DNA from: Escherichia phage SUT_E1520
Sequence record: OQ885479
Reading direction: 5' to 3' (one strand)
Length of the DNA stretch: 64,000 nt
Numbering within the stretch: position 1 is the first letter of the stretch; each line of letters opens with the position of its first letter. The translations under genes were made by a program, and so were the position numbers. Under the pieces are notes generated by a model. That model was not told the origin of the DNA. It saw only the letters and a list, made by a program, of their open reading frames with translations, and did not search any database. Of this stretch, positions 1 to 64,000 are shown piece after piece.

Positions 1-876
1 ACGTAGGCGACATGCGTCTAACTCATCCTGGATACGCGCAGTAGTTACACCAGCGATCGCAGTCTGAAGTTCACAGCAACATTCAGCGATCTGACGTTCC
101 AGAGAGTTCTGGTTAGCACACATCTGAGCCTGAACAGCGGCAAACTGGTTATTAGTTTGTAAAGTCTGCTGGAAAGCGATCTGTGCAGAATCAAACTTAT
201 CTTGTGCACGAGCTATCTGGTTAGCTGCGAAAGATTGATCAATCTGGCGAGAAAGATCGAACTGACCCTGAATAACGTTGCGAGTTTCCTGGCAGATCTG
301 ATTAGACAGATTAGCACCTGTACCGTAGATCGTAGTTAGTACAGACTGAGTATCACGGCTCTGGTTTTGGGTTGTCTGGCTAAAACCATTGTTAACTGCG
401 CTTAAAACAGCTCCAGTACCCTGGTTAGCCTCTGTACGAGTAGTGTTGATAGCTGCTAGAATACTAGCGGTATCTTGGTTCTGAAGTACTGCATCAACTG
501 CGGTACCTTCACCAACTACACCACGTCCACCGAATCCACCGAAACCACCGAATCCGCCGGTTAATAGAGCACCGATTAGGATAGCTCCGAATAGTCCCAT
601 ACCTTCACCACCGAAAGCACCTGCGTTTGCTGGGTAACCACCCAGTAGGCCAGGGAAGCCACTAGTGAATACGTTTACTGGTTCTTGCATTTTATGTTTT
701 CCATATTTATGACAATGTTCATCATCGTCATCTTCTTCTTCATCATCGTGTTCACGATGTTTTTCTTCGTAGGCTCTGACCTTCTCCCACTTTTTCTTAT
801 CTGATTCCTCGTGACGGTGCAGTTCTGCTGCAACGCTAGCGACGGTCTCAGGACTCTTAGCTACTTCTTCTGTCAT
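1..876 (-). CDS. hypothetical protein, N-terminal part (gene runs past the window start); acidic stretch and Gly-rich GGFGGFGGFGG segment
   Basis: Open minus-strand frame from ATG at 874-876 (SD GGAGGTG upstream) to position 1 with no stop; not in the ORF track because it is truncated. Confidence 0.5.
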   Translation of the reverse strand, partial: MTEEVAKSPETVASVAAELHRHEESDKKKWEKVRAYEEKHREHDDEEEDDDDEHCHKYGKHKMQEPVNVFTSGFPGLLGGYPANAGAFGGEGMGLFGAILIGALLTGGFGGFGGFGGRGVVGEGTAVDAVLQNQDTASILAAINTTRTEANQGTGAVLSAVNNGFSQTTQNQSRDTQSVLTTIYGTGANLSNQICQETRNVIQGQFDLSRQIDQSFAANQIARAQDKFDSAQIAFQQTLQTNNQFAAVQAQMCANQNSLERQIAECCCELQTAIAGVTTARIQDELDACRLR

Positions 877-1142
877 ATTTTGACACCTCCTAGTATATAG
901 AAAATGTGTGTCTCTTTGATCACTCATCCATAACATATACTTTACACTACCCCAGCGAAAATGTCAAGGGGTCTTTAAAAATTGCCCCCGGATTTTTAGT
1001 GGGGTCACAAATTTTGGTCCTCCCCACTTATCTGCTACCCTTAAGTGCCCTATGATTTTCCTCTAAAAAGTTAAAAAATTTGATTGCTTGAATGCTAAAT
1101 TCTCTGTATAATATATCTATAAATTTGAGAGAGGAACCAAAT

Positions 1143-1661
1143 ATGAATGTTGATGAGCTAACACAGCACCTCTTATCCAGAGGATTTGATACAGATAAAT
1201 ATCATTGCTGGTTAAGTCCGGAAGGATGGCTAACAGTCCCGTTGTATGACTTCTCCGGGATGTTGCGAGGCTATCAGACGTATAATCCTTCTGCTCCAAA
1301 AGGTCATGGTAAGTGTCCCTTTGAAGCTAAATATTTTACTTATTCTACTACCCAGTGTGTATGGGGACTAGAAACTCTCAATGGAGATGAAAAAGTAGTA
1401 TTGATCGCTGAATCTGTATTTAAGGCAGTTGCGCTACATAACGCTGGTTATCCAGCCCTGGCAATGTTAGGTTCTTCTCCAGGAAAAGCGTTATTAAAGC
1501 AACTGAAATTATTACCTTTTAAATTGGTAGCTGTCGGAGACAACGATCCTGCGGGTGAAAAATTTGCTAGAAAATTAAACGGCTTTGTTTCTCCCGTAGA
1601 TGTGGATGAGATGTCTACCGAAAACTTGAAAAATTTTCTTGCTATGAAGCTAAATTTCTAA
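1143..1661 (+). CDS. Toprim-domain protein (primase-like or RNase M5-like fold)
   Basis: ORF track 1092..1661, start moved to the ATG after the conserved early leader GAGAGAGGAACCAAAT; Toprim signature VVLIAES...VAVGDNDPAGEKFARKL. Confidence 0.6.
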   Translation: MNVDELTQHLLSRGFDTDKYHCWLSPEGWLTVPLYDFSGMLRGYQTYNPSAPKGHGKCPFEAKYFTYSTTQCVWGLETLNGDEKVVLIAESVFKAVALHNAGYPALAMLGSSPGKALLKQLKLLPFKLVAVGDNDPAGEKFARKLNGFVSPVDVDEMSTENLKNFLAMKLNF

Positions 1662-1682
1662 TATAATATATCTTATAAATTC

Positions 1683-1771
1683 GGAAGAATAGCATAACGG
1701 TATTGCAGCAGATTGCTAATCTGTCGGTTTGAAATATAGCCTTGTGGGTTCGATTCCCACTTCTTCCGCCA
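1683..1771 (+). tRNA. tRNA-Ser (anticodon GCU), class II with long variable arm
   Basis: Manual fold: acceptor GGAAGAA/TTCTTCC, anticodon loop TTGCTAA, T-loop GGTTCGATTCC, 3-prime CCA encoded. Confidence 0.7.
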
Positions 1772-1777
1772 AATTCT

Positions 1778-1855
1778 GGTTCTCAAGCTCATATGGTATG
1801 AGCACCCGGCTCATAACCGGAAGGTACGTAGGTTCGAATCCTCGGGGAGCCACCA
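1778..1855 (+). tRNA. tRNA with CAU anticodon (Met or Ile2 type)
   Basis: Manual fold: acceptor with two G-U pairs, D-arm GCTCATATGGTATGAGC, anticodon loop CTCATAA, T-loop GGTTCGAATCC, CCA. Confidence 0.55.
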
Positions 1856-2073
1856 ACTTAATTAGGGGATTACAAGTGGAATTATACATAGTTTATGTTG
1901 TATTTATTCAAGATAGAGAATACCCGGATGAATATAAAAAAGGATATAGGTTAGCCAGAGCTACCTCTGAGGCCCAAGCTATGGATAAAGTGGCAGATTA
2001 TATGATTATGGTAGAAAACGTATACTATATCGACTCCCTTGAAGCCTCAAAAGTAATTGACTAAGGAGACTAT

Positions 2074-2259
2074 ATGTCCAAGTTTCAAGAACTCAAGCAA
2101 GAGCTAGAAGAATGTGCCTGCCCTGAGTGTAGGGGAATTGGTGAAAGTTCTGATGCAGAAGCAGGAGATACTTTTTGCAATATCTGGATTTGTTCAAATT
2201 GCAACGGTACAGGTATTAATCCTAACTGCGGTGTTTCCCTAGATATTGAACGAGGATAA
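2074..2259 (+). CDS. small Cys-rich protein (zinc-ribbon-like CPEC...CSNC)
   Basis: ORF track; SD AAGGAGA upstream; two CxxC pairs. Confidence 0.5.
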   Translation: MSKFQELKQELEECACPECRGIGESSDAEAGDTFCNIWICSNCNGTGINPNCGVSLDIERG

Positions 2260-2360
2260 TACCTGTGAAACTAAAAGATTATTATATTGGTTGGTTTGTG
2301 GGACTAGTAGTAGGATTTTCACTAGGCTATAATATGTATCAACTAATAAACTGATTACAT

Positions 2361-2437
2361 GGGGGTGTAATCGAATTGGTATAGGTACTGGACTTAAAAT
2401 TCAGGTTTTGTGGGTTCGAATCCCACCACCCCTACCA
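2361..2437 (+). tRNA. tRNA with UAA anticodon (Leu type) on a short-variable-loop scaffold; atypical
   Basis: Manual fold: acceptor GGGGGTG/CACCCCT, anticodon stem CTGGA/TTCAG, loop CTTAAAA, T-arm GTGGGTTCGAATCCCAC, CCA. Confidence 0.5.
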
Positions 2438-2452
2438 ACTTAAGGAAATAAG

Positions 2453-2620
2453 ATGTATAGACATCCACCTCCGCCAACACGTCGTTCTAGAGAAGTTATC
2501 CTCATGGAATTGACGAAAAACTTCAAGGCAACTCTTGAAGATAGAGATCTAGGCACAGATGAAGACATTGATTTTATTTGTAGACTATTAAACATGAAAC
2601 TGGAGAAACAACATGGCTAA
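2453..2620 (+). CDS. hypothetical small protein (55 aa)
   Basis: ATG after SD AAGGAAATAAG directly downstream of the tRNA; stop overlaps the next gene start; below the track length cutoff. Confidence 0.35.
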   Translation: MYRHPPPPTRRSREVILMELTKNFKATLEDRDLGTDEDIDFICRLLNMKLEKQHG

Positions 2621-2819
2621 TCCCGAAATTACCGCACAACGTTTCATGCTTAAAGGCATGATTGCTGAGGCAGGTATGACTCAAGAGGTTGCAGACTTTC
2701 ATAAGCAATTTCTTGATATTATAACCCTAGCTAAAGAGACAGGAGAAAGAGAACACGGAGCAGCAATTATGGCTATATCTCTTATTAGCCTAGACTTAGC
2801 TGAAGAATCTGGAGTTTAG
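2613..2819 (+). CDS. hypothetical protein
   Basis: ORF track; SD GGAGAAACAAC upstream. Confidence 0.5.
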   Translation: MANPEITAQRFMLKGMIAEAGMTQEVADFHKQFLDIITLAKETGEREHGAAIMAISLISLDLAEESGV

Positions 2820-2849
2820 CTCCTCCAAACAGAATTTTTAAAAATGTAC

Positions 2850-2879
2850 TTGCCTTTTGCTTTAAATTTCTGGTATAAT
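2850..2879 (+). promoter_or_regulatory. T5-type early promoter (-35 TTGCCT, -10 TATAAT, A-rich upstream)
   Basis: Member of a repeated promoter family with conserved leader ATAAATTGATGAAGGAG. Confidence 0.6.
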
Positions 2880-2909
2880 AGTTATATAAATTGATGAAGG
2901 AGTTAACGA

Positions 2910-3185
2910 ATGCAAAATCGTGTTATAGCAACTGGTATTGAAAGTGCAATCTGTAAATCCTGGGAAGGCTGGGAAGGTGAGATTGAATGGCTTTATTTCT
3001 ACGATGTAGAACTTCTGCCGGAAGTTAAAGCTAAATGTATTGAAGCTGGCATGGCTCCAGATGCAAAAGCTGATATTGATATTTCAATGTCTGAACTTAA
3101 AGGTCGTGTAATTACTGTTAGTGATGAGGGCGAAGAAGTTTTCGAACTTCCATTCTCCTTAACTGTCGCTCCTAAGTTCGACTAA
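2910..3185 (+). CDS. hypothetical protein
   Basis: ORF track; promoter and SD upstream. Confidence 0.55.
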   Translation: MQNRVIATGIESAICKSWEGWEGEIEWLYFYDVELLPEVKAKCIEAGMAPDAKADIDISMSELKGRVITVSDEGEEVFELPFSLTVAPKFD

Positions 3186-3221
3186 CTAATACAGCACTGA
3201 GCAAGTTCTTTAAAATTTGAC

Positions 3222-3250
3222 TTGCTCAGTGCCATAAAACTTGATATAAT
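3222..3250 (+). promoter_or_regulatory. T5-type early promoter upstream of the tRNA block; overlaps a 12-bp inverted repeat (3192-3232)
   Basis: TTGCTC-N17-TATAAT; GCACTGAGCAAG / CTTGCTCAGTGC hairpin overlaps the -35. Confidence 0.5.
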
Positions 3251-3313
3251 AGTTATCTAATTTGGAAACATATCTAAAAGTGTTTAAACTAGTATTTGAA
3301 TACTTTTAAATAT

Positions 3314-3404
3314 GTTGGATTAGTATCGTAGAGGTAGCGAAGCAGACTGTAAATCTGCCGACTCGGAAGGGTCTCGGGTGGTTCGACTCCATCATCCAAC
3401 ACCA
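3314..3404 (+). tRNA. tRNA-Tyr (GUA), class II
   Basis: Acceptor GTTGGAT/ATCCAAC, anticodon loop CTGTAAA, long variable arm, T-loop GGTTCGACTCC, CCA. Confidence 0.7.
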
Positions 3405-3411
3405 AATTTAA

Positions 3412-3488
3412 GTCCTGTTAGACAAACTGGTAAAGTCACTACCCTTTCAAGGTAGGATTTGCGGGTTCGATCCCCGCACAGGACGCCA
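3412..3488 (+). tRNA. tRNA-Glu (UUC)
   Basis: Acceptor GTCCTGT/ACAGGAC, anticodon arm CTACC-CTTTCAA-GGTAG, T-arm GCGGGTTCGATCCCCGC, CCA. Confidence 0.75.
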
Positions 3489-3496
3489 ATTCCTGC

Positions 3497-3573
3497 ATTC
3501 CTAGAGTGTTACTGGACAGCATGTCGGTCTCCAAAACCGTACGGTCTAGGTTCGAGTCCTAGTAGGTTTGCCA
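3497..3573 (+). tRNA. tRNA-Trp (CCA); 5-prime boundary uncertain
   Basis: Anticodon loop CTCCAAA, T-arm CTAGGTTCGAGTCCTAG, CCA; acceptor pairing has two mismatches. Confidence 0.5.
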
Positions 3574-3579
3574 AAATTT

Positions 3580-3654
3580 GCACCTTTAGCTGAGATGGAT
3601 TAGCGCTTGCCTGAAGAGCTTGAGAGGTTCGTTCGATACGAACAGGGTGCACCA
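3580..3654 (+). tRNA. tRNA, probable Phe (GAA); unusual T-arm GTTCG-TTCGATA-CGAAC
   Basis: Acceptor GCACCTT/AGGGTGC, loop CTGAAGA, CCA; anticodon stem imperfect. Confidence 0.5.
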
Positions 3655-3656
3655 AA

Positions 3657-3944
3657 TTGAGGGAGCTGCTGATGCATCCTGAAAACTTCTTTATTTACTG
3701 CGCGGATAAGTTGCTGAAACGTAGAATTAACAAAGTCTATCATTATCGTGCTAGTCAACAGCCTTATGTATACGCTTTTGACGGTGATCACATTCCATTA
3801 GAACAATTATCCTGTGATTACATGATATTGAAGAACTTTGACGAGACAAAGATCTCAAGCGTTCATAATCGACAGAATCCCTTAACGTGGAAATATAAGA
3901 AGAAAAAGAAAGGCATCAAATTTTTAAAAAATGTAGTTGCTTAG
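3657..3944 (+). CDS. hypothetical protein (TTG start per track; first ATG at 3672)
   Basis: ORF track; starts immediately after the tRNA. Confidence 0.4.
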   Translation: MRELLMHPENFFIYCADKLLKRRINKVYHYRASQQPYVYAFDGDHIPLEQLSCDYMILKNFDETKISSVHNRQNPLTWKYKKKKKGIKFLKNVVA

Positions 3945-3965
3945 TTTCCAAAAGTTCTGTATAAT
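3937..3965 (+). promoter_or_regulatory. T5-type early promoter
   Basis: TTGCTT-N17-TATAAT followed by the conserved ATAAATTGAACTGGAGAAG leader. Confidence 0.6.
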
Positions 3966-4012
3966 AATTACATAAATTGAACTGGAGAAGCAACATGACA
4001 GAACAAGATAAA

Positions 4013-4088
4013 TCGACCGTTGGCTGAATGGCTTAGGCGAAGGATTGCAAATCCTTTTTATGTGAGTTCAAATCTCATGCGGTCGTCC
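4013..4088 (+). tRNA. tRNA-Cys (GCA)
   Basis: Acceptor CGACCGT/GCGGTCG, anticodon arm AAGGA-TTGCAAA-TCCTT, T-loop GTTCAAATC, CCA. Confidence 0.7.
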
Positions 4089-4230
4089 AATTTGCTGAAA
4101 GAGTTGTTAAATCAATTCAGGCACGCGTAGGAACACTGTCTCCGTAATTGAAAGATGAGGCACGGTTTGGAGAGGTATGCCGCTACACGCTACGGTGCTA
4201 ACTCCGTCTAGGTGAAAATCCTAGTCAGCA
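4089..4230 (+). ncRNA. structured non-coding segment (about 140 nt); T-arm-like hairpin with a non-canonical TGAAAAT loop
   Basis: No ORF; closing helix TTGCTGA / TCAGCAA; CTAGG-TGAAAAT-CCTAG hairpin; does not fold as a standard tRNA. Confidence 0.3.
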
Positions 4231-4241
4231 ATATAAATTTA

Positions 4242-4324
4242 GGGTCGTTAGCCAAGCGGTTTGGCGGTGGACTGTTAATCCATGTCGAAAGACAACGTAG
4301 GTTCGAATCCTACACGGCCCGCCA
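4242..4324 (+). tRNA. tRNA, anticodon GUU (Asn type) with an unusually long 13-nt variable region
   Basis: Acceptor GGGTCGT/ACGGCCC, loop CTGTTAA, T-arm GTAGGTTCGAATCCTAC, CCA. Confidence 0.55.
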
Positions 4325-4426
4325 AATTCTGTGTAGAGTTAAGTAAACCGGTAGCCAACCAGCTATCATTGCTGACATCGAATTCAGTCACAGATACCAT
4401 TTTCATTAATAACTGAGGAAACAAGC

Positions 4427-4612
4427 ATGTCCAAGAATGTAATTGCACAGCTAGAAGTTCATCGTGATAGCACTATCAACAATATTGAAGTTGAGAAGAA
4501 ATACATCGAAGAACTTAAACATGATATACTAGTAAGTCTCAACCGTCTTAATGTACGAAAAAAGTTTCTTAAAGAACTTAATGCAGCTATTGAAAAACTC
4601 AAAGCTGAGTAA
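4427..4612 (+). CDS. hypothetical protein (coiled-coil-like)
   Basis: ORF track; SD GAGGAAACAAGC. Confidence 0.5.
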   Translation: MSKNVIAQLEVHRDSTINNIEVEKKYIEELKHDILVSLNRLNVRKKFLKELNAAIEKLKAE

Positions 4613-4621
4613 ATGAATTAT

Positions 4622-4699
4622 GCGACCGGGGCTGGCTTGGTAATGGTACTCCCCTGTCACGGGAGGGAATGTGGGTTCAAATCCCATCGGTCGCGCCAA
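4622..4699 (+). tRNA. tRNA-Asp (GUC)
   Basis: Acceptor GCGACCG/CGGTCGC, anticodon arm CTCCC-CTGTCAC-GGGAG, T-loop GGTTCAAATCC, CCA. Confidence 0.75.
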
Positions 4700-4724
4700 A
4701 TTAAACTAGTACGAGAAATATGCT

Positions 4725-5072
4725 ATGATTAATGCTAAAGAAGAATTGTTACTTGCCTTAAAGAATATTAATTCTGAAGTTAAGTGTATTAAGATAGAAT
4801 TCGGTTATTATGGGGACAAAGAAGTTTGGGTGTTACCCGTAGGTTATACAGAAAAAGATATTGAAGATTTTCTAAATAATCTAGACTTTAAATATGATTC
4901 TGGTTTCGGTGGGCAATTGCTTTATGGTAACGTGTGGTTTACTGATGGAACTTGGTTAGAACGTGGTGAATACGACGGTTCTGAATGGTGGGAATATAAG
5001 GCTACACCAGCAATCCCAGAAGAATGCCGAACAATTAAGGGTGAAGTAGATAATACTTTACGGTTAAACTAA
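4725..5072 (+). CDS. hypothetical protein
   Basis: ORF track. Confidence 0.55.
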   Translation: MINAKEELLLALKNINSEVKCIKIEFGYYGDKEVWVLPVGYTEKDIEDFLNNLDFKYDSGFGGQLLYGNVWFTDGTWLERGEYDGSEWWEYKATPAIPEECRTIKGEVDNTLRLN

Positions 5073-5079
5073 TAAAATT

Positions 5080-5182
5080 TCAGTGCAGAACACGGAGCTA
5101 GCAATTCGGAAGTGCTGACTCATGATAAGCTGCCTATGTACTTGCGAAGCGGTCGTGTCCAAGACTCGGACTCTTGCACTGA
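5080..5182 (+). ncRNA. structured non-coding element 1 of 3 in tandem (about 100 nt, long closing helix)
   Basis: No ORF; CAGTGCAGA pairs with TCTTGCACTG across about 90 nt. Confidence 0.3.
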
Positions 5183-5203
5183 AAACAATCAAACATTCTA
5201 GCG

Positions 5204-5316
5204 TGGTTGATGGGGAAACCAGCTTGGCGAGGGCAGAAGCTCGTTCGATTCGAGTGAAAGAATGGTTCTCGTAAGTCCGCACAAGTGATAACAGGTTCGA
5301 GTCCTGTCTAGAATGA
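5204..5316 (+). ncRNA. tRNA-like structured element 2 of 3 (about 112 nt): 8-bp acceptor-like helix, D-arm-like and canonical T-arm, no standard anticodon arm
   Basis: CATTCTAG / CTAGAATG closing helix; TGGTT-GATGGGGAA-ACCA; ACAGG-TTCGAGT-CCTGT. Confidence 0.35.
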
Positions 5317-5327
5317 CACTATAAAGT

Positions 5328-5438
5328 TTACTTATTATGTAGGTTCCGATAGATCGGCGGGTCTATTCTGGCACTTAAGAGAGGTCTCGCAAACTTCTTT
5401 GTCAGCCGTGGGGTTGGTAGCCTCCAGGTGGCCTACAC
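5328..5438 (+). ncRNA. structured non-coding element 3 of 3 (about 110 nt)
   Basis: TACTTATTATGTAGG pairs with CCTACACAATAAGTA; no ORF. Confidence 0.3.
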
Positions 5439-5464
5439 AATAAGTAAATTTATTAAAAATTCAT

Positions 5465-5493
5465 TTGCTATTATGCTTAATTCTCTGTATAAT
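5465..5493 (+). promoter_or_regulatory. T5-type early promoter
   Basis: TTGCTA-N17-TATAAT; leader ATAAAGTGTTGAGAAGG. Confidence 0.6.
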
Positions 5494-5525
5494 ATACCTT
5501 ATAAAGTGTTGAGAAGGAAAGCAAA

Positions 5526-5723
5526 ATGAAAAAAGTTTTACTGCTGTCTGTATTCCTACTTACTGGTTGTTTTAAACTTGACTCAACCATTAATAAAGAG
5601 TATGAATTTGCTAAAAATTTCTGTGGCGGAGAGAGTAATATAAAGAATTTCTACATATATAGTACAATTCCTAGTACCGTTTATTGTGTAGACGGACGAA
5701 TTATTAATATTCCTCCACAATAA
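5526..5723 (+). CDS. putative lipoprotein (signal peptide with lipobox LTGC)
   Basis: ORF track; N-terminus MKKVLLLSVFLLTGC. Confidence 0.5.
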   Translation: MKKVLLLSVFLLTGCFKLDSTINKEYEFAKNFCGGESNIKNFYIYSTIPSTVYCVDGRIINIPPQ

Positions 5724-5732
5724 AAGAATTAA

Positions 5733-5808
5733 CAGTGCGTAGCGCAGTTGGTAGCGTGGGAGCCTTGGATGCTTCGGGTCGCAGGTTCGAGTCCTGCCGC
5801 ACTGACCA
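5733..5808 (+). tRNA. tRNA-Pro (UGG)
   Basis: Acceptor CAGTGCG/CGCACTG, D-arm GCGCAGTTGGTAGCGT, loop CTTGGAT, T-arm GCAGGTTCGAGTCCTGC, CCA. Confidence 0.7.
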
Positions 5809-5815
5809 AACAATT

Positions 5816-5892
5816 GCGGGTTAGATCTCTGGTAGAGATCGCTAGTCTCATAAGCTAGAAAGAGGTAGGTTCGATTCCTGCACCCGCTTCCA
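5816..5892 (+). tRNA. tRNA with CAU anticodon (Met or Ile2 type)
   Basis: Anticodon arm CTAGT-CTCATAA-GCTAG, T-loop GGTTCGATTCC, CCA; first acceptor pair imperfect. Confidence 0.55.
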
Positions 5893-5912
5893 TTTTAATA
5901 GAGGATTTCGAA

Positions 5913-6080
5913 ATGAAAGTATTTCGATTAGTAGTAAGTGACAAACGGTTAGGTAAGAATACATCAAAATCCTTACTCGCTCATTATGGTAAAAATTGGG
6001 ATGAAGTAATGGTAGAGTTTAGTACTAATCACCCTTACTTAAAAGTCCACTCTATTAAGGAAGTGTATAATGGTTACTAA
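5913..6080 (+). CDS. hypothetical small protein (55 aa)
   Basis: ATG after SD AGAGGA; below the track cutoff. Confidence 0.35.
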   Translation: MKVFRLVVSDKRLGKNTSKSLLAHYGKNWDEVMVEFSTNHPYLKVHSIKEVYNGY

Positions 6081-6081
6081 T

Positions 6082-6160
6082 AGATCGCTAGCTCAATAGG
6101 TTTAGTAGCATCCGACTTTTAATCGGAAGGTTCTGGGTTCGAGTCCCAGGCGATCTACCA
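6082..6160 (+). tRNA. tRNA-Lys (UUU)
   Basis: Acceptor AGATCGC/GCGATCT, anticodon arm TCCGA-CTTTTAA-TCGGA, T-arm CTGGGTTCGAGTCCCAG, CCA. Confidence 0.7.
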
Positions 6161-6178
6161 ATTTCAAGAAAAACGCAG

Positions 6179-6207
6179 TTGCTTAATGCTTAATTTCTTG
6201 TTATAAT
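6179..6207 (+). promoter_or_regulatory. T5-type early promoter driving a non-coding leader and downstream tRNAs
   Basis: TTGCTT-N17-TATAAT; leader ATAAATTGATGAGGAG but no ORF follows. Confidence 0.6.
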
Positions 6208-6214
6208 ATTTATA

Positions 6215-6445
6215 TAAATTGATGAGGAGAAATCCTCATCATAGTTCACTAAGGTATTAGCTCGACCTAGGACTGGCTGCCAAAAAGCACGATCCCTACG
6301 ATTCGGGAGAAGTTCTAGATTAGTCCACTAGGTTCAGCGGCAACTGAATAGTGTATCGGGTTTGCGAGATGACGCGGTTCCTTCCGCTTGAAGCGAAGGT
6401 GCTGTAGTTACGCCGAGCTAATAGCCTTAGTAAACTAAAGAATTT
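6215..6445 (+). ncRNA. promoter-proximal structured non-coding RNA candidate (about 230 nt) upstream of tRNA-Ala
   Basis: No ORF or tRNA fold; 9-bp long-range helix ATTAGCTCG (6256-6264) with CGAGCTAAT (6414-6422). Confidence 0.35.
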
Positions 6446-6524
6446 GGGGAATGGGTCTGCATGGAGTGGACACCTCGCTTGCACCGAGGACATCAGAACG
6501 GTTCGATTCCGTTATTCTCCACCA
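6446..6524 (+). tRNA. tRNA-Ala (UGC)
   Basis: Acceptor GGGGAAT/ATTCTCC, anticodon arm CCTCG-CTTGCAC-CGAGG, T-arm AACGGTTCGATTCCGTT, CCA. Confidence 0.65.
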
Positions 6525-6529
6525 AACAT

Positions 6530-6606
6530 GCGTGATTGATGGAATTGGCATACATACCGTCCTTAGAAGTCGGGTTTTGAGGGTTCGAATCCCTTGTCAC
6601 GCACCA
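6530..6606 (+). tRNA. tRNA with UAG anticodon (Leu type) on a short-variable-loop scaffold; atypical
   Basis: Acceptor GCGTGAT/GTCACGC, loop CTTAGAA, variable GTTTT, T-arm GAGGGTTCGAATCCCTT, CCA. Confidence 0.5.
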
Positions 6607-6718
6607 AATTTGATGGTCAGAGTAAATTAAACCTACTATCTCGGTTGAGCTGTTTTAATGGGTTCGAATCCCAGCGAGGCGTAACTGCCTGGTGTGATAG
6701 AGGCATCATCTTATTATT
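6607..6718 (+). ncRNA. non-coding segment with an orphan T-arm (GGGTTCGAATCCCAG) and no recognisable acceptor stem
   Basis: Canonical T-loop near 6658-6672 but no complementary 5-prime/3-prime acceptor halves found by hand. Confidence 0.25.
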
Positions 6719-6809
6719 GGAAGAGCAAATCGAATTGGCGACGAAAACCGCTTGGAAAGTGGCTGACTGGTAAAACGGCTTGAGAGTTCAAATCTCTCCT
6801 CTTCCGCCA
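6719..6809 (+). tRNA. tRNA-Ser (GGA), class II
   Basis: Acceptor GGAAGAG/CTCTTCC, loop TTGGAAA, long variable arm, T-arm GAGAGTTCAAATCTCTC, CCA. Confidence 0.6.
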
Positions 6810-6821
6810 AACAATTTATAT

Positions 6822-6916
6822 GGTAGGTCAATCCAATGGCTGGCGCTGGACTCCGACTTGAAATCGGTTGATCGTAGTGATACGGTGTAAGGGTTCGATC
6901 CCCTTACCTACCTCCA
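6822..6916 (+). tRNA. tRNA-Ser (UGA), class II with a very long variable arm (95 nt total)
   Basis: Acceptor GGTAGGT/ACCTACC, anticodon arm CCGA-CTTGAAA-TCGG, T-arm AAGGGTTCGATCCCCTT, CCA. Confidence 0.6.
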
Positions 6917-7062
6917 AATCCTGAAGTATGCCGGAATCGGTAGACGGGGCTGCCTAAAAGGTTTATAGGGAACATCCACTCCCTGCAACATACCTCATAA
7001 AGCGGCTGAGATAAATGGTCTATCTCGTGAAGGTTCAAGTCCTTCTGCTTCTTGATACACCA
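6917..7062 (+). ncRNA. non-coding structured segment containing a T-arm-like hairpin (GAAGG-TTCAAGT-CCTTC); not resolved as a tRNA
   Basis: No ORF; several local hairpins, including GAGATA-AATGGTC-TATCTC. Confidence 0.25.
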
Positions 7063-7282
7063 ATGGCTCAAAGTGTAACGGTGCTATTTGATGCGCTTAG
7101 TAAGACTTCCCCGACATGCGTTCGGGAGTAAGCTGCTAAGACTAGAGTAGAAGAGTTTCTGAGAGCCGCCACAATTGAAAATTCGTACTCGTCTTGAGCT
7201 GCGTGCAATAGGAGATAACTTGATTAGTATTCTAGAACATGCTAATTGAGGAAGGTTTCGCTAACCCTGCGAGTTTTCAATT
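7063..7282 (+). ncRNA. non-coding structured segment with a 13-bp long-range helix
   Basis: CCACAATTGAAAA (7169-7181) pairs with TTTTCAATTGTGG (7273-7285); no ORF, no canonical T-loop. Confidence 0.3.
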
Positions 7283-7359
7283 GTGGCTATATCATAATTG
7301 GTTAATGATCCTGATTGTGAATCAGGCCTATGTGGATTCGAATTCCACTAGCCACCCCA
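7283..7359 (+). tRNA. tRNA-His (GUG)
   Basis: Acceptor GTGGCTA/TAGCCAC, anticodon arm CCTGA-TTGTGAA-TCAGG, T-arm GTGGATTCGAATTCCAC, CCA. Confidence 0.7.
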
Positions 7360-7384
7360 AATTAACTTAAATAGGAAATAAAAT

Positions 7385-7579
7385 ATGGCTGATTTCTGCA
7401 AACAATGCTCCATTGATATGTGGGGTAAAGATACTGGTGATCTTTCTGGTTTGATTACAGAAGCTGAGGTCAAAGAAGGTTATGGTGCAGTTGTGATTTG
7501 CGAAGGATGCGGCGTTATTCGTGTTGATCATGAAGGCAAACGTTTGGAAGAATCTGAGCCAACAACAATTTTTCCGTAG
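7385..7579 (+). CDS. small Cys-containing protein (CxxC...CxxC zinc-finger-like)
   Basis: ORF track; SD AGGAAATAAA. Confidence 0.5.
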   Translation: MADFCKQCSIDMWGKDTGDLSGLITEAEVKEGYGAVVICEGCGVIRVDHEGKRLEESEPTTIFP

Positions 7580-7591
7580 AATAAAAATTAT

Positions 7592-7667
7592 TGGGATGTA
7601 GATCAATTGGCAGATCGTCGGCCTCTGACTCCGAAGGTTCCACGTTCGATCCGTGGCATCCCAGCCA
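7592..7667 (+). tRNA. tRNA-Gln (CUG)
   Basis: Loop CTCTGAC, T-arm CCACGTTCGATCCGTGG, CCA. Confidence 0.55.
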
Positions 7668-7673
7668 AATAAT

Positions 7674-7749
7674 TGGAGAGTAGTGTAACGGTTAGCACAA
7701 CGGCCTTTGACTCCGTTAATGGTAGGTTCGATTCCTCCTTCTCCAGCCA
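7674..7749 (+). tRNA. tRNA-Gln (UUG)
   Basis: Loop CTTTGAC, T-loop GGTTCGATTCC, CCA. Confidence 0.55.
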
Positions 7750-7757
7750 AACAATAA

Positions 7758-7833
7758 GCGGTTAAGCACACGGGTTGTGCCGCAGGCCTTCCAAGCCTCG
7801 CTGAGTAGGGTTCGATTCCCTCTAGCCGCTCCA
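7758..7833 (+). tRNA. tRNA-Gly (UCC)
   Basis: Acceptor GCGGTTA/TAGCCGC, loop CTTCCAA, T-loop GGTTCGATTCC, CCA. Confidence 0.6.
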
Positions 7834-7849
7834 ACTTTAAGGAAACATT

Positions 7850-8101
7850 ATGCACGTTTTTGAGTTTCGTAATAAAAGTACCGAAAAACGAGTTATTGTT
7901 ATTGGAGAAACATACCGAGCATACGAACAAACTGACGGCTCTGTTATCCTGAATGATGAGAAAGGAGGTTTTAGCTTTTATCCAGAAGAACCTTATGAAG
8001 AGTTTCGAAAACAATTTAACCTAGACTGGAGAAAGCATTTAAACACTGTTGCTTCATCTGTAGTATTGCCAACTACCAGTACTGTACTCTCTAATGGCTG
8101 A
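7850..8101 (+). CDS. hypothetical protein
   Basis: ORF track; SD AAGGAAACA. Confidence 0.5.
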   Translation: MHVFEFRNKSTEKRVIVIGETYRAYEQTDGSVILNDEKGGFSFYPEEPYEEFRKQFNLDWRKHLNTVASSVVLPTTSTVLSNG

Positions 8102-8258
8102 TAACCTAAAAGTCAAGATCGATAAACAAAAGAAACGTGTAGAAGTAGAGATTGGTGAAGAACGTGTAGCCTTCACCTTTGAATTTCTACAACAAATGGC
8201 AATGGCGGTTATGACTGATAAGTCTCCTGTTATTGAAAAAGAAATCCCGTTGAAATAA
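8094..8258 (+). CDS. hypothetical small protein (54 aa), start overlaps the upstream stop
   Basis: ATGGCTGA overlap with the preceding gene; below the track cutoff. Confidence 0.35.
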   Translation: MADNLKVKIDKQKKRVEVEIGEERVAFTFEFLQQMAMAVMTDKSPVIEKEIPLK

Positions 8259-8266
8259 CGGGTTCT

Positions 8267-8353
8267 GCTGGGTTGGCAGAATGGTTGAATGCACCTGATT
8301 TGTAATCAGGAGGAGTAATCCCGTTACAGGTTCGAATCCTGTGCCCAGCACCA
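8267..8353 (+). tRNA. tRNA with long variable region; anticodon read as UGU (Thr type) but identity uncertain
   Basis: Acceptor GCTGGGT/GCCCAGC, anticodon arm CCTGA-TTTGTAA-TCAGG, T-arm ACAGGTTCGAATCCTGT, CCA. Confidence 0.5.
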
Positions 8354-8367
8354 ACTTAAGGACTATT

Positions 8368-8535
8368 ATGTTTAAATTATTAGTAGTTATCTGGTATAGT
8401 CAATCAAATAGAGCGAATACCTCCCACGTTATAGACTTTAATACTAAAAATGAAGCTGAAAAAGCATATTCTAATTTAATAGAACGTAATAAAGAATCTC
8501 GTAGTATAGTTTATGAAGTGACTAAACTTTATTAA
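8368..8535 (+). CDS. hypothetical small protein (start moved to the in-frame ATG after the tRNA)
   Basis: Track ORF 8341..8535 begins inside the tRNA; SD AAGGACT precedes the ATG at 8368. Confidence 0.4.
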   Translation: MFKLLVVIWYSQSNRANTSHVIDFNTKNEAEKAYSNLIERNKESRSIVYEVTKLY

Positions 8536-8543
8536 AAATTCAT

Positions 8544-8572
8544 TTGCTTTCTCTCTTATTTATTGTTATAAT
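8544..8572 (+). promoter_or_regulatory. T5-type early promoter
   Basis: TTGCTT-N17-TATAAT; leader ATAAATTAATGAGAGGG. Confidence 0.6.
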
Positions 8573-8602
8573 ATTTATATAAATTAATGAGAGGGAAGCC
8601 AA

Positions 8603-8896
8603 ATGAAACGTTATCTTTCTGTTGTGTTCCAAACTGGTGGTCAACGCTATACCTATGAATTTCCTGGCTCTTGGAAGATCAAAGAAGGTGATCAAGTAGT
8701 AGTGTTAACACCGCGTGAGGGTTTTAAGGTAGTAACGGTTAAGCAAGTATTTCCAAAAGAGCATGAACCAGCTAAAGGCATTCGCTATAAGATGATTCAT
8801 GGTGTAGTTCGTCAAGTACCACGAGCGGAAGTCGAAATCAAAGTAGATAAAGATGGTAAACTTAAATATACCTCTTGCTTAGACGAGTTGCTATAA
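8603..8896 (+). CDS. hypothetical protein
   Basis: ORF track; promoter and SD upstream. Confidence 0.55.
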   Translation: MKRYLSVVFQTGGQRYTYEFPGSWKIKEGDQVVVLTPREGFKVVTVKQVFPKEHEPAKGIRYKMIHGVVRQVPRAEVEIKVDKDGKLKYTSCLDELL

Positions 8897-9102
8897 TGAG
8901 GATTACTTTTACAGAAAAGATCATGAGTAATGGTGTTATGATCATTACCGCATGGGATGGTAATCAGTGGTGTAGTGTTTCAGGTATTAAGCCTGAAGAA
9001 CAAACACTAGAAAATATCTCAAAGATTAAGCGAAGAATGGCAGAACGTGCACGACTTCCAGGTGCACCTAGAAATGGCAAACGTTCTGCTGCAAAATGTT
9101 AA
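8896..9102 (+). CDS. hypothetical protein (start at TAATG overlap)
   Basis: Track ORF 8875..9102; in-frame ATG at 8896 overlaps the upstream stop. Confidence 0.45.
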   Translation: MRITFTEKIMSNGVMIITAWDGNQWCSVSGIKPEEQTLENISKIKRRMAERARLPGAPRNGKRSAAKC

Positions 9103-9103
9103 T

Positions 9104-9180
9104 GCTTCGGTAGCTTAGCGATCTAAAGCACTCGGCTGATAACCGAGAGATCGGGGGTTTAAATCCCTCCCGGAGTACCA
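9104..9180 (+). tRNA. tRNA-Ile (GAU) with a non-canonical T-loop (TTTAAAT)
   Basis: Acceptor GCTTCGG/CCGGAGT with G-U pairs, anticodon arm CTCGG-CTGATAA-CCGAG, CCA. Confidence 0.6.
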
Positions 9181-9194
9181 AATTAAGGTTATGT

Positions 9195-9353
9195 ATGGAA
9201 GATATTGATAAACTTGCAAAAATATTTGCTGAACTTTCTGATATAGAAGTCTCAGAGAACTCTAGAATAGATATGTTTATTGACCAATATAGAGAAGGAC
9301 TTATCAGTAAGAAAGATCTTCTAGATCTAACCTATAAAGAATTAACTAGTTAG
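9195..9353 (+). CDS. hypothetical small protein (52 aa)
   Basis: ATG after SD AAGG; below the track cutoff. Confidence 0.35.
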   Translation: MEDIDKLAKIFAELSDIEVSENSRIDMFIDQYREGLISKKDLLDLTYKELTS

Positions 9354-9423
9354 TTGGCAGAGTGGTTATGCACCTCCTTCATACGGAGCGACTACAGTGG
9401 TTCAAATCCACTACTAACTACCA
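9348..9423 (+). tRNA. tRNA with CAU anticodon (third CAU tRNA; Met or Ile2 type)
   Basis: Acceptor AGTTAGT/ACTAACT, loop TTCATAC, T-arm AGTGGTTCAAATCCACT, CCA. Confidence 0.6.
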
Positions 9424-9460
9424 TTAAAAGAGCTAGAGATAGCTAACTTTAGGAGCAGCT

Positions 9461-9655
9461 ATGTTAACAATTAAAATAATGTCAGCCAAGAATGGGGAAC
9501 AGATTCATACAGGCAAAAGTGTAAGCTTTAATCCTAGAAATAAAAGATTGGCTATAGTTGGAGTAGACCAAGCCATCTTTTTAAAAGAAGATGAAGTAGC
9601 ATATGTCATGAACCAAACTGGTAAGACAGTTTCCGTATACTATGGAAAAGTATAA
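9461..9655 (+). CDS. hypothetical protein
   Basis: ORF track; SD AGGAGCAGCT. Confidence 0.5.
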   Translation: MLTIKIMSAKNGEQIHTGKSVSFNPRNKRLAIVGVDQAIFLKEDEVAYVMNQTGKTVSVYYGKV

Positions 9656-9697
9656 AGAATAAATAGCTGAGCCAAATTCTAACATCGGGGAGATCTA

Positions 9698-10066
9698 ATG
9701 AAAGCATATCAAAATCTTAAATCTGGCGTAATTAACCTTGTTCATGAAAATCAGATTATTCAGCTATACTCCGACAACGGTGAACTTAAACAGAAAGTTC
9801 TAGTTGAAGATCTAGAAGGTATCACACCACAATTCGATCCCGAAGCCTTCCGTGAAGTCAAAGTGGAAGTCGCCCCTCAAATCGAAGGTGGTCAGCACCT
9901 AAATGTCAATGTGTTAAGCTGTGATCAGCTTTTGGATGCGCAGAAACATCCTGAAAAATATCCTCAGTTGACCATCCGTGTCTCTGGCTACGCTGTTCGA
10001 TTTAACGCACTGACTCGTGAACAACAGAACGACGTTATTAGTCGTACATTTACTCAGGCGATGTAA
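9698..10066 (+). CDS. autonomous glycyl-radical cofactor (GrcA/YfiD-like; pyruvate formate-lyase C-terminal domain homolog)
   Basis: C-terminus [31 protein letters not shown] matches the glycyl-radical motif RVSGY of PflB/GrcA. Confidence 0.8.
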
Positions 10067-10147
10067 TGGGGTTTGGGTACGATTTCTCCGAACTACGTGA
10101 GGTAGTCGAGCAAACTCCGTTTATCTCCCAAGTTTTAGGAGAAATGT

Positions 10148-10462
10148 GTGGATCGAGCATTAAGACGCCATCACCGGCAACGTGTGAAGAACAACCGCAA
10201 GAAGTATTGGACAGTCTTTCCACATGAAGAAAGCCCTAAGCGGTTAGGTATTATCACTACTACTCCTTGCATCTGTTCTTGTTGGATGTGCGGGAACCCT
10301 CGCAAATATTATAAGAATAGTAAAGCAGGCATGAAAATTTCGGAGATTAGGAAAATGGAAGCAATGATTATGGGCATCTCAAATGATGAATTTGATGGCT
10401 TTGTAGGATTCGGAGAAGGAATCAGCTCAGGCTATTCCGAAGATGAACGCCCCGATCTGTAA
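10148..10462 (+). CDS. hypothetical basic protein (GTG start per track; a competing 53-aa frame starts at 10066)
   Basis: ORF track; overlapping alternative frame leaves the true gene uncertain. Confidence 0.35.
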   Translation: MDRALRRHHRQRVKNNRKKYWTVFPHEESPKRLGIITTTPCICSCWMCGNPRKYYKNSKAGMKISEIRKMEAMIMGISNDEFDGFVGFGEGISSGYSEDERPDL

Positions 10463-10471
10463 TTAATAACA

Positions 10472-10508
10472 AACCCCAGCTATTGAATAAGTAGTCTGGG
10501 GTTTTTCT
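10472..10508 (+). terminator. rho-independent terminator
   Basis: CCCCAGCT...AGTCTGGGG hairpin followed by TTTTTCT. Confidence 0.6.
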
Positions 10509-10583
10509 GTATAAAGGTACATAATATATGTATAATAAAATTCATCCACATTAGGTTAATTTAAAAGACTTAATGGAGGTAAT

Positions 10584-10931
10584 ATGAGCCGTACTTATCG
10601 TAAACAATCTGGTGATCAGTGGTGGAAGTCTAAAGAACACTTCTCTCAAGAATATTCTTTCTTCAAAGAAAATGGCTACTGGATTCGTGTTATTTATGCC
10701 AAATCCTGGGACGACATCAAAAAAGAAATGAAGGAAGCAACCATTCGTAATGAGAAAAAGGATGGTTATAACTGGAATTCCATTAGTAAGAATGTTAAGT
10801 GGCACTCTAATAAAATGGTTCGTCAAGGGAATCGTCAAGAACTTCACCGCGTGATGAAAGATCCAGAAAATTACGACTATAATCGCGATCATGACATGCG
10901 TAAGCGTGGGTTATGGTGGTGCTATGACTAA
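10584..10931 (+). CDS. hypothetical protein
   Basis: ORF track; SD GGAGGTAAT. Confidence 0.55.
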   Translation: MSRTYRKQSGDQWWKSKEHFSQEYSFFKENGYWIRVIYAKSWDDIKKEMKEATIRNEKKDGYNWNSISKNVKWHSNKMVRQGNRQELHRVMKDPENYDYNRDHDMRKRGLWWCYD

Positions 10932-10948
10932 ATTCTGAAATAATTCAT

Positions 10949-10977
10949 TTGCTAAACCTCTCTTTTCTTGCTATAAT
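10949..10977 (+). promoter_or_regulatory. T5-type early promoter
   Basis: TTGCTA-N17-TATAAT; leader ATAAATTGATGAGAGAGG. Confidence 0.6.
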
Positions 10978-11007
10978 ATGTTTATAAATTGATGAGAGAG
11001 GTTTGAA

Positions 11008-11289
11008 ATGAAAACTCGTCTAGACTGTGCTGTTCATGTTCTTGAGCATGATGTTGCTGGAACCTGTATGTCTTACCACGAAGCAGGTCGTTTAATTAAA
11101 GAACGTGTGGCAGATGTGTGCGGATTGAAGATTACTGCTGAGGAAGCTGATGATCTTTTAGGTCAAGCACTGGAGAAAACCGAAATGTTCCTCTGCGATT
11201 CTTGTTCTTGGTGGTGTGAAGCTCACGAACGTTCTTTCAATGATTATGATGTATGTCGTGATTGTAGTGGGGAGGATGAAGATGAATAA
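11008..11289 (+). CDS. Cys-rich acidic protein (C-terminus CRDCSGEDEDE)
   Basis: ORF track; promoter upstream. Confidence 0.55.
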   Translation: MKTRLDCAVHVLEHDVAGTCMSYHEAGRLIKERVADVCGLKITAEEADDLLGQALEKTEMFLCDSCSWWCEAHERSFNDYDVCRDCSGEDEDE

Positions 11290-11581
11290 GTTTATTATTG
11301 CACTGATGATCTCCGCAGTTAGTTTCGGTTCTCTGGCGTCTACCAAAGTTTCTATGAAAAATGGTAATGTTAAAGTCCAACAGAACGGCATTATTACCGA
11401 GTATGGTAAAGTTCGTGATGTTAAGGAACGTAATGGTAAAGTAGAAATCTATACTAATAAAAACTTCTCTACTCCAGCCATTACTATTAGCAAACGCGGT
11501 GAAATAACCACCCAACGTACTAATAGCTCCAGTTCTTTTACTTGTCGTTATGATTGCGACTTTGAAGGTGAAGATGAATAA
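11276..11581 (+). CDS. secreted protein (signal peptide), C-terminus CRYDCDFEGEDE
   Basis: Track ORF 11216..11581; start moved to the in-frame ATG after SD GGGGAGG. Confidence 0.5.
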   Translation: MKMNKFIIALMISAVSFGSLASTKVSMKNGNVKVQQNGIITEYGKVRDVKERNGKVEIYTNKNFSTPAITISKRGEITTQRTNSSSSFTCRYDCDFEGEDE

Positions 11582-11969
11582 TTTAGACCCTAGAATTAAA
11601 TTTGCAATTACAGAAATCCAAGATCAAATTGATGAGGATTTCACTGTTTGGTCAAGGTCTGGTAATGGAGAATATTGCCAGCTTTATAGTATGAAAATGG
11701 GTATCTCAATTGAGCTTAATATCAACCCTGAAGGTAGAGTAGAAGCCCAACCCATGTTCAGTGTTCCAGGCTTCTCTGGATTTGTTGCAGGCATAAAATT
11801 GTGTCTACCAAATAACCATCTTCATCGAGTTATTTGTCAGCTAGAGACTATTAAGCATTTCTTGCCAGAAGATAACATTAATGACTACTACCACGAAGTT
11901 GTAGCAGCTCATATGATGAAAGAATCTAAACGTCGGAGAGAAGAACGTGAAAAGACTAAACATCAATAG
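11574..11969 (+). CDS. hypothetical protein
   Basis: Track ORF 11550..11969; ATG at 11574 in the same GAAGATGAATAA stop/start overlap as the upstream junction. Confidence 0.5.
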   Translation: MNNLDPRIKFAITEIQDQIDEDFTVWSRSGNGEYCQLYSMKMGISIELNINPEGRVEAQPMFSVPGFSGFVAGIKLCLPNNHLHRVICQLETIKHFLPEDNINDYYHEVVAAHMMKESKRRREEREKTKHQ

Positions 11970-12243
11970 CATAGTGCAGATTCCAGCAACTAAGGATGTT
12001 TTAACATTCCTACGGAGTGAAAACGCTCAGTTTTGGCATGATCATGTTGTAAAGAACGGTAGTACTCCAGATGTAGTTGCCTTTGCTAAAAAACGTATCG
12101 AAGAATATAAAGATCCAGAGATTAAAGATGGGATGATTACTATGCAATTGTGGGTAGCCATGAATACGTTTGGACCTACTATGAGTCTAGGAGTTACTCC
12201 ACTGTTTACTAATATTCTAATTAATGAAAAGGATCTGAAATGA
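11947..12243 (+). CDS. hypothetical protein
   Basis: ORF track. Confidence 0.5.
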   Translation: MKRLNINSIVQIPATKDVLTFLRSENAQFWHDHVVKNGSTPDVVAFAKKRIEEYKDPEIKDGMITMQLWVAMNTFGPTMSLGVTPLFTNILINEKDLK

Positions 12244-12524
12244 TTATCTCTCCATTTGCCCTTTGGTTCGTCATTGGATCTATAGTAGCTATTTACAGCT
12301 TGGTTGATGATCTGTATATTTCTAAGAATAAAGATGTAATATTATACGTTATACATAAAACTCGACCGTTAGATCTGCCTCCTCTTGATGATAAAACATT
12401 ACTCAGATGTGCTAGATCTATGATATTTATTGTGGATATTCTTCTAGGCCCAACATCTGTGTTTTTCTTTTATAGAAAGACTCGTAATATGAAAAAATTT
12501 AAAGCTGAAATGCAGAATACCTAA
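12240..12524 (+). CDS. membrane protein (hypothetical)
   Basis: ORF track; hydrophobic N-terminus. Confidence 0.5.
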   Translation: MIISPFALWFVIGSIVAIYSLVDDLYISKNKDVILYVIHKTRPLDLPPLDDKTLLRCARSMIFIVDILLGPTSVFFFYRKTRNMKKFKAEMQNT

Positions 12525-12634
12525 AGAACTCGCGTAGGACCGAGTTGCGTCACCTGCAACTGTTACGGATAAGGGAGTCGTGCCCCTTAGTGCGGTAAGT
12601 GGTGAGGTGGCTGCTAGCCATAACTGGAGATAAT

Positions 12635-12979
12635 ATGACTATATTACTAATTCTTGTTACAACTTGGTTTTTAATCGGTGCTGGATATGCGATAGCTATT
12701 ATTAGACATTTGGATGAACATTCTGCTGAATGGTTTGTTAAGTATCTACGTATTGATGATCAAGAACAGAAGTTTAAAGATGAAAAGCAGAAAAAAGCAG
12801 TAAATAATATGACAGCCAAAGAATGCTTGTTCTACATGCGTATTGTAGGGTTCTTTGGACTATTAGTTGCTGGCCCAATTGGTTCTACCATTGCTCCATA
12901 TAAAGAAACAGTTGCCGACATCAAATTGTGGAGAAACGCAGGGGTACTACGCAAAGCTAGAGAAACTAATATTACATAA
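12635..12979 (+). CDS. membrane protein (hypothetical)
   Basis: Track ORF 12599..12979; start moved to the ATG after SD GGAGAT; two hydrophobic segments. Confidence 0.5.
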   Translation: MTILLILVTTWFLIGAGYAIAIIRHLDEHSAEWFVKYLRIDDQEQKFKDEKQKKAVNNMTAKECLFYMRIVGFFGLLVAGPIGSTIAPYKETVADIKLWRNAGVLRKARETNIT

Positions 12980-13021
12980 GATTGATACTAAATCAACTTA
13001 CTAGCAAAAGCAAATAATGAC

Positions 13022-13059
13022 AAAGCCCAGCCTGCACTTTTGCGACTGGGCTATTTTTA
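13022..13059 (+). terminator. rho-independent terminator
   Basis: AGCCCAG...CTGGGCT hairpin followed by ATTTTTAT. Confidence 0.55.
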
Positions 13060-13073
13060 TAATAAAATTTTAG

Positions 13074-13102
13074 TTACTTAGATGCCCAAACTTTTGTATA
13101 AT
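13074..13102 (+). promoter_or_regulatory. T5-type early promoter
   Basis: TTACTT-N17-TATAAT. Confidence 0.5.
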
Positions 13103-13133
13103 ATGTTTATAGATTGAGGCAAGAGGATTAAAT

Positions 13134-13832
13134 ATGAGGATTATTTCTAAGTTCGCCGATGTGTATGACTTGCAGAACAGTTTGTTCGACCCAGATCGTG
13201 TTTGGGAACGTAAAACTGAAGAGTTGCTGGTCAAAGTAACCGATGATGCAGAAAAGAACATTGTGCATACTCGCCAGGTATTTCGTGATGGTTCGCTATC
13301 TTTCCGTGGTGATTTCGAATATTTTGTAAACCCACTATTTGTTGCAGGTGAAGTTTACTGGTTACACGAGCTGTACTGCTGGCATCCAGCATTTAGCTTC
13401 AAAACGTTCAACCTCGACACTATGTTCGATAAAATGGAAGAGATGGGATTGCATGCTCGCTCTTATTTAATGGATAAGAGTCGCGGAGATGTTCGTGAAA
13501 CAATGCGTGATTTGCTCGCGGAAGCAAAACCTAAAGCAGAACGTATCTTATCCGAACTGCGTGTACCGATTGCATATGTGAAAGGTATTAAAAAGAACGA
13601 TAACGATGATGTTCGTAACTTCGTGATTCAGACTAACATTCGTTTCCATCAATCAGGTATTCCGTGGCAGGAAATTGAAAGTAACTTATACCGTTTACAC
13701 CAAGTTCTCGAACAGTATATCTTTGGAGTACTAGGAACTGGTGAGCCTGATATGATTAAAGTATCAGATAAAGACAGGTTAGCAGCGCATGGATTTGATA
13801 CAAAAACTTCTTTCAGGAATATGGCACGGTAA
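13134..13832 (+). CDS. hypothetical protein (232 aa)
   Basis: ORF track. Confidence 0.6.
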   Translation: MRIISKFADVYDLQNSLFDPDRVWERKTEELLVKVTDDAEKNIVHTRQVFRDGSLSFRGDFEYFVNPLFVAGEVYWLHELYCWHPAFSFKTFNLDTMFDKMEEMGLHARSYLMDKSRGDVRETMRDLLAEAKPKAERILSELRVPIAYVKGIKKNDNDDVRNFVIQTNIRFHQSGIPWQEIESNLYRLHQVLEQYIFGVLGTGEPDMIKVSDKDRLAAHGFDTKTSFRNMAR

Positions 13833-14238
13833 GTGGTATATCCTGGGAGCAGGTCTAGCGATAGGCATCGGATTCGGTGCTTATCACTTAGTAGATAAAG
13901 TGGAGACTTTAGCGGGAGATCTTGCAGTAGCTACTAAAAAGATCTCTTCTCTAGAGACTTCCCTTAATAAGGTGAAAGCTGAAAGTGAACTTCGTGAGAC
14001 TAGAATGAATCAGTATTTCACGATGAATAATATTTCTCAAGCAGATCTAGACAAAAAGATTAAGCAGCTAGATAAAGCTCTTAGTCGTCAAGATGTTATC
14101 GCTGCAAAACCTGGATTGGTAACATTGATTGCTAAAAAGCAGAATAAAGAGTTCGAGGAAAGATTAGCGTGTTTAACTGGAAACTTGGAGTACTGCTCGC
14201 AGCCACAATCACAATCACAGGCTGTGCAGAAGAAATAA
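13789..14238 (+). CDS. membrane-anchored coiled-coil protein
   Basis: ORF track; TM helix followed by heptad-like sequence. Confidence 0.5.
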   Translation: MDLIQKLLSGIWHGKWYILGAGLAIGIGFGAYHLVDKVETLAGDLAVATKKISSLETSLNKVKAESELRETRMNQYFTMNNISQADLDKKIKQLDKALSRQDVIAAKPGLVTLIAKKQNKEFEERLACLTGNLEYCSQPQSQSQAVQKK

Positions 14239-14522
14239 AACCAGAGCCATCTCATGAGTTAAAGCAAGCTCATGTAGACTGGCCTAAAGGACTTCAACCT
14301 TGTAGCTTTGACTTTAAGTTTGAAAAGAAATTAGCTACAAATGGAGAAGATGGCGTAGTAGTTGTTATACCATACAAAGATTGGAATGCAAAAGCAAAAT
14401 GTGAGGAAGCAGTTTACTCTTACATTTCACGACTGACTGGTATGGTCTGCTTCTATCGTCAAGATTTACAAGAAAAACGTTGCTTAGTTTACTATCCACC
14501 AATTAACAATAGGAAAGATTAA
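14169..14522 (+). CDS. putative lipoprotein (lipobox ITGC)
   Basis: ORF track; signal-peptide-like N-terminus. Confidence 0.5.
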   Translation: MFNWKLGVLLAATITITGCAEEIKPEPSHELKQAHVDWPKGLQPCSFDFKFEKKLATNGEDGVVVVIPYKDWNAKAKCEEAVYSYISRLTGMVCFYRQDLQEKRCLVYYPPINNRKD

Positions 14523-15274
14523 TGTCAGTATTAGTCGGTTTACATGGTGAAGCTGGTTCGGGAAAAGATACCGTTGCAAAATTAATTATCGATTGGTGTA
14601 ATGACACGTATCCAACGTGTTTATCTCGTCGTTATAGTTTTGCTAAGCCCGTTTATGAACTTGCATCCGTAATCCTCGGTGTAACTCCAGAGTTTCTAGG
14701 AGAGCGCAGGGGAAAAGAGATTGACCAATGGTTTACGGTCACACAATCTCAGTTGGAACGAGCCAGGGATGTGTGGTTTAAGTACGGTATCGATAAGTTT
14801 GAAGACTTCTCGTACGTTTGGCCTATTTTTGAGGAAAAATATCTTAATCCTCAACAACTTATATCAGAGAATAAAGAAGACGGTCTTTATAGCTTATTTA
14901 TTTCTCCGAGAAAAATGTTACAGCTCGTAGGGACAGAGCTAGGAAGGCAGCTGGTGCATGAACGCATTTGGCTCATAATTCTGGAGCAATCCATCGCTAA
15001 AGACGACCCAGATGTCGCCGTAATAACAGATGTTAGATTCCCCAATGAAGGAGAGTTACTCAGAGAAACAAACCATTTAGATATGGATTCTTTGATAGTA
15101 AATGTAGTACCCGCTGAGCAGAAGTTCACTATTAAATCAGATCATCCATCTGAAAGTGGTATTCCTGCAAAATATATTACTCACGAATTAGTTAATAAAT
15201 TCGATGGTATCAATAACCTTAAACTAGAAGTTTATAACTTCTGTGACTTAGAGCTAGAACCACTAGTTGGATAA
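14522..15274 (+). CDS. dnk: P-loop nucleotide kinase, probable deoxynucleoside monophosphate kinase
   Basis: Walker A GEAGSGKDT at the N-terminus; 250 aa, matching my recollection of T5 dNMP kinase. Confidence 0.6.
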   Translation: MSVLVGLHGEAGSGKDTVAKLIIDWCNDTYPTCLSRRYSFAKPVYELASVILGVTPEFLGERRGKEIDQWFTVTQSQLERARDVWFKYGIDKFEDFSYVWPIFEEKYLNPQQLISENKEDGLYSLFISPRKMLQLVGTELGRQLVHERIWLIILEQSIAKDDPDVAVITDVRFPNEGELLRETNHLDMDSLIVNVVPAEQKFTIKSDHPSESGIPAKYITHELVNKFDGINNLKLEVYNFCDLELEPLVG

Positions 15275-15286
15275 TCAAGGATCACT

Positions 15287-15886
15287 ATGACTAATAAAAA
15301 AGAAGAAAAGACTAACCTGTTTCACTCCATTCGCCAATCTAATGAGTATACCTTTTTCTTTGATGAAGAATTAGGCCCGCCGGATGAATACCGTGATTTA
15401 TCAATGGTACTTATGCAAGCAAATGAGGACGACGAAATTAATCTGATGATTAATGGCCCTGGTGGTTATGTTGATACTGCTGCACAGTTATCTAACTTAA
15501 TTGCTAATTGCCGTGGAACAGTTATAGGACATCTGGTTGGTCCTAGTGCTTCTGCTTACTGCACAATTTTCCTATCCTGTCATGGGTGGGTAGTACATCC
15601 ACATGCTACGCTAATGGGACACACGTTCTCTGGAGGATTCTGTGAGAAGGGTCAAGAAATCAAGAAAGCCTATGAATCTTACAACAAGTTCGTAGAAGAT
15701 ATGATGCTAGATGTCTACTATCCGTTTTTCTCAATAGACGAAATCGATGAGATGGTAAAAGACAACAAAAATATCTATCTAGATAGCAAAGAAATCCATA
15801 AGCGTATTGAAATCTTGGCAAAATATCGATCTGAGCAGTATAATAAAGCCCAGTTACCTCAATCAGAGGAGCATAAAGAAGAGTAA
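15287..15886 (+). CDS. ClpP-like serine peptidase
   Basis: INGPGGYVDTA and GPSASAY motifs resemble the ClpP INSPGG / GQAASMG segments. Confidence 0.5.
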   Translation: MTNKKEEKTNLFHSIRQSNEYTFFFDEELGPPDEYRDLSMVLMQANEDDEINLMINGPGGYVDTAAQLSNLIANCRGTVIGHLVGPSASAYCTIFLSCHGWVVHPHATLMGHTFSGGFCEKGQEIKKAYESYNKFVEDMMLDVYYPFFSIDEIDEMVKDNKNIYLDSKEIHKRIEILAKYRSEQYNKAQLPQSEEHKEE

Positions 15887-15895
15887 GTAGTTTTA

Positions 15896-15930
15896 AGCCA
15901 GGGTTTAACAACCCTGGCTTTTCTTTTATC
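15896..15930 (+). terminator. rho-independent terminator
   Basis: AAGCCAGGGTT...AACCCTGGCTT hairpin followed by a T-run. Confidence 0.65.
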
Positions 15931-15989
15931 TAAAATTCTTCTTGACAACGACAAAATTTTGTGCTCCAAAGAAAATCTTTAAAAACACA

Positions 15990-16018
15990 TTGTAATTTTC
16001 CTCCAAAATTAGTATAAT
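15990..16018 (+). promoter_or_regulatory. sigma70-type promoter upstream of the lysis genes
   Basis: TTGTAA-N17-TATAAT, followed by SD GAGGAGG. Confidence 0.5.
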
Positions 16019-16042
16019 GGTACTGGTTAGAGGAGGTTACAA

Positions 16043-16699
16043 TTGGAAAAGTTCTTACAATTATTAACGGTACTGCTCCAAGAAGCGAAAGATCCAGCAT
16101 CACTTCTTAAACGTCTGCTAACTATCTTAGTTGCTATCATTATTTTCTTATTTGTTAGTAATACTAGCGAGGTGATGTCATTCTTAAAGACTTTCTCCAC
16201 GTCTGCGGTTCTACAGGATGTTCAAACTCAAAGGATAGATAACTTTCCTAATGTAGCTAGAGAAAAGAGCATGGTACTCTTTTCTCAAACGGGTGCGGAT
16301 GCTGTTTTTGTAGTCAAGTATAAACCCGATGCCATTAATGATTATTCTAACATTATTGCATGGGAAAGCAATGCGCAATTAGATAGGGCTGACTTGGCCG
16401 ATAAAGCAGTAAATAAAACGTCTGAGCTATACAGACGTCACTTAGAGGGCTTTAACTACGCATCGGATTTAAGTGTAAGAGTAAATAAATATACGGGGTT
16501 AAATATACCTGCGTTTAAGAACGTTACTTTTAATTACATATACACTTGTCCATATTTCAATCTAAACAATATCTATGCTGGATATATTGGTATTGCTTGG
16601 AAAGATAATCCTGTAGATGCAGCCGATTCTGAGAAATTTAAGGAATATTTAACAAAGCTCTGTTCCCCACAACAGAGATCTTTAGGTAGATCAATATGA
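16043..16699 (+). CDS. putative holin (membrane N-terminus), immediately upstream of the endolysin
   Basis: ORF track (TTG start); TM segment; position; 218 aa as I recall for T5 holin. Confidence 0.55.
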   Translation: MEKFLQLLTVLLQEAKDPASLLKRLLTILVAIIIFLFVSNTSEVMSFLKTFSTSAVLQDVQTQRIDNFPNVAREKSMVLFSQTGADAVFVVKYKPDAINDYSNIIAWESNAQLDRADLADKAVNKTSELYRRHLEGFNYASDLSVRVNKYTGLNIPAFKNVTFNYIYTCPYFNLNNIYAGYIGIAWKDNPVDAADSEKFKEYLTKLCSPQQRSLGRSI

Positions 16700-17109
16700 G
16701 TTTTAAATTTGGTAAAAATAGCGAAAAACAATTAGCTACCGTTAAGCCAGAGCTACAAAAAGTAGCTCGTAGAGCTTTAGAATTATCTCCATATGATTTC
16801 ACGATCGTACAGGGTATTCGTACAGTAGCACAAAGTGCCCAGAATATTGCTAATGGTACTTCATTTTTAAAAGATCCTAGTAAAAGCAAGCATATTACTG
16901 GGGATGCCCTTGATTTTGCTCCATACATTAATGGCAAAATTGATTGGAATGATTTAGAAGCATTTTGGGCAGTTAAAAAGGCTTTTGAACAAGCGGGTAA
17001 AGAACTAGGCATTAAACTTCGTTTTGGTGCTGATTGGAATGCTTCGGGAGATTATCACGACGAAATAAAACGTGGTACCTATGATGGCGGTCATGTCGAA
17101 CTAGTTTAA
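16696..17109 (+). CDS. endolysin, L-alanyl-D-glutamate peptidase (M15-type zinc peptidase)
   Basis: 137 aa; HITGDALDF and GGHVEL zinc-ligand motifs. Confidence 0.8.
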   Translation: MSFKFGKNSEKQLATVKPELQKVARRALELSPYDFTIVQGIRTVAQSAQNIANGTSFLKDPSKSKHITGDALDFAPYINGKIDWNDLEAFWAVKKAFEQAGKELGIKLRFGADWNASGDYHDEIKRGTYDGGHVELV

Positions 17110-17120
17110 TTAATAACTGA

Positions 17121-17144
17121 GGCGGGAATATTCCCGCCTTTTTA
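17121..17144 (+). terminator. rho-independent terminator
   Basis: GGCGGGAATATTCCCGCC hairpin followed by TTTTT. Confidence 0.65.
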
Positions 17145-17186
17145 GGCAAAGGGGGCTTTAATAATTTTTGAAGATAGGAGAAAGCC

Positions 17187-17603
17187 ATGTTTGCAGAACT
17201 ATTCACTATGATGCTGCTAGGTATCTGGAAAATAAGTCTAGTAGTATTCGTTTTAATGATAGTCTTTACTATCATTGCATTAACTACCCGAAATAGCTTA
17301 TTAATAAAGGTTATTCACGGACTAGAGTATATAATTATGGGTTCATTCGGCGTTTGTAAATGCAATTGCCATAGAGATACGAAATATTGTTGGTTATGGA
17401 TGGAACTAGAGAATCCTATATCCATAGCTTTGGCTGTTTCATTCGGTATGATTCTTATGGCCCTTACTCTAGCATTAATACCTTTGATGTTAGCTGGGGG
17501 AGTTACAGCGTATTTCACCCTTTTCTCCCCGATACTTATGTACTCAATTTACCCAATAACTATGTATCTAGTTAGGAAAAAATTTATACATGCAGTAGAT
17601 TAA
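17187..17603 (+). CDS. multi-pass membrane protein (hypothetical)
   Basis: ORF track; several hydrophobic segments. Confidence 0.55.
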   Translation: MFAELFTMMLLGIWKISLVVFVLMIVFTIIALTTRNSLLIKVIHGLEYIIMGSFGVCKCNCHRDTKYCWLWMELENPISIALAVSFGMILMALTLALIPLMLAGGVTAYFTLFSPILMYSIYPITMYLVRKKFIHAVD

Positions 17604-17616
17604 GATAAAAAAGTAG

Positions 17617-17645
17617 TTGACTTTTAGCCCTAGTTATTATATAAT
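17617..17645 (+). promoter_or_regulatory. T5-type early promoter
   Basis: TTGACT-N17-TATAAT; leader ACATAAATTAGTTAAGAGAGG. Confidence 0.6.
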
Positions 17646-17678
17646 ATATACATAAATTAGTTAAGAGAGGTATATATT

Positions 17679-18110
17679 ATGTCTGATCGTTTCTATACTC
17701 AAATGGCGGAACATTTTCGTATACCACATTACGAGCTAAACATTGCACTCCGTGATCATGACTCTCCTGAGTACAAAAAGCTCGAAAAGAAAGCGGAAAA
17801 ATCTATTGATACAAAGGTAGGTGCATCTATGTCTAAGGGCAAAAAGTTAACTCGTCTTGATCTTAATAAAATTTTAACTGAACTTTTGGGTACTGATATT
17901 GAAGGTGCTAAATTACCGCTTCTTGTACTAGAGACTATGATTAAAAAGGTCAAAAATAAAGAATATAAGAAGGTAGAAGTCCCGGAAGGCAGATTAAAAG
18001 CTCCTTATCAGGAAGCATTAACCGAGTGTTTGGGTGTAAATCTTGATCTGAGCACCGCAACCGTAAAAACTATGAAAAACTTCTTAGAGGCCATTAATAA
18101 CTATGAGTAA
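17679..18110 (+). CDS. hypothetical protein
   Basis: ORF track. Confidence 0.55.
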   Translation: MSDRFYTQMAEHFRIPHYELNIALRDHDSPEYKKLEKKAEKSIDTKVGASMSKGKKLTRLDLNKILTELLGTDIEGAKLPLLVLETMIKKVKNKEYKKVEVPEGRLKAPYQEALTECLGVNLDLSTATVKTMKNFLEAINNYE

Positions 18111-18393
18111 ATTAGTATACCTATTAAAAGGTTCCACTTGCAATCCTTGCAAAATGTTTGAGCCAGTATTTGATAAAGTAGTCAATGACTATAATTTGGA
18201 AATCCATAAAGAGACTGATAATACAGAATTAATGCAGAAATTTGGTGTGCGCCAAGTTCCTGTAGTAGTTCTGGCAGATCGCTTACCTAATGGTCGAGTA
18301 GAAGCTAACCATATTTTGATTGGACGTCAGCTTCGTAAAGAAACTATGCACGAAGCTATTAAAAATTTCCTGGATGATAATCCAGAGGACTAA
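18103..18393 (+). CDS. thioredoxin/glutaredoxin-like protein (CNPC motif)
   Basis: CxxC near the N-terminus in a fold-sized protein. Confidence 0.5.
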   Translation: MSKLVYLLKGSTCNPCKMFEPVFDKVVNDYNLEIHKETDNTELMQKFGVRQVPVVVLADRLPNGRVEANHILIGRQLRKETMHEAIKNFLDDNPED

Positions 18394-18398
18394 TAAAC

Positions 18399-18432
18399 AA
18401 AGCCTGATCTTAGCAGATCAGGCTTTTATTTT
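18399..18432 (+). terminator. rho-independent terminator
   Basis: AGCCTGATCT...AGATCAGGCT hairpin followed by TTTTATTTT. Confidence 0.65.
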
Positions 18433-18434
18433 AC

Positions 18435-18463
18435 TTGCTTTTTGCTAAAAATTTTGGTATAAT
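18435..18463 (+). promoter_or_regulatory. T5-type early promoter
   Basis: TTGCTT-N17-TATAAT; leader ATATAAATTGATAAGAGAG. Confidence 0.55.
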
Positions 18464-18574
18464 ACTTATATAAATTGATAAGAGAGCCATTAATATGCTT
18501 ACGCCACCTATCTTTGCAGGGATTTTAGCCATATTAATGGACATCTTTGCCACTCAAGAAATAGGAGTATTACG

Positions 18575-18823
18575 ATGAACTATGCATATCTAATTATTAA
18601 TAACAATGTAGTTTGTGGTACTCGCGCCGTTGAGATGGGTATTACAGAAGAAAAGTATAAGTCACTTCCAGAAAAGGAACAACAATATTATGTTGAAGAA
18701 GCTGCTTGGGAATATGCTGATGTTTATCCCGAACAGCGTGAAGATCGCGTTACTATTGTTGTCTCTTTGGGGCTGGTTGGCTGTGATACCGAAGTTGATA
18801 CAGACCTAGAGACTTTAGAATAG
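18575..18823 (+). CDS. hypothetical acidic protein
   Basis: ORF track; SD AGGAGT. Confidence 0.5.
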   Translation: MNYAYLIINNNVVCGTRAVEMGITEEKYKSLPEKEQQYYVEEAAWEYADVYPEQREDRVTIVVSLGLVGCDTEVDTDLETLE

Positions 18824-18956
18824 TGGGGAGAATTAGACATTTCAGCTAAAAACTCTTTAATCCGTGAGGCTTTTTGGGAAGCAGTTGACTGCCATGTTGT
18901 CTTTGAGCCTAACGATGAGGAAGCTGAGAAGCATACTAACCACTGGAGATAATTAA

Positions 18957-19202
18957 ATGTTAGCGGAACAAGCAAAACGTTTAGCTAGGATAAATAGAGC
19001 TGCAATTCTTAAGAGCAGAAAGAAACCATATAAGTATGTTAAAAAGAGAATAGTTTCTTCTGTGGAGATTGGAGGTTCTTTTGTACAGTTTAATCGTGAT
19101 GAAATTAGTTATGAAGCTATAAAAGCCCTCTATAAAGAGGGTTATACTCTCCAACTATCTAATGAGTATGGCACAACTATTTTAACTGTTATTTGGGAAT
19201 AA
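18957..19202 (+). CDS. hypothetical protein
   Basis: ORF track. Confidence 0.5.
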   Translation: MLAEQAKRLARINRAAILKSRKKPYKYVKKRIVSSVEIGGSFVQFNRDEISYEAIKALYKEGYTLQLSNEYGTTILTVIWE

Positions 19203-19204
19203 TT

Positions 19205-20068
19205 ATGAAAAAAGAATTTAATGTACATAAAACTCTAGTAGTGCCAGATGATGCCAACTTGTTTTTCGTTGGTGATATTCATGGATGCAATGATTTGCTG
19301 GAAGATGCGTTGAAATTAGCTGGGTATAATAGCAAGAAAGATTGCTTAGTATGTGTTGGTGACTTAATTGACCGAGGCACACAAAACCTACAAGTTTTAG
19401 CCAAATTCCTGTATAATCCACATTTTATCAGTGTCCGTGGTAATCACGACCAATTTATGATTGCAGGAGATTGGGCTAATTGGATGTATAACGGTGGTAT
19501 ATGGGCTATGGAAGAGCTGGATGCAGACACCATTAAAAATATCGCCGAAGATATGGCTGAAAAAATGCCAGTATTCCTAACTGTTAGGCATCGTGGTAAG
19601 AAGTATGGTGTTGTTCATGGTGGTGTACCTTTTACGTACAAAGAATGTGGTAATGAAGTAGAAACCCCAGTATGGGATAATCTTATTGCACAAGTAGAAG
19701 CAGCTAAGGAAGACCCACATGACCATCCTGGATACCATATTGAACCATATTTATGGGATCGAGATGTAATCCAAGAAATAGGCTTCTACTTGTCCAAAAA
19801 TGGTGAGGAACACCCGTATTTCCAGCGTTATTCAGGATTTAAAGAAAAATATATGGTAGAAGTGCCAGAAGTTAAAGGGGTAGATTTCGTGTTTCATGGG
19901 CATACTGGAGTACCTTACCCACTTCTTTATAAAAACCGTGTTTACCTTGATACTGGCGGTGTTTTCAACGGGCAGTTGACGGTTGCGCAAGTTAATGATG
20001 AAACGGGCAAAATCACCACATTTACTACACTCCGGGAAGATAGCTGTGGTGTACAGAGGATTCTTTAA
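19205..20068 (+). CDS. Ser/Thr protein phosphatase (PPP-family metallophosphoesterase)
   Basis: GDIHGC, GDLIDRG and GNHD motifs; track ORF 19193..20068 with start moved to the second in-frame ATG. Confidence 0.75.
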   Translation: MKKEFNVHKTLVVPDDANLFFVGDIHGCNDLLEDALKLAGYNSKKDCLVCVGDLIDRGTQNLQVLAKFLYNPHFISVRGNHDQFMIAGDWANWMYNGGIWAMEELDADTIKNIAEDMAEKMPVFLTVRHRGKKYGVVHGGVPFTYKECGNEVETPVWDNLIAQVEAAKEDPHDHPGYHIEPYLWDRDVIQEIGFYLSKNGEEHPYFQRYSGFKEKYMVEVPEVKGVDFVFHGHTGVPYPLLYKNRVYLDTGGVFNGQLTVAQVNDETGKITTFTTLREDSCGVQRIL

Positions 20069-20367
20069 TGAATGATAGAATGAAAGAAGTACGAGAAGAA
20101 TTACGAGCAATGCGTATTGATGCCCTTCGTTGGAGGGCATTAGTTAATACTTTCGTCAAAGGAGATACGGGGGTAATATATTCTGGGATAGCAGTCAATT
20201 TTTGTTTTAATTCTCCTACTGAAATAGAGGTAGAAACAAGGCTTACTACCTATCTTAATGAGGTAGACCTTAAGGAAGGAGAGACTTCCGAGGAGTTTAA
20301 AACCAAAGTGTTAACCTCTTGGGTTGATAGTTTAATACAGAATAAGGAAAAGAGTAATGAAAGTTAA
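20068..20367 (+). CDS. hypothetical protein
   Basis: ORF track. Confidence 0.5.
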   Translation: MNDRMKEVREELRAMRIDALRWRALVNTFVKGDTGVIYSGIAVNFCFNSPTEIEVETRLTTYLNEVDLKEGETSEEFKTKVLTSWVDSLIQNKEKSNES

Positions 20368-20947
20368 ATTCTGGTCAGACTTGCACCTAGACCACCCTGG
20401 AGCGTTACGTTTCCGTCCGTGGTTTAAGAACATGAAAGAGCACGATGAGTATATTCTAGATACTTTGTCCAAGCATATTGGTAAACGAACAAAACTTATT
20501 TTGCTAGGAGATATTGCAGTAGGTCGTGAAGGTCTAGCTAAATTAAAGTCGGTTATCCACAATGTTCCTAATCAACTGATTATGGGTAATCATGATGCAG
20601 AACGTCAGGGACTGAGCATTAGGGACTTGGCGGAAGTTTATGACGATATTCAGGCTCTAGGTAAACAGACTGGAGGTGGCAAAAAGTTTTGGCTATCTCA
20701 CTGCCCTTTGCACCCTAATGAACTTCGTGGCAAACTAAATATTCACGGACACGTACATACTACTTCTCTACGTGATCCACGTTATATCAATGTCTCATTT
20801 GAAATGAGTAAAACTCCAATTCCACTAGAAGATATTGTGTCTGGTAAGTTTACTAGTTACGATAGAGTAGTTAATTGTACTACCGGCGAGGTATTACAAA
20901 TAGGGGAAGACGTAGCTGCTGTATTGCGTGGTGATATAAATGTCTGA
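20357..20947 (+). CDS. calcineurin-like metallophosphoesterase
   Basis: DLHLDH, GNHD and HGHVH motifs. Confidence 0.7.
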   Translation: MKVKFWSDLHLDHPGALRFRPWFKNMKEHDEYILDTLSKHIGKRTKLILLGDIAVGREGLAKLKSVIHNVPNQLIMGNHDAERQGLSIRDLAEVYDDIQALGKQTGGGKKFWLSHCPLHPNELRGKLNIHGHVHTTSLRDPRYINVSFEMSKTPIPLEDIVSGKFTSYDRVVNCTTGEVLQIGEDVAAVLRGDINV

Positions 20948-21062
20948 GTATATAGCTGAGGCTATTATTAAACGAATTATACAAGCGATAGCAATACTTA
21001 TAATCATTTGTATTGCTATTGGTACAGGATTAGGCATTTTAATTAAAAGTTTTATTTGCTAA
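20940..21062 (+). CDS. small hydrophobic peptide (40 aa)
   Basis: ATGTCTGA overlap with the upstream stop; single TM segment; below the track cutoff. Confidence 0.3.
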   Translation: MSEYIAEAIIKRIIQAIAILIIICIAIGTGLGILIKSFIC

Positions 21063-21084
21063 AATGCCTAAGTTTCTGTATAAT
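21056..21084 (+). promoter_or_regulatory. T5-type early promoter
   Basis: TTGCTA-N17-TATAAT; leader ATAAATTGATGAGAAGG. Confidence 0.55.
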
Positions 21085-21114
21085 TACTTTATAAATTGAT
21101 GAGAAGGAATCAAA

Positions 21115-21546
21115 ATGAACAAAGTTGATAAAGCTCTAGTTTTCGCAGCAGCAGATAAGTTTGAACAAGTTAAGGCAACTTTCCGAACCTTGTTCCAGTC
21201 TTACGTTCAAGATAAGTCTAATCCTATCTCTGAACGTTTGATGGTCTGGGAATGCCATGCTTGCAATGCCCTATTAATTGCGGATTATCGTAGCGATATA
21301 GATAAAGATCTGTGCGAAATTCTTATCGCTGAGGAAGCAGAACGTTATCAGTTAATCTCTTTCCAAGATTTGGCGGAGCATATCATCCCTGATGATCTTT
21401 GGGACAAATACTACGGTGATCCTGAAGATGAAGGAATGACTCCAGAAGCATGTATTGAGCTGATCTGCAAAGATCATCCTGAAATTGCAGAGAAATTTGA
21501 AAAGGTTTTTGCTTCTGAGTTCTCCGGCGTTGTTAACGATTGGTAA
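21115..21546 (+). CDS. hypothetical acidic protein
   Basis: ORF track. Confidence 0.55.
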   Translation: MNKVDKALVFAAADKFEQVKATFRTLFQSYVQDKSNPISERLMVWECHACNALLIADYRSDIDKDLCEILIAEEAERYQLISFQDLAEHIIPDDLWDKYYGDPEDEGMTPEACIELICKDHPEIAEKFEKVFASEFSGVVNDW

Positions 21547-21563
21547 GTAATTAAAAAATTCAG

Positions 21564-21592
21564 TTGCTTTAAGCCTTAAAATTCTGTATAAT
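21564..21592 (+). promoter_or_regulatory. T5-type early promoter
   Basis: TTGCTT-N17-TATAAT; leader ATAAATTAATGAGAGAGG. Confidence 0.6.
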
Positions 21593-21624
21593 AAGTTCAT
21601 AAATTAATGAGAGAGGAAATTCTA

Positions 21625-21876
21625 ATGGAAAACATGACTAAAAATGAAATGGCTAACGTTCTGGCAATTCTCCTCGACATGCAGGGTTTTGAGGGTCAGC
21701 TCATGAAGATGTCTATTCCGGCAATGAAAAAGATGTATGATTCTCTGAATAAGAATGCTATGGCGTTCAACCTCGCAAAACAGGAAGCACGTTTTGCGAA
21801 AGAGCATCAGGCAACTGCCGAACGTCGTGCAGCATCTTTTGAGCGTGAAGTTAAGCAACTGAAAGGTAAGAAATAA
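21625..21876 (+). CDS. hypothetical protein
   Basis: Track ORF 21607..21876; start moved to the ATG after the conserved leader. Confidence 0.5.
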   Translation: MENMTKNEMANVLAILLDMQGFEGQLMKMSIPAMKKMYDSLNKNAMAFNLAKQEARFAKEHQATAERRAASFEREVKQLKGKK

Positions 21877-22301
21877 TGACTAATGGCCAATTTTTCTATA
21901 CTATAGCAGTTAACTCGCTGCTTTCTTTAGCAATATCGATTGGTGTTACCGACTATATACTTAATCAACGTGACGAAGTGAAGGAAGTTGTAATAGAGGA
22001 ACATATCAGTCCAGAAATTAAAGCTAGGGCAGAAAGCAATAAGTTACTATCAAAACATAAAATAATGCTTGCAGAAGTAGACCTTGTGCTCAGGCAAATA
22101 AAACTAGATGAAGCCTTATCTAAAGATTCTGGGGTTGAAGTAGTAGATGCCTACAAAATGGAAGATTCAATTGAGGCCAAACTTCAAATTGAAGAGGGTA
22201 AGAGATTTTGTAGAGCAGTTAACGGATCTTTAGTCAAGATTAAATTCTACGAAACTGTAAGCCCCTACATTAAATGTAGTAATGGAGTAACGGACAAATG
22301 A
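21876..22301 (+). CDS. membrane-anchored protein (hypothetical)
   Basis: ORF track. Confidence 0.5.
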   Translation: MTNGQFFYTIAVNSLLSLAISIGVTDYILNQRDEVKEVVIEEHISPEIKARAESNKLLSKHKIMLAEVDLVLRQIKLDEALSKDSGVEVVDAYKMEDSIEAKLQIEEGKRFCRAVNGSLVKIKFYETVSPYIKCSNGVTDK

Positions 22302-22579
22302 TTATAGAAATTCTTATTGGACTGCTAGTGCTTATGACACTAGCAGCGATTGGTGGGGTTATTGGTATTGTAAGCATACGAAAAAATATGGAGAGTATGC
22401 GTATTACTAATAGTGGACTCCACTGTCGCTTAATAGAACAAGAACAAGATATTGAGCTAACGCAAAGACGCTCAGATATTCTAAAAGAAAAACTAAACAA
22501 TATTGAAGCAATAGCTGGGAATACAAAACTACCTAATAAAGTAATGCGTGCACAGATAATTACGGAGATTAAAAAATGA
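22298..22579 (+). CDS. membrane protein (hypothetical)
   Basis: ORF track. Confidence 0.5.
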   Translation: MIIEILIGLLVLMTLAAIGGVIGIVSIRKNMESMRITNSGLHCRLIEQEQDIELTQRRSDILKEKLNNIEAIAGNTKLPNKVMRAQIITEIKK

Positions 22580-22821
22580 TGATGTTTATTCTCGCATTTT
22601 ATTTAGTTGTGGTTGGTGTACTAGTTACTAAGTACCATACATGGACACCAAAGAATGTAGCTAAGGTAGCATTATTTGTTATTCCAGTACCTTTTATTAT
22701 CTTTTCTATGTTACTGGTAATGCTAATCGGTAAAGTAACAAAAACCGATGTTAAACGTATTGCTGATGAATTGCAACAGTCTTGTGATATGGTAGAGGAT
22801 ATTATTAAAGATGAAGCTTAA
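22576..22821 (+). CDS. membrane protein (hypothetical)
   Basis: ORF track. Confidence 0.5.
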   Translation: MMMFILAFYLVVVGVLVTKYHTWTPKNVAKVALFVIPVPFIIFSMLLVMLIGKVTKTDVKRIADELQQSCDMVEDIIKDEA

Positions 22822-23137
22822 TTTTAATGAATTAAATACCTTACATGAGATATTACAGTTTGTGAATAATAATATTAGTATTCCAGATGATACATTGGAA
22901 GTTCTCATGATAATTGAGAAAAAGGTAGGAATTGAGATTGAGGACTCTTGGAAACCACTTTCTGTATTAACACCACTTAATATGAAAGTGATAGTTAAAA
23001 ATATTGATACTGGTGAAGAGTGTGAAATGATTCGTAAAGAACTAGCTGATAGTTATTCACCAAAGTCTGTAGTAATGTATCATGATGACACACCTAAGAT
23101 CCTACAGACAGCTAATTACGTATGGCGTCTCCCATGA
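22811..23137 (+). CDS. hypothetical protein
   Basis: ORF track. Confidence 0.5.
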   Translation: MKLNFNELNTLHEILQFVNNNISIPDDTLEVLMIIEKKVGIEIEDSWKPLSVLTPLNMKVIVKNIDTGEECEMIRKELADSYSPKSVVMYHDDTPKILQTANYVWRLP

Positions 23138-23280
23138 TTGATTTAGTACCAATTACTGCGGGGCTACTAGCACTATTAGTGCTCGCAGTTTTTATTATTG
23201 TGGAGCAGGCCAAAGTAATAAGGAGACTTAAAAACAATGATAAAACGTCTTGTTTATCAGGCACCAAAGATTGTAACTGA
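23134..23280 (+). CDS. small membrane protein (48 aa)
   Basis: ATGA overlap with the upstream stop; TM segment; below the track cutoff. Confidence 0.3.
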   Translation: MIDLVPITAGLLALLVLAVFIIVEQAKVIRRLKNNDKTSCLSGTKDCN

Positions 23281-23437
23281 GTATTTTGTATTACTGCCTC
23301 AGATTGTATTTCTAACAGCATTATTTAATATACTTTTTCGACATCTAGGAATAACGGAAAATATCTTCTACACTTCTAAACTACTTCCTTTTATGTACGA
23401 AGGCATCATCGTGGCAATTAACGGAGTTCGTAAATGA
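23237..23437 (+). CDS. membrane protein (hypothetical)
   Basis: ORF track. Confidence 0.45.
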   Translation: MIKRLVYQAPKIVTEYFVLLPQIVFLTALFNILFRHLGITENIFYTSKLLPFMYEGIIVAINGVRK

Positions 23438-23895
23438 CAGCACTACAACAACTACAGAATTACTGGTTTGATAACCAATTTAACGATCTCTTTATCCAGT
23501 TATTTGTCGAAACGAACGGACGTTTCAACTACCGATTCTTTAATAAGTTTCACGAAACAAAATTCTCCCATACAGAAATTAATGCAGCTATCCAAGATTT
23601 AACTGGTTCTAAAGTAATTCAATATCGTGAAGTAGATTTTACACCAGATTGTTTTGGGTTTGAATTGTTCAAGAAAGCGTATAAATTTGGTAAGTTTGAG
23701 GATGCTCGTCAATGGGTTCATGATTTCTGGTATAATACCGATATTGTTCCTAGTCGTGTACTGATTCTTAACTGGATTGCTAAACAACATCCACCTAAAG
23801 CTCAATCGGCTTTCTTACCAACTGACACAGGAAACCTCTACCATGACAGAAAAGAAAAATCCATTGCTGGAGCAGATGAAGGAATGGGAGAGTAA
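23434..23895 (+). CDS. hypothetical protein
   Basis: ORF track. Confidence 0.55.
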   Translation: MTALQQLQNYWFDNQFNDLFIQLFVETNGRFNYRFFNKFHETKFSHTEINAAIQDLTGSKVIQYREVDFTPDCFGFELFKKAYKFGKFEDARQWVHDFWYNTDIVPSRVLILNWIAKQHPPKAQSAFLPTDTGNLYHDRKEKSIAGADEGMGE

Positions 23896-24214
23896 TATTG
23901 AATCTGGTCTAGTAGACGGAGAAGATATTGTTAACTCTATGTTGGAAGTAACAATAGATAATATTAACCCTATTTTGGCCAGTGAAACCTCAGATCTTAT
24001 AGGACTTTCTAGTACTTTCGATTCTTTAGCTAAATTAGCTTTAGATAATGAAGAGATAACCAAAGAAGATCTCGCCTCAGCTATGAATATGGCTATTAAC
24101 GCTTACATTGGCAAACGTACCGATGAACTGGACAAACAAATCAAAAAGCGTGATATAACGTTAAATCTTATGGAAACGGCCACTATTTTAAGAAGTGGTA
24201 AACAACTCCACTAA
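23777..24214 (+). CDS. hypothetical protein (true start may be the in-frame ATG at 23843)
   Basis: ORF track; long overlap with the upstream gene suggests a later start. Confidence 0.45.
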   Translation: MLNNIHLKLNRLSYQLTQETSTMTEKKNPLLEQMKEWESNIESGLVDGEDIVNSMLEVTIDNINPILASETSDLIGLSSTFDSLAKLALDNEEITKEDLASAMNMAINAYIGKRTDELDKQIKKRDITLNLMETATILRSGKQLH

Positions 24215-24247
24215 TTCTAGAGGCCAGGACTTAATTGTTCTGACCTT

Positions 24248-24466
24248 TTGTGTTTCAAGGAACTTAGTATGAAAACATTAGATAACTACCTAAAGGCTAG
24301 ATATAGCCCTACGGAAGATCAATCTGCTGTAACCTGTGAAATAAGCAAAAATAAAACAGTACGATTAGCTCAAAAAGGTGGAGGAACATCCCCCAATATT
24401 ATTTGGCTATCCGAAGAACAAGCAAAAGACTTATACTGCAAACTAAATAAGTTATTTAATAAGTAA
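24248..24466 (+). CDS. hypothetical protein
   Basis: ORF track. Confidence 0.5.
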   Translation: MCFKELSMKTLDNYLKARYSPTEDQSAVTCEISKNKTVRLAQKGGGTSPNIIWLSEEQAKDLYCKLNKLFNK

Positions 24467-24467
24467 C

Positions 24468-24914
24468 ATGCGTGATAAAATAAATGAATTATTAATCGAG
24501 GAAGCTAACAACTTCCCAATAAATAGGTTTATCAAATCGGATGGGTCTATTAATAGAACCAAGATTAAGCAGCTACATCCCGACTTTCAACAAGAAGCAC
24601 TAAATATTATATTTATCAAGAAAGCTGTTGCAGTTCATGGAGCTTTCTTTGGATATGAGCATGTAAATTATAAAACAATGCAACAGCAAGTCGAGATCTA
24701 TTGTCCAGATCATGATGGTTATTACTGGCAAACTGCTAGATCTCATTTAGAAGGGCATGGTTGTCGACTGTGCGCACACAAGGTTGTGCAGCGTGTCACG
24801 GATTATGGAACTTATACCGTACCAGCATGTTATCATAAATTTGTAATTGACGATAATCATATAGTTTGGTATAATAAGTTTTCAAAGTTAAGAATGGAGA
24901 TAAATAGTGAGTAG
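24468..24914 (+). CDS. hypothetical protein (Cys/His-rich C-terminal half)
   Basis: ORF track. Confidence 0.55.
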   Translation: MRDKINELLIEEANNFPINRFIKSDGSINRTKIKQLHPDFQQEALNIIFIKKAVAVHGAFFGYEHVNYKTMQQQVEIYCPDHDGYYWQTARSHLEGHGCRLCAHKVVQRVTDYGTYTVPACYHKFVIDDNHIVWYNKFSKLRMEINSE

Positions 24915-25197
24915 CTATATTATATGGTCAAATCCATTAGCAGCACTTAGTAACAAACTATTTAAAACAACATGGGGCTATAATGAAATAGAATTAAGCA
25001 GCCGCCCCATACCAAATACATGCTCTCTAGTCCCAGATCTGTATAAAGTAGTAATAAATAACGTAGAATATTTGGTTGACGAATTTGACAGAAGGTATAT
25101 ACTAGAGTGCATTTATGATAACAATACATCAATGAATGAATTGATAGATCATGCCCAAATGTGTGATAAAAGCTGGATGTTAGTATGGAAATCATAG
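24907..25197 (+). CDS. hypothetical protein
   Basis: ORF track. Confidence 0.5.
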   Translation: MSSYIIWSNPLAALSNKLFKTTWGYNEIELSSRPIPNTCSLVPDLYKVVINNVEYLVDEFDRRYILECIYDNNTSMNELIDHAQMCDKSWMLVWKS

Positions 25198-25418
25198 CAA
25201 TTATTTTAGTAGTTATGTTATTCATCGTAGTACTTGTATCTTTTGCTATTATGCGTAGAGCCAGAGAATTAGCAGAAGATGTAGTAAAATTACGTGGTGA
25301 GGTAGCGGGGCTCAAACTACAACGTGAAGCTCTCAAGCTATTCGTAGCTCAAGGTAGTGTAGAGCATACAGCAGAAGACTTCATCGTATATCTTAAACGT
25401 TACATGGGAATCAAATAA
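25185..25418 (+). CDS. membrane-anchored coiled-coil protein
   Basis: ORF track. Confidence 0.5.
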   Translation: MEIIAIILVVMLFIVVLVSFAIMRRARELAEDVVKLRGEVAGLKLQREALKLFVAQGSVEHTAEDFIVYLKRYMGIK

Positions 25419-25603
25419 TGGAAACTCTTTTTCTTTTAATGCTCGTAGGTTCTCTGTTACTAATACTAGCACTTCTACTAATCTGCAACATTCTTAACAA
25501 CAAGAATCTAGAGTTAAAGTGTGAGAACCAAATCCTTAACCGTGAACTTAAACAATATAATCTAGCAGCCCATAAACTGTTAGACAAACTGGAGAATAAA
25601 TAA
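25418..25603 (+). CDS. small membrane protein
   Basis: ORF track. Confidence 0.45.
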   Translation: METLFLLMLVGSLLLILALLLICNILNNKNLELKCENQILNRELKQYNLAAHKLLDKLENK

Positions 25604-26217
25604 TGTTTACACAACAGCCTATTCAAGTAGTACCAGACCATGAACTGAACACATGGGATTACAGCTTTAAAGATTTAACTGCTACTGTACAATTCAAATC
25701 TATGAAGCTAACATTTGCACACACCGACCTTAAAGCCTGTAAAGATCTTGAGAGTAAGCTCGAAGATGCTCGTAAGATTTTTGGCACGGCTCGCATCCCG
25801 GCTGATAACCTGATTAATGCACTAATAGACGCTGGTTATAAACTCGTGAAGACTGAGGTGAACCGTCCTAGTGCTCCAGTAACTATTCGAGATTCATGGC
25901 CGTCCGGACCAATCGCAATGCTGAATAACTCCGATAAAAGATTAATGTCGGATATGCACAATATTCCTTGTGGGGGTGTGGTAAGTAGTACGCAGTCATA
26001 TAAGTTTGTGGAAGATTACGGCCCATCTGTACAGCTAAAACATACTCAAGAAGCTTTTGAATCTGATATGCGAAGCGTAGCACCTGCGGATGCTGGAGTT
26101 TCTAGGAGTTCTGTTTGTACTATTCATTTTAATAATCCTGGTAAACATGGAAGTTTAGAGGATGCTATTATGGAGGCGTTGGGAGCTGCTATTAATGAAG
26201 ATAAGAGAGGTAGCTAA
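25603..26217 (+). CDS. hypothetical protein
   Basis: ORF track. Confidence 0.55.
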   Translation: MFTQQPIQVVPDHELNTWDYSFKDLTATVQFKSMKLTFAHTDLKACKDLESKLEDARKIFGTARIPADNLINALIDAGYKLVKTEVNRPSAPVTIRDSWPSGPIAMLNNSDKRLMSDMHNIPCGGVVSSTQSYKFVEDYGPSVQLKHTQEAFESDMRSVAPADAGVSRSSVCTIHFNNPGKHGSLEDAIMEALGAAINEDKRGS

Positions 26218-26294
26218 TCCTCTAATACATGAGCCTCTACGGAGGCTCTAAAATAAAAAGAAGGTCATCCAGACCTTAAAAATGGGAGATAATA

Positions 26295-27179
26295 ATGTAT
26301 AACTTTAAAGATAAACTAAGACAAAACGCTGGTAAAACAAAACCTAAGAAAAATAATAGTGTTCCTGATGCTAAAGTACTTCCATTTCCTGAACTAACCC
26401 AGGAAGAAAAAGATAAACTAGCATTTATGTTCGATGCACTTATAGGATTAAGTGGACGACTGTACTCCACCCTTAGTATTAATGAGAAACGTCTAGTAGA
26501 GATGTTTTGTAAACGTTACCAAGTTACTTCAAAAGGCAACGCCCATAAAGAAGGTGAAAAAGCATTCACAGTCTTAAAAATCAGTGCATATGCACATCGT
26601 TTCTTAGTTTATGGGTTACAGATGGAATACTTCACCATTCCACCATTTAAGTCATTTCACATCTTTGAAGATGAACGAATGAATATTGATGATCTCTATG
26701 GAGATACATACAAGTACTCAGGAAGTCCATTCCATGATGCATTAAGAAGCTATCCTACTAGTTATTTACCAGTTAGGGCATCACAGGGTAAAGCTAGCAT
26801 CTTTGCGGTATACTCAGGATCTAAAGCATCGGATCTAGAAACTTATATATTTAAAGAGCGTAAATCTGTGCTTCCAGATGAAGCATTATATAATAATCCA
26901 TTGCTTCCAGAAAAAGAACCCGAGAAAATTGATGTAACCCCACCAACCCCATCTGATTCTCAATATTTAATCTACGAAAAACAAGTTAAGCTATCTCTAG
27001 AGATTGGTTTAGTCACACCGCTTGCTGCAGCATTCATCAATAGATACCTAGAAATTCCTAACGAGTTCCACACACGTTATAATACGAACATTCAGATAAC
27101 AGATGAACTAATTGCACTAGCAAAAGATACACCTACTGACACTGAGGCGTACCAAAAAGCATACCAAGAGTTACTGTAA
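26295..27179 (+). CDS. hypothetical protein (294 aa)
   Basis: ORF track; SD GGGAGATAATA. Confidence 0.6.
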   Translation: MYNFKDKLRQNAGKTKPKKNNSVPDAKVLPFPELTQEEKDKLAFMFDALIGLSGRLYSTLSINEKRLVEMFCKRYQVTSKGNAHKEGEKAFTVLKISAYAHRFLVYGLQMEYFTIPPFKSFHIFEDERMNIDDLYGDTYKYSGSPFHDALRSYPTSYLPVRASQGKASIFAVYSGSKASDLETYIFKERKSVLPDEALYNNPLLPEKEPEKIDVTPPTPSDSQYLIYEKQVKLSLEIGLVTPLAAAFINRYLEIPNEFHTRYNTNIQITDELIALAKDTPTDTEAYQKAYQELL

Positions 27180-27235
27180 GATCCTGCATGTCTCGGTGCA
27201 CAATACCTGTACCGAGACTCAAATACAAACTCTCG

Positions 27236-27264
27236 TTGACAGATAGCTAAATGTATGTTATCAT
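27236..27264 (+). promoter_or_regulatory. near-consensus sigma70 promoter firing into the repeat-rich non-coding region
   Basis: TTGACA-N17-TATCAT; no ORF for more than 1.5 kb downstream. Confidence 0.45.
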
Positions 27265-27600
27265 AACTCTATGAGTTAATAGAATTAACCATTTAGAGTT
27301 GCCACACAGAAGGTGTGGTGGTTCAGTAATTTAAAATTACTAACTTGTAGCGGAGGATACGGAGCGACAGGACAAGTTAATAAGTAATTTAATATAAATT
27401 GCTAGAAACATCACGAGACCTTCTGGCGGGGGCAAAGCTCTATATGAGAACCCTGGGGGATCTTATATTTAAAATAAAAGTAAAACTTTTGACCACATAA
27501 TTTACATTCAAGATGATACACCTGTTGCCGCTCATCTGCTAGGATGGCACAACACTTTCCTAGAAACTCCAGAGTTCTCACGAAATACTCACTCTTTCTA

Positions 27601-27672
27601 GGGCGGTTCTCCTAAGTTTCTAGGAACATATACTAGGCGGTTTAATACAGGGCGGTTATGGGGAGGGCGGTT
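27601..27672 (+). repeat. four copies of GGGCGGTT interleaved with repeated TTTCTAGGAACATATA units
   Basis: Direct repeats seen in the sequence. Confidence 0.6.
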
Positions 27673-27715
27673 ATTTCTAGGAGACATTTTTTGAAAACAC
27701 ATTTCCAGAAATTAC

Positions 27716-28316
27716 TGTCGGATTTGCACATTGTGTTTCTAGAAATTTATGGTCGGATTTGCACAATTGCCTAAGTTTTTAGGAACATATAATCTCTTGA
27801 AAATGGCAGCATTATTTCGGGCCGAAGGCCCATGATTGCCTGAGTTTTTAGAGCCACAGAAACTTTCACTTGTCAAGCTATTTTGCCCCATTTAGCTAAT
27901 AAGATTTTACTTTATCTGCACTAATCTCAAATTAACCCAAATCTTCTCAACTCTTCCCCAAAATCCCCGCAAATCAGGTGCTACGCACCAAACATGCGCC
28001 CCTCTCGCAGTTCCCTCAAATTTTTCTCGATCTCTCAACTTCTCCCCAAACTCTTACAATCACACACTCTCCAATCGAAGTCACAAAAATCTTGTCGGAT
28101 TCGCACAAATAAACCCATGTCGGATTTGCACATATTCTAGTTAATTCCACAGGATTGATGCGCAGCATCGGATTGCTGGAGTTTTTAGGAAAATTCATTG
28201 TCGGATCCGCACATTATAAAAATTTTTCGGGTCGGATTTGCACACTACCAAAAATTGTCGGATTCGCACATACACGCCCACGCGTAATCCATGGGGGCAA
28301 ATGTCGGATTTGCACA
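27716..28316 (+). repeat. iteron-like array: eight copies of the 15-mer TGTCGGATYYGCACA
   Basis: Copies near 27716, 27751, 28093, 28118, 28199, 28230, 28256 and 28302, irregularly spaced. Confidence 0.7.
27880..28080 (+). other. G-depleted, C/A-rich tract of about 200 bp on the plus strand
   Basis: Strong strand compositional asymmetry, almost no G. Confidence 0.6.
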
Positions 28317-28349
28317 AAAGCGCAGGGCAATTGCCCTGCTTGCCTGAAT

Positions 28350-28545
28350 ACGAATGATAATGAGAATCATTCTCATTTAAAAAGCGGAATGTGAATGATA
28401 ATAATTCGCATTTAAGAATGGAAGTGAGAATTATTCAGGAAGTGAAACGATTCTCATTTAAAAAGTGGAATGATTATTAGTTAGATAGTGAAATGCGAAT
28501 GATACTGATTCGTATTTAAGAATGGAAGTGAGAAACACTATTATT
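28350..28545 (+). repeat. tandem degenerate repeats carrying a Fur-box-like 19-bp perfect palindrome AATGAGAATCATTCTCATT
   Basis: Palindrome at 28359-28377; repeated GAATGATAAT... and ATTCGCATTTAAGAATGGAAGTGAGAA units. Confidence 0.6.
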
Positions 28546-28660
28546 TAAGTTATCCACAGACTTATCAACAGCACGATTTGACTTGACAAAATCCTAGCCA
28601 TTTTGAGGCGTTATCAACAGACTTATCAACAGCTTATCCTACTGTATAAATATACAGTAT
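28541..28660 (+). repeat. left arm of an imperfect inverted repeat of about 110 bp, with DnaA box TTATCCACA and LexA-like box CTGTATAAATATACAG
   Basis: Reverse complement of 32386-32500 aligns along most of its length; DnaA box at 28550-28558, LexA-like box at 28642-28657. Confidence 0.6.
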
Positions 28661-28854
28661 TCCTATGCAGTGAATAATTCTAATATACAGCTAAAACGCT
28701 CTCAAACGCATTCTAACGCGTTTAATTTTGTTGGGGATACTAAAACACGGGTAAAATTGGAGGAGGCTTAGAAATTAGTTAGCGAGCTAACGATCACACA
28801 AGGCGACACGTAACACCCTAATCATTAGCAGGCTAACCATCGCGGGCGCGGTTA

Positions 28855-28873
28855 AATGAGAATCATTCTCATT
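28855..28873 (+). promoter_or_regulatory. second copy of the 19-bp palindrome AATGAGAATCATTCTCATT (Fur-box-like)
   Basis: Exact repeat of the palindrome at 28359-28377. Confidence 0.5.
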
Positions 28874-28915
28874 TGAAAATTGGGGGCACTCCCTGATAGT
28901 TGCGCCCCGTGATTA

Positions 28916-29110
28916 TTAGTCTGGTAGTCGATGCGTGATTTTTTCCTCCTCCCCGTAGGAATCCACCAAATACTGATAATAACCATCGTGATCATAAATC
29001 ACTTTATCATATTCGCCACGCTCGACCGCTTGCCGATTCTCCGGCGTATCTGGCACGTAAAAAACATCAACCATTGTACTGATCTTGGTTACAACTATTT
29101 TATTACTCAT
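28916..29110 (-). CDS. hypothetical protein (64 aa), last gene of the minus-strand operon
   Basis: ORF track; SD-like sequence upstream on the minus strand. Confidence 0.45.
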   Translation of the reverse strand: MSNKIVVTKISTMVDVFYVPDTPENRQAVERGEYDKVIYDHDGYYQYLVDSYGEEEKITHRLPD

Positions 29111-29211
29111 AATAACTCCCTAGTAAATATATTTTTGCCAATAGTGGCGAATGTTATCGCCACCAGCGGAATCATTAGCGGCCTTACTATTACCAACGAA
29201 AATATATAATC

Positions 29212-29571
29212 TCATTGCGCCACCTTTCGAAACGCTGTTTCAATACTATCCGCAGTGGATTGAATATATGCGCCTTTCATTATCAGGCGCTCGGTACATA
29301 CCTTGCGGAAAATATTAATAAAATCATCTTCATTTTCTGCAATTAATGCTTCACCCATAACCTGAACGTCACAAGATGCAAAGGTCAAAAATTGAAACGC
29401 TAGTTCACGGGCAACGACCGCATTAATTTTATAATGTGCCTTGCCCTCATAAATATTAATAACGCCCTTATAAGCTGGGGAAAGCTGATTTAAATAGTTT
29501 GCTAATAATGCTGGGCGGCAATTAGCAACAAAACGATTGCCTTCATAAATTATCATTTGCATAGCTCCCAA
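29212..29571 (-). CDS. hypothetical protein (TTG start per track; first ATG at 29562)
   Basis: ORF track. Confidence 0.5.
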   Translation of the reverse strand: MGAMQMIIYEGNRFVANCRPALLANYLNQLSPAYKGVINIYEGKAHYKINAVVARELAFQFLTFASCDVQVMGEALIAENEDDFINIFRKVCTERLIMKGAYIQSTADSIETAFRKVAQ

Positions 29572-29675
29572 ATAGTTCCGCCGATGATCATTAGCTGACT
29601 AATAATTATCAGAATAAAACCAATTGAAGGCAGGACGCCCCAAAAACGAAAAGCCGTTTTAATTTGCTGAATCAT
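29553..29675 (-). CDS. small membrane peptide (40 aa)
   Basis: Overlapping-coupled with its neighbours; single TM segment; below the track cutoff. Confidence 0.3.
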   Translation of the reverse strand: MIQQIKTAFRFWGVLPSIGFILIIISQLMIIGGTIWELCK

Positions 29676-29802
29676 TTGTTAGCCTCCCGATTAGATAGCC
29701 AGATAAAAGCATAAAGATCCCCAATGAAATGGGGTCATTTTTAAATAAGGTGGCGATAAAACCGCCAGCCATTGCAAGGATAATAACAATAACGCTTTTC
29801 AT
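29659..29802 (-). CDS. small membrane peptide (47 aa)
   Basis: ATGA overlap with the upstream stop; TM segment; below the track cutoff. Confidence 0.3.
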   Translation of the reverse strand: MKSVIVIILAMAGGFIATLFKNDPISLGIFMLLSGYLIGRLTNDSAN

Positions 29803-30011
29803 AGTACCCCACGAAACGCAGCGTAAAAGGTGGCAAAGTGTTTAACTGTTTCAGCTATCACGTTGCCGCGCTTATCAAATTTTTTCTCGGTAACACGAAA
29901 GGCATTTTTGTTACGTGCTACATATTCGATTTTACAATCTTCCCGCTCGAACGTGTTAACATCCACCAGCTTAAAGCCTTTCGAACGTGCAAGGGAAACG
30001 TTGCGGATCAT
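29799..30011 (-). CDS. hypothetical protein (70 aa)
   Basis: ORF track; SD AAGGAGA upstream. Confidence 0.45.
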   Translation of the reverse strand: MIRNVSLARSKGFKLVDVNTFEREDCKIEYVARNKNAFRVTEKKFDKRGNVIAETVKHFATFYAAFRGVL

Positions 30012-30013
30012 TT

Positions 30014-30163
30014 TTATTCTCCTTTACTAGTCATGCAGCCCAGCAGATAAGAAAACGCAGCAATGCCAGCGCCAATAATAACGGCGTGAACGCCAAAAGC
30101 TATTGCAAACAACGATAAAATAGCGCCCAAGATACCCGCCAGAATAGCTCGAAAAATAACCAT
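30014..30163 (-). CDS. small membrane peptide (49 aa)
   Basis: SD GGAGAAT upstream; TM segment; below the track cutoff. Confidence 0.3.
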   Translation of the reverse strand: MVIFRAILAGILGAILSLFAIAFGVHAVIIGAGIAAFSYLLGCMTSKGE

Positions 30164-30213
30164 TTTTTTTTATTCTCCTAGTCAGTGAGGGATATAATAT
30201 CCCCCGTTACTAA

Positions 30214-30444
30214 TTACATTAAAACAATTTTTGCAGCTTGTTTTTTAGTACAGTGTTCCGCTTTCAGCGTGTCCAGCAAAAAGCCCGCCGTTTGCTGATC
30301 GATTTTATCGGCGTTGTATAGTTCTTGGATGGTGTTATAAGTTTTAGCAATGCCGAACTCCTGCACCATTTCATGAATAATGGCGCGGTTAGATACCCAG
30401 CCTTGAGCGGTGAACAGATGAGTAGCAGAAGAGTAAGCAACCAT
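30214..30444 (-). CDS. hypothetical protein (76 aa)
   Basis: ORF track. Confidence 0.45.
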   Translation of the reverse strand: MVAYSSATHLFTAQGWVSNRAIIHEMVQEFGIAKTYNTIQELYNADKIDQQTAGFLLDTLKAEHCTKKQAAKIVLM

Positions 30445-30548
30445 TTTAAGCCTCCAAATTTTTGGGAAATTTTTAATCCACCGTTTTGGTGTAAAAGCAT
30501 TATAACAAAAAAGGCCACCATAAAAGGCGACCTTTACAAAACTTTACA

Positions 30549-31043
30549 TTAAACTACCTGTAAGGATTCAACATTGAAACATCGTTTTAATTCATCATGT
30601 AAAACAGCGTATTCCTCCCATCGGGTATTATCAGGAATATAAACAAGCTGTTTTAATCGATTTGCGTATATTACCGCTTTATTATCAATTATTTCGACGC
30701 CACCATATTTAATAATTAATTTCATGACGGAATTAATAGGATCGCCGCCGTTTACATATGTGCCGGATTTACTTAATTGATAATGATAAAGGCCAGCATA
30801 TACGTTTTCATTTTCATACCATTCGCCAGTTTCTTCGTCTTCATAGCCATCGCTACCAAAACGAGAAGCATTATCAATAGCCATTTCATGAGCGAAAGCG
30901 TCCAGATCCGTACCAGCAGGAACAAAGTATTCCTCGGTATTCCCTTCCCCGCAATAGCCAGTATGACAATCGACTAAAATGATCATATCATGTTTAGCCG
31001 TGCTCACTTCCCCTAGCGAGAAGCCGTATTTTTCCTCAGCCAT
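30549..31043 (-). CDS. hypothetical protein (164 aa)
   Basis: ORF track; SD AGGAGG upstream. Confidence 0.55.
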   Translation of the reverse strand: MAEEKYGFSLGEVSTAKHDMIILVDCHTGYCGEGNTEEYFVPAGTDLDAFAHEMAIDNASRFGSDGYEDEETGEWYENENVYAGLYHYQLSKSGTYVNGGDPINSVMKLIIKYGGVEIIDNKAVIYANRLKQLVYIPDNTRWEEYAVLHDELKRCFNVESLQVV

Positions 31044-31108
31044 TTATTAGCCTCCTATTAATTAACAAGGGAGTAGTAAAGCGGGGAAATAATCCCCGCT
31101 AAATATTA

Positions 31109-32119
31109 TTACTCGCTTTCGGTGTTAGTGGTAAAAGTAGAAATATCAATACCTTTCACCATTTCATCAATCATTTCAGCGATGTTAAAACTTTGCACCA
31201 TTTCCAGCATTGCCGCTTCCATAGCCGCCCCCGCTACCGCTTTCGCCTTTTGGTTAGTCGGTGCGTACTGGTCAACCGCTACACTCAGCAGGTTAGCGAT
31301 CACTACACGACCAATAGGTGTATCGATATAACCTTTGATCATGAATGGTGCTTTTTTAGCCGCTACTTTCGTAATTTGAGTTAATGCAATTTTACCCGCC
31401 TCCAGTTTTGCAGCATTTACAACAGCGGATTTATTGGCGGCAACGATGTTAGCAATCTTGGTCATGGTGTTTTTTCCTTTGTTTTCAGTAGTTTGAGTGT
31501 TAACGCTTTGAGTGTTAGAATTTACAGCATGGTTTTCTACGCTGTCAATAATCTGATCTTCATCTTTCCAGAAAGAAAAACCAGCGCTTTCTATATCCCC
31601 ATCATAAATATATGGGTATAGCTCCCGTGGTAACAAAAAATTACCGTCGCCATCAAAAGCCATTATACCGGTATATTGAGATCCGTCGTTATCCGGCTTA
31701 TGCCATCCAGCGGGTAAATACTTCCAGATAACATCTAAAAATCCCTCAATGCTAGAAAGTCCATTTATCAGATCAAGTCCAATAAGCTCAAAACTATTTA
31801 TATTAAATGATTGACGGCCTGAATTGCTATGATACGCAACAATATTATTACCCTGCGCAACAATAAAATCGGTATCCGGCCCCGCTCCCCTGCCTGTAAA
31901 GATATGGCAATCCCGATTATATAAAACTAGCGTTGCCCCTTGTCTATATAAGGGTAGAAAACTATCCATATCATAAGCGTCATAATCATCAAAAAAGTTT
32001 TGATGAATAGTTTCAATCTTGTTAATAAAATGTTTAATGCTGGTTGACTTGCTACCGTCTAGCAGGTTGCGCAATGCACCCTTTAATACGGTGGCATTAT
32101 CAGGTTTATACAGCCTCAT
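31109..32119 (-). CDS. hypothetical protein (336 aa), first gene of the minus-strand operon
   Basis: ORF track; SD GAGGAGG upstream. Confidence 0.6.
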   Translation of the reverse strand: MRLYKPDNATVLKGALRNLLDGSKSTSIKHFINKIETIHQNFFDDYDAYDMDSFLPLYRQGATLVLYNRDCHIFTGRGAGPDTDFIVAQGNNIVAYHSNSGRQSFNINSFELIGLDLINGLSSIEGFLDVIWKYLPAGWHKPDNDGSQYTGIMAFDGDGNFLLPRELYPYIYDGDIESAGFSFWKDEDQIIDSVENHAVNSNTQSVNTQTTENKGKNTMTKIANIVAANKSAVVNAAKLEAGKIALTQITKVAAKKAPFMIKGYIDTPIGRVVIANLLSVAVDQYAPTNQKAKAVAGAAMEAAMLEMVQSFNIAEMIDEMVKGIDISTFTTNTESE

Positions 32120-32385
32120 TTGTTAGGCCTCCTCGTTAATCGGTGAGTGAATGATAAAGGTAAATTTCTAGCATAGGCAAATATTATTTTACCTTTTTAT
32201 TTTCCTTGCCTAGCGCCTATTTTTATGATAACCGCGCAGCGGTGCAATAAAGAGCAAACCACGGCGAAGCCACCAGGCCGACGCATTGAGGCTTTACTTT
32301 AATATTACCTTACAGCGTTTAGCTCGTTAGAATGCGATTTAAGCCGCTTAAAATTGATTGCAGTTGTTAACACTACCTTTTTACC

Positions 32386-32500
32386 CTGTATAAATATACA
32401 GTAGGATAACCTGTGGATAAGTCTGTGTAAAAGTCCTTATATCGCCGCCTATCGTGTCAAGTCAAAAAGTGCTGTGGATAACTTTGTGTATAACTTAAAT
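32386..32500 (+). repeat. right arm of the inverted repeat, with LexA-like box and two TGTGGATAA DnaA boxes
   Basis: LexA-like box at 32386-32401; DnaA boxes at 32412-32420 and 32473-32481. Confidence 0.6.
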
Positions 32501-32830
32501 GATAGTGGTTCTCACTTAGCTAGATGATTTCTTATAGTTATTATTTCTCATTAATTTATATGTATATTATATATCATGAAATAGTTAGTTGGCTAATGAG
32601 ATTTTTCCGTGATTAATAGTCTGCTAATAATTCAGGTCGTTACAATCCACCAGCATGATTATCATTCTAGCAATTATTAGTCTGCTATCTTTCCGATGCA
32701 TACTAACAAATAAAAGTCAATTAATTTATTTCATAAAATAAGTAGTTATCCACTGGAAAATAAAAGTCAAGTGGATAACTAGGAAAATTTCATTTTTGCT
32801 TTTGGGGATAAGTTATCAACAAGGCTAGAA
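32500..32830 (+). other. AT-rich region with further DnaA-box-like 9-mers; origin-like or host-factor binding region
   Basis: TTATCCACT near 32746, GTGGATAAC near 32771, TTATCAACA near 32813; very AT-rich 32520-32720. Confidence 0.4.
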
Positions 32831-33225
32831 TGCGCCTAAAACGCTCCAGAACGCAATAAAGTTTTTAGCCATCCCATCATAAGGGGATAAGCCGTTTATC
32901 GTTACCACGAGCTTTTTAGATTTTGTCAAGTAGGGCAAAGCAAATATAAATGAAAAAATTACTTGCCTATTTGCTTTATTTTGTGGTATTCGCGCGCCCG
33001 TTTCTTTTAATTTTAGGCCGTCGCCGCACGGTGTCCGGTGAGTTTTACCTTTACATTTCTTTACAAAAATAAGGTTGCGCCATTTTCGGGAATCCCCTAT
33101 TATTTATCTCGTAGGGCGGCAATGACGAACTACACGGCGGGAAGTTTACCGCCACGCTCTTTAAAAATTGGGTACATCTTAAAGCCTATCGGCGGTAAAC
33201 TTATTCATTATAAGGAATCGACGAT

Positions 33226-33429
33226 ATGAAACAAACGCTTTTGATCACTGGCAAGCCTATTAAGGCACTAGATAGCAAAACAAAAAATTTGTTGACAGTA
33301 GCTCAAAGATCAGTAAGATATAGATTCACGCAGTACAAGAAAGGTCGCCAGCAAGGTCTGGAAATGATCTGGCGAAATATTATGATTGACCTAAAAGAAA
33401 ATCATAAAAAATTGCAAAAAATTGTTTGA
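33226..33429 (+). CDS. hypothetical basic protein (67 aa), flanked by a 25-bp inverted repeat
   Basis: ORF track; inverted repeat arms at 33169-33193 and 33437-33461. Confidence 0.3.
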   Translation: MKQTLLITGKPIKALDSKTKNLLTVAQRSVRYRFTQYKKGRQQGLEMIWRNIMIDLKENHKKLQKIV

Positions 33430-33659
33430 CAACCTAGCCGATAGGTTTTAAGATGTACCCAGTTCGATAAGAGCGATAACTTGATAAAATTTGACGGTCG
33501 GTGCTTACCATAATGCATCCCGCCCCCTAACGGGATATAGCGGCCTACGTGGAGTTCTTTAAAATTGATTATATTGGCGAGCGGATTGTTACTTATTACC
33601 TGCTGTTACTTTCTAGCAGGTAATGCGGAACAATCCCCAAATAACTAGGAGTTTATATT

Positions 33660-33911
33660 ATGCAAAACGTTATTACCGCGCCGAAAGTTGGTCAATCCGT
33701 CTTCATTCCTTTCGTTACTAAAACGGATGAATTAACCGGAAAGGCCGAACGTATTAAAGGTGCGGCGCTTATGCCGTTCGATACAATCGACGCGGTATAC
33801 GCTGAAAATGAACGTAGTAACAACGGCAAGCCCGTTTTTAGCGTTCGCGTTAAATCCGGCGATGTTGTAAAGGTTGTTCAACGCAACGAAAAATGGGAAG
33901 CTGTATTGTAA
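33660..33911 (+). CDS. pre-early protein (hypothetical)
   Basis: ORF track; SD TAGGAG; 10-bp-stem hairpin upstream at 33595-33624. Confidence 0.5.
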   Translation: MQNVITAPKVGQSVFIPFVTKTDELTGKAERIKGAALMPFDTIDAVYAENERSNNGKPVFSVRVKSGDVVKVVQRNEKWEAVL

Positions 33912-34007
33912 ATTAGTGTTAACTTTATATCCCCTTATTTCAGGGGGATATAACGATTAACATTAAGTTAATCTAATCCCTTAAATTAAACTAATAGGAG
34001 TTACATC

Positions 34008-34415
34008 ATGACTAACGCTAAAACCGCAAAATTCGCATGGAATGAAGAAAACACTCAGAAAGCTGTTTCCATGTATCAACAGTTAATTAATGAAAACGGT
34101 TTAGATTTCGCAAATAGCGACGGTTTAAAAGAGATTGCAAAAGCAGTGGGCGCGGCTTCTCCCGTATCCGTTCGGTCAAAATTGACCAGCGCAAAAGCAT
34201 ATCAAAAAAGCGATAAGCCTCGCAAAGTTGGCGGCGGTAGTTCAATCCGCAAAGCTCATTATGTACGCGTTATTGCAAAACACGCTATCGATTCCGGCAT
34301 TATCAAAGATGCCGATGATCTGGCAAGCCTTGAAAGTGCAAAACTTGAAACGCTGGACGCAGTAGCGCAATTGTTAGGCGTTGCCGATGAAGTAAAACAA
34401 GCCGCAGGCGAATAA
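34008..34415 (+). CDS. A2-like pre-early protein (putative DNA-binding)
   Basis: 135 aa, immediately upstream of A1; assignment by position and size only. Confidence 0.4.
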   Translation: MTNAKTAKFAWNEENTQKAVSMYQQLINENGLDFANSDGLKEIAKAVGAASPVSVRSKLTSAKAYQKSDKPRKVGGGSSIRKAHYVRVIAKHAIDSGIIKDADDLASLESAKLETLDAVAQLLGVADEVKQAAGE

Positions 34416-34507
34416 TAGTTATACCTTGCCCCCTTTTTTAGTGAGGGGGCAATAATATAACTGTTTAGCGATAGTTATTTTCTTCCCTTAAATCAGGAGT
34501 TTTTAAA

Positions 34508-34705
34508 ATGATCTTTTATCCTACTGAATCATTAATTCTAGGCTTGTTTATTATGGCGGCCTCGTTATTGTTCGCTTATTTTCAAAATGATTTAGATTCG
34601 TATTATTTTAAACGTAAATCTAAGTTAGCAAAGCGTTTAGGTCTTATTTGTTTTATTGCCGCCGTTGCTTGTGGTGTTAGTTCTAGCCTTATGCCTTTAA
34701 ATTAA
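34508..34705 (+). CDS. small membrane protein
   Basis: ORF track; two hydrophobic segments. Confidence 0.45.
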   Translation: MIFYPTESLILGLFIMAASLLFAYFQNDLDSYYFKRKSKLAKRLGLICFIAAVACGVSSSLMPLN

Positions 34706-34795
34706 TGTTGCAAATTATAACGCCTATTATTCGAGGCGTTATATTTGGCAATATTGCCGTTATTAATCTAATCCCTTTAATGGAGTTTTATTATC

Positions 34796-36460
34796 ATGAT
34801 TATTTCCGCAGAAAAACAAACCGTTATCCTGAAAATGGCCGCTGACTTTAATTTCTATGGTAAACGTCTGCGCGCTACTAAACTGGAAGTCTGCGACGAT
34901 ATATCAAAAGCGGTCTACGATACAACGAAACACTCCACCGCCATTTGTGATTGGTTGGAAGCAAATAAACCAGCGAAACCGAAAGCGGCGAAAGTAGCAA
35001 AAGCCATTAAAAACGACGAGCGCCCAGAAGCGGCGGGGGTTGTTTCTAGCACGGTTGAACAGTGGGAAGTAAAACAAGGCAAACGCTTTATTATTACATC
35101 GATTCAGAATAATACTTTCCCGCATAAAAACTTTTTGGCCTCACTTGAACAATATGCCAAATTTATCGGCGCTGATTTGCTCGTTTCTAAGTATATTTAT
35201 AATAAAAACGGTTTTCAAAATGGGGAAGGTGCGGATGGAATCAAATATGATTCCGCGTTTGATAAATATATTTGCAGCAAAAACGTGTTTTTAAATAACC
35301 GCCGTTTCGCTTTCATGGCTGAAATTAATGTTTTGCCAACCGCAGATTATCCGCTTTCTGGATTCGCAGAAACTGCAACGGCTTTAAATATTGAAGGTCT
35401 GGCAATTGGTCACGCTAAAATCACCGCTGAAAGTGTGCCAGCTTTAAAAGGTGAAGTAGTGCGCCGTATGTATTCAACCGGAACGGCAACGCTCAAAAAC
35501 TACATTCAGCAGAAAGCAGGACAAAAGGCCGAGGCGCTGCATAACTTCGGTGCGCTTATTGTTGAGTTCGACGACGACGGGGAATTTTTTGTACGCCAGC
35601 TTGAAACGATGGACGAAAGCGGGGTGTTTTATGATCTGAACGTTTGCGCTACTCCTGCCGGATGCTATGAAACATCGGGGCATGTTTTAGGCTTGCAGTA
35701 TGGCGATATTCACGCCGAAAAATTAGATGATGATTGTGCCGTTGCGTCATGGGCTGGCGAGAATAGTTTGCTTGATATTCTTAAACCAAAATATCAGCTT
35801 ATTCATGACGTGCATGATTTTACATCGCGCAATCATCATAACCGTGCATCCGGTGTATTCCTAGCGAAACAGTATGCCGCCGGACGTGATAAAGTTCTGG
35901 ATGATCTTATCGATACGGGGCGCGTGCTGGAATCAATGGAACGTGATTTTAGTCAAACAATCATCGTAGAATCGAATCACGATTTGGCGCTATCCCGCTG
36001 GCTTGATGATCGTAATGCTAACATTAAAGACGATCCCGCCAACGCCGAACTATATCACCGCCTAAATGCTGCAATTTACGCGGCAATCGGTGAGCATGAC
36101 GATACTTTCAACGTGCTAGATTATGCGTTGCGCAAGGTTGCAGGTTGTGAGTTTAACGCCATTTTCCTAACCACTGACCAATCTTTCAAGATTGCAGGTA
36201 TTGAATGCGGCGTACACGGTCACAACGGCATTAACGGCAGCCGTGGCAACCCGAAACAATTTAAGAAATTGGGCAAGTTAAACACGGGGCATACGCATAC
36301 CGCCAGCATTTACGGCGGCGTATACACCGCTGGCGTAGCTGGTAGTCTGGATATGGGTTACAACGTTGGCGCGTCAAGCTGGACGCAGACGCATTTAATT
36401 ACCTATGCAAACGGTCAGCGCACTTTGATTGACTTTAAAAACGGTAAATTCTTTGCGTAA
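34796..36460 (+). CDS. A1: A1-like pre-early protein, calcineurin/Mre11-like metallophosphoesterase (probable DNase)
   Basis: 554 aa; motifs GDIHAE, HDFTSRNHHN and GHTHTAS. Confidence 0.7.
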   Translation: MIISAEKQTVILKMAADFNFYGKRLRATKLEVCDDISKAVYDTTKHSTAICDWLEANKPAKPKAAKVAKAIKNDERPEAAGVVSSTVEQWEVKQGKRFIITSIQNNTFPHKNFLASLEQYAKFIGADLLVSKYIYNKNGFQNGEGADGIKYDSAFDKYICSKNVFLNNRRFAFMAEINVLPTADYPLSGFAETATALNIEGLAIGHAKITAESVPALKGEVVRRMYSTGTATLKNYIQQKAGQKAEALHNFGALIVEFDDDGEFFVRQLETMDESGVFYDLNVCATPAGCYETSGHVLGLQYGDIHAEKLDDDCAVASWAGENSLLDILKPKYQLIHDVHDFTSRNHHNRASGVFLAKQYAAGRDKVLDDLIDTGRVLESMERDFSQTIIVESNHDLALSRWLDDRNANIKDDPANAELYHRLNAAIYAAIGEHDDTFNVLDYALRKVAGCEFNAIFLTTDQSFKIAGIECGVHGHNGINGSRGNPKQFKKLGKLNTGHTHTASIYGGVYTAGVAGSLDMGYNVGASSWTQTHLITYANGQRTLIDFKNGKFFA

Positions 36461-36515
36461 TTAAATTATTTCCCTAGCGGCTTGAAATATAGCCGCTATT
36501 TCAGGAGTCACAAAA

Positions 36516-36773
36516 ATGAAAGTTACATTACCCAAAACACTGGACGAAAAAGTATTCATTTCACCGGATGAAATGGAATCTGATAAAGTTTACAGCTTCG
36601 GGCCTATCCTAGCCGCTAAAACTAATACTGATGGCGTTATTTCCGTAGATTACCGTGATAATGATGTTGTTCCTTTTGATGACGATAGCGCTTTTTATGA
36701 GTGGCTAAGTGATAATAATCTACCCGTAAACGGTGAATTAACGCCGTACCAGATGCAGATTATTATCAAATAA
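36516..36773 (+). CDS. pre-early protein (hypothetical)
   Basis: ORF track. Confidence 0.5.
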   Translation: MKVTLPKTLDEKVFISPDEMESDKVYSFGPILAAKTNTDGVISVDYRDNDVVPFDDDSAFYEWLSDNNLPVNGELTPYQMQIIIK

Positions 36774-36811
36774 TTTAAATCCATTATTAAACTAATTGGG
36801 GTTTTATAAAT

Positions 36812-37204
36812 ATGAAAAAGCAAAATATTCCATTCGATCGCGCTCAGTCTTCCATTGTTCTGGTTTATTCTAATGGTGAACGTTATCACGTCGAGGCGTG
36901 GCACGTTATTGATGAATTGTTAGATTTCAATGATGCGATGCAGGTTACAACATTTGCATATATGCAAGGCAAACTAACAAGCCATATTAAAGCAAAAGGC
37001 GTTTATATTGACACGGTGAAACAAGAAACGATTATCATCGACGCAGTAAAATCCGGCCTAGCCTTTGCAGTTGTCGCGCCTTGCCTCGCTTGCCTTGATG
37101 ATCAGCTAGCGAGCGCAAAGGTATATACCTGCGCGGGTATTCGTTCCCATGTATCAGGTGAGGATATTAGTTTTATTGCTGATGCGTTGGCTTATGGTCT
37201 TTAA
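36812..37204 (+). CDS. pre-early protein (hypothetical)
   Basis: ORF track. Confidence 0.5.
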   Translation: MKKQNIPFDRAQSSIVLVYSNGERYHVEAWHVIDELLDFNDAMQVTTFAYMQGKLTSHIKAKGVYIDTVKQETIIIDAVKSGLAFAVVAPCLACLDDQLASAKVYTCAGIRSHVSGEDISFIADALAYGL

Positions 37205-37283
37205 TAGTTGATTTATTATTACCCGCTTATAAATAGCGGGTAATGCTGGATAAACTAAATCCCTTTAATGGAGAACGTAACAA

Positions 37284-38018
37284 ATGAATAAAGCTATTAT
37301 GAATATTTCCCGTAATTTCCCGCATATTTCCCGCGTCATGATTTGGGATTTAGACGGCACTATCATTAATTCTTTCCATCGTGTAGCGCCTTGCTTTGAT
37401 AGTGAGGGCAATTTAGATTTAAATAAGTATAAAAATGAAGCCTGCAAACATCATTTAATAATGCAAGATACTTTATTGCCATTGGTTGAATATATGCGCC
37501 AATGTATGAATGATGCAAATACTTTAAACATTATTTGCACCGCTCGACTAATGAGCAAGTCGGACTATTATTATTTGCGTAAACAAGGGTTGCGCGGTCG
37601 TGGTGATAGTAATATCCGTGTATTTTCCCGCGATACACTACACAAATATTTTGAAGCTGATAAAGTTAGCGAGATATACCACAGCAAAGACGCCATTTAT
37701 AAATCGTATTATTTTGAATTATTTAAACAATTATATCCAAACGCTGACTTTACAATGATTGACGATCATAAAGGCGTGCTATCAGCGGCGGCATCATACG
37801 GATTTAAAACGCTGGACGCGCAAGCCATTAACGATATTCTATCAATCGGCGTTGCATTGATAGGTGAAACCTTTATCGATGAATCTCTCGATGATGATAA
37901 TGATTATCAGTTCCTAGCTGATCGTTTGAAATTATGTTGGGAAAGTATGACCGAGGAAGAACGCGCAGAATATAGTTGCAGCCCGCAACAATATATTGAG
38001 AAATTAAAAGTTGCGTAA
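37284..38018 (+). CDS. dmp: 5-prime-deoxyribonucleotidase, HAD-superfamily phosphatase
   Basis: 244 aa; HAD motif I DLDGT near the N-terminus and a later DD motif. Confidence 0.7.
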   Translation: MNKAIMNISRNFPHISRVMIWDLDGTIINSFHRVAPCFDSEGNLDLNKYKNEACKHHLIMQDTLLPLVEYMRQCMNDANTLNIICTARLMSKSDYYYLRKQGLRGRGDSNIRVFSRDTLHKYFEADKVSEIYHSKDAIYKSYYFELFKQLYPNADFTMIDDHKGVLSAAASYGFKTLDAQAINDILSIGVALIGETFIDESLDDDNDYQFLADRLKLCWESMTEEERAEYSCSPQQYIEKLKVA

Positions 38019-38032
38019 TAATTAAAGTTGAA

Positions 38033-38069
38033 ATAGTCACGGTGTGTAATGATAACATGCCGTGACTAT
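38033..38069 (+). terminator. stem-loop after dmp (terminator-like)
   Basis: ATAGTCACGG...CCGTGACTAT hairpin. Confidence 0.45.
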
Positions 38070-38082
38070 TAGCTTGCTAAGT

Positions 38083-38100
38083 ACCGGGCGGTAATGAGAC
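38083..38100 (+). promoter_or_regulatory. third copy (one mismatch) of the Fur-box-like palindrome
   Basis: AATGAGACTCATTCTCAT between dmp and the small-membrane-protein operon. Confidence 0.45.
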
Positions 38101-38169
38101 TCATTCTCATCTGGGGAGCCACTGGACACACCTCCATGTGTAATCTTATGAAATTTGACAAAAGTCGAA

Positions 38170-38415
38170 TTAGCGCATAGAAGGGTCATCAAACCTGTGT
38201 TCTGGTCTGAACTCCCGGAATCTCTTCCGCGACGCCCGAGATCCATCCGACCACTCTCGCTCAAACTCCGCACGTTTCTCGTCAAACTTCCGCTCCCTTT
38301 CCGCAATCTCCCGCGTCACTCCCGCAATATATTCCCGATGCTTATTGATTGCCGCAGTCGTCCCGAAAACTCCCGCGAGTATCCCGATAATAAAAGCAAT
38401 TATAATACTAAACAT
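38170..38415 (-). CDS. small membrane protein with a charged C-terminal tail (81 aa)
   Basis: ORF track; last gene of a translationally coupled minus-strand operon. Confidence 0.45.
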   Translation of the reverse strand: MFSIIIAFIIGILAGVFGTTAAINKHREYIAGVTREIAERERKFDEKRAEFEREWSDGSRASRKRFREFRPEHRFDDPSMR

Positions 38416-38602
38416 CTAATTCCCTCTCAATTTGCAGAATACGGGTGCTATCACAACGTTGCAGTAGTACTAGCTTTTCTAGAATAACTTGTTGTTGTTT
38501 TACCTGGGCTTCTAGAGTTTTTAGGCGGAGATACACGATACGAGAGACAATGAGGATTACCCAGACTAATATTACCATTAGTGTAATTGCCACTTCCATC
38601 AT
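38408..38602 (-). CDS. small single-pass membrane protein, paralog family member (64 aa)
   Basis: ORF track; TM helix and C-terminal RILQIERELD-like motif. Confidence 0.45.
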   Translation of the reverse strand: MMEVAITLMVILVWVILIVSRIVYLRLKTLEAQVKQQQVILEKLVLLQRCDSTRILQIERELDV

Positions 38603-38706
38603 TTATGTTTCTCCGATAGTAAGGTTTCGATTCTAGCTAAGTGATTATCTAAGATACATTGCCCAATAATCACAATCCCCAGTAGTGCAATAATTACCCA
38701 TTCCAT
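38599..38706 (-). CDS. small single-pass membrane protein, paralog family member (35 aa)
   Basis: MEWVIIALLG...RIETLLSEKHK; TAATG and ATGATG overlaps with neighbours; below the track cutoff. Confidence 0.35.
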   Translation of the reverse strand: MEWVIIALLGIVIIGQCILDNHLARIETLLSEKHK

Positions 38707-38861
38707 TATTTACGCTCCTCTAATAAAGTTTCAATTCTAGATAATCTATTGCTCAACTGCATTAATTTAATCTCTGTTTGGGTTACAGAGGTATCTATTA
38801 CACGTAAGCCTGCAAAGAGAAGTATCAATAAGACGAATATGCCAATAATTACCCATTCCAT
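38706..38861 (-). CDS. small single-pass membrane protein, paralog family member (51 aa)
   Basis: Track ORF 38706..38891; start moved to the ATG at 38861 (MEWVIIGIF...RIETLLEERK). Confidence 0.45.
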   Translation of the reverse strand: MEWVIIGIFVLLILLFAGLRVIDTSVTQTEIKLMQLSNRLSRIETLLEERK

Positions 38862-38998
38862 TATAGCCACCCCGCCATAGCTGCTAACCAAAAACCTACG
38901 AAGATTAAGAATAATACAAAACCAAATCCGTAAATATTAACCCACGCTTCGTACACTTCTCCACGTCTGTTCTTTCTTTTATTTGACATATCTTTCAT
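38861..38998 (-). CDS. small membrane protein (45 aa), first gene of the operon downstream of llp
   Basis: SD AGGAGC upstream; basic N-terminus then TM helix; below the track cutoff. Confidence 0.4.
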   Translation of the reverse strand: MKDMSNKRKNRRGEVYEAWVNIYGFGFVLFLIFVGFWLAAMAGWL

Positions 38999-39152
38999 GC
39001 TCCTATGAGTATGGTATTTGGAATACCCTAGCAATTGCAGTGATTAGTATAAATATTCTTATTATACCTTCCCTAGTGTCTTGTGTGGCATCCTGGACTA
39101 ATTCTGCGCTAGGATTATCTTAAGTGGTGATAGTTACTAAGGTCGTTTTTAC

Positions 39153-39386
39153 TTAGAAAACTCCCTCACATGTATTCCCCTCAGTAAAGTAGCTTACGGG
39201 AGCCCAAAAAGACCCATAGGCCATAATTGGTGACACCAAAAACATATCCCCTTTCCTATCAAAAACATTAGCCTTATATTTCACATGATCTTGTACATAG
39301 TAGGCCTCACATTTAATATCTTTAGGACCAAAAGTAGAGCAAGCCGAAAGAAGTACCACTGCCATAGCTAAAAATAATTTTTTCAT
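39153..39386 (-). CDS. llp: Llp lipoprotein (FhuA-blocking superinfection-exclusion lipoprotein)
   Basis: 77 aa; signal peptide with lipobox LLSAC; divergent from and adjacent to the pb5 gene as in T5. Confidence 0.75.
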   Translation of the reverse strand: MKKLFLAMAVVLLSACSTFGPKDIKCEAYYVQDHVKYKANVFDRKGDMFLVSPIMAYGSFWAPVSYFTEGNTCEGVF

Positions 39387-39465
39387 TTACATTCTCCTAT
39401 GTTTAATTTATAATACTATTATACAGAATTATAGCAATATAGGCAATTAAATTTTTGGAGAACTT

Positions 39466-41388
39466 ATGAGTTTTTTCGCTGGCAAGCTAAATAATAAATC
39501 TATACTCTCTCTGCGCAGGGGTAGTGGCGGAGATACTAATCAACATATTAATCCTGACTCTCAGACCATATTCCATTCAGATATGCCCCATGTTATCATA
39601 ACAGAAACTCACTCCACAGGGTTAAGGCTAGATCAAGGTGCTGGAGATTACTACTGGTCTGATATGCCTAGCAGAATTACCCAGTTACATAATAATGATC
39701 CTAATAGAGTTGTGCTGACGGAGATTGAGTTCTCAGATGGCTCTAGACATATGTTATCCGGTATGTCTATGGGGGTAGGTGCTAAGGCGTACGGAATTAT
39801 AAATCCACAGGTCATGTCCCAGGGTGGCTTAAAAACACAAATAACAGCTAGTGCTGATCTATCCCTTGATGTAGGTTATTTTAACAGTGGAACTAGTGGA
39901 ACTATTCCCCAGAAGCTTAGAGATGGTACTGGATGTCAGCATATGTTTGGCGCCTTTAGTGGGCGTAGAGGATTTGCATCTAGTGCAATGTACTTAGGTG
40001 GTGCCGCTCTTTATAAGTCTGCCTGGGATGGTTCAGGATATATTGTGCCCAGCTCAGGATCCATAACTATCCCTAGCGACTACGTTAGGCATCCCGGAGC
40101 TAGAAACTTTGGATTTAACGCCATATATGTTCGTGGTAGATCTTGCAATAGAGTTCTTTACGGTATGGAAGGGCCTAACTATACCACTGCTGGAGCTGTG
40201 CACGGTGCTTCTAGTTCTGGGGCTCTTAACTTTATAGATAACCCTAGCAATCCCTCGGCTCCTAAGTACTCTGTAGGTTTCGCACGTGCTGATCCCACTA
40301 ACTATGCTTATTGGGAAAGTATGGGTGATCCGAATGATGCTGCTAATGGGCCTATAGGTATATATAGTGAGCACCTCGGTATTTATCCATCTAAAATTAC
40401 TTGGTATGTTACCAATCTAGTATACAATGGCTCAGGATACAGTATTGATAGTGGGCTATTTACTGGCAATGATATTAAACTTAGCCCAAGAGAGTTTATT
40501 ATTAAAGGGGTTAATGTTAATAATACGTCATGGAAGTTTATTAACTTTGTTGAGAAAAACTTTAATGTAGGTAGCAGAGCTGATTTTCGTGATGTTGGGT
40601 GTAACTTGAGTATGGGTGCCCCCTCTACTGGAGTTTCTGGCATAGCAACATTTGGGCTGCCCACTACGGAAAGCAATAACGCACCAAGTATTAAAGGTGG
40701 TAACGTTGGTGGTTTAAATACTAATGTAGTTAGTATTTATAACTTTTTACCTTCAGCATCTTGGTATGTTTCTAGTAATCCTCCAAAAATAGGCAGCAAT
40801 TATGGAGATGTTTGGAGTGAGAATCTTTTACCTTTAAGACTTCTAGGTGGTAGCGGAAGTACTGTACTATCTGGTAACATAGTATTTCAGGGTAATGGTT
40901 CCGTGCATGTTGGCACCGTGGGACTAGATCTTAATAGTAGTAGAAATGGCGCAATTGTATGTACTATGGAGTTCCTGGATGACACATGGTTGTCTGCAGG
41001 AGGTATTGGCTGCTTTAATCCTACGGAAATGCTATCTAAAGGCGCCGAATATGGAGATAGTAGGTTCAGAATGGGTGGCAATACTATCGATAAAAAACTT
41101 CACCAAATATTGTCCCTACCTGCAGGAGAATATGTACCATTTTTTACTATTAAAGGTACTGTAGTAAATGCTTGTAAATTACAGGCTGCTGGGTATACTC
41201 CAACTCCGTACTGGGTATCTGGGTTGCCGGGATCAGTAGGTCAAACGGGTTACTATACTCTAACATATTATATGAGAAATGATGGAAATAATAATATCTC
41301 TATTTGGTTAGAATCCTCTATGAGCAATATAATTGGCATGAAAGCATGCTTACCAAATATTAAACTTATAATTCAACGCCTTACCTAA
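39466..41388 (+). CDS. oad: receptor-binding protein pb5 (Oad)
   Basis: 640 aa, matching T5 pb5 length; position next to llp. Confidence 0.75.
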
Positions 41389-41398
41389 AGGAGGAAAT

Positions 41399-41881
41399 AT
41401 GGCAAATGATGTATTAGTACCAGATCTTATGTCCCCTGAAGGGATGGATGTAATTGAAGCGTATTTACAGTGCGGCAGCGATGTGCCTTCTGCCGCACGT
41501 AGTCTTGGGATGTCCGAAATTGCTTTCCGAGATATTATGAATCGTAGTGAAGTTAAGAATTACTTAAACGATATTTTTATGGAGAGTGGATTCCGTAACA
41601 GAGATCGTTTATTTGGTGTTCTAGATGAGGTTATCAAGCGTAAACTAGAGGAACTGGAAGAAACTGGCATGGGTTCTGACCAAGATATTATGGATATTCT
41701 CTGGAAAGCACATAAAATGAAAATGGAAGAAATGAAAATGATGGTAGAATTGGAGAAAGTGAAGGCAGCAGCCCGTACTCCAGCTAACCAGACCAACATC
41801 CAGAATAATATTATTGCTGGAGCTGGGGATCAAAACTACATGGACTTAATTACTTCCCTAGCTACTGGAGGTAAGAAGTAA
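41399..41881 (+). CDS. putative terminase small subunit
   Basis: 160 aa directly upstream of the large terminase with stop/start overlap; helix-turn-helix-like N-terminus. Confidence 0.5.
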
Positions 41882-43197
41882 TGGAAGTATCAAGACCCTA
41901 CGTTAACACAGTAGATGTTATTGATTTCGGAATAGACAAACGTTTCTTTCGTTTACCTGTTTCGGGAATACTAGCACAAGAAGGTATTACACCTAATGGT
42001 CCTCAAATAGCAATCATCAATGCTTTAGAGGACCCTAGACATCGTTTTGTAACGGCGTGTGTATCACGCCGTGTAGGTAAATCCTTCATCGCATACACAC
42101 TTGGGTTCCTAAAATTGTTGGAACCTAATGTGAAAGTGTTAGTAGTTGCCCCTAACTACTCACTAGCCAACATCGGATGGTCTCAGATTCGGGGTCTTAT
42201 TAAAAAATATGGCCTACAAACCGAACGTGAGAATGCTAAAGATAAAGAGATTGAGCTGGCAAACGGCTCACTGTTTAAACTAGCTTCTGCAGCTCAGGCT
42301 GACTCCGCAGTTGGACGTTCATATGACTTTATCATCTTTGATGAGGCGGCAATTTCCGATGTGGGTGGTGATGCCTTTAGAGTTCAGTTGCGTCCTACCC
42401 TAGATAAACCAAACTCTAAGGCTCTATTTATCTCTACTCCTCGTGGTGGTAACTGGTTTAAAGAGTTTTATGCCTACGGATTTGATGATACATTACCTAA
42501 CTGGGTATCTATTCATGGTACATATCGTGATAACCCACGTGCTGATCTGAATGATATCGAAGAAGCACGTCGTACAGTTAGTAAAAACTACTTTCGCCAA
42601 GAATACGAGGCTGACTTCTCTGTATTCGAAGGTCAGATCTTCGATACCTTTAATGCTATAGACCATGTTAAAGACCTTAAAGGTATGCGTCACTTCTTTA
42701 AAGATGATGAAGCATTCGAAACATTGCTTGGTATTGACGTTGGTTATCGTGATCCTACAGCAGTTCTTACTATTAAATATCATTACGATACGGATACTTA
42801 CTATGTATTAGAAGAGTACCAGCAGGCGGAGAAAACCACAGCTCAGCATGCTACGTATATTCAGCACTGTATAGATCGTTATAAAGTTGATCGTGTTTTT
42901 GTTGACTCTGCCGCAGCTCAGTTCCGTCAGGACTTAGCTTATGAACATGAAATTGCATCGGCTCCAGCTAAAAAATCTGTCCTAGATGGATTAGCATGTT
43001 TACAAGCACTATTCCAACAAGGCAAGATTATTGTGGATGCTTCATGTTCCTCATTAATTCACGCATTGCAGAATTACAAGTGGGATTTCCAAGAAGGTGA
43101 AGAAAAATTATCACGTGAAAAACCACGTCATGATGCTAACTCTCACCTCTGTGATGCTCTGCGCTATGGAATTTACTCTATTTCCCGTGGTAAATAA
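41881..43197 (+). CDS. terminase large subunit
   Basis: 438 aa; Walker A-like RRVGKS; DxD-rich C-terminal nuclease-like region. Confidence 0.8.
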   Translation: MEVSRPYVNTVDVIDFGIDKRFFRLPVSGILAQEGITPNGPQIAIINALEDPRHRFVTACVSRRVGKSFIAYTLGFLKLLEPNVKVLVVAPNYSLANIGWSQIRGLIKKYGLQTERENAKDKEIELANGSLFKLASAAQADSAVGRSYDFIIFDEAAISDVGGDAFRVQLRPTLDKPNSKALFISTPRGGNWFKEFYAYGFDDTLPNWVSIHGTYRDNPRADLNDIEEARRTVSKNYFRQEYEADFSVFEGQIFDTFNAIDHVKDLKGMRHFFKDDEAFETLLGIDVGYRDPTAVLTIKYHYDTDTYYVLEEYQQAEKTTAQHATYIQHCIDRYKVDRVFVDSAAAQFRQDLAYEHEIASAPAKKSVLDGLACLQALFQQGKIIVDASCSSLIHALQNYKWDFQEGEEKLSREKPRHDANSHLCDALRYGIYSISRGK

Positions 43198-43311
43198 ATA
43201 AGTATAGGAAGGGATACTACTCAGTTGGTATCCCATTCCTGCATTTTAAAATCCCCTTTACAAATTCGATACGATTATGTATACTATATTCATACAGTTG
43301 AGGAGAACACT

Positions 43312-43749
43312 ATGGCAAGCAATATAAAATATAAACGCGATGCTATATCCCTTATGAGAGACGGAATAAAAAGTCAATATAAAAAAGACTCTCAATGTGC
43401 TATCTGCGGTTGTGCTGAAGAATTAGAGCTTCATCATTACCATACGGTGTCTCTACTAGTTAAAAAATTTGCTAAAGAACTCCAATTGGATTTCACTGAC
43501 GAAGAAATAGTCCTTTCAAATAGGACGGCATTCTATGATCGATATAGGCATGAGCTAGTAGAAGACACTGTTACCCTTTGTGTACACCATCACCAATTAT
43601 TACATAAGGTTTACACAAAAGAACCTCCTTTATTTTCTGCTAATAAGCAAAAAGTGTGGGTTCAAAAGCAGAAAGACAAATTACAGAATCCTCAAGAAAA
43701 GACACAAGTCAAGACTGAAACAAAATCAGGATTCGCAAGGTTCTTATAA
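43312..43749 (+). CDS. putative HNH endonuclease
   Basis: Track ORF 43225..43749, start moved to the ATG after SD GAGGAGA; CAICGC...HHYH...CVHHHQLLH motif. Confidence 0.5.
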   Translation: MASNIKYKRDAISLMRDGIKSQYKKDSQCAICGCAEELELHHYHTVSLLVKKFAKELQLDFTDEEIVLSNRTAFYDRYRHELVEDTVTLCVHHHQLLHKVYTKEPPLFSANKQKVWVQKQKDKLQNPQEKTQVKTETKSGFARFL

Positions 43750-44966
43750 TGGGTTTTAAAAGCTGGATTACTGAAAAGCTAAATCCGGGTCAACGTATTA
43801 TAAGAGACATGGAACCAGTTAGTCATCGCACTAACCGTAAGCCTTTTACCACTGGACAAGCCTACAGTAAAATTGAGATTCTCAATAGAACTGCTAATAT
43901 GGTTATAGATAGTGCGGCGGAGTGTTCTTATACTGTCGGAGATAAATATAATATTGTCACGTATGCCAATGGCATCAAGGCAAAGACTCTAGACACTCTC
44001 TTAAATGTACGACCTAATCCATTCATGGATATAAGCACATTCCGTAGACTTGTAGTCACTGACCTACTTTTTGAAGGTTGTGCATACATCTATTGGGATG
44101 GCACAGCACTTTACCATGTCCCTGCTGCATTAATGCAAGTAGAGGCAGATGCCAATAAGTTTATCAAAAAATTTATATTTAATAACCAGATAGACTATCG
44201 CGTAGATGAGATTATCTTTATAAAGGATAACAGTTACGTGTGTGGCACAAATTCTCAAATTTCTGGACAATCTCGTGTTGCTACTGTTATTGACTCTCTT
44301 GAGAAGCGTTCTAAGATGCTTAACTTTAAAGAGAAATTCCTCGATAATGGAACTGTGATTGGTCTTATTCTTGAGACGGATGAAATCCTGAACAAGAAAT
44401 TGCGTGAGCGTAAACAAGAAGAATTACAACTAGATTATAATCCTAGTACTGGTCAGTCCTCTGTCCTGATTCTAGATGGTGGTATGAAAGCTAAACCGTA
44501 CTCCCAAATATCCTCTTTTAAAGACCTAGACTTCAAGGAAGACATTGAAGGATTTAATAAATCTATCTGTCTAGCCTTTGGTGTTCCGCAAGTACTGCTT
44601 GATGGTGGTAATAATGCGAACATTCGACCAAATATCGAACTGTTCTATTATATGACTATCATTCCTATGCTGAACAAACTGACTAGTTCTCTTACTTTCT
44701 TTTTTGGTTATAAGATTACTCCTAATACTAAGGAAGTAGCTGCATTAACACCAGATAAAGAAGCTGAGGCTAAACATTTAACCTCATTGGTTAATAATGG
44801 TATTATGACTGGTAACGAAGCTCGTTTAGAGCTGAACCTTGAACCTTTAGATGATGAGCAGATGGATAAGATTCGTATTCCTGCTAACGTTGCTGGTTCT
44901 GTAACAGGTGTATCTGGTCAAGAAGGTGGCAGACCTCAAGGTTCCACCGAGGGAGATAAAGAATGA
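43749..44966 (+). CDS. portal protein
   Basis: 405 aa between terminase and protease; typical position and size. Confidence 0.75.
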   Translation: MGFKSWITEKLNPGQRIIRDMEPVSHRTNRKPFTTGQAYSKIEILNRTANMVIDSAAECSYTVGDKYNIVTYANGIKAKTLDTLLNVRPNPFMDISTFRRLVVTDLLFEGCAYIYWDGTALYHVPAALMQVEADANKFIKKFIFNNQIDYRVDEIIFIKDNSYVCGTNSQISGQSRVATVIDSLEKRSKMLNFKEKFLDNGTVIGLILETDEILNKKLRERKQEELQLDYNPSTGQSSVLILDGGMKAKPYSQISSFKDLDFKEDIEGFNKSICLAFGVPQVLLDGGNNANIRPNIELFYYMTIIPMLNKLTSSLTFFFGYKITPNTKEVAALTPDKEAEAKHLTSLVNNGIMTGNEARLELNLEPLDDEQMDKIRIPANVAGSVTGVSGQEGGRPQGSTEGDKE

Positions 44967-45445
44967 TTGATTATAATGGTCTAAAGACCATTTTTGGTGA
45001 AAAACTACCAGAATCTCATATCTTCTTTGCTACGGTTGCTGCGCATAAATATGTTCCTAGCTATGCTTTTCTGCGTAGAGAACTAGGACTTTCATCTGCG
45101 CATACTAACCGTAAAGTATGGAAGAAATTTGTAGAGGCTTATGGTAAAGCAGTTCCTCCTGCTCCACCATTAACTCTTTCTAAAGATTTAACTGCTAGTA
45201 TGTCTATTACAGAAGGTACAGCATTAACACTTTCTGTTACTGCAACCGGCGGAACTGGTCCTTATACTTATGCATGGACTAAAGATGGTTCTCCTATTCC
45301 AGATGCTTCAGGAGCTACCTATACTAAGCCTGCAGCAGCTACTGATGATTCGGGAGTCTATAAAGTAACGGTTACAGATAGCAAGAAAGTTAGTAAACCT
45401 TCTACTGCATGCACAGTAACGGTTAATCCCGGTGTTGGAGGCTAA
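44963..45445 (+). CDS. capsid decoration protein (pb10-like) with Ig-like domain
   Basis: 160 aa; Ig-like segment TGGTGPYTYAWTKDGSPIPDASGATYTKP...GVYKVTVTD. Confidence 0.6.
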   Translation: MIDYNGLKTIFGEKLPESHIFFATVAAHKYVPSYAFLRRELGLSSAHTNRKVWKKFVEAYGKAVPPAPPLTLSKDLTASMSITEGTALTLSVTATGGTGPYTYAWTKDGSPIPDASGATYTKPAAATDDSGVYKVTVTDSKKVSKPSTACTVTVNPGVGG

Positions 45446-45448
45446 TAA

Positions 45449-46081
45449 ATGACACAAGCTGCTATTGACTATAACAAGTTAAAATCAGCACCGGTTCATT
45501 TAGATGCTTATATTAAATCTATTGATAGCGAATCCAAAGAGGGTGTTGTAAAAATCCGTGGATTCGCTAATACAATTAGTAAAGATCGCGCTGGTGATGT
45601 AATTCCTGCCTCTGCATGGAAAACATCTAATGCACTTGCTAACTACATGAAAAACCCGATTATTCTTTTCGGACACGACCATCGTCGTCCAATCGGCAAG
45701 TGTATTGATCTTAATCCTACTGAAATGGGTCTCGAAATCGAATGTGAGATCTATGAAAGTTCTGACCCGGCTATCTTTTCGCTAATTAAAAACGGTGTAC
45801 TGAAAACTTTTAGTATCGGATTCCGCTGCCTAGATGCAGAGTGGGATGAAGCTACTGATATATTTATTATTAAAGATTTAGAACTATACGAAGTTTCGGT
45901 AGTTTCTGTACCTTGTAATCAGGACTCAACATTCAATCTCGCTAAGAGTATGAATGGTCATGATTATACTGAATGGCGTAAATCTTTTACTGCAATAAGT
46001 TCTAAAGCTGTCCCAGCTCAAGAACGTAATCTTTCTGAACTAGAAAAACTTGCGATAGCTTTAGGCTACGTTAAAGAATAA
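45449..46081 (+). CDS. prohead protease
   Basis: 210 aa immediately upstream of the major capsid protein gene. Confidence 0.65.
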   Translation: MTQAAIDYNKLKSAPVHLDAYIKSIDSESKEGVVKIRGFANTISKDRAGDVIPASAWKTSNALANYMKNPIILFGHDHRRPIGKCIDLNPTEMGLEIECEIYESSDPAIFSLIKNGVLKTFSIGFRCLDAEWDEATDIFIIKDLELYEVSVVSVPCNQDSTFNLAKSMNGHDYTEWRKSFTAISSKAVPAQERNLSELEKLAIALGYVKE

Positions 46082-46098
46082 CGGAGAATTATTTAAAA

Positions 46099-47475
46099 AT
46101 GACTATTGATATTAATAAGCTGAAAGAAGAACTTGGTCTGGGTGATCTGGCTAAATCTCTGGAAGGTCTGACCGCTGCTCAGAAAGCTGCTGAAGCTGAA
46201 CGTATGCGTAAAGAGCAGGAAGAAAAAGAACTGGCTCGTATGAATGACCTGGTTTCTAAAGCAGTTGGCGAAGATCGTCAGAAGCTAGAAGAAGCTCTGG
46301 AACTGGTTAAATCCCTGGATGAGAAATCTAAGAAGAGCGCAGAACTGTTTGCACAGACTGTAGAAAAACAGCAGGAAACTATTGTTGGTCTTCAGGACGA
46401 AATCAAATCTCTGCTAGCAGCTCGTGAAGGTCGTTCCTTCGTTGGTGATAGCGTAGCTAAAGCACTGTACGGTACTCAGGAAAACTTTGAAGATGAAGTT
46501 GAAAAACTGGTTCTTCTGTCTTACGTGATGGAAAAAGGTGTATTTGATACCGAACATGGCCAGAGACACCTGAAAACTGTAAACCAGTCCTCTTCAGTAG
46601 AAGTTTCTAGTGAAAGCTACGAAACTATTTTCTCCCAGCGTATTATTCGTGACCTGCAGAAAGAACTAGTAGTTGGTGCTCTGTTTGAAGAACTGCCAAT
46701 GTCCAGCAAAATTCTTACTATGCTGGTTGAACCAGATGCTGGTAAAGCTACTTGGGTAGATGCTAGCGCATATGGTACTGATGCTACTACTGGTGACGAA
46801 GTTAAAGGTGCTCTGACTGAAATTCAGTTCAAAACCTATAAACTGGCTGCTAAGTCCTTCATTACTGATGAAACTGAAGAAGATGCAATCTTCTCCCTGC
46901 TACCGCTGCTGCGTAAGCGTCTGATTGAAGCACACGCTGTTTCTATCGAAGAAGCTTTCATGACTGGTGACGGTACTGGTAAGCCTAAGGGTCTGCTGAA
47001 ACTGGCTGAAGGCGATAGTGCTAAAGTTATTACTGAAGCTAAAGCTGATGGTTCTGTTCTGGTAACTGCTAAAACTATCTCTAAACTGCGCCGTAAACTG
47101 GGCCGTCATGGTCTGAAACTGAGCAAACTGGTACTGATTGTATCTATGGATGCTTATTACGATCTGCTGGAAGATGAAGAATGGCAGGATGTTGCCCAAG
47201 TTGGTAATGATGCTGTTAAACTGCAAGGTCAGGTTGGTCGTATTTACGGTCTGCCGGTTGTAGTTTCTGAGTTCTTCCCGGCTAAAGCTAACTCTGCAGA
47301 GTTCGCAGTTATTGTTTATAAAGATAACTTCGTAATGCCGCGTCAGCGTGCTGTTACTGTTGAACGTGAGCGCCAAGCTGGTAAACAGCGTGATGCGTAC
47401 TACGTTACTCAGCGTGTTAACCTGCAACGTTACTTTAATAACGGCGTTGTATCTGGTGCTTACGCTGCATCTTAA
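46099..47475 (+). CDS. major capsid protein precursor (coiled-coil N-terminal scaffold domain)
   Basis: 458 aa; N-terminal coiled-coil delta-like domain; position. Confidence 0.8.
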   Translation: MTIDINKLKEELGLGDLAKSLEGLTAAQKAAEAERMRKEQEEKELARMNDLVSKAVGEDRQKLEEALELVKSLDEKSKKSAELFAQTVEKQQETIVGLQDEIKSLLAAREGRSFVGDSVAKALYGTQENFEDEVEKLVLLSYVMEKGVFDTEHGQRHLKTVNQSSSVEVSSESYETIFSQRIIRDLQKELVVGALFEELPMSSKILTMLVEPDAGKATWVDASAYGTDATTGDEVKGALTEIQFKTYKLAAKSFITDETEEDAIFSLLPLLRKRLIEAHAVSIEEAFMTGDGTGKPKGLLKLAEGDSAKVITEAKADGSVLVTAKTISKLRRKLGRHGLKLSKLVLIVSMDAYYDLLEDEEWQDVAQVGNDAVKLQGQVGRIYGLPVVVSEFFPAKANSAEFAVIVYKDNFVMPRQRAVTVERERQAGKQRDAYYVTQRVNLQRYFNNGVVSGAYAAS

Positions 47476-47492
47476 TACAGGCTTTTCAGCCG

Positions 47493-47522
47493 ATAAGGAG
47501 AGCTTCGGCTCTCCTTTTTTAT
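47493..47522 (+). terminator. rho-independent terminator after the capsid gene
   Basis: AGGAGAGCTTCGGCTCTCCT hairpin followed by TTTTTT. Confidence 0.7.
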
Positions 47523-47535
47523 TGGGGAAAAATAA

Positions 47536-48048
47536 ATGCAAATCATTACAGCCGAAGATTATAGATTATATGGTAGCTTAAAGCGACCTGAACTAGAATC
47601 CGGTGTAGAAATGATGATTACTGCTGCCAATGCGCTGATTACGAGCCTTCTAGGCATGGATGATGCTGATGCGGTAGACCAGTTAATCAATACAAAACCT
47701 ACACGTAGGAAATATTTTCTGAGTTCACCATCTGCTACCTCCGTAACTAAAGTGACGATTAATGATAATGAGATTGACCCAGAGCAGTATAAACTATACT
47801 CTGACGGTATTATCCTTCTCAAATTTAATCCTCCAGAAGGTTATATGGACGTAGCGTATACACAAGGTGGATTTAACCCAGTGCCTGAAGATCTTAAGTT
47901 AGCAGCGTGTATGCTAGTAGATCATTGGCATAAACAAGATTATCGCCAAGCTAAAACAATTGGTGGTGAAACAGTAACCTTCAATAGCACTAAGTCTGGT
48001 ATTCCAGAGCATATTCGTACTATTATTGAAGTATACAGGAGAGTATAA
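47536..48048 (+). CDS. head-tail interface protein (putative, by position)
   Basis: ORF track; preceded by the TTTATTGGGGAAAAATAAA motif. Confidence 0.5.
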   Translation: MQIITAEDYRLYGSLKRPELESGVEMMITAANALITSLLGMDDADAVDQLINTKPTRRKYFLSSPSATSVTKVTINDNEIDPEQYKLYSDGIILLKFNPPEGYMDVAYTQGGFNPVPEDLKLAACMLVDHWHKQDYRQAKTIGGETVTFNSTKSGIPEHIRTIIEVYRRV

Positions 48049-48815
48049 TGTCTCTTTCCGATCTAGCTAAACAAATTATTAAAGAGCAGCTAGATACTGC
48101 AGGACGATCTGAAAATAATAAGAATACTGTTGTGTACTCTGTTGAGACAGGGTTAAAAGATCCTACCAGAGATGGTACTGTTGCTCAAGTATCTTTTAAG
48201 TTTTCAAAACCCGTATCACAAGATCTTCTTGATGTTAGAACAGCCTCTATACTAAAAGCGGTATCCTCTAGTTTAGATCTTTCGGGAGATTTAGGTGCTC
48301 TAGAGAACTTAATACAAGCAACCGCTGGTAAAAAATCTGCTGTAGGTAAAAAACGTTCTACAGGTAGAGTACAGGTAAACTTCGGTGATCCTAGAGATGT
48401 GGAAGATGGTTATTCTGGTGCAGTAACAGGTGCTTCCGGTCGTTTTGTATCAAATAGTAATATGCGTACTATTCTTGAAATAGTTGCTAAGGAATATTTG
48501 ATAAAAGATATGAAAAAGGCAGGAGCGCCATTAAAGTTTAGAACTGGTAGATTTGCAAATTCTCTAAAAATTAAAGATGTTATGCTTAGGGATGCAGAGA
48601 CTAGTAAAGGTGCCCCCGAACTAAACGTGACGTATAATTATATGGTACGTCCATATTCTGTATTTAATCCAGCAGTATCTACATATAGAAGATTATCTTT
48701 ACGACCCTACCCAGGTGCTAGAAACCCACAAAAACTTATTGGTGAGGCTATAGCAAAAGCTGCAAGAGACCTGATTCACTCTAGATATAAAATCAAGGTT
48801 AATCAAGGAACCTAA
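48048..48815 (+). CDS. structural / morphogenesis protein (putative)
   Basis: ORF track; translationally coupled. Confidence 0.5.
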   Translation: MSLSDLAKQIIKEQLDTAGRSENNKNTVVYSVETGLKDPTRDGTVAQVSFKFSKPVSQDLLDVRTASILKAVSSSLDLSGDLGALENLIQATAGKKSAVGKKRSTGRVQVNFGDPRDVEDGYSGAVTGASGRFVSNSNMRTILEIVAKEYLIKDMKKAGAPLKFRTGRFANSLKIKDVMLRDAETSKGAPELNVTYNYMVRPYSVFNPAVSTYRRLSLRPYPGARNPQKLIGEAIAKAARDLIHSRYKIKVNQGT

Positions 48816-48818
48816 TAA

Positions 48819-49304
48819 ATGGATCATAGAACAAGTATTGCACAAGCTCTGGTTGACCGTATATCTAAACAGTTGGACGGTTCTCAACCTGACGAATATT
48901 TTAATAACCTATATGGAAACGTTTCTCGTCAAACTTATAAATTTGAGGAAATACGAGAGTTTCCTTATGTGGCAGTTCATATCGGAACTGAAACTGGGCA
49001 GTATCTTCCTTCAGGCCAACAGTGGATGTTTTTAGAACTTCCAATCCTGGTGTACGATAAAGAGAAAACAGACATTCAAGAGCAACTTGAAAAACTCGTA
49101 GCGGATATAAAAACCGTTATTGACACAGGTGGAAATTTAGAATATACTGTTAGTAAACCTAATGGATCGACCTTCCCATGTGAGGCAACTGATATGATCA
49201 TTACATCAGTTAGTACAGATGAGGGTCTACTGGCCCCATATGGTTTAGCAGAAATAAATGTAACAGTGAGGTATCAGCCTCCACGTAGGTCACTTCGCAG
49301 ATAA
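48819..49304 (+). CDS. structural / morphogenesis protein (putative tail completion)
   Basis: ORF track. Confidence 0.5.
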   Translation: MDHRTSIAQALVDRISKQLDGSQPDEYFNNLYGNVSRQTYKFEEIREFPYVAVHIGTETGQYLPSGQQWMFLELPILVYDKEKTDIQEQLEKLVADIKTVIDTGGNLEYTVSKPNGSTFPCEATDMIITSVSTDEGLLAPYGLAEINVTVRYQPPRRSLRR

Positions 49305-49330
49305 GTTACAGATTAGGAGAAAATAATTAA

Positions 49331-50737
49331 ATGTCTTTACAACTATTACGTAATACTCGAATCTTCGTGTCTACGGTTAAGACTGGTCATAATAAGACCA
49401 ACACGCAAGAGATTCTAGTTCAGGATGATATTTCTTGGGGTCAGGACAGTAACTCAACAGATATTACTGTTAATGAAGCTGGTCCGCGTCCAACTCGTGG
49501 TTCTAAACGTTTTAATGACTCTTTAAACGCGGCTGAGTGGAGTTTCTCTACTTATATCCTTCCGTATAAAGATAAAACTACTAACAAACAGATTGTTCCT
49601 GACTATATGTTATGGCACGCTCTTTCTAGTGGTAAAGCTCTTAACCTAGAAGGTGACACAGGAGCACATAATAACGAAACCAATTTTATGGTTAACTTTA
49701 AAGATAACGCGTACCACGAACTGGCAATGCTGCATATCTACATCCTGACTGACAAAGCATGGAGTTACATCGACTCTTGCCAGATCAACCAGGCAGAAGT
49801 TAACGTTGATATTGAGGATATTGGTCGTGTAACTTGGTCAGGTAATGGTAACCAGCTTATTCCTTTGGATGAGCAACCATTTGATCCTGATACTGTAGGT
49901 ATTGATGATGAAACTTATATGACTATTCAGAGTTCTTATATTAAGAACAAACTGACTATCCTGAAAATTAAGGATATGGATTCTGATAAGGCATATGATA
50001 TCCCTATTACTGGTGGTACTTTCACCATTAATAACAACATCACGTACCTAACCCCGAATATTATGTCCCGTGTAAATATTCCGATCGGTTCATTTACTGG
50101 TGCATTTGAATTAACTGGTTCACTAACTGCCTATCTAAATGATAAATCTCTTGGTTCTATGGAACTGTACAAAGATCTTATCAAAACCTTGAAGGTAGTT
50201 AACAAGTTTGAAATCGCACTTATCCTTGGTGGTGAATACGATGATGAACGTCCGGCAGCTGTGCTGGTTGCTAAACAGGCTCACGTTAACATTCCTACTA
50301 TTGAGACTGATGATGTACTTGGTACTTCAGTAGAGTTTAAAGCTATCCCTACAGATTTGGATACTGGTGATGAAGGTTATCTTGGTTTCTCTAACAAGTA
50401 TACTAAAACCACTGTGGCTAATCTGATTGCTACAGGAGATGGAGCTAAAACTCCACCAAAACTAGTTGAATCAATCACAGTTAAATCTGTTGGTAATGCT
50501 ACTTCAGTACAGAACAGTAATACTCTACAGATGTCTGTTGAAGTAACTCCGCCAGATGCTACTAATAGTGCTGTAACTTGGTCTATTTCTAGTGGTGATG
50601 CAGCTACAATTGATCCAGAATCTGGTTTATTAACTGCGGACACTACTAAGACAGGTTCTGTTACTGTCAAAGCTGTAGCTAAAGACGGTTCTGGTGTAGA
50701 AGGTACTAAGAGCATTACAGTTACTGCTGGTGGCTAA
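49331..50737 (+). CDS. tail tube protein (pb6-like) with C-terminal Ig-like (Big_2) domain
   Basis: 468 aa; C-terminal segment ITVKSVGNATSV...TWSISSGDAATID...VTVKAVAKDGSG. Confidence 0.75.
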   Translation: MSLQLLRNTRIFVSTVKTGHNKTNTQEILVQDDISWGQDSNSTDITVNEAGPRPTRGSKRFNDSLNAAEWSFSTYILPYKDKTTNKQIVPDYMLWHALSSGKALNLEGDTGAHNNETNFMVNFKDNAYHELAMLHIYILTDKAWSYIDSCQINQAEVNVDIEDIGRVTWSGNGNQLIPLDEQPFDPDTVGIDDETYMTIQSSYIKNKLTILKIKDMDSDKAYDIPITGGTFTINNNITYLTPNIMSRVNIPIGSFTGAFELTGSLTAYLNDKSLGSMELYKDLIKTLKVVNKFEIALILGGEYDDERPAAVLVAKQAHVNIPTIETDDVLGTSVEFKAIPTDLDTGDEGYLGFSNKYTKTTVANLIATGDGAKTPPKLVESITVKSVGNATSVQNSNTLQMSVEVTPPDATNSAVTWSISSGDAATIDPESGLLTADTTKTGSVTVKAVAKDGSGVEGTKSITVTAGG

Positions 50738-50741
50738 TTAA

Positions 50742-51641
50742 ATGTACTACTCTCTAATGAGAGAGTCAAAAGTTATAGTTGAGTATGATGGTAGGGCATT
50801 TCATTTTGATGCCCTATCAAACTATGATATACAGACTTCCTACGAGGAATTCAAGACTCTTCGTAGGACTGTTCATCGTAGAACTAACTATGCAGACTCT
50901 ATTATAAATGCTCAAACCCCCTCTTCTATCTCTCTAGCAGTAAATTTCAGTAATACTCTTACTGAGGCTAACTTCTTTGAATGGTTAGGTTTTGATAGAA
51001 AAGGTAATACTTTCTTACTCCCACTATATAGTAATAATATTGAACCTATTATGTTCAATATCTATATAGTAAATAAAGATAATAACTGTGTATATTTTGA
51101 AAACTGTTATGTATCTACGGTAGATTTTTCTTTAGATAAGAACATACCAATTCTTAATGTTGGTATTGAATCGGGGAAATTTTCCGAAGTATCTACATAT
51201 AGAGAAGCAGGTTCTATTATACAGGGTGAAGTAATGTCTTATAGCCCAGTAATAGCTTCTACTAATGGTAGCGTCTTACCAGGTCTTATCTCTGCCTCTT
51301 TATCTTTCCAGCAGCAGTGCTCTTGGAGAGAAGATAAGAGTGTTTTTGATATAAATAAAATCTATAATAATAAAAGAGCTTATGTAAATGAAATGAATGC
51401 TTCGGCAACTATTTCTCTATATTACTTAAAACGTTTTGCAGGAGATATGGTTTACAATGTCGAACCAGAGGTAGATGTACCTTTAAATATAAGAAATAAT
51501 AATATTTCTATAGATTTTCCTTCAGCACGTATTACAAAACGCCTAGATTTCTCAGATGTGTATAGAGTTGAGTGGGATATTATACCTACTGCTTCTTCAG
51601 ACCCAGTGAGAATAGATTTCTTTGGAGAAATTAAAAAATGA
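50742..51641 (+). CDS. tail-associated protein (hypothetical)
   Basis: ORF track; position between tail tube and tape measure. Confidence 0.5.
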   Translation: MYYSLMRESKVIVEYDGRAFHFDALSNYDIQTSYEEFKTLRRTVHRRTNYADSIINAQTPSSISLAVNFSNTLTEANFFEWLGFDRKGNTFLLPLYSNNIEPIMFNIYIVNKDNNCVYFENCYVSTVDFSLDKNIPILNVGIESGKFSEVSTYREAGSIIQGEVMSYSPVIASTNGSVLPGLISASLSFQQQCSWREDKSVFDINKIYNNKRAYVNEMNASATISLYYLKRFAGDMVYNVEPEVDVPLNIRNNNISIDFPSARITKRLDFSDVYRVEWDIIPTASSDPVRIDFFGEIKK

Positions 51642-52042
51642 TTAATTTAAAAGATATTACTCTTGATACTCGTACTATTACTCTTTCCTACCCAGGTATG
51701 CCAAACTTTAAACTAGAACTTAACTATATGTCTCGCGCTACCTCTAAACGTGTTATTTCTTCTGCTAAACGTGACGAATGGGTTAATGGTACACTGATAC
51801 AAGTGCAGGATGATGATAAGTTCATTGAAGCATTTGTTGACGCAGCTATTAAAGGTTGGACTGGTTTGACTGTAGGTGACGTTGAAAAACTGATGCTGAT
51901 TGAAACAGATGCTGATCCCGCTACTGAAGTTCCTTTTAGCCGCGATAATGCTGTAATGCTTATGCAGAACTCTGCTGCGTTTGATTCTTGGATCAACCAA
52001 ACAGTGTTCCACTTAGACACTTTTCGTAGCCCAAAAGCGTAA
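51638..52042 (+). CDS. putative tail assembly chaperone
   Basis: Acidic small protein upstream of the tape measure gene; positional. Confidence 0.45.
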   Translation: MINLKDITLDTRTITLSYPGMPNFKLELNYMSRATSKRVISSAKRDEWVNGTLIQVQDDDKFIEAFVDAAIKGWTGLTVGDVEKLMLIETDADPATEVPFSRDNAVMLMQNSAAFDSWINQTVFHLDTFRSPKA

Positions 52043-52103
52043 AGAACTCCTAGATGCTGTTGCTGATTTTGCAGACAAATGTATTAAAAGCTCAGCATCT
52101 AAA

Positions 52104-52472
52104 ATGACTAAACAACAATATTTAATACTTTGCGAGTCAATGGGTATAGAGCCTGATCCTAAGGCTATGCCCGTTGAACTCGAAGATTTTCCACCTATTG
52201 TATCTATTAGTATGAATATTTATAACAGTCTAATTGACTGTTTCATACCGGGTGACTTCCCTATTTTTATAGGTAAGGATAAGGCTGCATTAGGTGTTTT
52301 ATTTGATATTTATGGGATTACTGATCCTATAGAAAAAGAATTCGTTCTACACATTATCAATATATTTGATGCTAAAGCTGTAGATGCTGCACGTAAGCGT
52401 GCTGAGCAGCATAAACCGCAAAACGGAAGGATTCCTAACGTTAAGCCACATGCTAGATCTCGTGCACGGTAA
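52104..52472 (+). CDS. putative tail assembly protein
   Basis: ORF track; positional. Confidence 0.45.
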   Translation: MTKQQYLILCESMGIEPDPKAMPVELEDFPPIVSISMNIYNSLIDCFIPGDFPIFIGKDKAALGVLFDIYGITDPIEKEFVLHIINIFDAKAVDAARKRAEQHKPQNGRIPNVKPHARSRAR

Positions 52473-52506
52473 AAGTTTCCTCCAATGGGCGTTCCACGAT
52501 GAGGCT

Positions 52507-52537
52507 TGGCTCTGGGTGATTTGCCCAGAGCCTTTTT
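52507..52537 (+). terminator. rho-independent terminator, followed by the TTTATTGGGAAAAATAAA motif
   Basis: GGCTCTGGGTGATTTGCCCAGAGCC hairpin followed by TTTTTT. Confidence 0.7.
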
Positions 52538-52555
52538 TATTGGGAAAAATAAAAC

Positions 52556-55500
52556 ATGACTGATAAGCTAATACGAGAATTACTAATAGACGTTAAACAG
52601 AAGGGGGCAACTCGTACTGCAAAGTCTATTGAAAACGTATCTGATGCGTTGGAAAATGCTGCTGCTGCTTCCGAACTGACAAATGAGCAGTTAGGTAAAA
52701 TGCCCAGAACTCTTTATTCCATTGAGAGGGCAGCAGACAGAGCAGCGAAAAGTCTTACTAAAATGCAAGCTAGTAGGGGTATGGCTGGTATTACTAAATC
52801 CATTGATGGTATTGGTGATAAGCTAGATTACCTGGCTATCCAACTTATTGAAGTAACAGATAAACTAGAAATTGGATTTGATGGAGTTTCTAGATCTGTT
52901 AAAACAATGGGTAATGATGTTGCAGCTGCAACAGAAAAAGTCCAGGATAGATTATACGATACTAATAGAGCATTAGGTGGTACAGCTAGAGGTTTTAACG
53001 ACACTGCTGGTGCCGCTGGTAGAGCTTCTAGAGCTATTGGTAATACCTCTGGTTCAGCACGTGGTGCAACTCGTGATTTTGCGGCAATGGCTAAGATCGG
53101 TGGTAGTCTACCTATTATGTACGCAGCTCTTGCTTCCAACATCTTCGTTTTGCAATCAGCATTTGAACAACTTAAACTAGGTGATCAGCTAAATCGTCTA
53201 GAAAAATTTGGTGTTATAGTAGGTACTCAGACAGGTACTCCTGTTCAGACCCTTGCTAGATCACTACAAGAAGCTGCTGGATATGCTATTTCTTTTGAGG
53301 AAGCAATGAGACAGGCATCTTCAGCATCTGCTTATGGATTTGATGCTGAACAACTTAATAAATTTGGTTTAGTAGCTCGTCGTGCGGCTGCTGTTCTTGG
53401 CGTTGATATGACTGATGCACTTAACCGTGTAATTAAGGGCGTATCTAAACAAGAAATCGAACTTCTGGATGAACTTGGTGTCACTATCCGTCTTAATGAC
53501 GCATACGCTGATTATGTTAAACAGTTAAATGCTGCAAACACAGGTATAACATATAATGTTAATAGTCTTACCACTTTCCAGAAGCAACAAGCATATGCTA
53601 ATGCAGTAATTGCTGAATCTACTAAACGGTTTGGCTATCTAGATGAAGTACTACGTGCAACTCCATGGGAGCAATTTGCTGCTAATGCAGATGCTGCACT
53701 AAGAAAAATACAACAAGCTGCTGCTAAGTATTTAGGGCCAGTAATTGATGCTATCAACACAGTATTTTATACATCTCAGGCTTCTATATCTGCTGAGGCA
53801 GCTAGAGCTCAAGAAAAAACTAATAGACAGATAGACCCTACCAACGTTGGTGCTGTTGCTTTAAGTTTAGCTGCTTCTGAAGAAGGCTATAATAAAGCTC
53901 TAGATATGTATAAGGAATCTCTTGATAAGCGTAATAAGCTAAAATCTGAGTTCGATAAACGAATGGAACAAGCAGATTTCTATACAAAACTAGCTATACG
54001 TCAAGTTGGTGAAGGTATTCCTGTTGGTATTGCAGCCGCGGGTGCTTCCGAAGCTAATAAAAAGTTTGTAGAAGAAACCGCAGCTATGGGTCTACAAGTA
54101 ACTAGACTCGGTAAGGAAGTAGAGGATTCTACAGAGAACCTCAATGCTTGGAAATCAGCTTATCAGGCTGCTGGAGCTGCTGCTGCAAAAGCTAATCCAG
54201 AGTTTCAGAAACAGATTAATCTACAGAGAGATACTACTGATCCTGATGCTGTATACGATTTTAACTCTACTGTATTAAAAGGACTAACTGAACAACAAAA
54301 GGCATATAATCAGACTAAGAAAACTGCTAGTGACTTAGCTAATGATATACAGAACGTTGCTCAGAATACAGATACTGCTGCTAAGACTAGTGCTACTTTA
54401 GCAGATGCTATAAAAAATATAGAATCACTATCTCAAGGTACTGGTAAAAGTGCAGACGAGTATGTTAAAAACCTTAACCTAGGCTATAATACTCTGTCTG
54501 AAATGAAAACTGCGTCTCAGGCCTTATCTGAGTACGTTAAACTAACCGGTAATGAGACTAAGAACCAGTTAGCAGTTCAACAGAAGATAGCTGACGTATA
54601 CAACCAAACTAAAGATAAAGAAAAAGCACAGGAAGCCGGTAGGCGTTTAGAACTCCAACAGTTAGAAGAGCAAGAGGCTGCTTTACGCCGTGTACTTCAA
54701 ACTAATCAGGGAAATAAAGCTGTTGAGAAAGAGATTGAAAAAATTCAGCTGGAGAAACTTAAGCTTACCAATCAGGGTATGGAAGCTCAGAAGAAAGTTA
54801 AGGATTATACAGATAAAATTCTGGGTGTAGACCGTGAGATAGCTCTCTTAAATAACCGTACTATGACAGATACTCAGTATCGTTTAGCACAGTTAAATCT
54901 TGAATTGACCATTGAAAAAGAGAAGTACGAATGGTATACAAAACAAGCTGATAAACAGAAAGAGGCGGAACAGTCTAGACGTGCTCAAGCCCAAATTGAA
55001 CGTGAAATCTGGAAATTCCGCCAAGATCAGATTGCTTCAATGGCTGCTGGTAGAGAGGAAGAACAGCAAAGACAATTTACTGCTAAACCATTAATGGGAA
55101 ATGCGGAGCGCTTACAGGAACAGCTAAAATTATATGAAGACTTAAAGCAGAAAACATTAGGTAATGCTGCGGCACAAGCGGAATATAATAAAAAGATAGC
55201 TGAAACTAGGGCACAACTAGCAGGTTTAAGGGCACAGAGAAATGCGGAGATGCAAGCTTCTGTTGGATCTTCTTTAGGTGCTGTGTACACTCCTACAACT
55301 GGACTATCTGGAGAAGATAAAGATTTTGCTGATATGGGAAATAGAATGGCTTCTTATGATCAGGCAATTTCTAAACTATCTGAGTTAAATTCCGAAGCAA
55401 CTGCTGTAGCTCAAAGCATGGGTAATTTAACCAATGCTATGATTCAGTTCTCTATGGGGTCTTTAGACACTACTTCCACGATCGCAGCAGGTATGCAGAC

Positions 55501-56236
55501 TGTGGCCTCTATGATTCAATATAGTACTAGTCAACAGGTTAGTGCAATTGATCAGGCTATTGCAGCAGAGCAGAAACGTGATGGTAAATCAGAAGCATCT
55601 AAAGCTAAGTTGAAGAAACTAGAAGCTGAAAAGTTGAAGATTCAACAAGACGCAGCTAAGAAGCAGATCATCATCCAAACTGCAGTAGCTGTAATGCAAG
55701 CGGCGACAGCTGTACCGTACCCGTTCTCTATTCCTTTGATGGTGGCGGCAGGTTTGGCAGGTGCCTTAGCTCTTGCTCAAGCATCTTCTGCATCTGGTAT
55801 GTCAAGTATTGCAGATTCTGGAGCGGATACAACTAGTTACCTAACCTTAGGAGAACGTCAGAAGAATATAGATGTGTCCATGTCTGCTAATGCAGGTGAA
55901 CTGTCTTATATTCGTGGCGATCAAGGTATAGGTAGCGCTAACTCTTTCGTTCCTCGTGCTGAGGGTGGTAATATGTACCCTGGGGTTAGCTATCAAATGG
56001 GTGAGCATGGTACAGAAGTAGTTACCCCTATGATTCCTATGAAAGCTACACCTAATGATGAGCTAAAAACTTCATCTAACTCAACTTCAGGAAGACCTAT
56101 CATCTTGAATATTAGTGCTATGGATGCTGCAAGTTTTAGAGAGTTTGCTTCTAGTAATAGTAGTGCTCTAAGAGACGCAGTAGAATTAGCTCTGAATGAG
56201 AACGGTGCTAGTCTGAAAACATTAGGAAATTCTTAA
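52556..56236 (+). CDS. tape measure protein (pb2-like)
   Basis: 1226 aa; Ala/Gln-rich helical repeats, hydrophobic segments and a C-terminal region. Confidence 0.85.
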   Translation: MTDKLIRELLIDVKQKGATRTAKSIENVSDALENAAAASELTNEQLGKMPRTLYSIERAADRAAKSLTKMQASRGMAGITKSIDGIGDKLDYLAIQLIEVTDKLEIGFDGVSRSVKTMGNDVAAATEKVQDRLYDTNRALGGTARGFNDTAGAAGRASRAIGNTSGSARGATRDFAAMAKIGGSLPIMYAALASNIFVLQSAFEQLKLGDQLNRLEKFGVIVGTQTGTPVQTLARSLQEAAGYAISFEEAMRQASSASAYGFDAEQLNKFGLVARRAAAVLGVDMTDALNRVIKGVSKQEIELLDELGVTIRLNDAYADYVKQLNAANTGITYNVNSLTTFQKQQAYANAVIAESTKRFGYLDEVLRATPWEQFAANADAALRKIQQAAAKYLGPVIDAINTVFYTSQASISAEAARAQEKTNRQIDPTNVGAVALSLAASEEGYNKALDMYKESLDKRNKLKSEFDKRMEQADFYTKLAIRQVGEGIPVGIAAAGASEANKKFVEETAAMGLQVTRLGKEVEDSTENLNAWKSAYQAAGAAAAKANPEFQKQINLQRDTTDPDAVYDFNSTVLKGLTEQQKAYNQTKKTASDLANDIQNVAQNTDTAAKTSATLADAIKNIESLSQGTGKSADEYVKNLNLGYNTLSEMKTASQALSEYVKLTGNETKNQLAVQQKIADVYNQTKDKEKAQEAGRRLELQQLEEQEAALRRVLQTNQGNKAVEKEIEKIQLEKLKLTNQGMEAQKKVKDYTDKILGVDREIALLNNRTMTDTQYRLAQLNLELTIEKEKYEWYTKQADKQKEAEQSRRAQAQIEREIWKFRQDQIASMAAGREEEQQRQFTAKPLMGNAERLQEQLKLYEDLKQKTLGNAAAQAEYNKKIAETRAQLAGLRAQRNAEMQASVGSSLGAVYTPTTGLSGEDKDFADMGNRMASYDQAISKLSELNSEATAVAQSMGNLTNAMIQFSMGSLDTTSTIAAGMQTVASMIQYSTSQQVSAIDQAIAAEQKRDGKSEASKAKLKKLEAEKLKIQQDAAKKQIIIQTAVAVMQAATAVPYPFSIPLMVAAGLAGALALAQASSASGMSSIADSGADTTSYLTLGERQKNIDVSMSANAGELSYIRGDQGIGSANSFVPRAEGGNMYPGVSYQMGEHGTEVVTPMIPMKATPNDELKTSSNSTSGRPIILNISAMDAASFREFASSNSSALRDAVELALNENGASLKTLGNS

Positions 56237-56240
56237 AACT

Positions 56241-56268
56241 GGAGGAGGACTTTGAGTCCTCCTTTTCT
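56241..56268 (+). terminator. rho-independent terminator after the tape measure gene
   Basis: GGAGGAGGACTTTGAGTCCTCC hairpin followed by TTTTCTTT. Confidence 0.65.
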
Positions 56269-56289
56269 TTATGGAAAAATAAAAATTTC

Positions 56290-56319
56290 TTGATAAAATT
56301 TTCTAATACTATTATAATA
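56290..56319 (+). promoter_or_regulatory. sigma70-like promoter ahead of the baseplate genes
   Basis: TTGATA-N18-TATAAT, then SD AGAGGAG. Confidence 0.4.
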
Positions 56320-56345
56320 TTGTTATTAAAGAGGAGAAATTAACT

Positions 56346-56960
56346 ATGAGATTACCAGACCCATACACGAATCCAGAACTTTCAGGCTTAGGATTCGAAA
56401 GTGTTAACCTGATTGATAATGACCCAGTAATTCGTGATGAGTTACCAAATGGTAAAGTTAACGAAGTTAAGGTATCTGCTCAATACTGGGGTATAAATAT
56501 TTCTTATCCAGAATTATTTCCAGATGAATATAGTGTTCTAGATGCTTTTATTCTAGAATACAAAAGGACTGGTGGTTATATAGATGTTATATTACCCCAA
56601 TACGAAGCTTTTAGAGTTAGAGGTAATACTAGTCTAGTAAATATACCTGCTGGACAGAAGGGTTCTAATATAACTATGGATACAAAAGGGTTTCTTACAG
56701 GTACCCCAAAACCGGGGGATCTATTTAAGCTGTCTAACCACCCAAAAGTATATAAAATAACATCATTTAACAAATCAGGTAATACATGGTCTATAAACTT
56801 ATACCCTGATTTATTTATAACTACTACTGGAGCGGAGAAGCCAGTATTTAATGGAATCCTATTTAGAACAAAACTCATGAATGGTGATGCTTTTGGATCT
56901 ACACTAAATAATAACGGAACATACTCCAACATCTCACTAAATTTACGGGAAAGTCTATGA
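56346..56960 (+). CDS. distal tail protein (pb9-like, Dit)
   Basis: 204 aa directly after the tape measure gene. Confidence 0.65.
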   Translation: MRLPDPYTNPELSGLGFESVNLIDNDPVIRDELPNGKVNEVKVSAQYWGINISYPELFPDEYSVLDAFILEYKRTGGYIDVILPQYEAFRVRGNTSLVNIPAGQKGSNITMDTKGFLTGTPKPGDLFKLSNHPKVYKITSFNKSGNTWSINLYPDLFITTTGAEKPVFNGILFRTKLMNGDAFGSTLNNNGTYSNISLNLRESL

Positions 56961-59806
56961 AAAAAATATTAGATAGTGCTAGAAACTACTTAAAAAATAA
57001 TAGCAGAATAAAAACTGCTAGTCTAATTTCTCTAGAATTACCCGGCTCTACAGGTACTAGTACTGCTTTTATTTACTTAACTGACTATTTTAGAGATGTA
57101 CTATATAATGGTATTTTGTACCAGGCCGGTAAAGTTAAGTCTATTAGCACACATAAACAAAATAGAGATTTATCTATTGGCAGCCTATCTTTTACTATTA
57201 CAGGTACAGCACAGGATGAAGTACTGAAATTAGTGCAGAATGGTGTATCCTTTTTAGATAGACTAGTATCAATCCACCAAGCAATTATTACAGAGGATGG
57301 TTCTATTTTACCTGTAGACCCAGACACAAATGGCCCTTTATTATACTTTAGAGGGAGAATTACTGGTGGAGGTATTAAGGACAACATTAGTACTTCTGGG
57401 GTTGGAACCTCTACAATTACTTGGAATTGTTCTAACCAATTCTATGATTTTGATAGGGTTAACGGTAGGTTTACTGATGATGCTTCTCATAGAGGGCTTG
57501 AGGTTGTAGCAGGACAATTAGTTCCATCTAACGGGGCTAAAAGACTTGAATACCAGGAAGATTATGGGTTCTTTCATGCCAATAAAAGTATCTCTATTCT
57601 AGCAAAGTATCAGGTACAGGAAGAAAGATACAAGCTAAAGTCTAAGAAAAAGCTATTTGGACTATCTAGAAGTTATAGTCTTAAAAAGTATTATGAGACT
57701 GTTACTAAAGAAGTAGATATAGATTTTAACCTTGCTGCTAAGTATATACCAGTAGTTTATGGTGTACAGAAAATACCGGGAATACCTATTTTTGCGGATA
57801 CGGAATTACACAATCCTAATATAGTTTACGTAGTATACGCTTTTGCTGAAGGAGAGATAGACGGTTTTCTTGACTTTTCCTTTGGGGATAACCCTATGAT
57901 TTGTATGGACTCTAATGATAGCTCTGCTAGAACCTGTTTCGGTGTTAAAAAAGTAGCAGGAGACACCATGCAAAGAATAGCATCAGGAATATCTTCTAGT
58001 AGTCCTTCTGTGCACGGTCAGGAATATAAATATAATGATGGTAATGGTGATATAAGGATTTGGACTTATCATGGAAAAGCTGATCAAACGGCTTCTGAAG
58101 TATTAGTAAATATAGCGAAGGAACGTGGGTTCTATCTCCAAAATATGAACGGTAATGGGCCTGAGTACTGGGATACTAGATATAAATTATTAGATACTGC
58201 ATACGCGGTAGTACGCTTTACTATTAATGAAAATAGAACTGAGATTCCAGAAGTTAGTGCTGAGATTCAGGGTAAGAAGATAAAAATCTATCATCCTGAT
58301 GGTAGAGTAACTGCTAATAGTACTAGTTTAAATGGTATTTGGCAAACACTTGACTACTTAACTTCAGATAGGTATGGTGCAAACATTGCTATTGATCAGT
58401 TCCCCCTACAACAATTGGTACAAGAAGCTGCTATCTTAGATATTATAGATGAATCTTACCAAGTATCCTGGCAGCCATACTGGAGATATGTTGGGTGGAC
58501 TGATCCATTAGCAGAAAATAGACAAATAGTACAAATGAATACTATTCTAGATACATCTGAATCAGTATTTAAAAATGTGCAAGGTTTACTAGAATCCTAC
58601 GGTGGGGCTATTAACAACTTATCTGGTCAATATAGGATTACTGTAGAAAAATATTCTAATACTCCATTAGAGATTAATTTTCTGGATACTTATGGTGATT
58701 TAGAGCTATCAGATACTACTGGTAGAAATAAATTCAACTCAGTTCAAGCATCCATAGTAGACCCAGCTCTTAGCTGGAAAACTAACTCTATTACCTTTTA
58801 TAACTCTAAATATAAAGAGCAGGATAAAAATTTAGATAAAAAATTACAATTATCTTTTGCAAATATAACTAACTACTATACTGCTAGAAGTTTTGCAGAC
58901 AGAGAACTTAAGAAATCTAGGTATTCTAGAACCCTCTCATTTTCTTTACCATATCAATTCATTGGTATTGAGCCTAACGATGCTATTGCATTTACATACG
59001 ACCGTTACGGATGGGATAAGAAGTACTTTTTAGTAGATGAAGTCGAAAACTCTAGAGAAGGAAAGATAAATGTTACTCTACAGGAGTATGGGGAAGATGT
59101 ATTTATCAACTCTGATCAAGTAGATAATAGTGGTAATGATATACCAGATATTAGTAACAACGTTCTTCCTCCTAGAGATTTTAAATATACTCCTACACCC
59201 GGTGGTTTAGTTGGTTCTATAGGAAAAAATGGTGAGTTATCTTGGCTTCCAAGCTTAACTAATAACGTAGTTTATTACTCTATCGTGCATTCCGGGCATG
59301 CTGAGCCTTATATTGTGCAGCAACTAGAAACAAATCCCAATGAACGCATGATCCAAGAGATAATTGGAGAGCCTGCAGGCTTAGCGATATTTGAAATAAG
59401 GGCTGTGGATATAAATGGTAGAAGAAGTTCTCCAGTAACCTTATCTATAGAACTTAACTCTGCTAAAAACCTAAGTGTAGTATCTAATTTTAGGGTAACT
59501 AATACGGCTTCTGGGGATGTAACTGAATTTGTAGGCCCAGATGTAAAACTAGCTTGGGATAGGATACCAGAAGAAGATATAATAGAAAGTATATTCTATA
59601 CTCTGGAAATCTATGACTCCCAGAATAGAATGCTAAGAAGTGTACGTATTGAAAATCAGTATACTTATGACTATTTATTAATGTATAATAAGGCAGATTT
59701 TGCTCTTCATAACAGTGATGCTCTAGGAATAAATAGAAAACTATATTTTCGTATTAGAGCAGAAGGAGATGATGGAGAACAGTCTGTGGAGTGGGCATCC
59801 ATTTAA
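56957..59806 (+). CDS. baseplate hub protein (pb3-like)
   Basis: 949 aa, matching T5 pb3 length; position. Confidence 0.75.
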   Translation: MKKILDSARNYLKNNSRIKTASLISLELPGSTGTSTAFIYLTDYFRDVLYNGILYQAGKVKSISTHKQNRDLSIGSLSFTITGTAQDEVLKLVQNGVSFLDRLVSIHQAIITEDGSILPVDPDTNGPLLYFRGRITGGGIKDNISTSGVGTSTITWNCSNQFYDFDRVNGRFTDDASHRGLEVVAGQLVPSNGAKRLEYQEDYGFFHANKSISILAKYQVQEERYKLKSKKKLFGLSRSYSLKKYYETVTKEVDIDFNLAAKYIPVVYGVQKIPGIPIFADTELHNPNIVYVVYAFAEGEIDGFLDFSFGDNPMICMDSNDSSARTCFGVKKVAGDTMQRIASGISSSSPSVHGQEYKYNDGNGDIRIWTYHGKADQTASEVLVNIAKERGFYLQNMNGNGPEYWDTRYKLLDTAYAVVRFTINENRTEIPEVSAEIQGKKIKIYHPDGRVTANSTSLNGIWQTLDYLTSDRYGANIAIDQFPLQQLVQEAAILDIIDESYQVSWQPYWRYVGWTDPLAENRQIVQMNTILDTSESVFKNVQGLLESYGGAINNLSGQYRITVEKYSNTPLEINFLDTYGDLELSDTTGRNKFNSVQASIVDPALSWKTNSITFYNSKYKEQDKNLDKKLQLSFANITNYYTARSFADRELKKSRYSRTLSFSLPYQFIGIEPNDAIAFTYDRYGWDKKYFLVDEVENSREGKINVTLQEYGEDVFINSDQVDNSGNDIPDISNNVLPPRDFKYTPTPGGLVGSIGKNGELSWLPSLTNNVVYYSIVHSGHAEPYIVQQLETNPNERMIQEIIGEPAGLAIFEIRAVDINGRRSSPVTLSIELNSAKNLSVVSNFRVTNTASGDVTEFVGPDVKLAWDRIPEEDIIESIFYTLEIYDSQNRMLRSVRIENQYTYDYLLMYNKADFALHNSDALGINRKLYFRIRAEGDDGEQSVEWASI

Positions 59807-61863
59807 TGATTTCGAATAATGCACCAGCCAAAATGGTCTTAAATAGTATAATGACTGGATATACAATGGCATATGTCCAGCACTCTATATATACTGACTA
59901 TGACGTTATTGGTAGATCTTTTTGGTTAAAGACAGGAGAAAGTATAGATAGACGTGATTATACTGGTATAGATACTTTCTTCATAATGATTAATAACCTG
60001 ACCCCTTCAACCTCTTACGAGATTCAAGGGGCTTTCTACGACTCTATTATTGATTCTGAACTGCTAGAGGCTAAGATTGGTATCAATCTCTCTAATGAGA
60101 CTAACTTTAGGACAAAAGAGAAGCCAATAATTGTTGCAGCAAGATCTGAATCAGAACCTGTGGATGTTGGGGTAGGTGCACCGATAGTTGTCGTAGAAAC
60201 AACTGGTGAAGCAAGCTACTGTACTATTGAGTTAAAAAGTACAGCTACTGAAGACAGTCCTTGGACTAAGTATTACATTGGGGCTTTAGGTTCTACTATT
60301 AAATTTGGTGGAGTTCCTATCGGAGATTATAAGATCAGAATATCTGGTCAAGTAACTATGCCTGATGGTGTTACAGTTGATTCTTCTGGGTACTATGAAT
60401 TCCCTAATATTTTAACAGTAGCTTATAATTTTGTTCCTCCTACTGCACCTATCAATATTGTTTTTAAAGCTGCACGAATTGCTGATGGTAAAGAACGATA
60501 TGATGTTAGAATTGAGTGGGATTGGGAACGCGGTGGTGGTGCTAATGTTCGTGAGTTCTTGGTTACATATATAAATTCTGAAGAATACGCTAAGACTGGC
60601 TGGGCTAAAGCTCAAAAGATAAACGTTGGTGCTGCCAGAGCTGCAACAATTATATCATTCCCATGGAAAGTTGAACATACCTTTAAGGTATCATCAATTG
60701 CCTGGGGACCAAATAAACAAGATATAACAGAATCAGCTCCTGTAACATTTATATTGAATGAAGATACTCCTCTAGATAACAGCTTTGTCAATGAGACTGG
60801 TATTGATGTTAACTATGCCTTTATTAAGGGCAGCATGAAAGATGGAGAAATCTGGAGACAGACATTCTTAATCGATGCAGCTACTGGTGCTATTAACATT
60901 GGTCTGCTAGATGAAGAGGGAAAAGCACCTATTTCTTTTGATCCTATAAACCGTGTTGTTAACGTTGATGGTAAAGTAATTACTAGAGATATTAATGCTG
61001 CGAATTTTATCATGACTAACTTATCCGGTAAGGATAATCCAGCAATTTACACTCAAGGTAAATCTTGGGGGGATAATAACTCCGGTATTTGGATGGGCAT
61101 GGATAATACCTCTGCCAAAGCTAAGTTAGACATTGGTAATGCCACACAGTGGATTCGTTATGATGGTGATGTACTACGTATTTCTAGTGGAGTAGTAATT
61201 GGAACACCAAATGGCGATGTAGATATCCAAACAGGTATACAGGGCAAGCAAACAGTATTTGTTTATAAGATATCAACTGCACTTCCAGCAAAGCCACTAG
61301 AACAAGATTATCCGCCTCCTGGTTGGTCAAAAACTCCACCTAATCGTACAGATATGACACAAAATATCTATGCGACTACGGGTACACTTGACCCAGTTAC
61401 TAATAAGCTACTTGCAGGTACTAGCTGGTCTGATGTAGTTCAGTGGAGTGGTACTGAAGGTACTATAGGACATGATGGACAACGTGGTCCTGGAATGTAT
61501 TCCTTAGGTATTCCTGGTCTTGGTGGTTGGGATGATGGGCAGGCTAATGCCTTCTTCCAGAATAACTTTGGTAGTCCTCCAGTTAGATATGATGTATTGA
61601 CAGAGTTTAATAGTAATGCTCCGCAATCTGCATTTACTCGTCAATGGAATGGTTCCGGTTGGGTTAACCCAGCAATGGTACTGCATGGCGATATGATAGT
61701 TAATGGTACGGTAACCGCCAGTAAGATTGTAGCAAATAATGCCTTCTTATCTCAGATCGGTGTTAACGTTATTTATGATAGAAACGCTGCATTATCTGAT
61801 AATCCGGAAGCCTATTACAGAATGAAGATAGACCTGCAAAACGGGTACATCCATATAAGGTAA
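59791..61863 (+). CDS. central straight fibre protein (pb4-like)
   Basis: 690 aa; position after pb3. Confidence 0.7.
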   Translation: MGIHLMISNNAPAKMVLNSIMTGYTMAYVQHSIYTDYDVIGRSFWLKTGESIDRRDYTGIDTFFIMINNLTPSTSYEIQGAFYDSIIDSELLEAKIGINLSNETNFRTKEKPIIVAARSESEPVDVGVGAPIVVVETTGEASYCTIELKSTATEDSPWTKYYIGALGSTIKFGGVPIGDYKIRISGQVTMPDGVTVDSSGYYEFPNILTVAYNFVPPTAPINIVFKAARIADGKERYDVRIEWDWERGGGANVREFLVTYINSEEYAKTGWAKAQKINVGAARAATIISFPWKVEHTFKVSSIAWGPNKQDITESAPVTFILNEDTPLDNSFVNETGIDVNYAFIKGSMKDGEIWRQTFLIDAATGAINIGLLDEEGKAPISFDPINRVVNVDGKVITRDINAANFIMTNLSGKDNPAIYTQGKSWGDNNSGIWMGMDNTSAKAKLDIGNATQWIRYDGDVLRISSGVVIGTPNGDVDIQTGIQGKQTVFVYKISTALPAKPLEQDYPPPGWSKTPPNRTDMTQNIYATTGTLDPVTNKLLAGTSWSDVVQWSGTEGTIGHDGQRGPGMYSLGIPGLGGWDDGQANAFFQNNFGSPPVRYDVLTEFNSNAPQSAFTRQWNGSGWVNPAMVLHGDMIVNGTVTASKIVANNAFLSQIGVNVIYDRNAALSDNPEAYYRMKIDLQNGYIHIR

Positions 61864-61866
61864 ATA

Positions 61867-62289
61867 ATGAGTACTGAAAATAGAGTTATAGATTTAGTAA
61901 TAGATGAGAAAGTACCATATGGTTTAATGATGCAGTTCTTAGATGTTGATGATAGTACTTATCCACCTACAAATACCCCCGTTAACTTAACCGGGTATTC
62001 TCTAAGGGGTACTATAAAAAATAGCCTAGATGAGAATGCGGAGATATTAGCATCCTTTACTACTAATATTATTGATGCTGCTCAAGGGGCTGTAGCTATA
62101 AGTTTGCCAGTAGAATCTGTGGAAAATATAGGGGCTAGAGCATCTAAAGATAGAGATAAATATAACCCTCGTCAGCGATTCGCAGGATACTATGATATAA
62201 TTATGACTAGAGATGTTATAGGATCTGCAATTAGCTCCTTTCGTATAATGGAGGGTAAAGTATTTATCAGTGATGGGGTAACTAAATAA
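61867..62289 (+). CDS. collar / tail protein (p132-like)
   Basis: 140 aa between pb4 and the tail fibre gene. Confidence 0.55.
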
Positions 62290-64000
62290 TGGCAGTAACT
62301 ACTAAAATTATTGTACAACAAATATTAAATATTGATGATACTAAAGCTACTGCTAGTAAGTTTCCTAGATATACAGTAACTCTAGGTAATTCTATTAGCT
62401 CTATTACTGCAAGTGAGTTAGTATCTTCTATTGAGGCTGCAGCTAAGTCTGCTGCAGCTGCAAAAGATTCTGAGATAGCGGCTAAAACTTCGGAGCTTAA
62501 TGCTAAGAACTCTGAACAGGAAGCTGCTATTTCTGCTGGAGCTTCTGAAGCCTCTGCCACTCAGTCCGCTACATCTGCTACTCAATCTGCTGCATCAGCT
62601 ACTAAATCGGAGGAATCAGCAGCTGCAGCTAAAATATCTGAGACTAATGCTAAAACTAGCGAAGATAAGGCAAAGGCTAGTGAAACTAATGCAAAAACTA
62701 GTGAGACTAACGCAAAAACTAGTGAGACTAATGCAAAGGCTAGCGAAGATAAGGCAAAGGCTAGTGAAACTAATGCTGCTGCTTCTGCTATTGCAGCAAA
62801 GACTAGTGAAGATAAGGCAAAGGCTAGTGAAACTAATGCTGCTGCTTCTGCTTCGGATTCTAAAGGCTATAGAGATGGGGCAGAAATATTCTCTGCACAA
62901 GCCGCCGCATCAGCATCCGCTGCAAAAACCTCGGAAACTAATGCAAAAGCTAGTGAAACCAATGCAAAAACTAGTGAAACCAATGCAAAAACTAGTGAAA
63001 CCAATGCAGCCCATTCCGCAGCCTCAGCTAGCCAATCAGTAACTACTATTCAAGGCTTAAAATCAGATGTTGAACAGCTAAAAATAGATACACAAGGTAT
63101 TAAGGATACTGCAGTAGCAGAGACAGTAGCTTTAAAATCAGACGTTGAGCAGCTAAAAATAGACACACAGGGAATTAAGGACGCTGCTGTGTCCGAAACT
63201 ACCACGCTAAAAGATGCTGCTGCTGCTTCCGCTGCACAAGCAAGCAATAGCGCTATCGAAGCAGGACAACAAGCTAGCAATGCTGCTGGTAGCGCACAAA
63301 GCGCATCTACAGACGCTGGGCGCGCGGAAGTGGCTGCTGGAAAAGCTGAAGGTATCATTAGTAAATCGTTATTAAAAGAAAATAATCTTTCAGATCTGTT
63401 GGATATCAATGCTTCTCGTCAGACACTCCTTATAGACTCACTTGTGCAAGATGGGGTTCATACTTTTTTATATTCACATAATAGATTATATAGATTTGTT
63501 ATTAGAGATGATGGTCTTATTGTACTTCAGAGAAATGCAACAGGTGACGGAATTTCATGGGAAACTCTTCCATTATCAACTGCGGCTGGGGGTACAGGAG
63601 CAGATACTCCTGAAGGTGCTAGATATAATTTAGGAGTTGATAGGCTGTTTCAGAATTCTGTAGAAACAGTTTTATATTCTCCAAATAAAAACAAGTATCT
63701 AACCATTCCAGCTGACGGGGATCATTGGGGCGTTTATGATGCTACCACCGATCAATGGCTACCACTAGGTATTCAATTTGGTGGTACAGGTGCTAAGGAT
63801 GCGAATGGTATCAGAAATAATATAGGGCTTGGTGAGAAACATGCGCCAAAGTTCCTTAGTCTTAATGTTGAAAATGAAACGGAAAATGCAGTTACTGCAA
63901 ACGCAGGTATATACCATTCAAAACTAAAGAATACCCAAGGCGAAGATATTGGTTCTTCTCAGTCGTATTTTGAGACTCAAGTAGGCGTAGGAAAGCATAC
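62289..64000 (+). CDS. L-shaped tail fibre protein (pb1-like), N-terminal part; gene runs past the window end
   Basis: Open frame from ATG 62289 to the window end, missed by the track because truncated; Ala/Ser-rich with SETNAKT and SEDKAKASETNA peptide repeats. Confidence 0.75.
   Translation, partial: MAVTTKIIVQQILNIDDTKATASKFPRYTVTLGNSISSITASELVSSIEAAAKSAAAAKDSEIAAKTSELNAKNSEQEAAISAGASEASATQSATSATQSAASATKSEESAAAAKISETNAKTSEDKAKASETNAKTSETNAKTSETNAKASEDKAKASETNAAASAIAAKTSEDKAKASETNAAASASDSKGYRDGAEIFSAQAAASASAAKTSETNAKASETNAKTSETNAKTSETNAAHSAASASQSVTTIQGLKSDVEQLKIDTQGIKDTAVAETVALKSDVEQLKIDTQGIKDAAVSETTTLKDAAAASAAQASNSAIEAGQQASNAAGSAQSASTDAGRAEVAAGKAEGIISKSLLKENNLSDLLDINASRQTLLIDSLVQDGVHTFLYSHNRLYRFVIRDDGLIVLQRNATGDGISWETLPLSTAAGGTGADTPEGARYNLGVDRLFQNSVETVLYSPNKNKYLTIPADGDHWGVYDATTDQWLPLGIQFGGTGAKDANGIRNNIGLGEKHAPKFLSLNVENETENAVTANAGIYHSKLKNTQGEDIGSSQSYFETQVGVGKH
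62640..63190 (+). repeat. tandem in-frame repeats inside the tail fibre gene
   Basis: Repeated 21-nt AAAACTAGTGARACYAATGCA units; about 57-bp direct repeat at 63055-63110 and 63112-63167. Confidence 0.65.

Follow-up and report, generated by a model that had tools for sequence, protein, structure and literature searches.

The window, by which we mean the whole 64-kb stretch of sequence record OQ885479 (Escherichia phage SUT_E1520), is, judged by its sequence, from a T5-like phage: the 1.2 kb around the palindromes described below are 100% identical to Escherichia phage SUT_E420, and the same 1.2 kb match hundreds of Tequintavirus and Epseptimavirus genomes at 80-95% identity. The window is oriented in reverse relative to T5, and the palindrome region corresponds to T5 coordinates ~9260-10400, as seen in an alignment against AY587007 9099-10399 and its feature table. 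The terminal repeat, 10.3 kb long, is represented by a single collapsed copy (27851-38127) that is delimited by the T5 alignment and by the contig ends of isolates (loci L044/L062 and L028, which lead to window positions 27851 and 38127). Homology to T5 coordinate 1 and a contig end place the left genome end at ~38127/38128. The inner border of the terminal repeat carries the element discussed here, and its repeat array is ~500 bp from the other terminal-repeat boundary, i.e. the right genome end.

A scan of the window finds the 19-bp palindrome AATGAGAATCATTCTCATT exactly at 28359-28377 and 28855-28873, as first annotated; with up to three mismatches allowed there are nine matches in the window (both strands counted), against 0.07 expected from shuffled sequences. 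A third copy, previously placed at 38083-38100 with one mismatch, is in fact located at 38093-38111 (AATGAGACTCATTCTCATC) and has two. Five related 25-mers (repeat family D1) start at 28359, 28394, 28440, 28498 and 28855, and the units in the field are interspersed direct repeats with spacings of 35, 46 and 58 nt. Of the two exact copies only copy 1 lies inside the repeat field; copy 2 is found ~320 bp away, past the DnaA and LexA boxes and immediately behind a terminator hairpin. The repeats, taken for tandem ones in the initial annotation, are interspersed, and Tandem Repeats Finder detects no more in the field than a single 46-nt array of two copies. Exact GATAAT is not enriched in the window, where it occurs 71 times (62.6 expected), and there are only two occurrences in the region; the recurring hexamer is the looser GnnAAT / ATTCnC. 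No Rfam families and no tRNA genes were found in the region.

By alignment with T5, the palindromes are the known "direct repeat C / palindromes E-I" set of T5 Repeat Region 3. The unit at 28356-28374 (GATAATGAGAATCATTCTC), which overlaps exact palindrome copy 1, is T5 direct repeat C copy 4 / palindrome I (T5 9607-9637), and the units to the right of 28359-28377 are copies 3-1, with palindromes G and E. These comprise GTGAATGATAATAATTCGCATTTAA at 28391-28415, the "type B" unit AAGTGAAACGATTCTCATTTAAAAA at 28440-28464 (plus strand), in which the right half and flank alone are conserved, and GCGAATGATACTGATTCGTATTTAAGAAT at 28495-28523, which adjoins the DnaA boxes; all of them belong to the 25-mer family above. 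Two 67-nt direct repeats (28364-28534, plus strand; family D5), the DRE1 and DRE2 of Davison's description, carry direct repeat C units and are 82% identical at a spacing of 104 nt. Palindrome D, IRD'/IRC', direct repeat C/DRE, palindrome J, direct repeat D and direct repeat A follow each other in one order in T5 and in this phage. The two differ in that the T5 palindrome contains one mismatch and is perfect here, and in that this phage has two additional copies, which follow the terminator and lie near the left end, respectively, and are lacking or degenerate in T5. Palindrome copy 2, although missing from T5 itself, is kept in nine of 11 T5-like loci.

The element is thus already catalogued, which the initial annotation had not recognised, and the new lead is its resemblance to binding sites of the host iron repressor Fur. 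Repeat Region 3, which lies at the inner end of the terminal repeat, has been put forward as the candidate signal for the injection stop (Davison 2020 preprint), with a calculated shear point at ~9618 in T5 coordinates, and this point coincides with the strongest Fur-type box. The pause of T5 DNA entry at 8% of the genome, and its restart, have been a puzzle since the 1960s, that is, for 60 years; recent papers call the mechanism of stop and restart poorly understood, and Repeat Region 3 is described as experimentally unexplored in papers of 2023 and 2026. Davison's text mentions neither LexA nor Fur. In the literature searched, a reader protein has never been assigned to direct repeat C, no paper links Fur to the T5 first-step region, and the LexA boxes of T5-like terminal repeats are not mentioned.

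Beside the array lie two pairs of DnaA boxes (TTATCCACA and three copies of TTATCAACA; 28550-28631, plus strand), recovered in a repeat search, which are the IRC'/IRD' of Davison's description of T5. Next to them lies a near-consensus LexA (SOS) box, TACTGTATAAATATACAGTA, at 28640-28659, which is T5 palindrome D; it agrees with TACTG(TA)5CAGTA at 19 of 20 positions, and the number of such boxes expected by chance is 0. A Rho-independent terminator (28882-28908, minus strand; fold of -16.5 kcal/mol followed by CAAUUUUC) ends the pre-early operon that runs leftward in window orientation and thus reads toward the repeat region, and its T-tract abuts palindrome copy 2. In this phage two copies lie directly behind terminator hairpins at the ends of two pre-early operons, a placement that suggests a barrier role. 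On the other side of the array, the GC-rich hairpin GCAGGGCAATTGCCCTGC (28322-28339; T5 palindrome J) adjoins the annotated 7.9% major nick, and six iteron-like copies of GTCGGATTYGCACA (28094-28316, plus strand; family D3) constitute T5 direct repeat D, which in My1 and Sugarland, too, adjoins the direct repeat C array.

Several further observations concern these neighbours. A second LexA box, CCCTGTATAAATATACAGTA, is located at 32384-32403 in Repeat Region 2, and each of the two LexA boxes (28640-28659 and 32384-32403) adjoins a DnaA-box pair. CTGT-N8-ACAG boxes are present in the non-coding regions of the terminal repeat in every Demerecviridae phage examined, Vibrio phages included. The exact DnaA-box doublet TTATCCACAGACTTATCAA(CA) also occurs in many viral contigs that are otherwise unlike T5 (28 IMG/VR loci, L021-L063), and seems to be a double DnaA box, with 3 bp between the two boxes, that recurs in unrelated elements. 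Direct repeat D (TGTCGGATTTGCACA, 6-9 copies) always adjoins the direct repeat C array (window 28094-28316; L066 980-1128; L067 2368-2947), and in T5 it straddles the terminal-repeat boundary. A promoter-like match, TTGAGA-17-TAGAAT (10/12), is found at 28705-28677 on the minus strand, ~17 nt upstream of the LexA box; its -35 element is not conserved in T5. On the same strand, the palindrome J hairpin with its T-run (28339-28322) scores as a terminator. A transcript of ~340 nt over the DnaA boxes and the Fur-like units is therewith possible as far as the sequence goes.

Fur recognition was assessed with two matrices. The first, a palindromic 19-bp matrix of 13.8 bits, was derived from 20 Fur-regulated promoters of E. 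coli MG1655, whose operators agree with the consensus GATAATGATAATCATTATC at 11-17 of 19 positions and score from 5 to 22.2 bits when left out one at a time, with fhuF at the top (22.2). The best site in the 64 kb is 28356-28374 (GATAATGAGAATCATTCTC), which at 17/19 and 22.2 bits is level with the best host operator; the probability of such a score is ~3e-8 per position, 0.002 such sites are expected by chance in 64 kb, and none of 200 Markov simulations reached it. The second matrix was built from nine published iron boxes, with the consensus and the box nearest to the phage site left out, and again puts 28356-28374 at the top of the window (22.8 bits). The resemblance to a Fur box noted in the initial annotation, and with it the proposal that these sites could bind Fur, therefore gain support from two independent matrices, the check suggested there, which is passed decisively, and in addition from the use of the same 19-mer as an iron box in bacteria (see below).

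The strongest box is not isolated. The 541-bp locus has six sites of at least 12 bits where 0.14 are expected, a count attained in none of 20,000 simulations. The unit at 28391-28415 has two registers, offset by 6 nt, of 14.2 and 12.9 bits, exact palindrome copy 2 with its Fur-like registers (28852-28876) scores 15.1 and 14.3 bits, and 28362-28380, which overlaps the top box at an offset of 6 nt, scores 13.2 bits. Such pairs of registers 6 nt apart (28356/28362, 28391/28397 and 28852/28858) are also typical of natural Fur operators, and the pattern recurs in related phages. The unit at 28495-28523 reaches 10.9 bits, and its orthologs in other T5-like phages 14-19 bits; apart from the top box, the phage units match the Fur consensus at 13-15 of 19 positions. 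The unit layout, [GnnAAT][GAnAAT]-n-[ATTCnC][ATTTAA], corresponds to the hexamer / 7-1-7 scheme of E. coli Fur operators: TGAGAAT-C-ATTCTCA is the Fur 7-1-7 core TGATAAT-C-ATTATCA with one symmetric change, and the phage departs from the Fur consensus at low-information positions only. The column-wise correlation between the phage motif and the Fur matrix is 0.67, compared with 0.09 +/- 0.13 when columns are permuted. The published iron box GATAATGAGAATCATTATT, which we take to be that of iucA, is identical to 28356-28374 at 17 of 19 positions and has 16 consecutive bases in common with the phage units; words of 15 and 13 nt are shared between the phage units and the feoA and ryhB operators, respectively. 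In sequence, then, the phage units are operator-grade Fur boxes, and Fur would almost certainly bind them in vitro.

They differ from E. coli Fur operators in their setting. The latter lie over promoters, whereas in this virulent phage 4-7 candidate units lie in a non-coding zone of convergent transcription, and the array includes an additional conserved flank, CATTTAArAA, and units of which only one half is retained. No overlap with a Fur-regulated promoter was detected: the sites lie between converging transcription units, promoter matches there are weak (9/12), and no gene starts nearby.

That the likeness to Fur is incidental, an AT-rich repeat that happens to resemble one of several hundred host regulator motifs, must be weighed here, and we consider it very improbable. 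A correction for multiple testing is due if a match to any host motif would have attracted attention, and a site of comparable score in dmp (see below) merely follows the codons for DDNDYQ. On the other hand, the best site has a probability of ~3e-8 per position and is accompanied by several independent variants at 18-23 bits. False positives are few in 460 kb of control DNA: in 243 kb of E. coli DNA from outside the training promoters matrix 1 never reaches 16 bits, and 219 kb of unrelated viral DNA contain a single site at or above 17.5 bits. In addition, the 19-mer is found in iron-gene contexts in bacteria.

The last point derives from a search for the exact 19-mer in one genome per bacterial species. 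It occurs at at least 120 bacterial loci, mostly in beta- and gamma-proteobacteria, against a rough expectation from base composition of ~4-30. Among the matches listed, 39 of 120 have iron genes within 1.5 kb, namely genes for TonB-dependent receptors (22), FeoAB (9), Fur (5) or siderophore ABC components, and the rate of iron genes near the 19-mer is six times that at more than 2.5 kb in the same loci. The ORFs downstream of a random 19 of the matches listed comprise ~11 iron or metal uptake genes, a count that includes two FbpA-like binding proteins and an ABC-3 permease added by Pfam. Given this association with iron genes, the phage palindrome is a sequence that bacteria use as an iron box.

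Several Fur-like sites are kept within the same 600 bp in all genuine T5-like loci from IMG/VR; the 28 unrelated elements among the loci fetched by a DnaA-box anchor served as controls only. Variants in T5-like phages score as high as or higher than the sites of the window, e.g. GATAATAAGAATCATTATC with 22.8 bits and GCGAATGATAATCATTCTC with 20.1 bits. Distant relatives were found via the A1 protein, which is 33-73% identical in Sugarland, My1, Proteus phage 1 and Aeromonas TS3. In the equivalent non-coding region the Klebsiella phage Sugarland possesses three tandem 35-nt units (top score 18.2 bits), the Pectobacterium phage My1 a top Fur-like site of 19.7 bits, Proteus phage 1 three copies of GCAAGTGATTATCATTACT, and the Aeromonas phage TS3 four Fur-like sites. 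LexA boxes, DnaA boxes and the Fur-like array co-occur across the phage family, and the window, Sugarland, Proteus phage 1 and one of the two TS3 regions share one order, from the Fur-like array through the DnaA boxes to the LexA box. In the Vibrio relatives the DnaA and LexA boxes are retained, but strong Fur-like sites are missing from that region.

The receptor of the phage is irrelevant to the presence of these sites. The initial annotation had reasoned that T5-like phages enter through FhuA, a Fur-regulated receptor, and block it with Llp, so that phage sites might bind or titrate Fur. Phage DT57C, however, uses BtuB and not FhuA as its receptor, and its sites are equally strong (20.1 bits twice, 18.0, 16.9 and 16.2 bits), and the Klebsiella, Pectobacterium, Proteus and Aeromonas phages also have such sites; there is therefore no tie to FhuA. 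The titration of Fur suggested there fares no better: the sites lie away from promoters in a convergent, reportedly untranscribed zone, and T5 breaks down host DNA within minutes of infection, so that derepression of host genes would be of little use. Titration of Fur to derepress FhuA is therefore unlikely.

A logo of 60 distinct units reveals a further property of the repeats, namely their asymmetry: the right half, together with the flank CATTTAArAA that lies outside the Fur box, is best conserved, and about half of the 60 units are of type B, retaining the right half and flank only, with Fur scores below 10 bits. Consequently, Fur alone does not account for all of the constraint. The main rival to a Fur reading starts from here: a phage-encoded protein, the alternative already named in the initial annotation, might read the units, with a specificity that resembles that of Fur by chance. 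Candidates would be the pre-early DNA-binding protein A2 (with A1), a protein packaged in the virion, or the small terminase, and the array would be the phage's own site for injection restart or for packaging recognition, like the cosB repeats of lambda. The asymmetric unit, its strongly conserved flank and the half-only units speak for such a reader; the array is ~500 bp from the right genome end, a related copy is found 18-36 nt from the left end within the deeply conserved GGCGGTAAnGAGACT, as befits end recognition, and A2 falls into a PHROG family labelled "DNA binding protein", though neither Pfam nor PDB yielded a relative of A2. However, the exact palindrome is a widespread iron box and the Fur match equals the best of the host, so that a coincidence is unlikely; the conserved neighbours are sites of host factors, and the motif has remained unchanged while phage proteins have diverged to ~33% identity. 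A Fur homologue encoded by the phage itself is rejected, since a tblastn search of the window was negative. Classical accounts have it that no synthesis of phage proteins is required for the first-step stop, which also counts against a phage-encoded reader. Taken together, we regard such a reader as possible, if somewhat unlikely; Fur and a phage protein could also compete for the same DNA.

The copy near the left terminus deserves separate treatment. It spans 38086-38111 (GGCGGTAATGAGACTCATTCTCATC), scores 17.5 bits in the register 38090-38108 and is 18-36 nt from the inferred left end. Its left half is conserved in T5, My1, and Proteus and Vibrio phages; T5, Sugarland, Proteus phage 1 and Vibrio phage D124 do not conserve the right half, which is the Fur-like one. 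The conserved part belongs to a separate terminal motif, GGCGGTAAnGAGACT, which is common to T5-like phages of E. coli, Pectobacterium, Proteus and Vibrio and is situated ~25-45 nt from the left terminus, just beyond the dmp terminator (window 38086-38101; L066 13440-13463; L069 ~15525-15545; L071 7872-7895; L070 ~15055-15075). For this reason we rejected the view of the terminus-proximal copy as a plain member of the array. By its conservation pattern it is probably first of all an end-recognition element, and GGCGGTAAnGAGACT may be a terminase or end-recognition site.

Close by, a Fur-like sequence, GATGATGATAATGATTATCAGTTCC, lies at 37890-37914 inside dmp (37284-38018, plus strand) and scores 19.3 and 17.8 bits; its counterpart in Sugarland reaches 25.0 bits, and the dmp site has 19 consecutive bases in common with the E. 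coli sufA operator. The site encodes DDDNDYQF and vanishes wherever the DDNDYQ peptide motif vanishes. Tied as it is to these codons, it is probably a by-product of the coding sequence.

It has also to be considered whether the AT-rich repeats act as DNA rather than as protein-binding sites, either as the unwinding element of an iteron-type origin or as bent or cruciform DNA on which passage through the tail or channel stalls. DnaA boxes, AT-rich repeats and 6-9 iterons together resemble plasmid theta origins, and these components of an iteron origin are present in the sequence, where no initiator was identified; the origins of T5, however, have been mapped near the genome centre (Davison). 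At first look the iteron-like arrangement also brought a plasmid origin to mind, yet a plasmid collection gave no match and this candidate was dropped. As regards structure, the 206-nt stretch folds better as single-stranded DNA than shuffled sequences do (z = -4.3), and secondary structure has been proposed earlier for the injection-stop signal. Yet the hairpins of single palindromes are weak (-3.6 to -6.4 kcal/mol), for which reason we rejected a hairpin or cruciform as the main explanation; moreover, conservation resides at the bases read by Fur and not in pairing potential, and changes in the arms are often uncompensated. We therefore think it improbable that the repeats work through DNA structure.

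The explanation that we favour, and to which we give about even chances on the sequence evidence, is that host Fur sits on these boxes within a complex of host proteins at the FST/SST border. Fur is an abundant protein of the cell. Once an iron-replete cell has received the first 8% of the genome, Fur-Fe2+ dimers would settle on 3-7 sites over ~180 bp and on one site behind the operon terminator, DnaA on the four adjoining boxes and LexA on the adjoining SOS box, and the three would together make up the complex by which this border is marked. The role of this complex would probably be architectural, that of a barrier or anchor, with no regulation of host or phage promoters: it might halt RNA polymerase reading through from the converging pre-early operon, or it might hold the DNA until A1 and A2 act. 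We infer that a structural role at the FST/SST border fits the positions of the sites better than titration of Fur does. That the phage has been selected for Fur binding appears to us an evenly balanced proposition because the match is of operator grade, bacteria use the sequence as an iron box, the sites are constant across diverged phages, and DnaA and LexA sites are their neighbours. The identity of the element, the quality of its boxes, their conservation and their neighbours are observed, and binding of Fur in vivo and the effect of such binding are inferred.

Several facts speak against a role of Fur. The sites lie away from promoters, the units are asymmetric and those of type B stay below 10 bits, and the Vibrio relatives are without strong Fur-like sites in this region. 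A phage whose receptor is repressed by Fur will mostly encounter cells starved of iron, in which Fur is largely off the DNA. Furthermore, a cytoplasmic protein on DNA that has already entered leaves the stop of transfer unexplained by itself. A more far-reaching version of the Fur explanation, which we consider unlikely, is that the injection-stop region would be a landing pad for Fur, DnaA and LexA whose occupancy gates the two-step transfer and thereby couples the second step to iron, replication and DNA damage. The block might, for example, be lifted when A1-triggered breakdown of host DNA induces LexA cleavage, or when A2 displaces Fur, or by both.

If Fur is the reader, this would be an unusual use of the host iron repressor, which would serve a virulent phage structurally or as a gate instead of regulating promoters. 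Sites of host iron repressors are otherwise found on phages as the Fur box of stx1 in Shiga-toxin phages and as the DtxR operator of tox in corynephage beta. These resemble the present case in that a phage genome carries a site, here a candidate site, for a host iron repressor; they are single sites over the promoter of a cargo gene in temperate phages, in contrast to an array at an untranscribed border in a lytic phage. The cosB site of lambda combines repeated terminase sites with a site for host IHF, and, like the T5-like array, brings short repeats and sites for host factors together in non-coding DNA close to an end of the genome. The T5-like array, however, lies ~500 bp from the end, its host motifs are those of Fur, DnaA and LexA and not of IHF, and terminase is not known to bind its units. 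Operator-grade Fur boxes in a family-wide module with DnaA and LexA boxes turn a thicket of repeats into specific and cheap experiments.

A minor observation concerns the annotation of this region in related phages. In the MM-1 record PV577657 (L001 3400-5560, approximately window 27300-29300) a string of "hypothetical proteins" of 30-50 codons extends across the non-coding repeats, which is likely over-annotation.

What the first reader, a model, noticed from the sequence alone, without database searches (positions are those of the whole stretch)
28541..32500. A 3.7-kb minus-strand gene cassette bounded by 110-bp inverted repeats carrying DnaA boxes and LexA-like boxes
The arms 28541-28660 and 32386-32500 are imperfect reverse complements. 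Each carries a consensus DnaA box and a near-consensus SOS box CTGTATAAATATACAG. They bracket nine minus-strand genes of unknown function. The architecture suggests a regulatory unit wired to host DnaA and LexA (for example expression tied to the SOS state) or a remnant mobile cassette; no transposase or integrase is present.
Basis: partly seen in the sequence, partly recalled or inferred. Interest (0 to 1): 0.7.

Follow-up and report, generated by a model that had tools for sequence, protein, structure and literature searches.

The report
T5 pre-early cassette's known inverted repeats
The inverted repeats are real, but they are the already described repeats that flank the second pre-early operon in the terminal repeat of T5-like phages, next to the signal that pauses DNA injection; the one apparently unreported detail is that each repeat ends in a near-perfect, family-wide conserved binding site for the host SOS repressor LexA.

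Summary
Arms 28526-28657 and 32386-32517 are a 132-nt, 79% inverted repeat. Together they carry eight DnaA-type boxes, four per arm, in pairs 3 bp apart. Each arm ends, on its inner side, in CTGTATAAATATACAG.

The window is a T5-like phage, 99.9% identical to Escherichia phage EC148. The arms are orthologues of T5's IRC-spacer-IRD and IRD'-spacer-IRC'. These repeats and their eight DnaA boxes were described by Davison (bioRxiv 10.1101/866236), who proposed that they belong to the injection stop signal. So the core finding is already known.

No paper I could search mentions the LexA-like operator. It scores 25.5 and 22.3 bits, at or above 25 E. coli operators. It is kept in Escherichia, Salmonella, Klebsiella, Pantoea, Pectobacterium and Vibrio relatives. 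Its variation follows LexA's tolerance (rho 0.79).

The operators do not overlap the P11 promoter: one lies about 240 bp upstream, the other beyond the operon's 3' end. Simple SOS control of the cassette is therefore not supported. A mobile-element origin is not supported either: no transposase, no target duplication, fixed position.

The cassette varies in content and length (arm spacing 1.7-4.2 kb), and it is inverted in two genera.

Most likely the arms are host-protein (DnaA, LexA) landing pads tied to the injection pause. Protein binding and function are untested.

The parts
28526..28657 (.). Outer (iss-proximal) arm, orthologue of T5 IRD'-spacer-IRC'. It lies inside the T5 RefSeq feature 'injection stop signal'.
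   Evidence: Inverted repeat I1. It is 92% identical to T5 (L001) 9370-9567 over the 200-nt query around the arm. T5 annotates iss at 9140-10149. Davison places IRD'-spacer-IRC' at 9332-9462 of AY587007.
32386..32517 (.). Inner (A2-proximal) arm, orthologue of T5 IRC-spacer-IRD. It sits in the divergent region between the two pre-early operons.
   Evidence: about 80% identical to its T5 orthologue at about 6064-6283 of L001. Davison's coordinates are 6022-6152 of AY587007.
28640..28659 (.). LexA-type operator TACTGTATAAATATACAGTA at the inner end of the outer arm
   Evidence: 25.5 bits, above all 25 reference operators. Conserved in every relative examined.
32384..32403 (.). LexA-type operator CCCTGTATAAATATACAGTA at the inner end of the inner arm
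   Evidence: 22.3 bits. In 4 of 27 relatives this copy has CAG changed to CAA.
28550..28570 (+). DnaA box pair 1 of the outer arm: TTATCCACA-GAC-TTATCAACA
28611..28631 (+). DnaA box pair 2 of the outer arm (TTATCAACA-GAC-TTATCAACA), followed by GCTTATCC and the operator
   Evidence: conserved block
32412..32432 (-). DnaA box pair of the inner arm next to the operator: TTTTACACA-GAC-TTATCCACA
32473..32493 (-). Outer DnaA box pair of the inner arm: TTATACACA-AAG-TTATCCACA
28578..28588 (+). TTGACTTGACA motif in the spacer. It is conserved in both arms (mirror copy at 32455-32465, minus strand). Its role is unknown and no conserved -10 element follows it.
28916..32119 (-). Second pre-early operon: 10 annotated CDS. 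They include a T5.011-like DUF7566 protein (31109-32119) and a T5.015-like Ung-dependent AP endonuclease (29799-30011).
   Evidence: Content and length vary among relatives.
32151..32180 (-). P11 promoter of the cassette: TTGCCT-18-TATCAT with an A-rich upstream element
   Evidence: The T5 RefSeq promoter feature is at 6411-6489. P11 transcripts were detected in vivo.
27711..28534 (.). Adjacent iss repeats outside the outer arm: DRD-type repeats TGTCGGATTTGCACA (27711-28316) and DRE/palindrome repeats AATGAGAATCATTCTCATT (28347-28534)
   Evidence: families D1-D5, D13. Davison's Repeat Region 3.

Best explanation
This is the right-hand pre-early transcription unit of the terminal repeat (first-step-transfer DNA) of a T5-like phage. 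It is bracketed by the family-conserved 131-132-bp inverted repeats known in T5 as IRC-spacer-IRD and IRD'-spacer-IRC'.

Each arm is a landing pad for host DNA-binding proteins. It holds four head-to-tail DnaA boxes in two pairs. It also holds, abutting the inner pair through a fixed GGTTATCC linker, a near-consensus LexA operator.

Both arms lie outside the known transcription units. The outer arm lies inside the injection-stop-signal region, just inside the point where DNA entry pauses.

Most likely, host DnaA and LexA load on these pads as soon as the DNA enters. They would form a nucleoprotein complex that takes part in holding or organising the first-step-transfer DNA during the pause. 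They do not act as a promoter switch.

As a side effect, the inverted homology has allowed the variable cassette between the arms to be exchanged and, in some genera, inverted.

Shown: identity with the T5 repeats; motif content, scores and geometry; conservation; cassette variability and inversion.

Inferred: that DnaA and LexA actually bind, and that binding contributes to the pause.
For: Identity: the window is 99.9% identical to phage EC148 and maps to its left terminal region. The arms align to the T5 arms. T5 RefSeq annotates iss over the outer arm. Davison describes the same 131-bp repeats, eight paired DnaA boxes and constant spacing in 25 phages, and proposes an iss role.

Motifs: DnaA boxes are enriched in the arms (P about 1e-10). 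The LexA operators score at or above E. coli operators.

Selection on the motifs:
- Between the two arms of one phage only certain blocks survive: the DnaA pairs, TTGACA, and TTATCC plus the operator. The spacers differ.
- In the Vibrio phage SJ1, BLAST similarity shrinks to a 49-bp core made of a DnaA pair plus the operator.
- Operators are present in Klebsiella, Pantoea and Pectobacterium relatives.
- All 17 operator variants score 16.7-25.5 bits.
- Per-position variability tracks that of E. coli LexA operators (Spearman 0.79, P = 0.006; CTG/CAG nearly invariant).

Not a promoter element: P11 lies about 240 bp away.

Cassette plasticity: arm spacing is 1.7-4.2 kb. The cassette lies opposite to A2 in Tequintavirus, Epseptimavirus and Pantoea phage AAS21, but on the A2 strand in Sugarlandvirus and Hongcheonvirus.
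Against: No binding data exist for DnaA or LexA on these arms. Reviews state that experimental study of these sites is lacking and that the second-step-transfer mechanism is poorly understood.

A T5 mutant deleted from hegG to gene 017 is viable with small plaques. That deletion presumably removes the inner arm, so the pair as such is not essential. Davison likewise reports phages that lack IRC/IRD.

It is not obvious how proteins bound to DNA already inside the cell could stop further entry.

The operator is a palindrome that a phage dimer could recognise instead. All known hosts share one LexA motif, so host switching gives no test.

Four of 27 inner arms carry a weakened operator (CAA).
Confidence: 0.5

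Rival explanations
1. One reading: the arms are transcriptional control modules. LexA and/or DnaA repress or time expression of the cassette, or of cryptic promoters in the arms, according to the SOS or replication state of the host.
For: The operators are of the highest predicted affinity. Weak promoter-like hexamers touch them: minus strand 32431-32403 (TTTACA-17-TATCCT) and plus strand 28651-28678 (TATACA-16-AATAAT). A1-dependent host DNA degradation could plausibly induce SOS during the pause.
Against: The validated cassette promoter P11 is about 240 bp from the nearer operator, and the other operator lies 3' of the operon. The promoter-like matches are 9/12 hits in a region where about 20 are expected by chance. 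Their -10 elements are not conserved between arms or between phages. In genera with the inverted cassette, P11 moves with the cassette and not with the arm.
Confidence: 0.15
2. The palindrome and neighbouring repeats are recognition sites for phage proteins, for example the A2 dimer or the A1-A2 complex, which release or cut the DNA to restart transfer. On this view the resemblance to a LexA operator is coincidental.
For: A2 is a dimeric double-stranded-DNA-binding protein required for second-step transfer. Davison proposes that A1/A2 act on a palindrome in this region. A2 is conserved wherever the arms are.
Against: A 19/20 match to the LexA consensus is hard to ascribe to chance, and the variation profile mirrors LexA's own tolerance. 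No sequence specificity of A2 is documented in what I could read. A2 and A1 match no Pfam family.
Confidence: 0.15
3. The arms are mainly conserved homology blocks that serve as recombination boundaries for swapping or inverting a dispensable accessory cassette. On this view the motifs are inherited from an iss-region duplication and only the outer copy is functional.
For: Cassette content and length are highly variable between constant arms. Orientation differs between genera. The cassette, and presumably the inner arm, is dispensable. The inner arm is degenerate in Vibrio phage SJ1 and weakened in 4 of 27 phages.
Against: The two arms of one phage are only 75-81% identical, whereas orthologous arms are 87-96% identical. 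So there is no concerted evolution. Conservation between the arms is confined to discrete motif blocks, which points to selection on the motifs in both copies rather than on homology length.
Confidence: 0.1
4. It is a remnant transposon-like mobile cassette bounded by terminal inverted repeats.
For: There are inverted repeats at both ends of a variable gene block.
Against: There is no transposase or integrase and no target-site duplication. The location is fixed in the terminal repeat in 542 phage records. No copy is found in E. coli genomes or plasmids. In IMG/VR the full module occurs only in T5-like isolates.
Confidence: 0.02

Closest known systems
Bacteriophage T5 IRC-spacer-IRD / IRD'-spacer-IRC' inverted repeats (Repeat Regions 2 and 3 of the left terminal repeat), as described in Davison 2020, bioRxiv 10.1101/866236. 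That paper credits the earlier descriptions to its references 3-6, which I could not read and recall as Heusterspreute 1987, Wang 2005 and Davison 2015.
   Same: Orthologous by sequence and position. Same length of 131-132 bp, eight DnaA or DnaA-like boxes in pairs 3 bp apart, and constant internal spacing. One arm lies beside the DRE/DRD repeats of the injection stop signal. A variable cassette lies between the arms.
   Different: Nothing structural differs. [quoted passage not shown] The LexA-operator nature of the inner 20 bp is not mentioned in the paper I could read.
E. coli SOS operators (LexA boxes) and LexA-exploiting mobile elements. From my own knowledge these include colicin promoters, coliphage 186 tum, CTXphi and GIL01.
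   Same: The TACTG-(AT)-rich-CAGTA palindrome scores in the top tier of chromosomal operators.
   Different: Known operators overlap or abut a promoter and regulate it. These two do not overlap the known promoter. They sit in a strictly lytic phage and are fused to DnaA-box arrays.
Chromosomal DnaA-box clusters (oriC, datA, DARS)
   Same: Several closely and regularly spaced DnaA boxes in one orientation. Davison makes the same comparison.
   Different: No unwinding element or replication role is indicated. According to Davison, T5 origins map near the genome centre. Here the arrays are duplicated in inverted orientation 3.7 kb apart and joined to a LexA operator.
Invertible DNA segments bounded by inverted repeats (Mu G segment, P1 C segment, Salmonella Hin)
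   Same: A gene block lies between inverted repeats and is found in both orientations among relatives.
   Different: There is no invertase gene. The two orientations are fixed between genera and have not been shown within a population. The most likely cause is rare homologous recombination.

Membership tests
T5 IRC-spacer-IRD / IRD'-spacer-IRC' repeat pair | An inverted repeat pair of about 131 bp in the terminal repeat, orthologous in sequence to the T5 arms | tested here: met
   132 nt, 79%. The outer arm is 92% and the inner arm about 80% identical to T5.
T5 IRC-spacer-IRD / IRD'-spacer-IRC' repeat pair | Eight DnaA or DnaA-like boxes, in pairs separated by 3 bp, two pairs per arm | tested here: met
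   Boxes at 28550/28562, 28611/28623, 32412/32424 and 32473/32485.
T5 IRC-spacer-IRD / IRD'-spacer-IRC' repeat pair | Position: one arm between the divergent pre-early operons, the other abutting the DRE/DRD repeats of the iss region | tested here: met
T5 IRC-spacer-IRD / IRD'-spacer-IRC' repeat pair | Constant internal spacing between the two box pairs of an arm | tested here: met
   Pair-to-pair spacing is 61 bp in both arms, and the arms align without gaps. The alignment across 28 phages is gap-free.
Injection stop signal (functional) | A cis-acting site at which first-step DNA transfer halts | not testable with these tools
   Only position is known: the outer arm lies inside the T5 RefSeq iss feature. 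No experimental dissection exists.
LexA (SOS) operator | A CTGT-N8-ACAG palindrome scoring within the range of proven operators | tested here: met
   25.5 and 22.3 bits against 12.6-23.7 for the reference operators (matrix built from operators recalled from memory).
LexA (SOS) operator | Overlaps or abuts a promoter that it represses | tested here: not met
   About 240 bp from the P11 start; the other copy is 3' of the operon. Only weak, non-conserved promoter-like matches are nearby.
LexA (SOS) operator | Bound by LexA in vitro or in vivo | not testable with these tools
   No data were found in the searchable literature.
DnaA-box cluster | Matches to TTWTNCACA and binding by DnaA | tested here: inconclusive
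   Five of the eight boxes match the consensus and three are TTATCAACA. Binding is untested.
Transposon-like mobile cassette | A transposase or integrase gene, target-site duplication, and variable genomic location | tested here: not met
Site-specific invertible segment | An invertase gene, and both orientations within one phage population | tested here: not met
   No recombinase was found. Orientation differs only between genera. Heterogeneity within a population was not tested.

The most novel reading that the evidence does not exclude
T5-family phages have recruited the host SOS repressor. A near-consensus LexA operator is fused to DnaA-box arrays and conserved from Escherichia to Vibrio phages. 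On this reading it is a working part of the injection stop signal or of first-step-transfer DNA organisation. Host LexA, together with DnaA, would then help set the pause, or the fate of the DNA during it, in two-step injection. This has not been reported in any paper I could search.
Probability: 0.3. Interest if true: 0.7.

Novelty: already known. Interest (0 to 1): 0.35.

Why it matters
How T5 stops DNA entry at about 8% of its genome and then restarts is a decades-old open question, and no experimental dissection of the stop signal exists. The repeats and their DnaA boxes are already in the literature, so the finding as written adds little.

The LexA operator is a concrete new handle. It is the best-conserved element of the arms, it is specific to this phage family, and it names a second host protein whose role can be tested with standard mutants (lexA(Def), lexA(Ind-)) and with point mutations in the phage.

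If LexA proves irrelevant, the palindrome is still the most likely binding site for whatever protein reads the arms.

Tried and rejected
1. Mobile cassette: rejected. There is no transposase, no target duplication and a fixed locus.

2. Direct SOS control of the cassette: rejected on geometry.

3. LexA cleavage, triggered by host DNA degradation, as the signal that restarts transfer: considered and judged unlikely. A2 is required for second-step transfer, whereas only A1 is needed for host DNA degradation, so degradation is presumably not sufficient. From my own unverified recollection, T5 also grows on recA hosts.

4. A search for the DnaA-plus-LexA composite in 5,426 E. coli genomes and in plasmids found only partial hits to the operator, or nothing.

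5. IMG/VR scans. A pattern with internal Ns returned nothing, which looks like a tool limitation because known positives were missed. The 16-mer GTTATCCTACTGTATA found the full module only in T5-like isolates; the metagenome hits are unrelated chance matches.

6. Pfam searches of A2 and A1 gave no family, so nothing could be said about a phage protein that might read the palindrome.

7. A genome-wide host-factor screen that included T5 (PMC7553319) does not mention lexA or dnaA.

8. Davison 2015 (PMC4743489) is not held in the library. Heusterspreute 1987 and Wang 2005 are subscription-journal papers that I did not try to open. I therefore cannot exclude that one of these three already noted the SOS-box resemblance.

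9. Fur-box resemblance of the neighbouring palindromes: noted and only partly followed.


Full report
**What the window is.** The 6-kb region around the finding is 99.9% identical to Escherichia phage EC148 and 90-97% identical to many other T5-like phages. It maps, reversed, to roughly 4.5-10.5 kb from the left end of the genome. In T5 that interval is the right half of the 10.2-kb left terminal repeat. This is the first-step-transfer (FST) DNA, the part that enters the cell first. The window comes from a permuted assembly with a single copy of the terminal repeat: the dmp gene abuts the receptor-binding and lytic-conversion genes near 38 kb.

**Check of the observation.**
- The arms are 28526-28657 and 32386-32517. 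They are 132 nt long, ungapped and 104/132 complementary. Weaker similarity runs another 70 bp or so inward.
- CTGTATAAATATACAG is present exactly at 28642 and at 32386.
- Each arm carries four DnaA-type boxes, not one. They form two head-to-tail pairs separated by 3 bp, all pointing towards the palindrome. Enrichment in the arms has a Poisson P of about 1e-10.
- I built a LexA matrix from 25 E. coli operators recalled from memory. On it the two 20-mers score 25.5 and 22.3 bits. The reference operators score 12.6-23.7 bits. The next-best site in the window scores 16.8, and the maximum over 40 simulated windows is 19.9.
- Between the arms, EC148 annotates ten minus-strand genes. One is a T5.011-like DUF7566 protein. 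One is the T5.015-type AP endonuclease that depends on host Ung. The rest are unknown.

**It is a described structure.** Davison (bioRxiv 10.1101/866236) describes two 131-bp inverted repeats in the T5 left terminal repeat: IRC-spacer-IRD and IRD'-spacer-IRC'. In his account they carry eight DnaA or DnaA-like boxes in pairs 3 bp apart, with constant spacing, and are conserved in 25 T5-like phages. The coding region between them is highly variable. He argues that both repeats belong to the injection stop signal (iss), with membrane-bound DnaA holding the DNA. T5 RefSeq places its iss feature over the outer arm. The window arms are the orthologues, at 92% and about 80% identity to T5. So the repeat, the DnaA boxes and the variable cassette are all already known.

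**What the searchable literature does not contain: the LexA operator.** That paper has no occurrence of LexA or SOS. Neither do the other T5 papers I opened. Full-text searches for T5 or its genera together with LexA, and for the sequence itself, found nothing relevant. Three older papers could not be read: Davison 2015 is not held in the library, and Heusterspreute 1987 and Wang 2005 are subscription-journal papers that I did not try to open.

**Conservation of the operator.**
- I anchored 40 IMG/VR loci on the A2 protein and aligned both arms of 28 distinct phages.
- The blocks shared between the two arms of a phage are these: an outer AAGTGAGAA..ATTTAAG block, the four DnaA boxes, a TTGACA motif, and TTATCC plus the operator. 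The rest of the spacer differs between arms.
- The arms of one phage are 75-81% alike, while orthologous arms are 87-96% alike. The shared blocks therefore reflect selection on each copy, not gene conversion.
- A distant BLAST search finds the arm in 542 phage records.
- In Vibrio phage SJ1 the similarity shrinks to 49 bp, made of a DnaA pair plus the operator.
- Klebsiella (Sugarlandvirus), Pantoea and Pectobacterium (Hongcheonvirus) phages have full TACTGTAT....ATACAGTA operators on both arms.
- All 17 operator variants seen score 16.7-25.5 bits.
- The centre of the operator flips between AAAT and ATTT.
- Positional variability correlates with that of E. coli operators (Spearman 0.79, P = 0.006). 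CTG/CAG are almost invariant.
- The composite module is absent from E. coli genomes and plasmids. In IMG/VR it occurs only in T5-like isolates.

**What the arms are not.**
- They are not promoter operators. The cassette promoter P11 (TTGCCT-18-TATCAT, 32180-32151, minus strand) is annotated in T5 and was detected in vivo by primer extension. It lies about 240 bp from the nearer operator. The other operator is beyond the operon's 3' end. The promoter-like hexamers that touch the operators are weak and not conserved.
- They are not transposon ends. There is no recombinase, no target duplication and a fixed position.

**Cassette behaviour.**
- Arm-to-arm distance ranges from 1.7 to 4.2 kb.
- The T5.011 homologue is missing in some phages.
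- The cassette lies opposite to A2 in all Tequintavirus and Epseptimavirus loci and in Pantoea phage AAS21. It lies on the A2 strand, with the T5.011 homologue next to the outer arm, in Sugarlandvirus and Hongcheonvirus. So the segment has been inverted between the arms at least once in the family's history.
- A T5 mutant deleted from hegG to gene 017 is viable with small plaques. That deletion presumably removes the inner arm.
- In Vibrio phage SJ1 only the outer arm keeps an intact operator.
- The outer arm is therefore the conserved core. The inner arm is an accessory copy.

**Mechanism.** My best reading has confidence about 0.5 overall. The identification with the T5 repeats is close to certain. 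The functional part is much less so.
- The arms are landing pads on DNA outside the known transcription units.
- Host DnaA and LexA load on them as the DNA enters.
- The resulting complex at the outer arm, sometimes paired with the inner arm, takes part in holding or organising the FST DNA during the pause.
- The sequence, geometry and conservation are shown. Protein binding and any effect on injection are inferred.
- Against this reading: there are no binding data, the inner arm is dispensable, and it is unclear physically how proteins inside the cell could stop further DNA entry.
- I considered a restart model in which LexA cleavage releases the pause, and judged it unlikely. A2 is needed for second-step transfer, whereas only A1 is needed for host DNA degradation.
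- The rivals are SOS or DnaA-dependent transcriptional control (0.15), recognition by phage A1/A2 (0.15), recombination boundaries only (0.1) and a mobile-element remnant (0.02).

**Verdict.** The family-wide LexA operator is the one lead worth an experiment, because it gives a cheap test bearing on the unsolved injection stop.

Noticed in passing
window 28347-28534 and 28852-28879: The palindromic iss repeats AATGAGAATCATTCTCATT resemble Fur boxes. The site at 28356-28374 (GATAATGAGAATCATTCTC) matches the 19-bp Fur consensus at 17/19, where 0.03 matches with up to 3 mismatches are expected per window. Weaker Fur-like sites (4 mismatches) lie beside the outer arm in Klebsiella, Pantoea, Pectobacterium and Vibrio relatives. 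Davison's paper does not mention Fur. The half-sites vary (AATG[A/C][G/T]AAT), so a different dimeric protein is equally possible.
   Followed up: partly
window 37890-37914: A second Fur-box-like sequence (GATGATGATAATGATTATC, 17/19) lies near the genome's left end, inside the dmp coding region. It is conserved in Sugarlandvirus (L040 13907-13931, 1-2 mismatches). The conservation may simply reflect the protein sequence.
   Followed up: partly
L039-L041, L043, L045 versus the window: The cassette between the arms is inverted in Sugarlandvirus and Hongcheonvirus. There the T5.011 homologue is on the A2 strand and next to the outer arm. This implies recombination between the arms during the family's history.
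   Followed up: yes
window 27711-28316: At least seven copies of the repeat TGTCGGATTTGCACA (the DRD repeats of T5) span the expected end of the terminal repeat. What binds them is unknown.
   Followed up: no
window 32743-32821: There are four more DnaA-like boxes outside the arms. They include a palindromic pair TAGTTATCCACTGGA / TCAAGTGGATAACTA 9 bp apart, in the region that corresponds to T5 Repeat Region 1.
   Followed up: no
window 33155-33193 and 33437-33475: A 39-nt, 85% inverted repeat brackets the small gene at 33226-33429. Two TTGACA-containing promoter-like sites lie at 33292 and 33426. These are probably the counterparts of the strong T5 promoters P-H22 and P-D/E20.
   Followed up: no
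window about 36500-40500: The dmp gene directly abuts the lytic-conversion lipoprotein and receptor-binding genes. The source is therefore a permuted assembly with the two terminal repeats collapsed into one copy. In the virion, every feature described here would be present twice.
   Followed up: partly
window 28673-28710, 32818-32855 and the inner flank of each arm: A motif CTAAAACGCTC..AACGCA recurs about 40 bp inside each operator and once more at 32818. It is also recognisable in the Klebsiella and Pectobacterium phages. Its function is unknown.
   Followed up: no

What the first reader, a model, noticed from the sequence alone, without database searches (positions are those of the whole stretch)
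28916..32119. Minus-strand operon of nine uncharacterised genes inside the pre-early region
A 336-aa and a 164-aa protein followed by 76-, 49-, 70-, 47-, 40-, 119- and 64-aa products, three of them tiny membrane peptides, with overlapping coupled starts. I recognise none of them. In T5-like phages the first DNA injected carries host-takeover functions, so these are strong candidates for undescribed anti-defence or host-shutoff proteins.
Basis: inference. Interest (0 to 1): 0.65.

Follow-up and report, generated by a model that had tools for sequence, protein, structure and literature searches.

The report
T5-type right-hand pre-early gene cluster
This is the already described "right-hand" pre-early gene cluster (T5.011–T5.017) of a T5-like phage. 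It is real and is expressed from the first DNA injected, but six of the nine genes have named T5 counterparts: one is a characterised DNA nickase and two are known to be toxic to E. coli.

Summary
The nine minus-strand ORFs exist exactly as listed. The window is a Tequintavirus 99.9% identical to Escherichia phage EC148. The locus is the right-hand pre-early unit of the first-step-transfer DNA, the counterpart of T5 6495–9157.

Gene mapping to T5:
- 336 aa = T5.011 (90%)
- 76 aa = T5.012
- 49 aa = T5.013
- 70 aa = T5.014 (100%)
- 119 aa = T5.015 (93%; the real start probably gives 114 aa)
- 64 aa = T5.017
- The 164-, 47- and 40-aa ORFs are patchy accessory genes that T5 lacks.

So "I recognise none of them" does not hold. 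T5.015 is the published Ung-dependent abasic-site nickase. T5.011, T5.013 and T5.015 are toxic in E. coli. A T5 mutant lacking hegG–017 is viable. No anti-defence role has been shown for any of these genes.

New points from this work:
- RefSeq and PHROGs appear to put the nickase label on the wrong gene (the 70-aa one).
- The 164-aa acidic protein models confidently but matches no solved fold.
- The last ~125 residues of T5.011 are a widespread, strongly constrained module joined to many unrelated N-termini (HIRAN in 10 of 63 sampled).
- Suppressed synonymous variation just upstream hints at a nested promoter or internal start.

Verdict: already known; modest interest.

The parts
32151..32180 (-). 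Sigma-70 promoter of the unit (TTGCCT-18-TATCAT) with an A/T-rich upstream stretch; GAGGAGG Shine-Dalgarno before the 336-aa gene
   Evidence: The promoter scan finds it. The 120 nt upstream of the ATG align almost base-for-base with T5 6380-6500, which contains T5's annotated promoter 6411-6489. The 2026 T5 preprint describes that promoter as experimentally characterised.
31109..32119 (-). 336-aa T5.011 orthologue (Pfam DUF7566): variable N-terminal domain (1-~187), low-confidence linker (~188-214), strongly conserved C-terminal module (~213-336)
   Evidence: 90% identical to T5.011. DUF7566 scores 384 bits against a cut-off of 27. The AF2 model is poor, pLDDT 61. The C-terminal module has amino-acid identity 0.96-1.00 with ordinary synonymous divergence. 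682 clusters at 50% identity match, mostly through the C-terminal module only. T5.011 is toxic and disorganises the nucleoid.
31463..31548 (-). Candidate nested signal inside the 336-aa gene: TTGACA-18-TAAATT (31548-31519), conserved linker DNA, then AAAGGA-N9-ATG (Met219, 31465-31463) at the start of the C-terminal module
   Evidence: The promoter scan finds the site and the nucleotide alignment shows its conservation. Synonymous diversity is lowest at codons 191-216: 0.026 against a gene mean of 0.155, reached by 24 of 5000 permutations. A Met lies within +-4 residues in 49 of 63 diverse family members, against about 17 expected. This is a hypothesis, not shown.
31080..31100 (-). GC-rich hairpin (AGCGGGGATTATTTCCCCGCT) after the 336-aa gene; weak or partial terminator
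   Evidence: T5 annotates a putative rho-independent terminator at the same position, after T5.011.
30549..31043 (-). 164-aa acidic protein (net charge -17, pI 4.5); accessory gene absent from T5 (PHROG 6741)
30510..30535 (-). Intrinsic terminator after the 164-aa gene (10-bp stem followed by TTTTGTT)
   Evidence: BF23 annotates a terminator and a predicted promoter at the same place.
30214..30444 (-). 76-aa T5.012 orthologue, function unknown
   Evidence: 84% identical to T5.012. PHROG 5145. Variable sites 7/6/42 by codon position. Non-toxic in both T5 screens.
30014..30163 (-). 49-aa two-TM membrane peptide, T5.013 orthologue (lacks 10 residues relative to T5)
   Evidence: 67% identical to T5.013. 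Hydropathy supports membrane insertion. T5.013 caused lysis-like loss of integrity in one screen and was not reported toxic in the other.
29799..30011 (-). 70-aa basic protein (pI 10), T5.014 orthologue; carries the probably misplaced database label 'Ung-dependent endonuclease'
   Evidence: 100% identical to T5.014 and 93-100% identical in all sampled loci. PHROG 4227 carries the label. Non-toxic in both screens. It is named 'ORF015' in another T5 record.
29659..29802 (-). 47-aa hydrophobic peptide; accessory, weakly constrained
   Evidence: Not in T5. Present in about half of the loci. Variable sites 15/9/17 and truncated in 6 of 11 relatives. ATGA overlap with the 70-aa gene.
29553..29675 (-). 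40-aa hydrophobic peptide; accessory, in a minority of relatives
   Evidence: Not in T5. Present in about a quarter of the loci. GGGAGG Shine-Dalgarno. Variable sites 2/3/8 from few sequences.
29212..29556 (-).
   Evidence: 93% identical to T5.015. UniRef names its cluster 'DNA-(apurinic or apyrimidinic site) endonuclease'. The biochemistry is in PMC8201957. Toxicity was confirmed in the 2026 preprint.
29120..29215 (-). 31-aa ORF annotated in EC148 and BF23; doubtful gene
   Evidence: No codon-position bias, 4/5/6. Read in frame into the 64-aa gene in some relatives (P0245). T5 has T5.016 at this position.
28916..29110 (-). 64-aa acidic protein, T5.017 orthologue, function unknown
   Evidence: 87.5% identical to T5.017. 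Variable sites 12/15/43. Non-toxic in both screens.
28883..28908 (-). Possible terminator hairpin (GGGGCGC...GTGCCCC followed by AATTTTC) directly after the last gene
   Evidence: Read from the sequence; the automatic scan did not call it. BF23 annotates a terminator 7 nt after its last gene.
32386..32517 (.). Upstream arm of a 132-nt inverted repeat carrying paired DnaA boxes (TTATCCACA/TTTTACACA and TTATCCACA/TTATACACA)
   Evidence: Inverted repeat I1; DnaA-box matches. Corresponds to Davison's IRC-spacer-IRD (bioRxiv 10.1101/866236).
28526..28657 (.). Downstream arm of the same inverted repeat (79% complementary), in the injection-stop region
   Evidence: Corresponds to Davison's IRD'-spacer-IRC'.

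Best explanation
The locus is the right-hand pre-early transcription unit (T5.011-T5.017 type) of a Tequintavirus. It lies in the terminal-repeat DNA that enters the cell first.

Shown or directly supported:
- The locus sits between the divergent pre-early control region and the injection-stop repeats, and is bracketed by a 132-nt DnaA-box inverted repeat.
- It follows a sigma-70 promoter nearly identical to T5's annotated one, so host RNA polymerase should read it in the first minutes of infection.
- Translation of the distal genes is coupled through overlapping stop and start codons.
- Two hairpins, after the 336-aa and 164-aa genes, probably grade expression along the unit.

From the literature on the T5 orthologues:
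- The 114-aa protein binds host uracil-DNA glycosylase and nicks the abasic sites it makes. This selectively damages dUMP-containing host DNA and arrests replication and division.
- The 336-aa protein is toxic and disorganises the nucleoid.
- The 49-aa two-TM peptide can compromise the envelope.
- The whole block is dispensable on a laboratory strain.

Inferred: the unit is a mosaic set of non-essential, host-directed accessory genes that assist takeover or matter only in some hosts. It has a conserved core (011, 012, 013, 014, 015, 017) and swappable extras (164, 47, 40 aa; T5.016 and hegG elsewhere). For the 336-aa protein I infer a two-part design: a highly constrained C-terminal module that supplies a common activity or docking function, and a fast-evolving N-terminal domain that supplies specificity.
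For: - Identity of the phage and locus.
- Gene-by-gene orthology with T5.
- Promoter identity with T5.
- Terminators and coupled junctions.
- Coding constraint.
- Core versus accessory pattern in 32 loci.
- Bracketing inverted repeat with DnaA boxes.
- T5.015 mechanism, and toxicity of 008, 011 and 015: PMC8201957.
- Toxicity of 011, 013 and 015 with their phenotypes, and viability of the hegG-017 deletion: bioRxiv 10.64898/2026.04.02.716235.
- Two-part design of T5.011.
Against: - Nothing contradicts the identification.
- The functional statements rest on T5 orthologues at 67-100% identity, not on this phage.
- T5.013 toxicity was seen in one screen but not the other.
- Toxicity on over-expression need not reflect the natural role.
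- The biological purpose of the unit is unknown, because deleting it costs little in the laboratory.
- The 164-, 47- and 40-aa genes have no experimental data at all.
Confidence: 0.9

Rival explanations
1. Anti-defence island. One or more of these genes would encode the still unmapped pre-early function that makes Tequintavirus second-step DNA insensitive to restriction-modification, CRISPR-Cas or RecBCD.
For: - T5, BF23 and other Tequintaviruses resist Type I, II and III R-M and CRISPR unless the sites lie in the first-step DNA, and the responsible gene is unknown (PMC10644984; Davison).
- The genes are made at the right time.
- Their accessory content is patchy, as in counter-defence islands.
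- They are dispensable on a defence-poor laboratory strain, and the authors themselves raise conditional essentiality.
Against: - No homology to any known anti-defence or defence protein.
- The T5 mutant lacking 13 pre-early genes, including this block, still grows on an E. coli strain that presumably has RecBCD. This argues against an indispensable RecBCD-protective role here.
- A1, which degrades host DNA and is universal in the family, is an equally good or better candidate.
- The known activities in the unit attack the host chromosome or envelope rather than defence proteins.
Confidence: 0.25
2. The 164-aa acidic protein is a DNA-mimic inhibitor, Ocr/ArdA/gp5.9-like, of restriction enzymes or RecBCD.
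For: - Net charge -17 and pI 4.5.
- Pre-early expression context with its own strong Shine-Dalgarno.
- Patchy distribution.
- Confidently folded, compact protein.
Against: - T5 lacks the gene yet is fully restriction-insensitive.
- Its invariant residues (T-G-x-C-G, N-G-G-D-P, R-L-K-Q-L-V-Y) are not acidic surface patches.
- Some relatives carry a CxxC...CxxC insert, which is more typical of a zinc-binding protein than of a mimic.
Confidence: 0.1
3. Part of the list is not genes. The smallest ORFs (31, 47 and perhaps 40 aa) would be chance or decaying reading frames in intergenic spacers rather than functional peptides.
For: - The 31-aa ORF shows no third-position excess (4/5/6).
- The 47-aa ORF shows almost none (15/9/17; 22 synonymous against 21 non-synonymous variant codons) and is shortened in 6 of 11 relatives.
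- Both are absent from many relatives.
- The 47-aa ORF lacks a clear Shine-Dalgarno.
Against: - The 49-aa peptide is clearly constrained (12/5/22). The 40-aa peptide shows the same trend (2/3/8) from only three sequences, and it has a good Shine-Dalgarno.
- The 47-aa ORF keeps an ATGA coupling and a hydrophobic N-terminal segment.
- Small membrane peptides are hard to judge from so few substitutions.
Confidence: 0.35
4. The toxic phenotypes are over-expression artefacts. On this view the unit serves phage-internal purposes, such as modulating the injection pause, the switch from pre-early to early transcription, or superinfection exclusion through the membrane peptides.
For: - The unit is flanked by the DnaA-box inverted repeats implicated in the injection stop.
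- Three products are membrane peptides.
- The minimal-FST T5 mutant makes smaller plaques.
- The two screens disagree about 013.
Against: - T5.015 has a specific host partner (Ung), and host ung mutations abolish its toxicity. That is a genuine host-directed mechanism.
- A1 and A2 alone suffice for second-step transfer in the minimal mutant.
Confidence: 0.15

Closest known systems
Bacteriophage T5 genes T5.011-T5.017 (right half of the first-step-transfer DNA, NC_005859 6495-9157)
   Same: - Same position, orientation relative to A1/A2/dmp, promoter, gene order and flanking inverted repeats.
- Six orthologous genes at 67-100% amino-acid identity.
   Different: - This phage has three extra genes (164, 47 and 40 aa).
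- It lacks T5.016 and the neighbouring hegG.
- Its T5.013 homologue lacks 10 residues relative to T5.
Phage BF23 genes BF23_00010-00018 (OR083247)
   Same: - Almost the same layout: 330, 164, 76, 51, 70, 41, 119, 31 and 64 aa.
- A terminator follows the 164-aa gene.
- This is the common Tequintavirus arrangement.
   Different: - BF23 lacks the 40-aa gene.
- Its 011 homologue is only 77% identical, with the divergence in the N-terminal domain.
T5.015, Ung-dependent AP-site endonuclease (Mahata et al., PNAS 2021)
   Same: The 114-aa product is 93% identical over its full length and sits in the same UniRef-named cluster.
   Different: - Its activity has not been tested for this allele.
- Public annotation pipelines attach this name to the neighbouring 70-aa gene instead.
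Pfam DUF7566 / PHROG 4263 and 16673
   Same: The 336-aa protein matches the model end to end at 384 bits.
   Different: - The Pfam model treats the protein as one unit.
- My searches indicate that only the last ~125 residues are the widespread element, joined to at least 30 unrelated N-terminal types in 62 sampled proteins, with HIRAN in 10 of 63.
Early host-takeover 'monkey-wrench' genes of T7 and T4 (e.g. T7 gp0.4, T4 Ndd/Alc), from general knowledge
   Same: Small, non-essential early proteins that are toxic when expressed alone and target the nucleoid, cell division or the envelope.
   Different: There is no sequence or fold relationship, so the analogy is functional only.

Membership tests
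T5-type right-hand pre-early unit (T5.011-T5.017) | Located in the terminal-repeat / first-step-transfer DNA, between the divergent pre-early control region and the injection-stop repeats | tested here: met
   Homologous DNA lies inside the annotated LTR of MM-1, T5 and BF23. In the window, T5.009, hdi, 007, A2, 005, A1, 002 and dmp lie at 33122-38015 on the + strand, and the first early gene, T5.018, lies at 26295-27176.
T5-type right-hand pre-early unit (T5.011-T5.017) | Orthologous genes in the same order | tested here: met
   BLASTP gives 011 90%, 012 84%, 013 67%, 014 100%, 015 93% and 017 87.5%, all collinear. T5.016 is absent.
T5-type right-hand pre-early unit (T5.011-T5.017) | Pre-early sigma-70 promoter upstream of the 011 gene | tested here: met
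   The upstream sequence is near-identical to T5 6380-6500, which holds the annotated promoter. Promoter activity itself was not tested.
T5-type right-hand pre-early unit (T5.011-T5.017) | Transcribed in the first minutes, before second-step transfer | not testable with these tools
   The literature for T5 and Bas33 supports this. There are no expression data for this phage.
T5.015 Ung-dependent AP endonuclease | Full-length sequence orthology to T5.015 (NC_005859 numbering, 114 aa) | tested here: met
   93% identity over 114 aa. The cluster is named an AP endonuclease by UniRef.
T5.015 Ung-dependent AP endonuclease | Binds Ung, nicks abasic sites, and its toxicity depends on ung | not testable with these tools
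   Shown only for the T5 protein.
T5.015 Ung-dependent AP endonuclease (as labelled by PHROG 4227 and RefSeq on the 70-aa protein) | The labelled protein should be the one characterised in the paper, which was toxic and is gene 015 of NC_005859 | tested here: not met
   - The 70-aa protein is T5.014 in NC_005859 and was non-toxic in both screens.
- Both papers use NC_005859 numbering, in which 013 is the two-TM protein.
- The 70-aa protein is called 'ORF015' in another T5 record, which probably caused the mix-up.
Pfam DUF7566 | Score above the gathering threshold | tested here: met
   384.1 bits against 27, covering residues 2-336.
DNA-mimic anti-restriction proteins (Ocr/ArdA type), considered for the 164-aa protein | Strongly acidic surface | tested here: met
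   29 Asp+Glu against 12 Lys+Arg, pI 4.46.
DNA-mimic anti-restriction proteins (Ocr/ArdA type), considered for the 164-aa protein | Fold or sequence related to a known mimic | tested here: not met
DNA-mimic anti-restriction proteins (Ocr/ArdA type), considered for the 164-aa protein | Presence tracks restriction insensitivity | tested here: not met
   T5 is restriction-insensitive but lacks the gene.
HIRAN domain, considered for the N-terminal domain of the 336-aa protein | Profile similarity to the HIRAN-type N-termini found in other DUF7566 proteins | tested here: not met
   hhalign probability 0.2%. No Pfam HIRAN hit in the window protein.
Small phage membrane peptides (holin- or toxin-like), considered for the 49-, 47- and 40-aa products | One or two hydrophobic transmembrane-length segments | tested here: met
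   Kyte-Doolittle windows above 1.6 in all three.
Small phage membrane peptides (holin- or toxin-like), considered for the 49-, 47- and 40-aa products | Membrane permeabilisation | not testable with these tools
   Only T5.013 was tested: lysis-like phenotype in one study and not reported toxic in the other.

The most novel reading that the evidence does not exclude
The 336-aa gene (T5.011 type) would be a nested, two-product gene built around a widespread early-phage module.
- An internal sigma-70-like promoter and a Shine-Dalgarno/ATG at Met219 would let the ~118-residue C-terminal module be made on its own as well as fused to the N-terminal domain.
- This module would be a common effector or docking domain of early proteins of many phages. 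It is found in 682 clusters at 50% identity and is joined to at least 30 unrelated N-terminal types in 62 sampled proteins, including DNA-end-binding HIRAN domains.
- The variable N-termini would direct it to DNA or the nucleoid.
- This could explain the nucleoid phenotype of T5.011. It could also explain why the wild-type T5 gene could not be cloned in pBAD24 while a synonymously recoded copy could.
Probability: 0.25. Interest if true: 0.55.

Novelty: already known. Interest (0 to 1): 0.3.

Why it matters
As a discovery, the locus adds little.
- It is the T5.011–T5.017 unit, whose members have already been screened for toxicity and deleted.
- One member has a solved mechanism.

It still matters in three practical ways.
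- **Annotation error.** Annotation pipelines that use PHROGs and RefSeq appear to label the wrong gene as the Ung-dependent nickase in many T5-like genomes. This can mislead comparative and engineering work.
- **An open question since 1979.** It is still unknown which first-step gene protects T5 DNA from restriction, CRISPR and RecBCD. This block is one of few remaining candidate sets. The common Tequintavirus layout found here contains three genes that T5-based studies could never test.
- **A route into T5.011.** Its modular C-terminal domain and the possible nested start give a concrete way to study a toxic protein that the T5 preprint's authors say resists functional prediction.

Tried and rejected
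1. **P-N25 promoter.** From memory I suspected that the classic T5 promoter P-N25 drives this unit. A pattern search with 3 mismatches found nothing in the window, so I dropped the idea.
2. **Family libraries.** Pfam, PHROGs, NCBIfam and PADLOC scans of all the products gave only DUF7566 and function-less PHROGs. The other hits were chance-level.
3. **PDB sequence searches.** Searches with the 164-aa profile, the 114-, 70-, 76- and 64-aa proteins, and the T5.011 N- and C-terminal profiles found nothing below E=0.5.
4. **Fold searches.**
   - afdb50 was not available.
5. **HIRAN.** The T5.011 N-terminal domain is not a hidden HIRAN domain.
6. **Stand-alone C-terminal modules.** The example I checked is a gene call truncated at a contig edge, so I make no such claim.
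7. **Context retrieval.**
   - The C-terminal alignment was too diverse for the search for related loci.
   - Viral and metagenome scans with the HIRAN member found nothing.
   - The exact look-up worked.
8. **RNA families.** Rfam found no RNA family in 26.5-39 kb.
9. **Literature leads that did not touch these genes.** Rad anti-retron is in the tRNA region. The others were OLD, retron Eco2, where the trigger is A1, HIDEN-SEQ and the accessory-gene screens.
10. **Primers.** Mahata's supplementary primers, which would settle the 014/015 identity, are not held. Davison's 2015 review is not held either.

Full report
**What is there.** Listing ORFs over 27.5-33.5 kb reproduces all nine minus-strand ORFs at the coordinates and lengths given. 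GC skew turns negative over 27-32 kb. The DNA is 99.9% identical to Escherichia phage EC148 and matches 526 phage records, nearly all T5-like phages of Salmonella, Escherichia and Klebsiella. In records that annotate it, the homologous stretch lies inside the left terminal repeat. In T5 this is the first-step-transfer (FST) DNA. In window coordinates:
- the first early gene, the T5.018 homologue, is at 26295-27176 (+);
- the non-coding injection-stop repeats follow to about 28.9 kb;
- the finding occupies 28916-32119 (-);
- the divergent left-hand pre-early genes T5.009, hdi, 007, A2, 005, A1, 002 and dmp lie at 33122-38015 (+).

So the locus is indeed inside the pre-early region.

**Gene identities.** BLASTP against the T5 proteins gives a collinear mapping.

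| Window ORF | T5 counterpart | Identity |
|---|---|---|
| 336 aa | T5.011 | 90% |
| 164 aa | none | - |
| 76 aa | T5.012 | 84% |
| 49 aa | T5.013 (10 residues shorter than T5) | 67% |
| 70 aa | T5.014 | 100% |
| 47 aa | none | - |
| 40 aa | none | - |
| 119 aa | T5.015 | 93% |
| 64 aa | T5.017 | 87.5% |

T5.016 is missing from the window. BF23 has almost the same layout as the window: 330, 164, 76, 51, 70, 41, 119, 31 and 64 aa. A presence/absence table over 32 loci shows a near-universal core (011, 012, 013, 014, 015, 017) and patchy extras (164, 47, 40 and 31 aa, T5.016). The 164-aa gene occurs in 344 phage records, including Klebsiella, Pectobacterium and Erwinia T5-like phages. T5 is therefore the odd one out, and the window shows the common arrangement.

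**Are the ORFs genes?** Among distinct homologous sequences, variable sites pile up at third codon positions:
- 336-aa gene: 37/22/110
- 164-aa gene: 32/12/89
- 76-aa gene: 7/6/42
- 49-aa gene: 12/5/22
- 70-aa gene: 9/5/44
- 114-aa gene: 25/14/87
- 64-aa gene: 12/15/43
- 40-aa gene: 2/3/8, from only three sequences

The 47-aa ORF shows little bias (15/9/17) and is shortened in 6 of 11 relatives. A 31-aa ORF that EC148 and BF23 annotate at 29120-29215 shows none (4/5/6).

All genes except the 47-aa ORF have a recognisable Shine-Dalgarno. The distal genes are linked by a 2-nt gap, two ATGA overlaps and a 17-nt overlap. The '119-aa' ORF begins at a TTG. The ATG at its sixth codon follows GGGAG, overlaps the stop of the 40-aa gene as ATGA, and gives the 114-aa form found in T5, EC148 and most cluster members.

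**Signals.** The 120 nt upstream of the 336-aa gene align almost base-for-base with T5 6380-6500. That stretch holds T5's annotated promoter, here TTGCCT-18-TATCAT with a GAGGAGG Shine-Dalgarno. The 2026 T5 preprint lists that promoter as experimentally characterised. A GC-rich hairpin follows the 336-aa gene where T5 annotates a putative terminator. A clean intrinsic terminator follows the 164-aa gene where BF23 annotates one. So the unit is segmented rather than one uninterrupted operon.

A 132-nt inverted repeat (28526-28657 and 32386-32517, 79% complementary) brackets the unit, and each arm carries paired DnaA boxes. These are the IRC/IRD structures that Davison described in 25 T5-like phages. 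No Rfam family is present.

**What is known about the genes.**
- Mahata et al. cloned 13 T5 genes, including T5.011-T5.017. They found 008, 011 and 015 toxic.
- They showed that T5.015 binds uracil-DNA glycosylase and nicks the abasic sites it creates. This arrests replication and division, and ung mutations abolish the toxicity.
- Annor et al. (2026 preprint) expressed all 17 pre-early genes. In this unit, 011 was toxic (uneven nucleoid staining and segregation defects), 013 was toxic (lysis-like loss of integrity) and 015 was toxic (elongated cells with 'guillotined' nucleoids); neither screen lists 012, 014, 016 or 017 among its toxic genes.
- They also built a T5 mutant that lacks hegG-017 along with most left-hand genes. 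It is viable with smaller plaques. [quoted passage not shown]
- A CRISPRi-ART screen likewise ranked A1 and A2 as the top fitness genes.
- I found no paper that assigns an anti-defence role to any gene of this unit.
- The factor that makes Tequintavirus second-step DNA insensitive to restriction and CRISPR remains unmapped.

**An annotation conflict.** PHROG 4227, the RefSeq product line of T5.014 and many derived records call the 70-aa protein the 'endonuclease nicking abasic sites generated by host Ung'. Several lines of evidence point the other way.
- Both experimental papers use NC_005859 numbering. That record describes T5.013 as the two-TM protein, and so do Annor et al. Gene 015 is therefore the 114-aa protein two genes downstream.
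- T5.014 was non-toxic in both screens.
- UniRef names the 114-aa cluster 'DNA-(apurinic or apyrimidinic site) endonuclease'.
- The 70-aa protein is called 'ORF015' in another T5 record. This is a likely source of an off-by-one transfer.

I could not see the cloning primers, so I put this at about 85% confidence.

I considered a DNA-mimic anti-restriction role, but it is poorly supported. T5 lacks the gene yet is restriction-insensitive. The invariant motifs are not acidic patches. Its function remains open.

**The 336-aa protein (T5.011 type).** The structure model is poor (pLDDT 61) and fold matches are generic. This agrees with the preprint's remark that 011 'resists functional predictions'. 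Sequence analysis is more informative.
- Across T5-like phages the last ~125 residues are 96-100% identical in amino acids while synonymous differences stay ordinary (0.15-0.26). This is protein-level purifying selection. Residues 91-150 drop to 60-65% identity.
- A profile search of 1.84 billion representative proteins finds 682 clusters, 406 of them at E<=1e-10. Most match only profile positions ~200-325, and the match always lies at the C-terminus of the hit.
- In 62 sampled members the module keeps its length (119-142 aa), but the N-terminal regions fall into at least 30 unrelated groups. Ten of the 63 sequences scanned carry a HIRAN domain.
- Among cultured phages the module occurs only in T5-like phages.
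- A HIRAN-fused member lies in a 52-kb phage-like contig, inside a long array of small early-type genes. Another member sits next to Metallophos and SIR2 genes.
- The window protein's own N-terminal domain is not HIRAN-like.

I infer a conserved C-terminal 'business or docking' module with exchangeable N-terminal specificity domains, some of them DNA-binding. That fits the nucleoid phenotype but is unproven.

**A possible nested start.** The promoter scan found TTGACA-18-TAAATT inside the gene at 31548-31519. About 55 nt downstream lies AAAGGA-N9-ATG. This is Met219, at the start of the C-terminal module.
- Synonymous diversity is lowest exactly over codons 191-216: 0.026 against a gene mean of 0.155. 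Only 24 of 5000 column permutations reach so low a window. The structure model has very low confidence in this linker.
- A Met lies within +-4 residues of this position in 49 of 63 diverse family members, against roughly 17 expected from Met frequency.
- T5 keeps both hexamers.
- Annor et al. could not clone wild-type 011 in pBAD24 but could clone a 76%-identical recoded copy. Internal expression of a toxic C-terminal module would account for that.

There are reasons for caution.
- Promoter-like matches are common: 33 found against 22 expected.
- Mahata et al. did clone the wild-type gene in pBAD33.
- A recombination junction between swapped domains, or an RNA structure, could also conserve this DNA.
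- The one 'stand-alone' module I checked is a truncated gene call.

I rate this reading at about 25%.

**Verdict.** However, the genes are neither unrecognisable nor undescribed, one has a known mechanism, and an anti-defence role is unproven.

The locus is an already known unit in a phage that is essentially in GenBank. Residual interest lies in four things:
- the three genes T5 lacks;
- the misplaced nickase label;
- the unmapped anti-restriction function;
- the modular, possibly nested T5.011 gene.

Noticed in passing
window 29799-30011 (-) versus 29212-29556 (-); T5 NC_005859 T5.014 versus T5.015: RefSeq and PHROG 4227 (and so records annotated from them) call the 70-aa T5.014-type protein the 'Ung-dependent AP endonuclease'. 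The experimentally characterised protein is T5.015, the 114-aa gene two positions downstream. UniRef labels the 114-aa cluster correctly. The 70-aa protein is 'ORF015' in another T5 record, which probably caused the mix-up.
   Followed up: partly
window 28526-28657 and 32386-32517: A 132-nt inverted repeat (79% complementary) brackets the whole unit. Its arms hold five of the window's eight consensus DnaA boxes, arranged in pairs 3 nt apart. These match Davison's IRC/IRD structures, proposed to take part in the injection stop.
   Followed up: partly
window 27600-28900: The non-coding injection-stop region is dense with direct repeats. There are eight copies of a ~22-nt unit ending in TGTCGGATTTGCACA (27709-28316), five copies of AATGAGAATCATTCTCATTTAAAAA (28359-28879) and a 67-nt duplicated block (28364-28534).
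   Followed up: no
window 31463-31548 (-), inside the 336-aa gene: Synonymous variation is suppressed over codons 191-216, which cover a TTGACA-18-TAAATT site and an AAAGGA-N9-ATG at Met219. The linker also contains a short direct repeat (AACACTCAA...), and relatives differ there by 5-codon indels.
   Followed up: partly
window 32120-33121: About 1 kb between the two divergent pre-early units has no convincing gene. T5 carries the HNH homing endonuclease hegG here, and it is absent from this phage. T5.003 and T5.016 also gave no match in the window.
   Followed up: partly
window 29120-29215 and 28916-29110 (-): The 31-aa ORF is in frame with the 64-aa gene and separated from it by one stop codon and three codons. 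In some relatives the stop is a Gln codon, giving a 99-aa fusion (P0245).
   Followed up: partly
homologues of window 30549-31043 (alignment A1, P0013/P0014/P0016/P0018): Some homologues of the 164-aa protein carry a ~17-residue insert with two CxxC pairs, which looks like a zinc ribbon. It sits where the window protein has an acidic YEDEETGE loop.
   Followed up: no
window ~38000 onwards: The EC148 record starts just past dmp, at about window 38.0 kb, yet the window continues for another 26 kb. The source assembly is therefore permuted, or has the terminal repeat collapsed, relative to EC148.
   Followed up: no
L033 (Logan SRR26324628 contig, 52 kb), gene at 8001-9401: An uncultured phage-like contig encodes a HIRAN-DUF7566 fusion within a same-strand array of about 30 small genes, including HNH, NinX, a DnaJ-domain protein and RdgC. 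It is a possible non-T5-like home of the T5.011 C-terminal module.
   Followed up: partly
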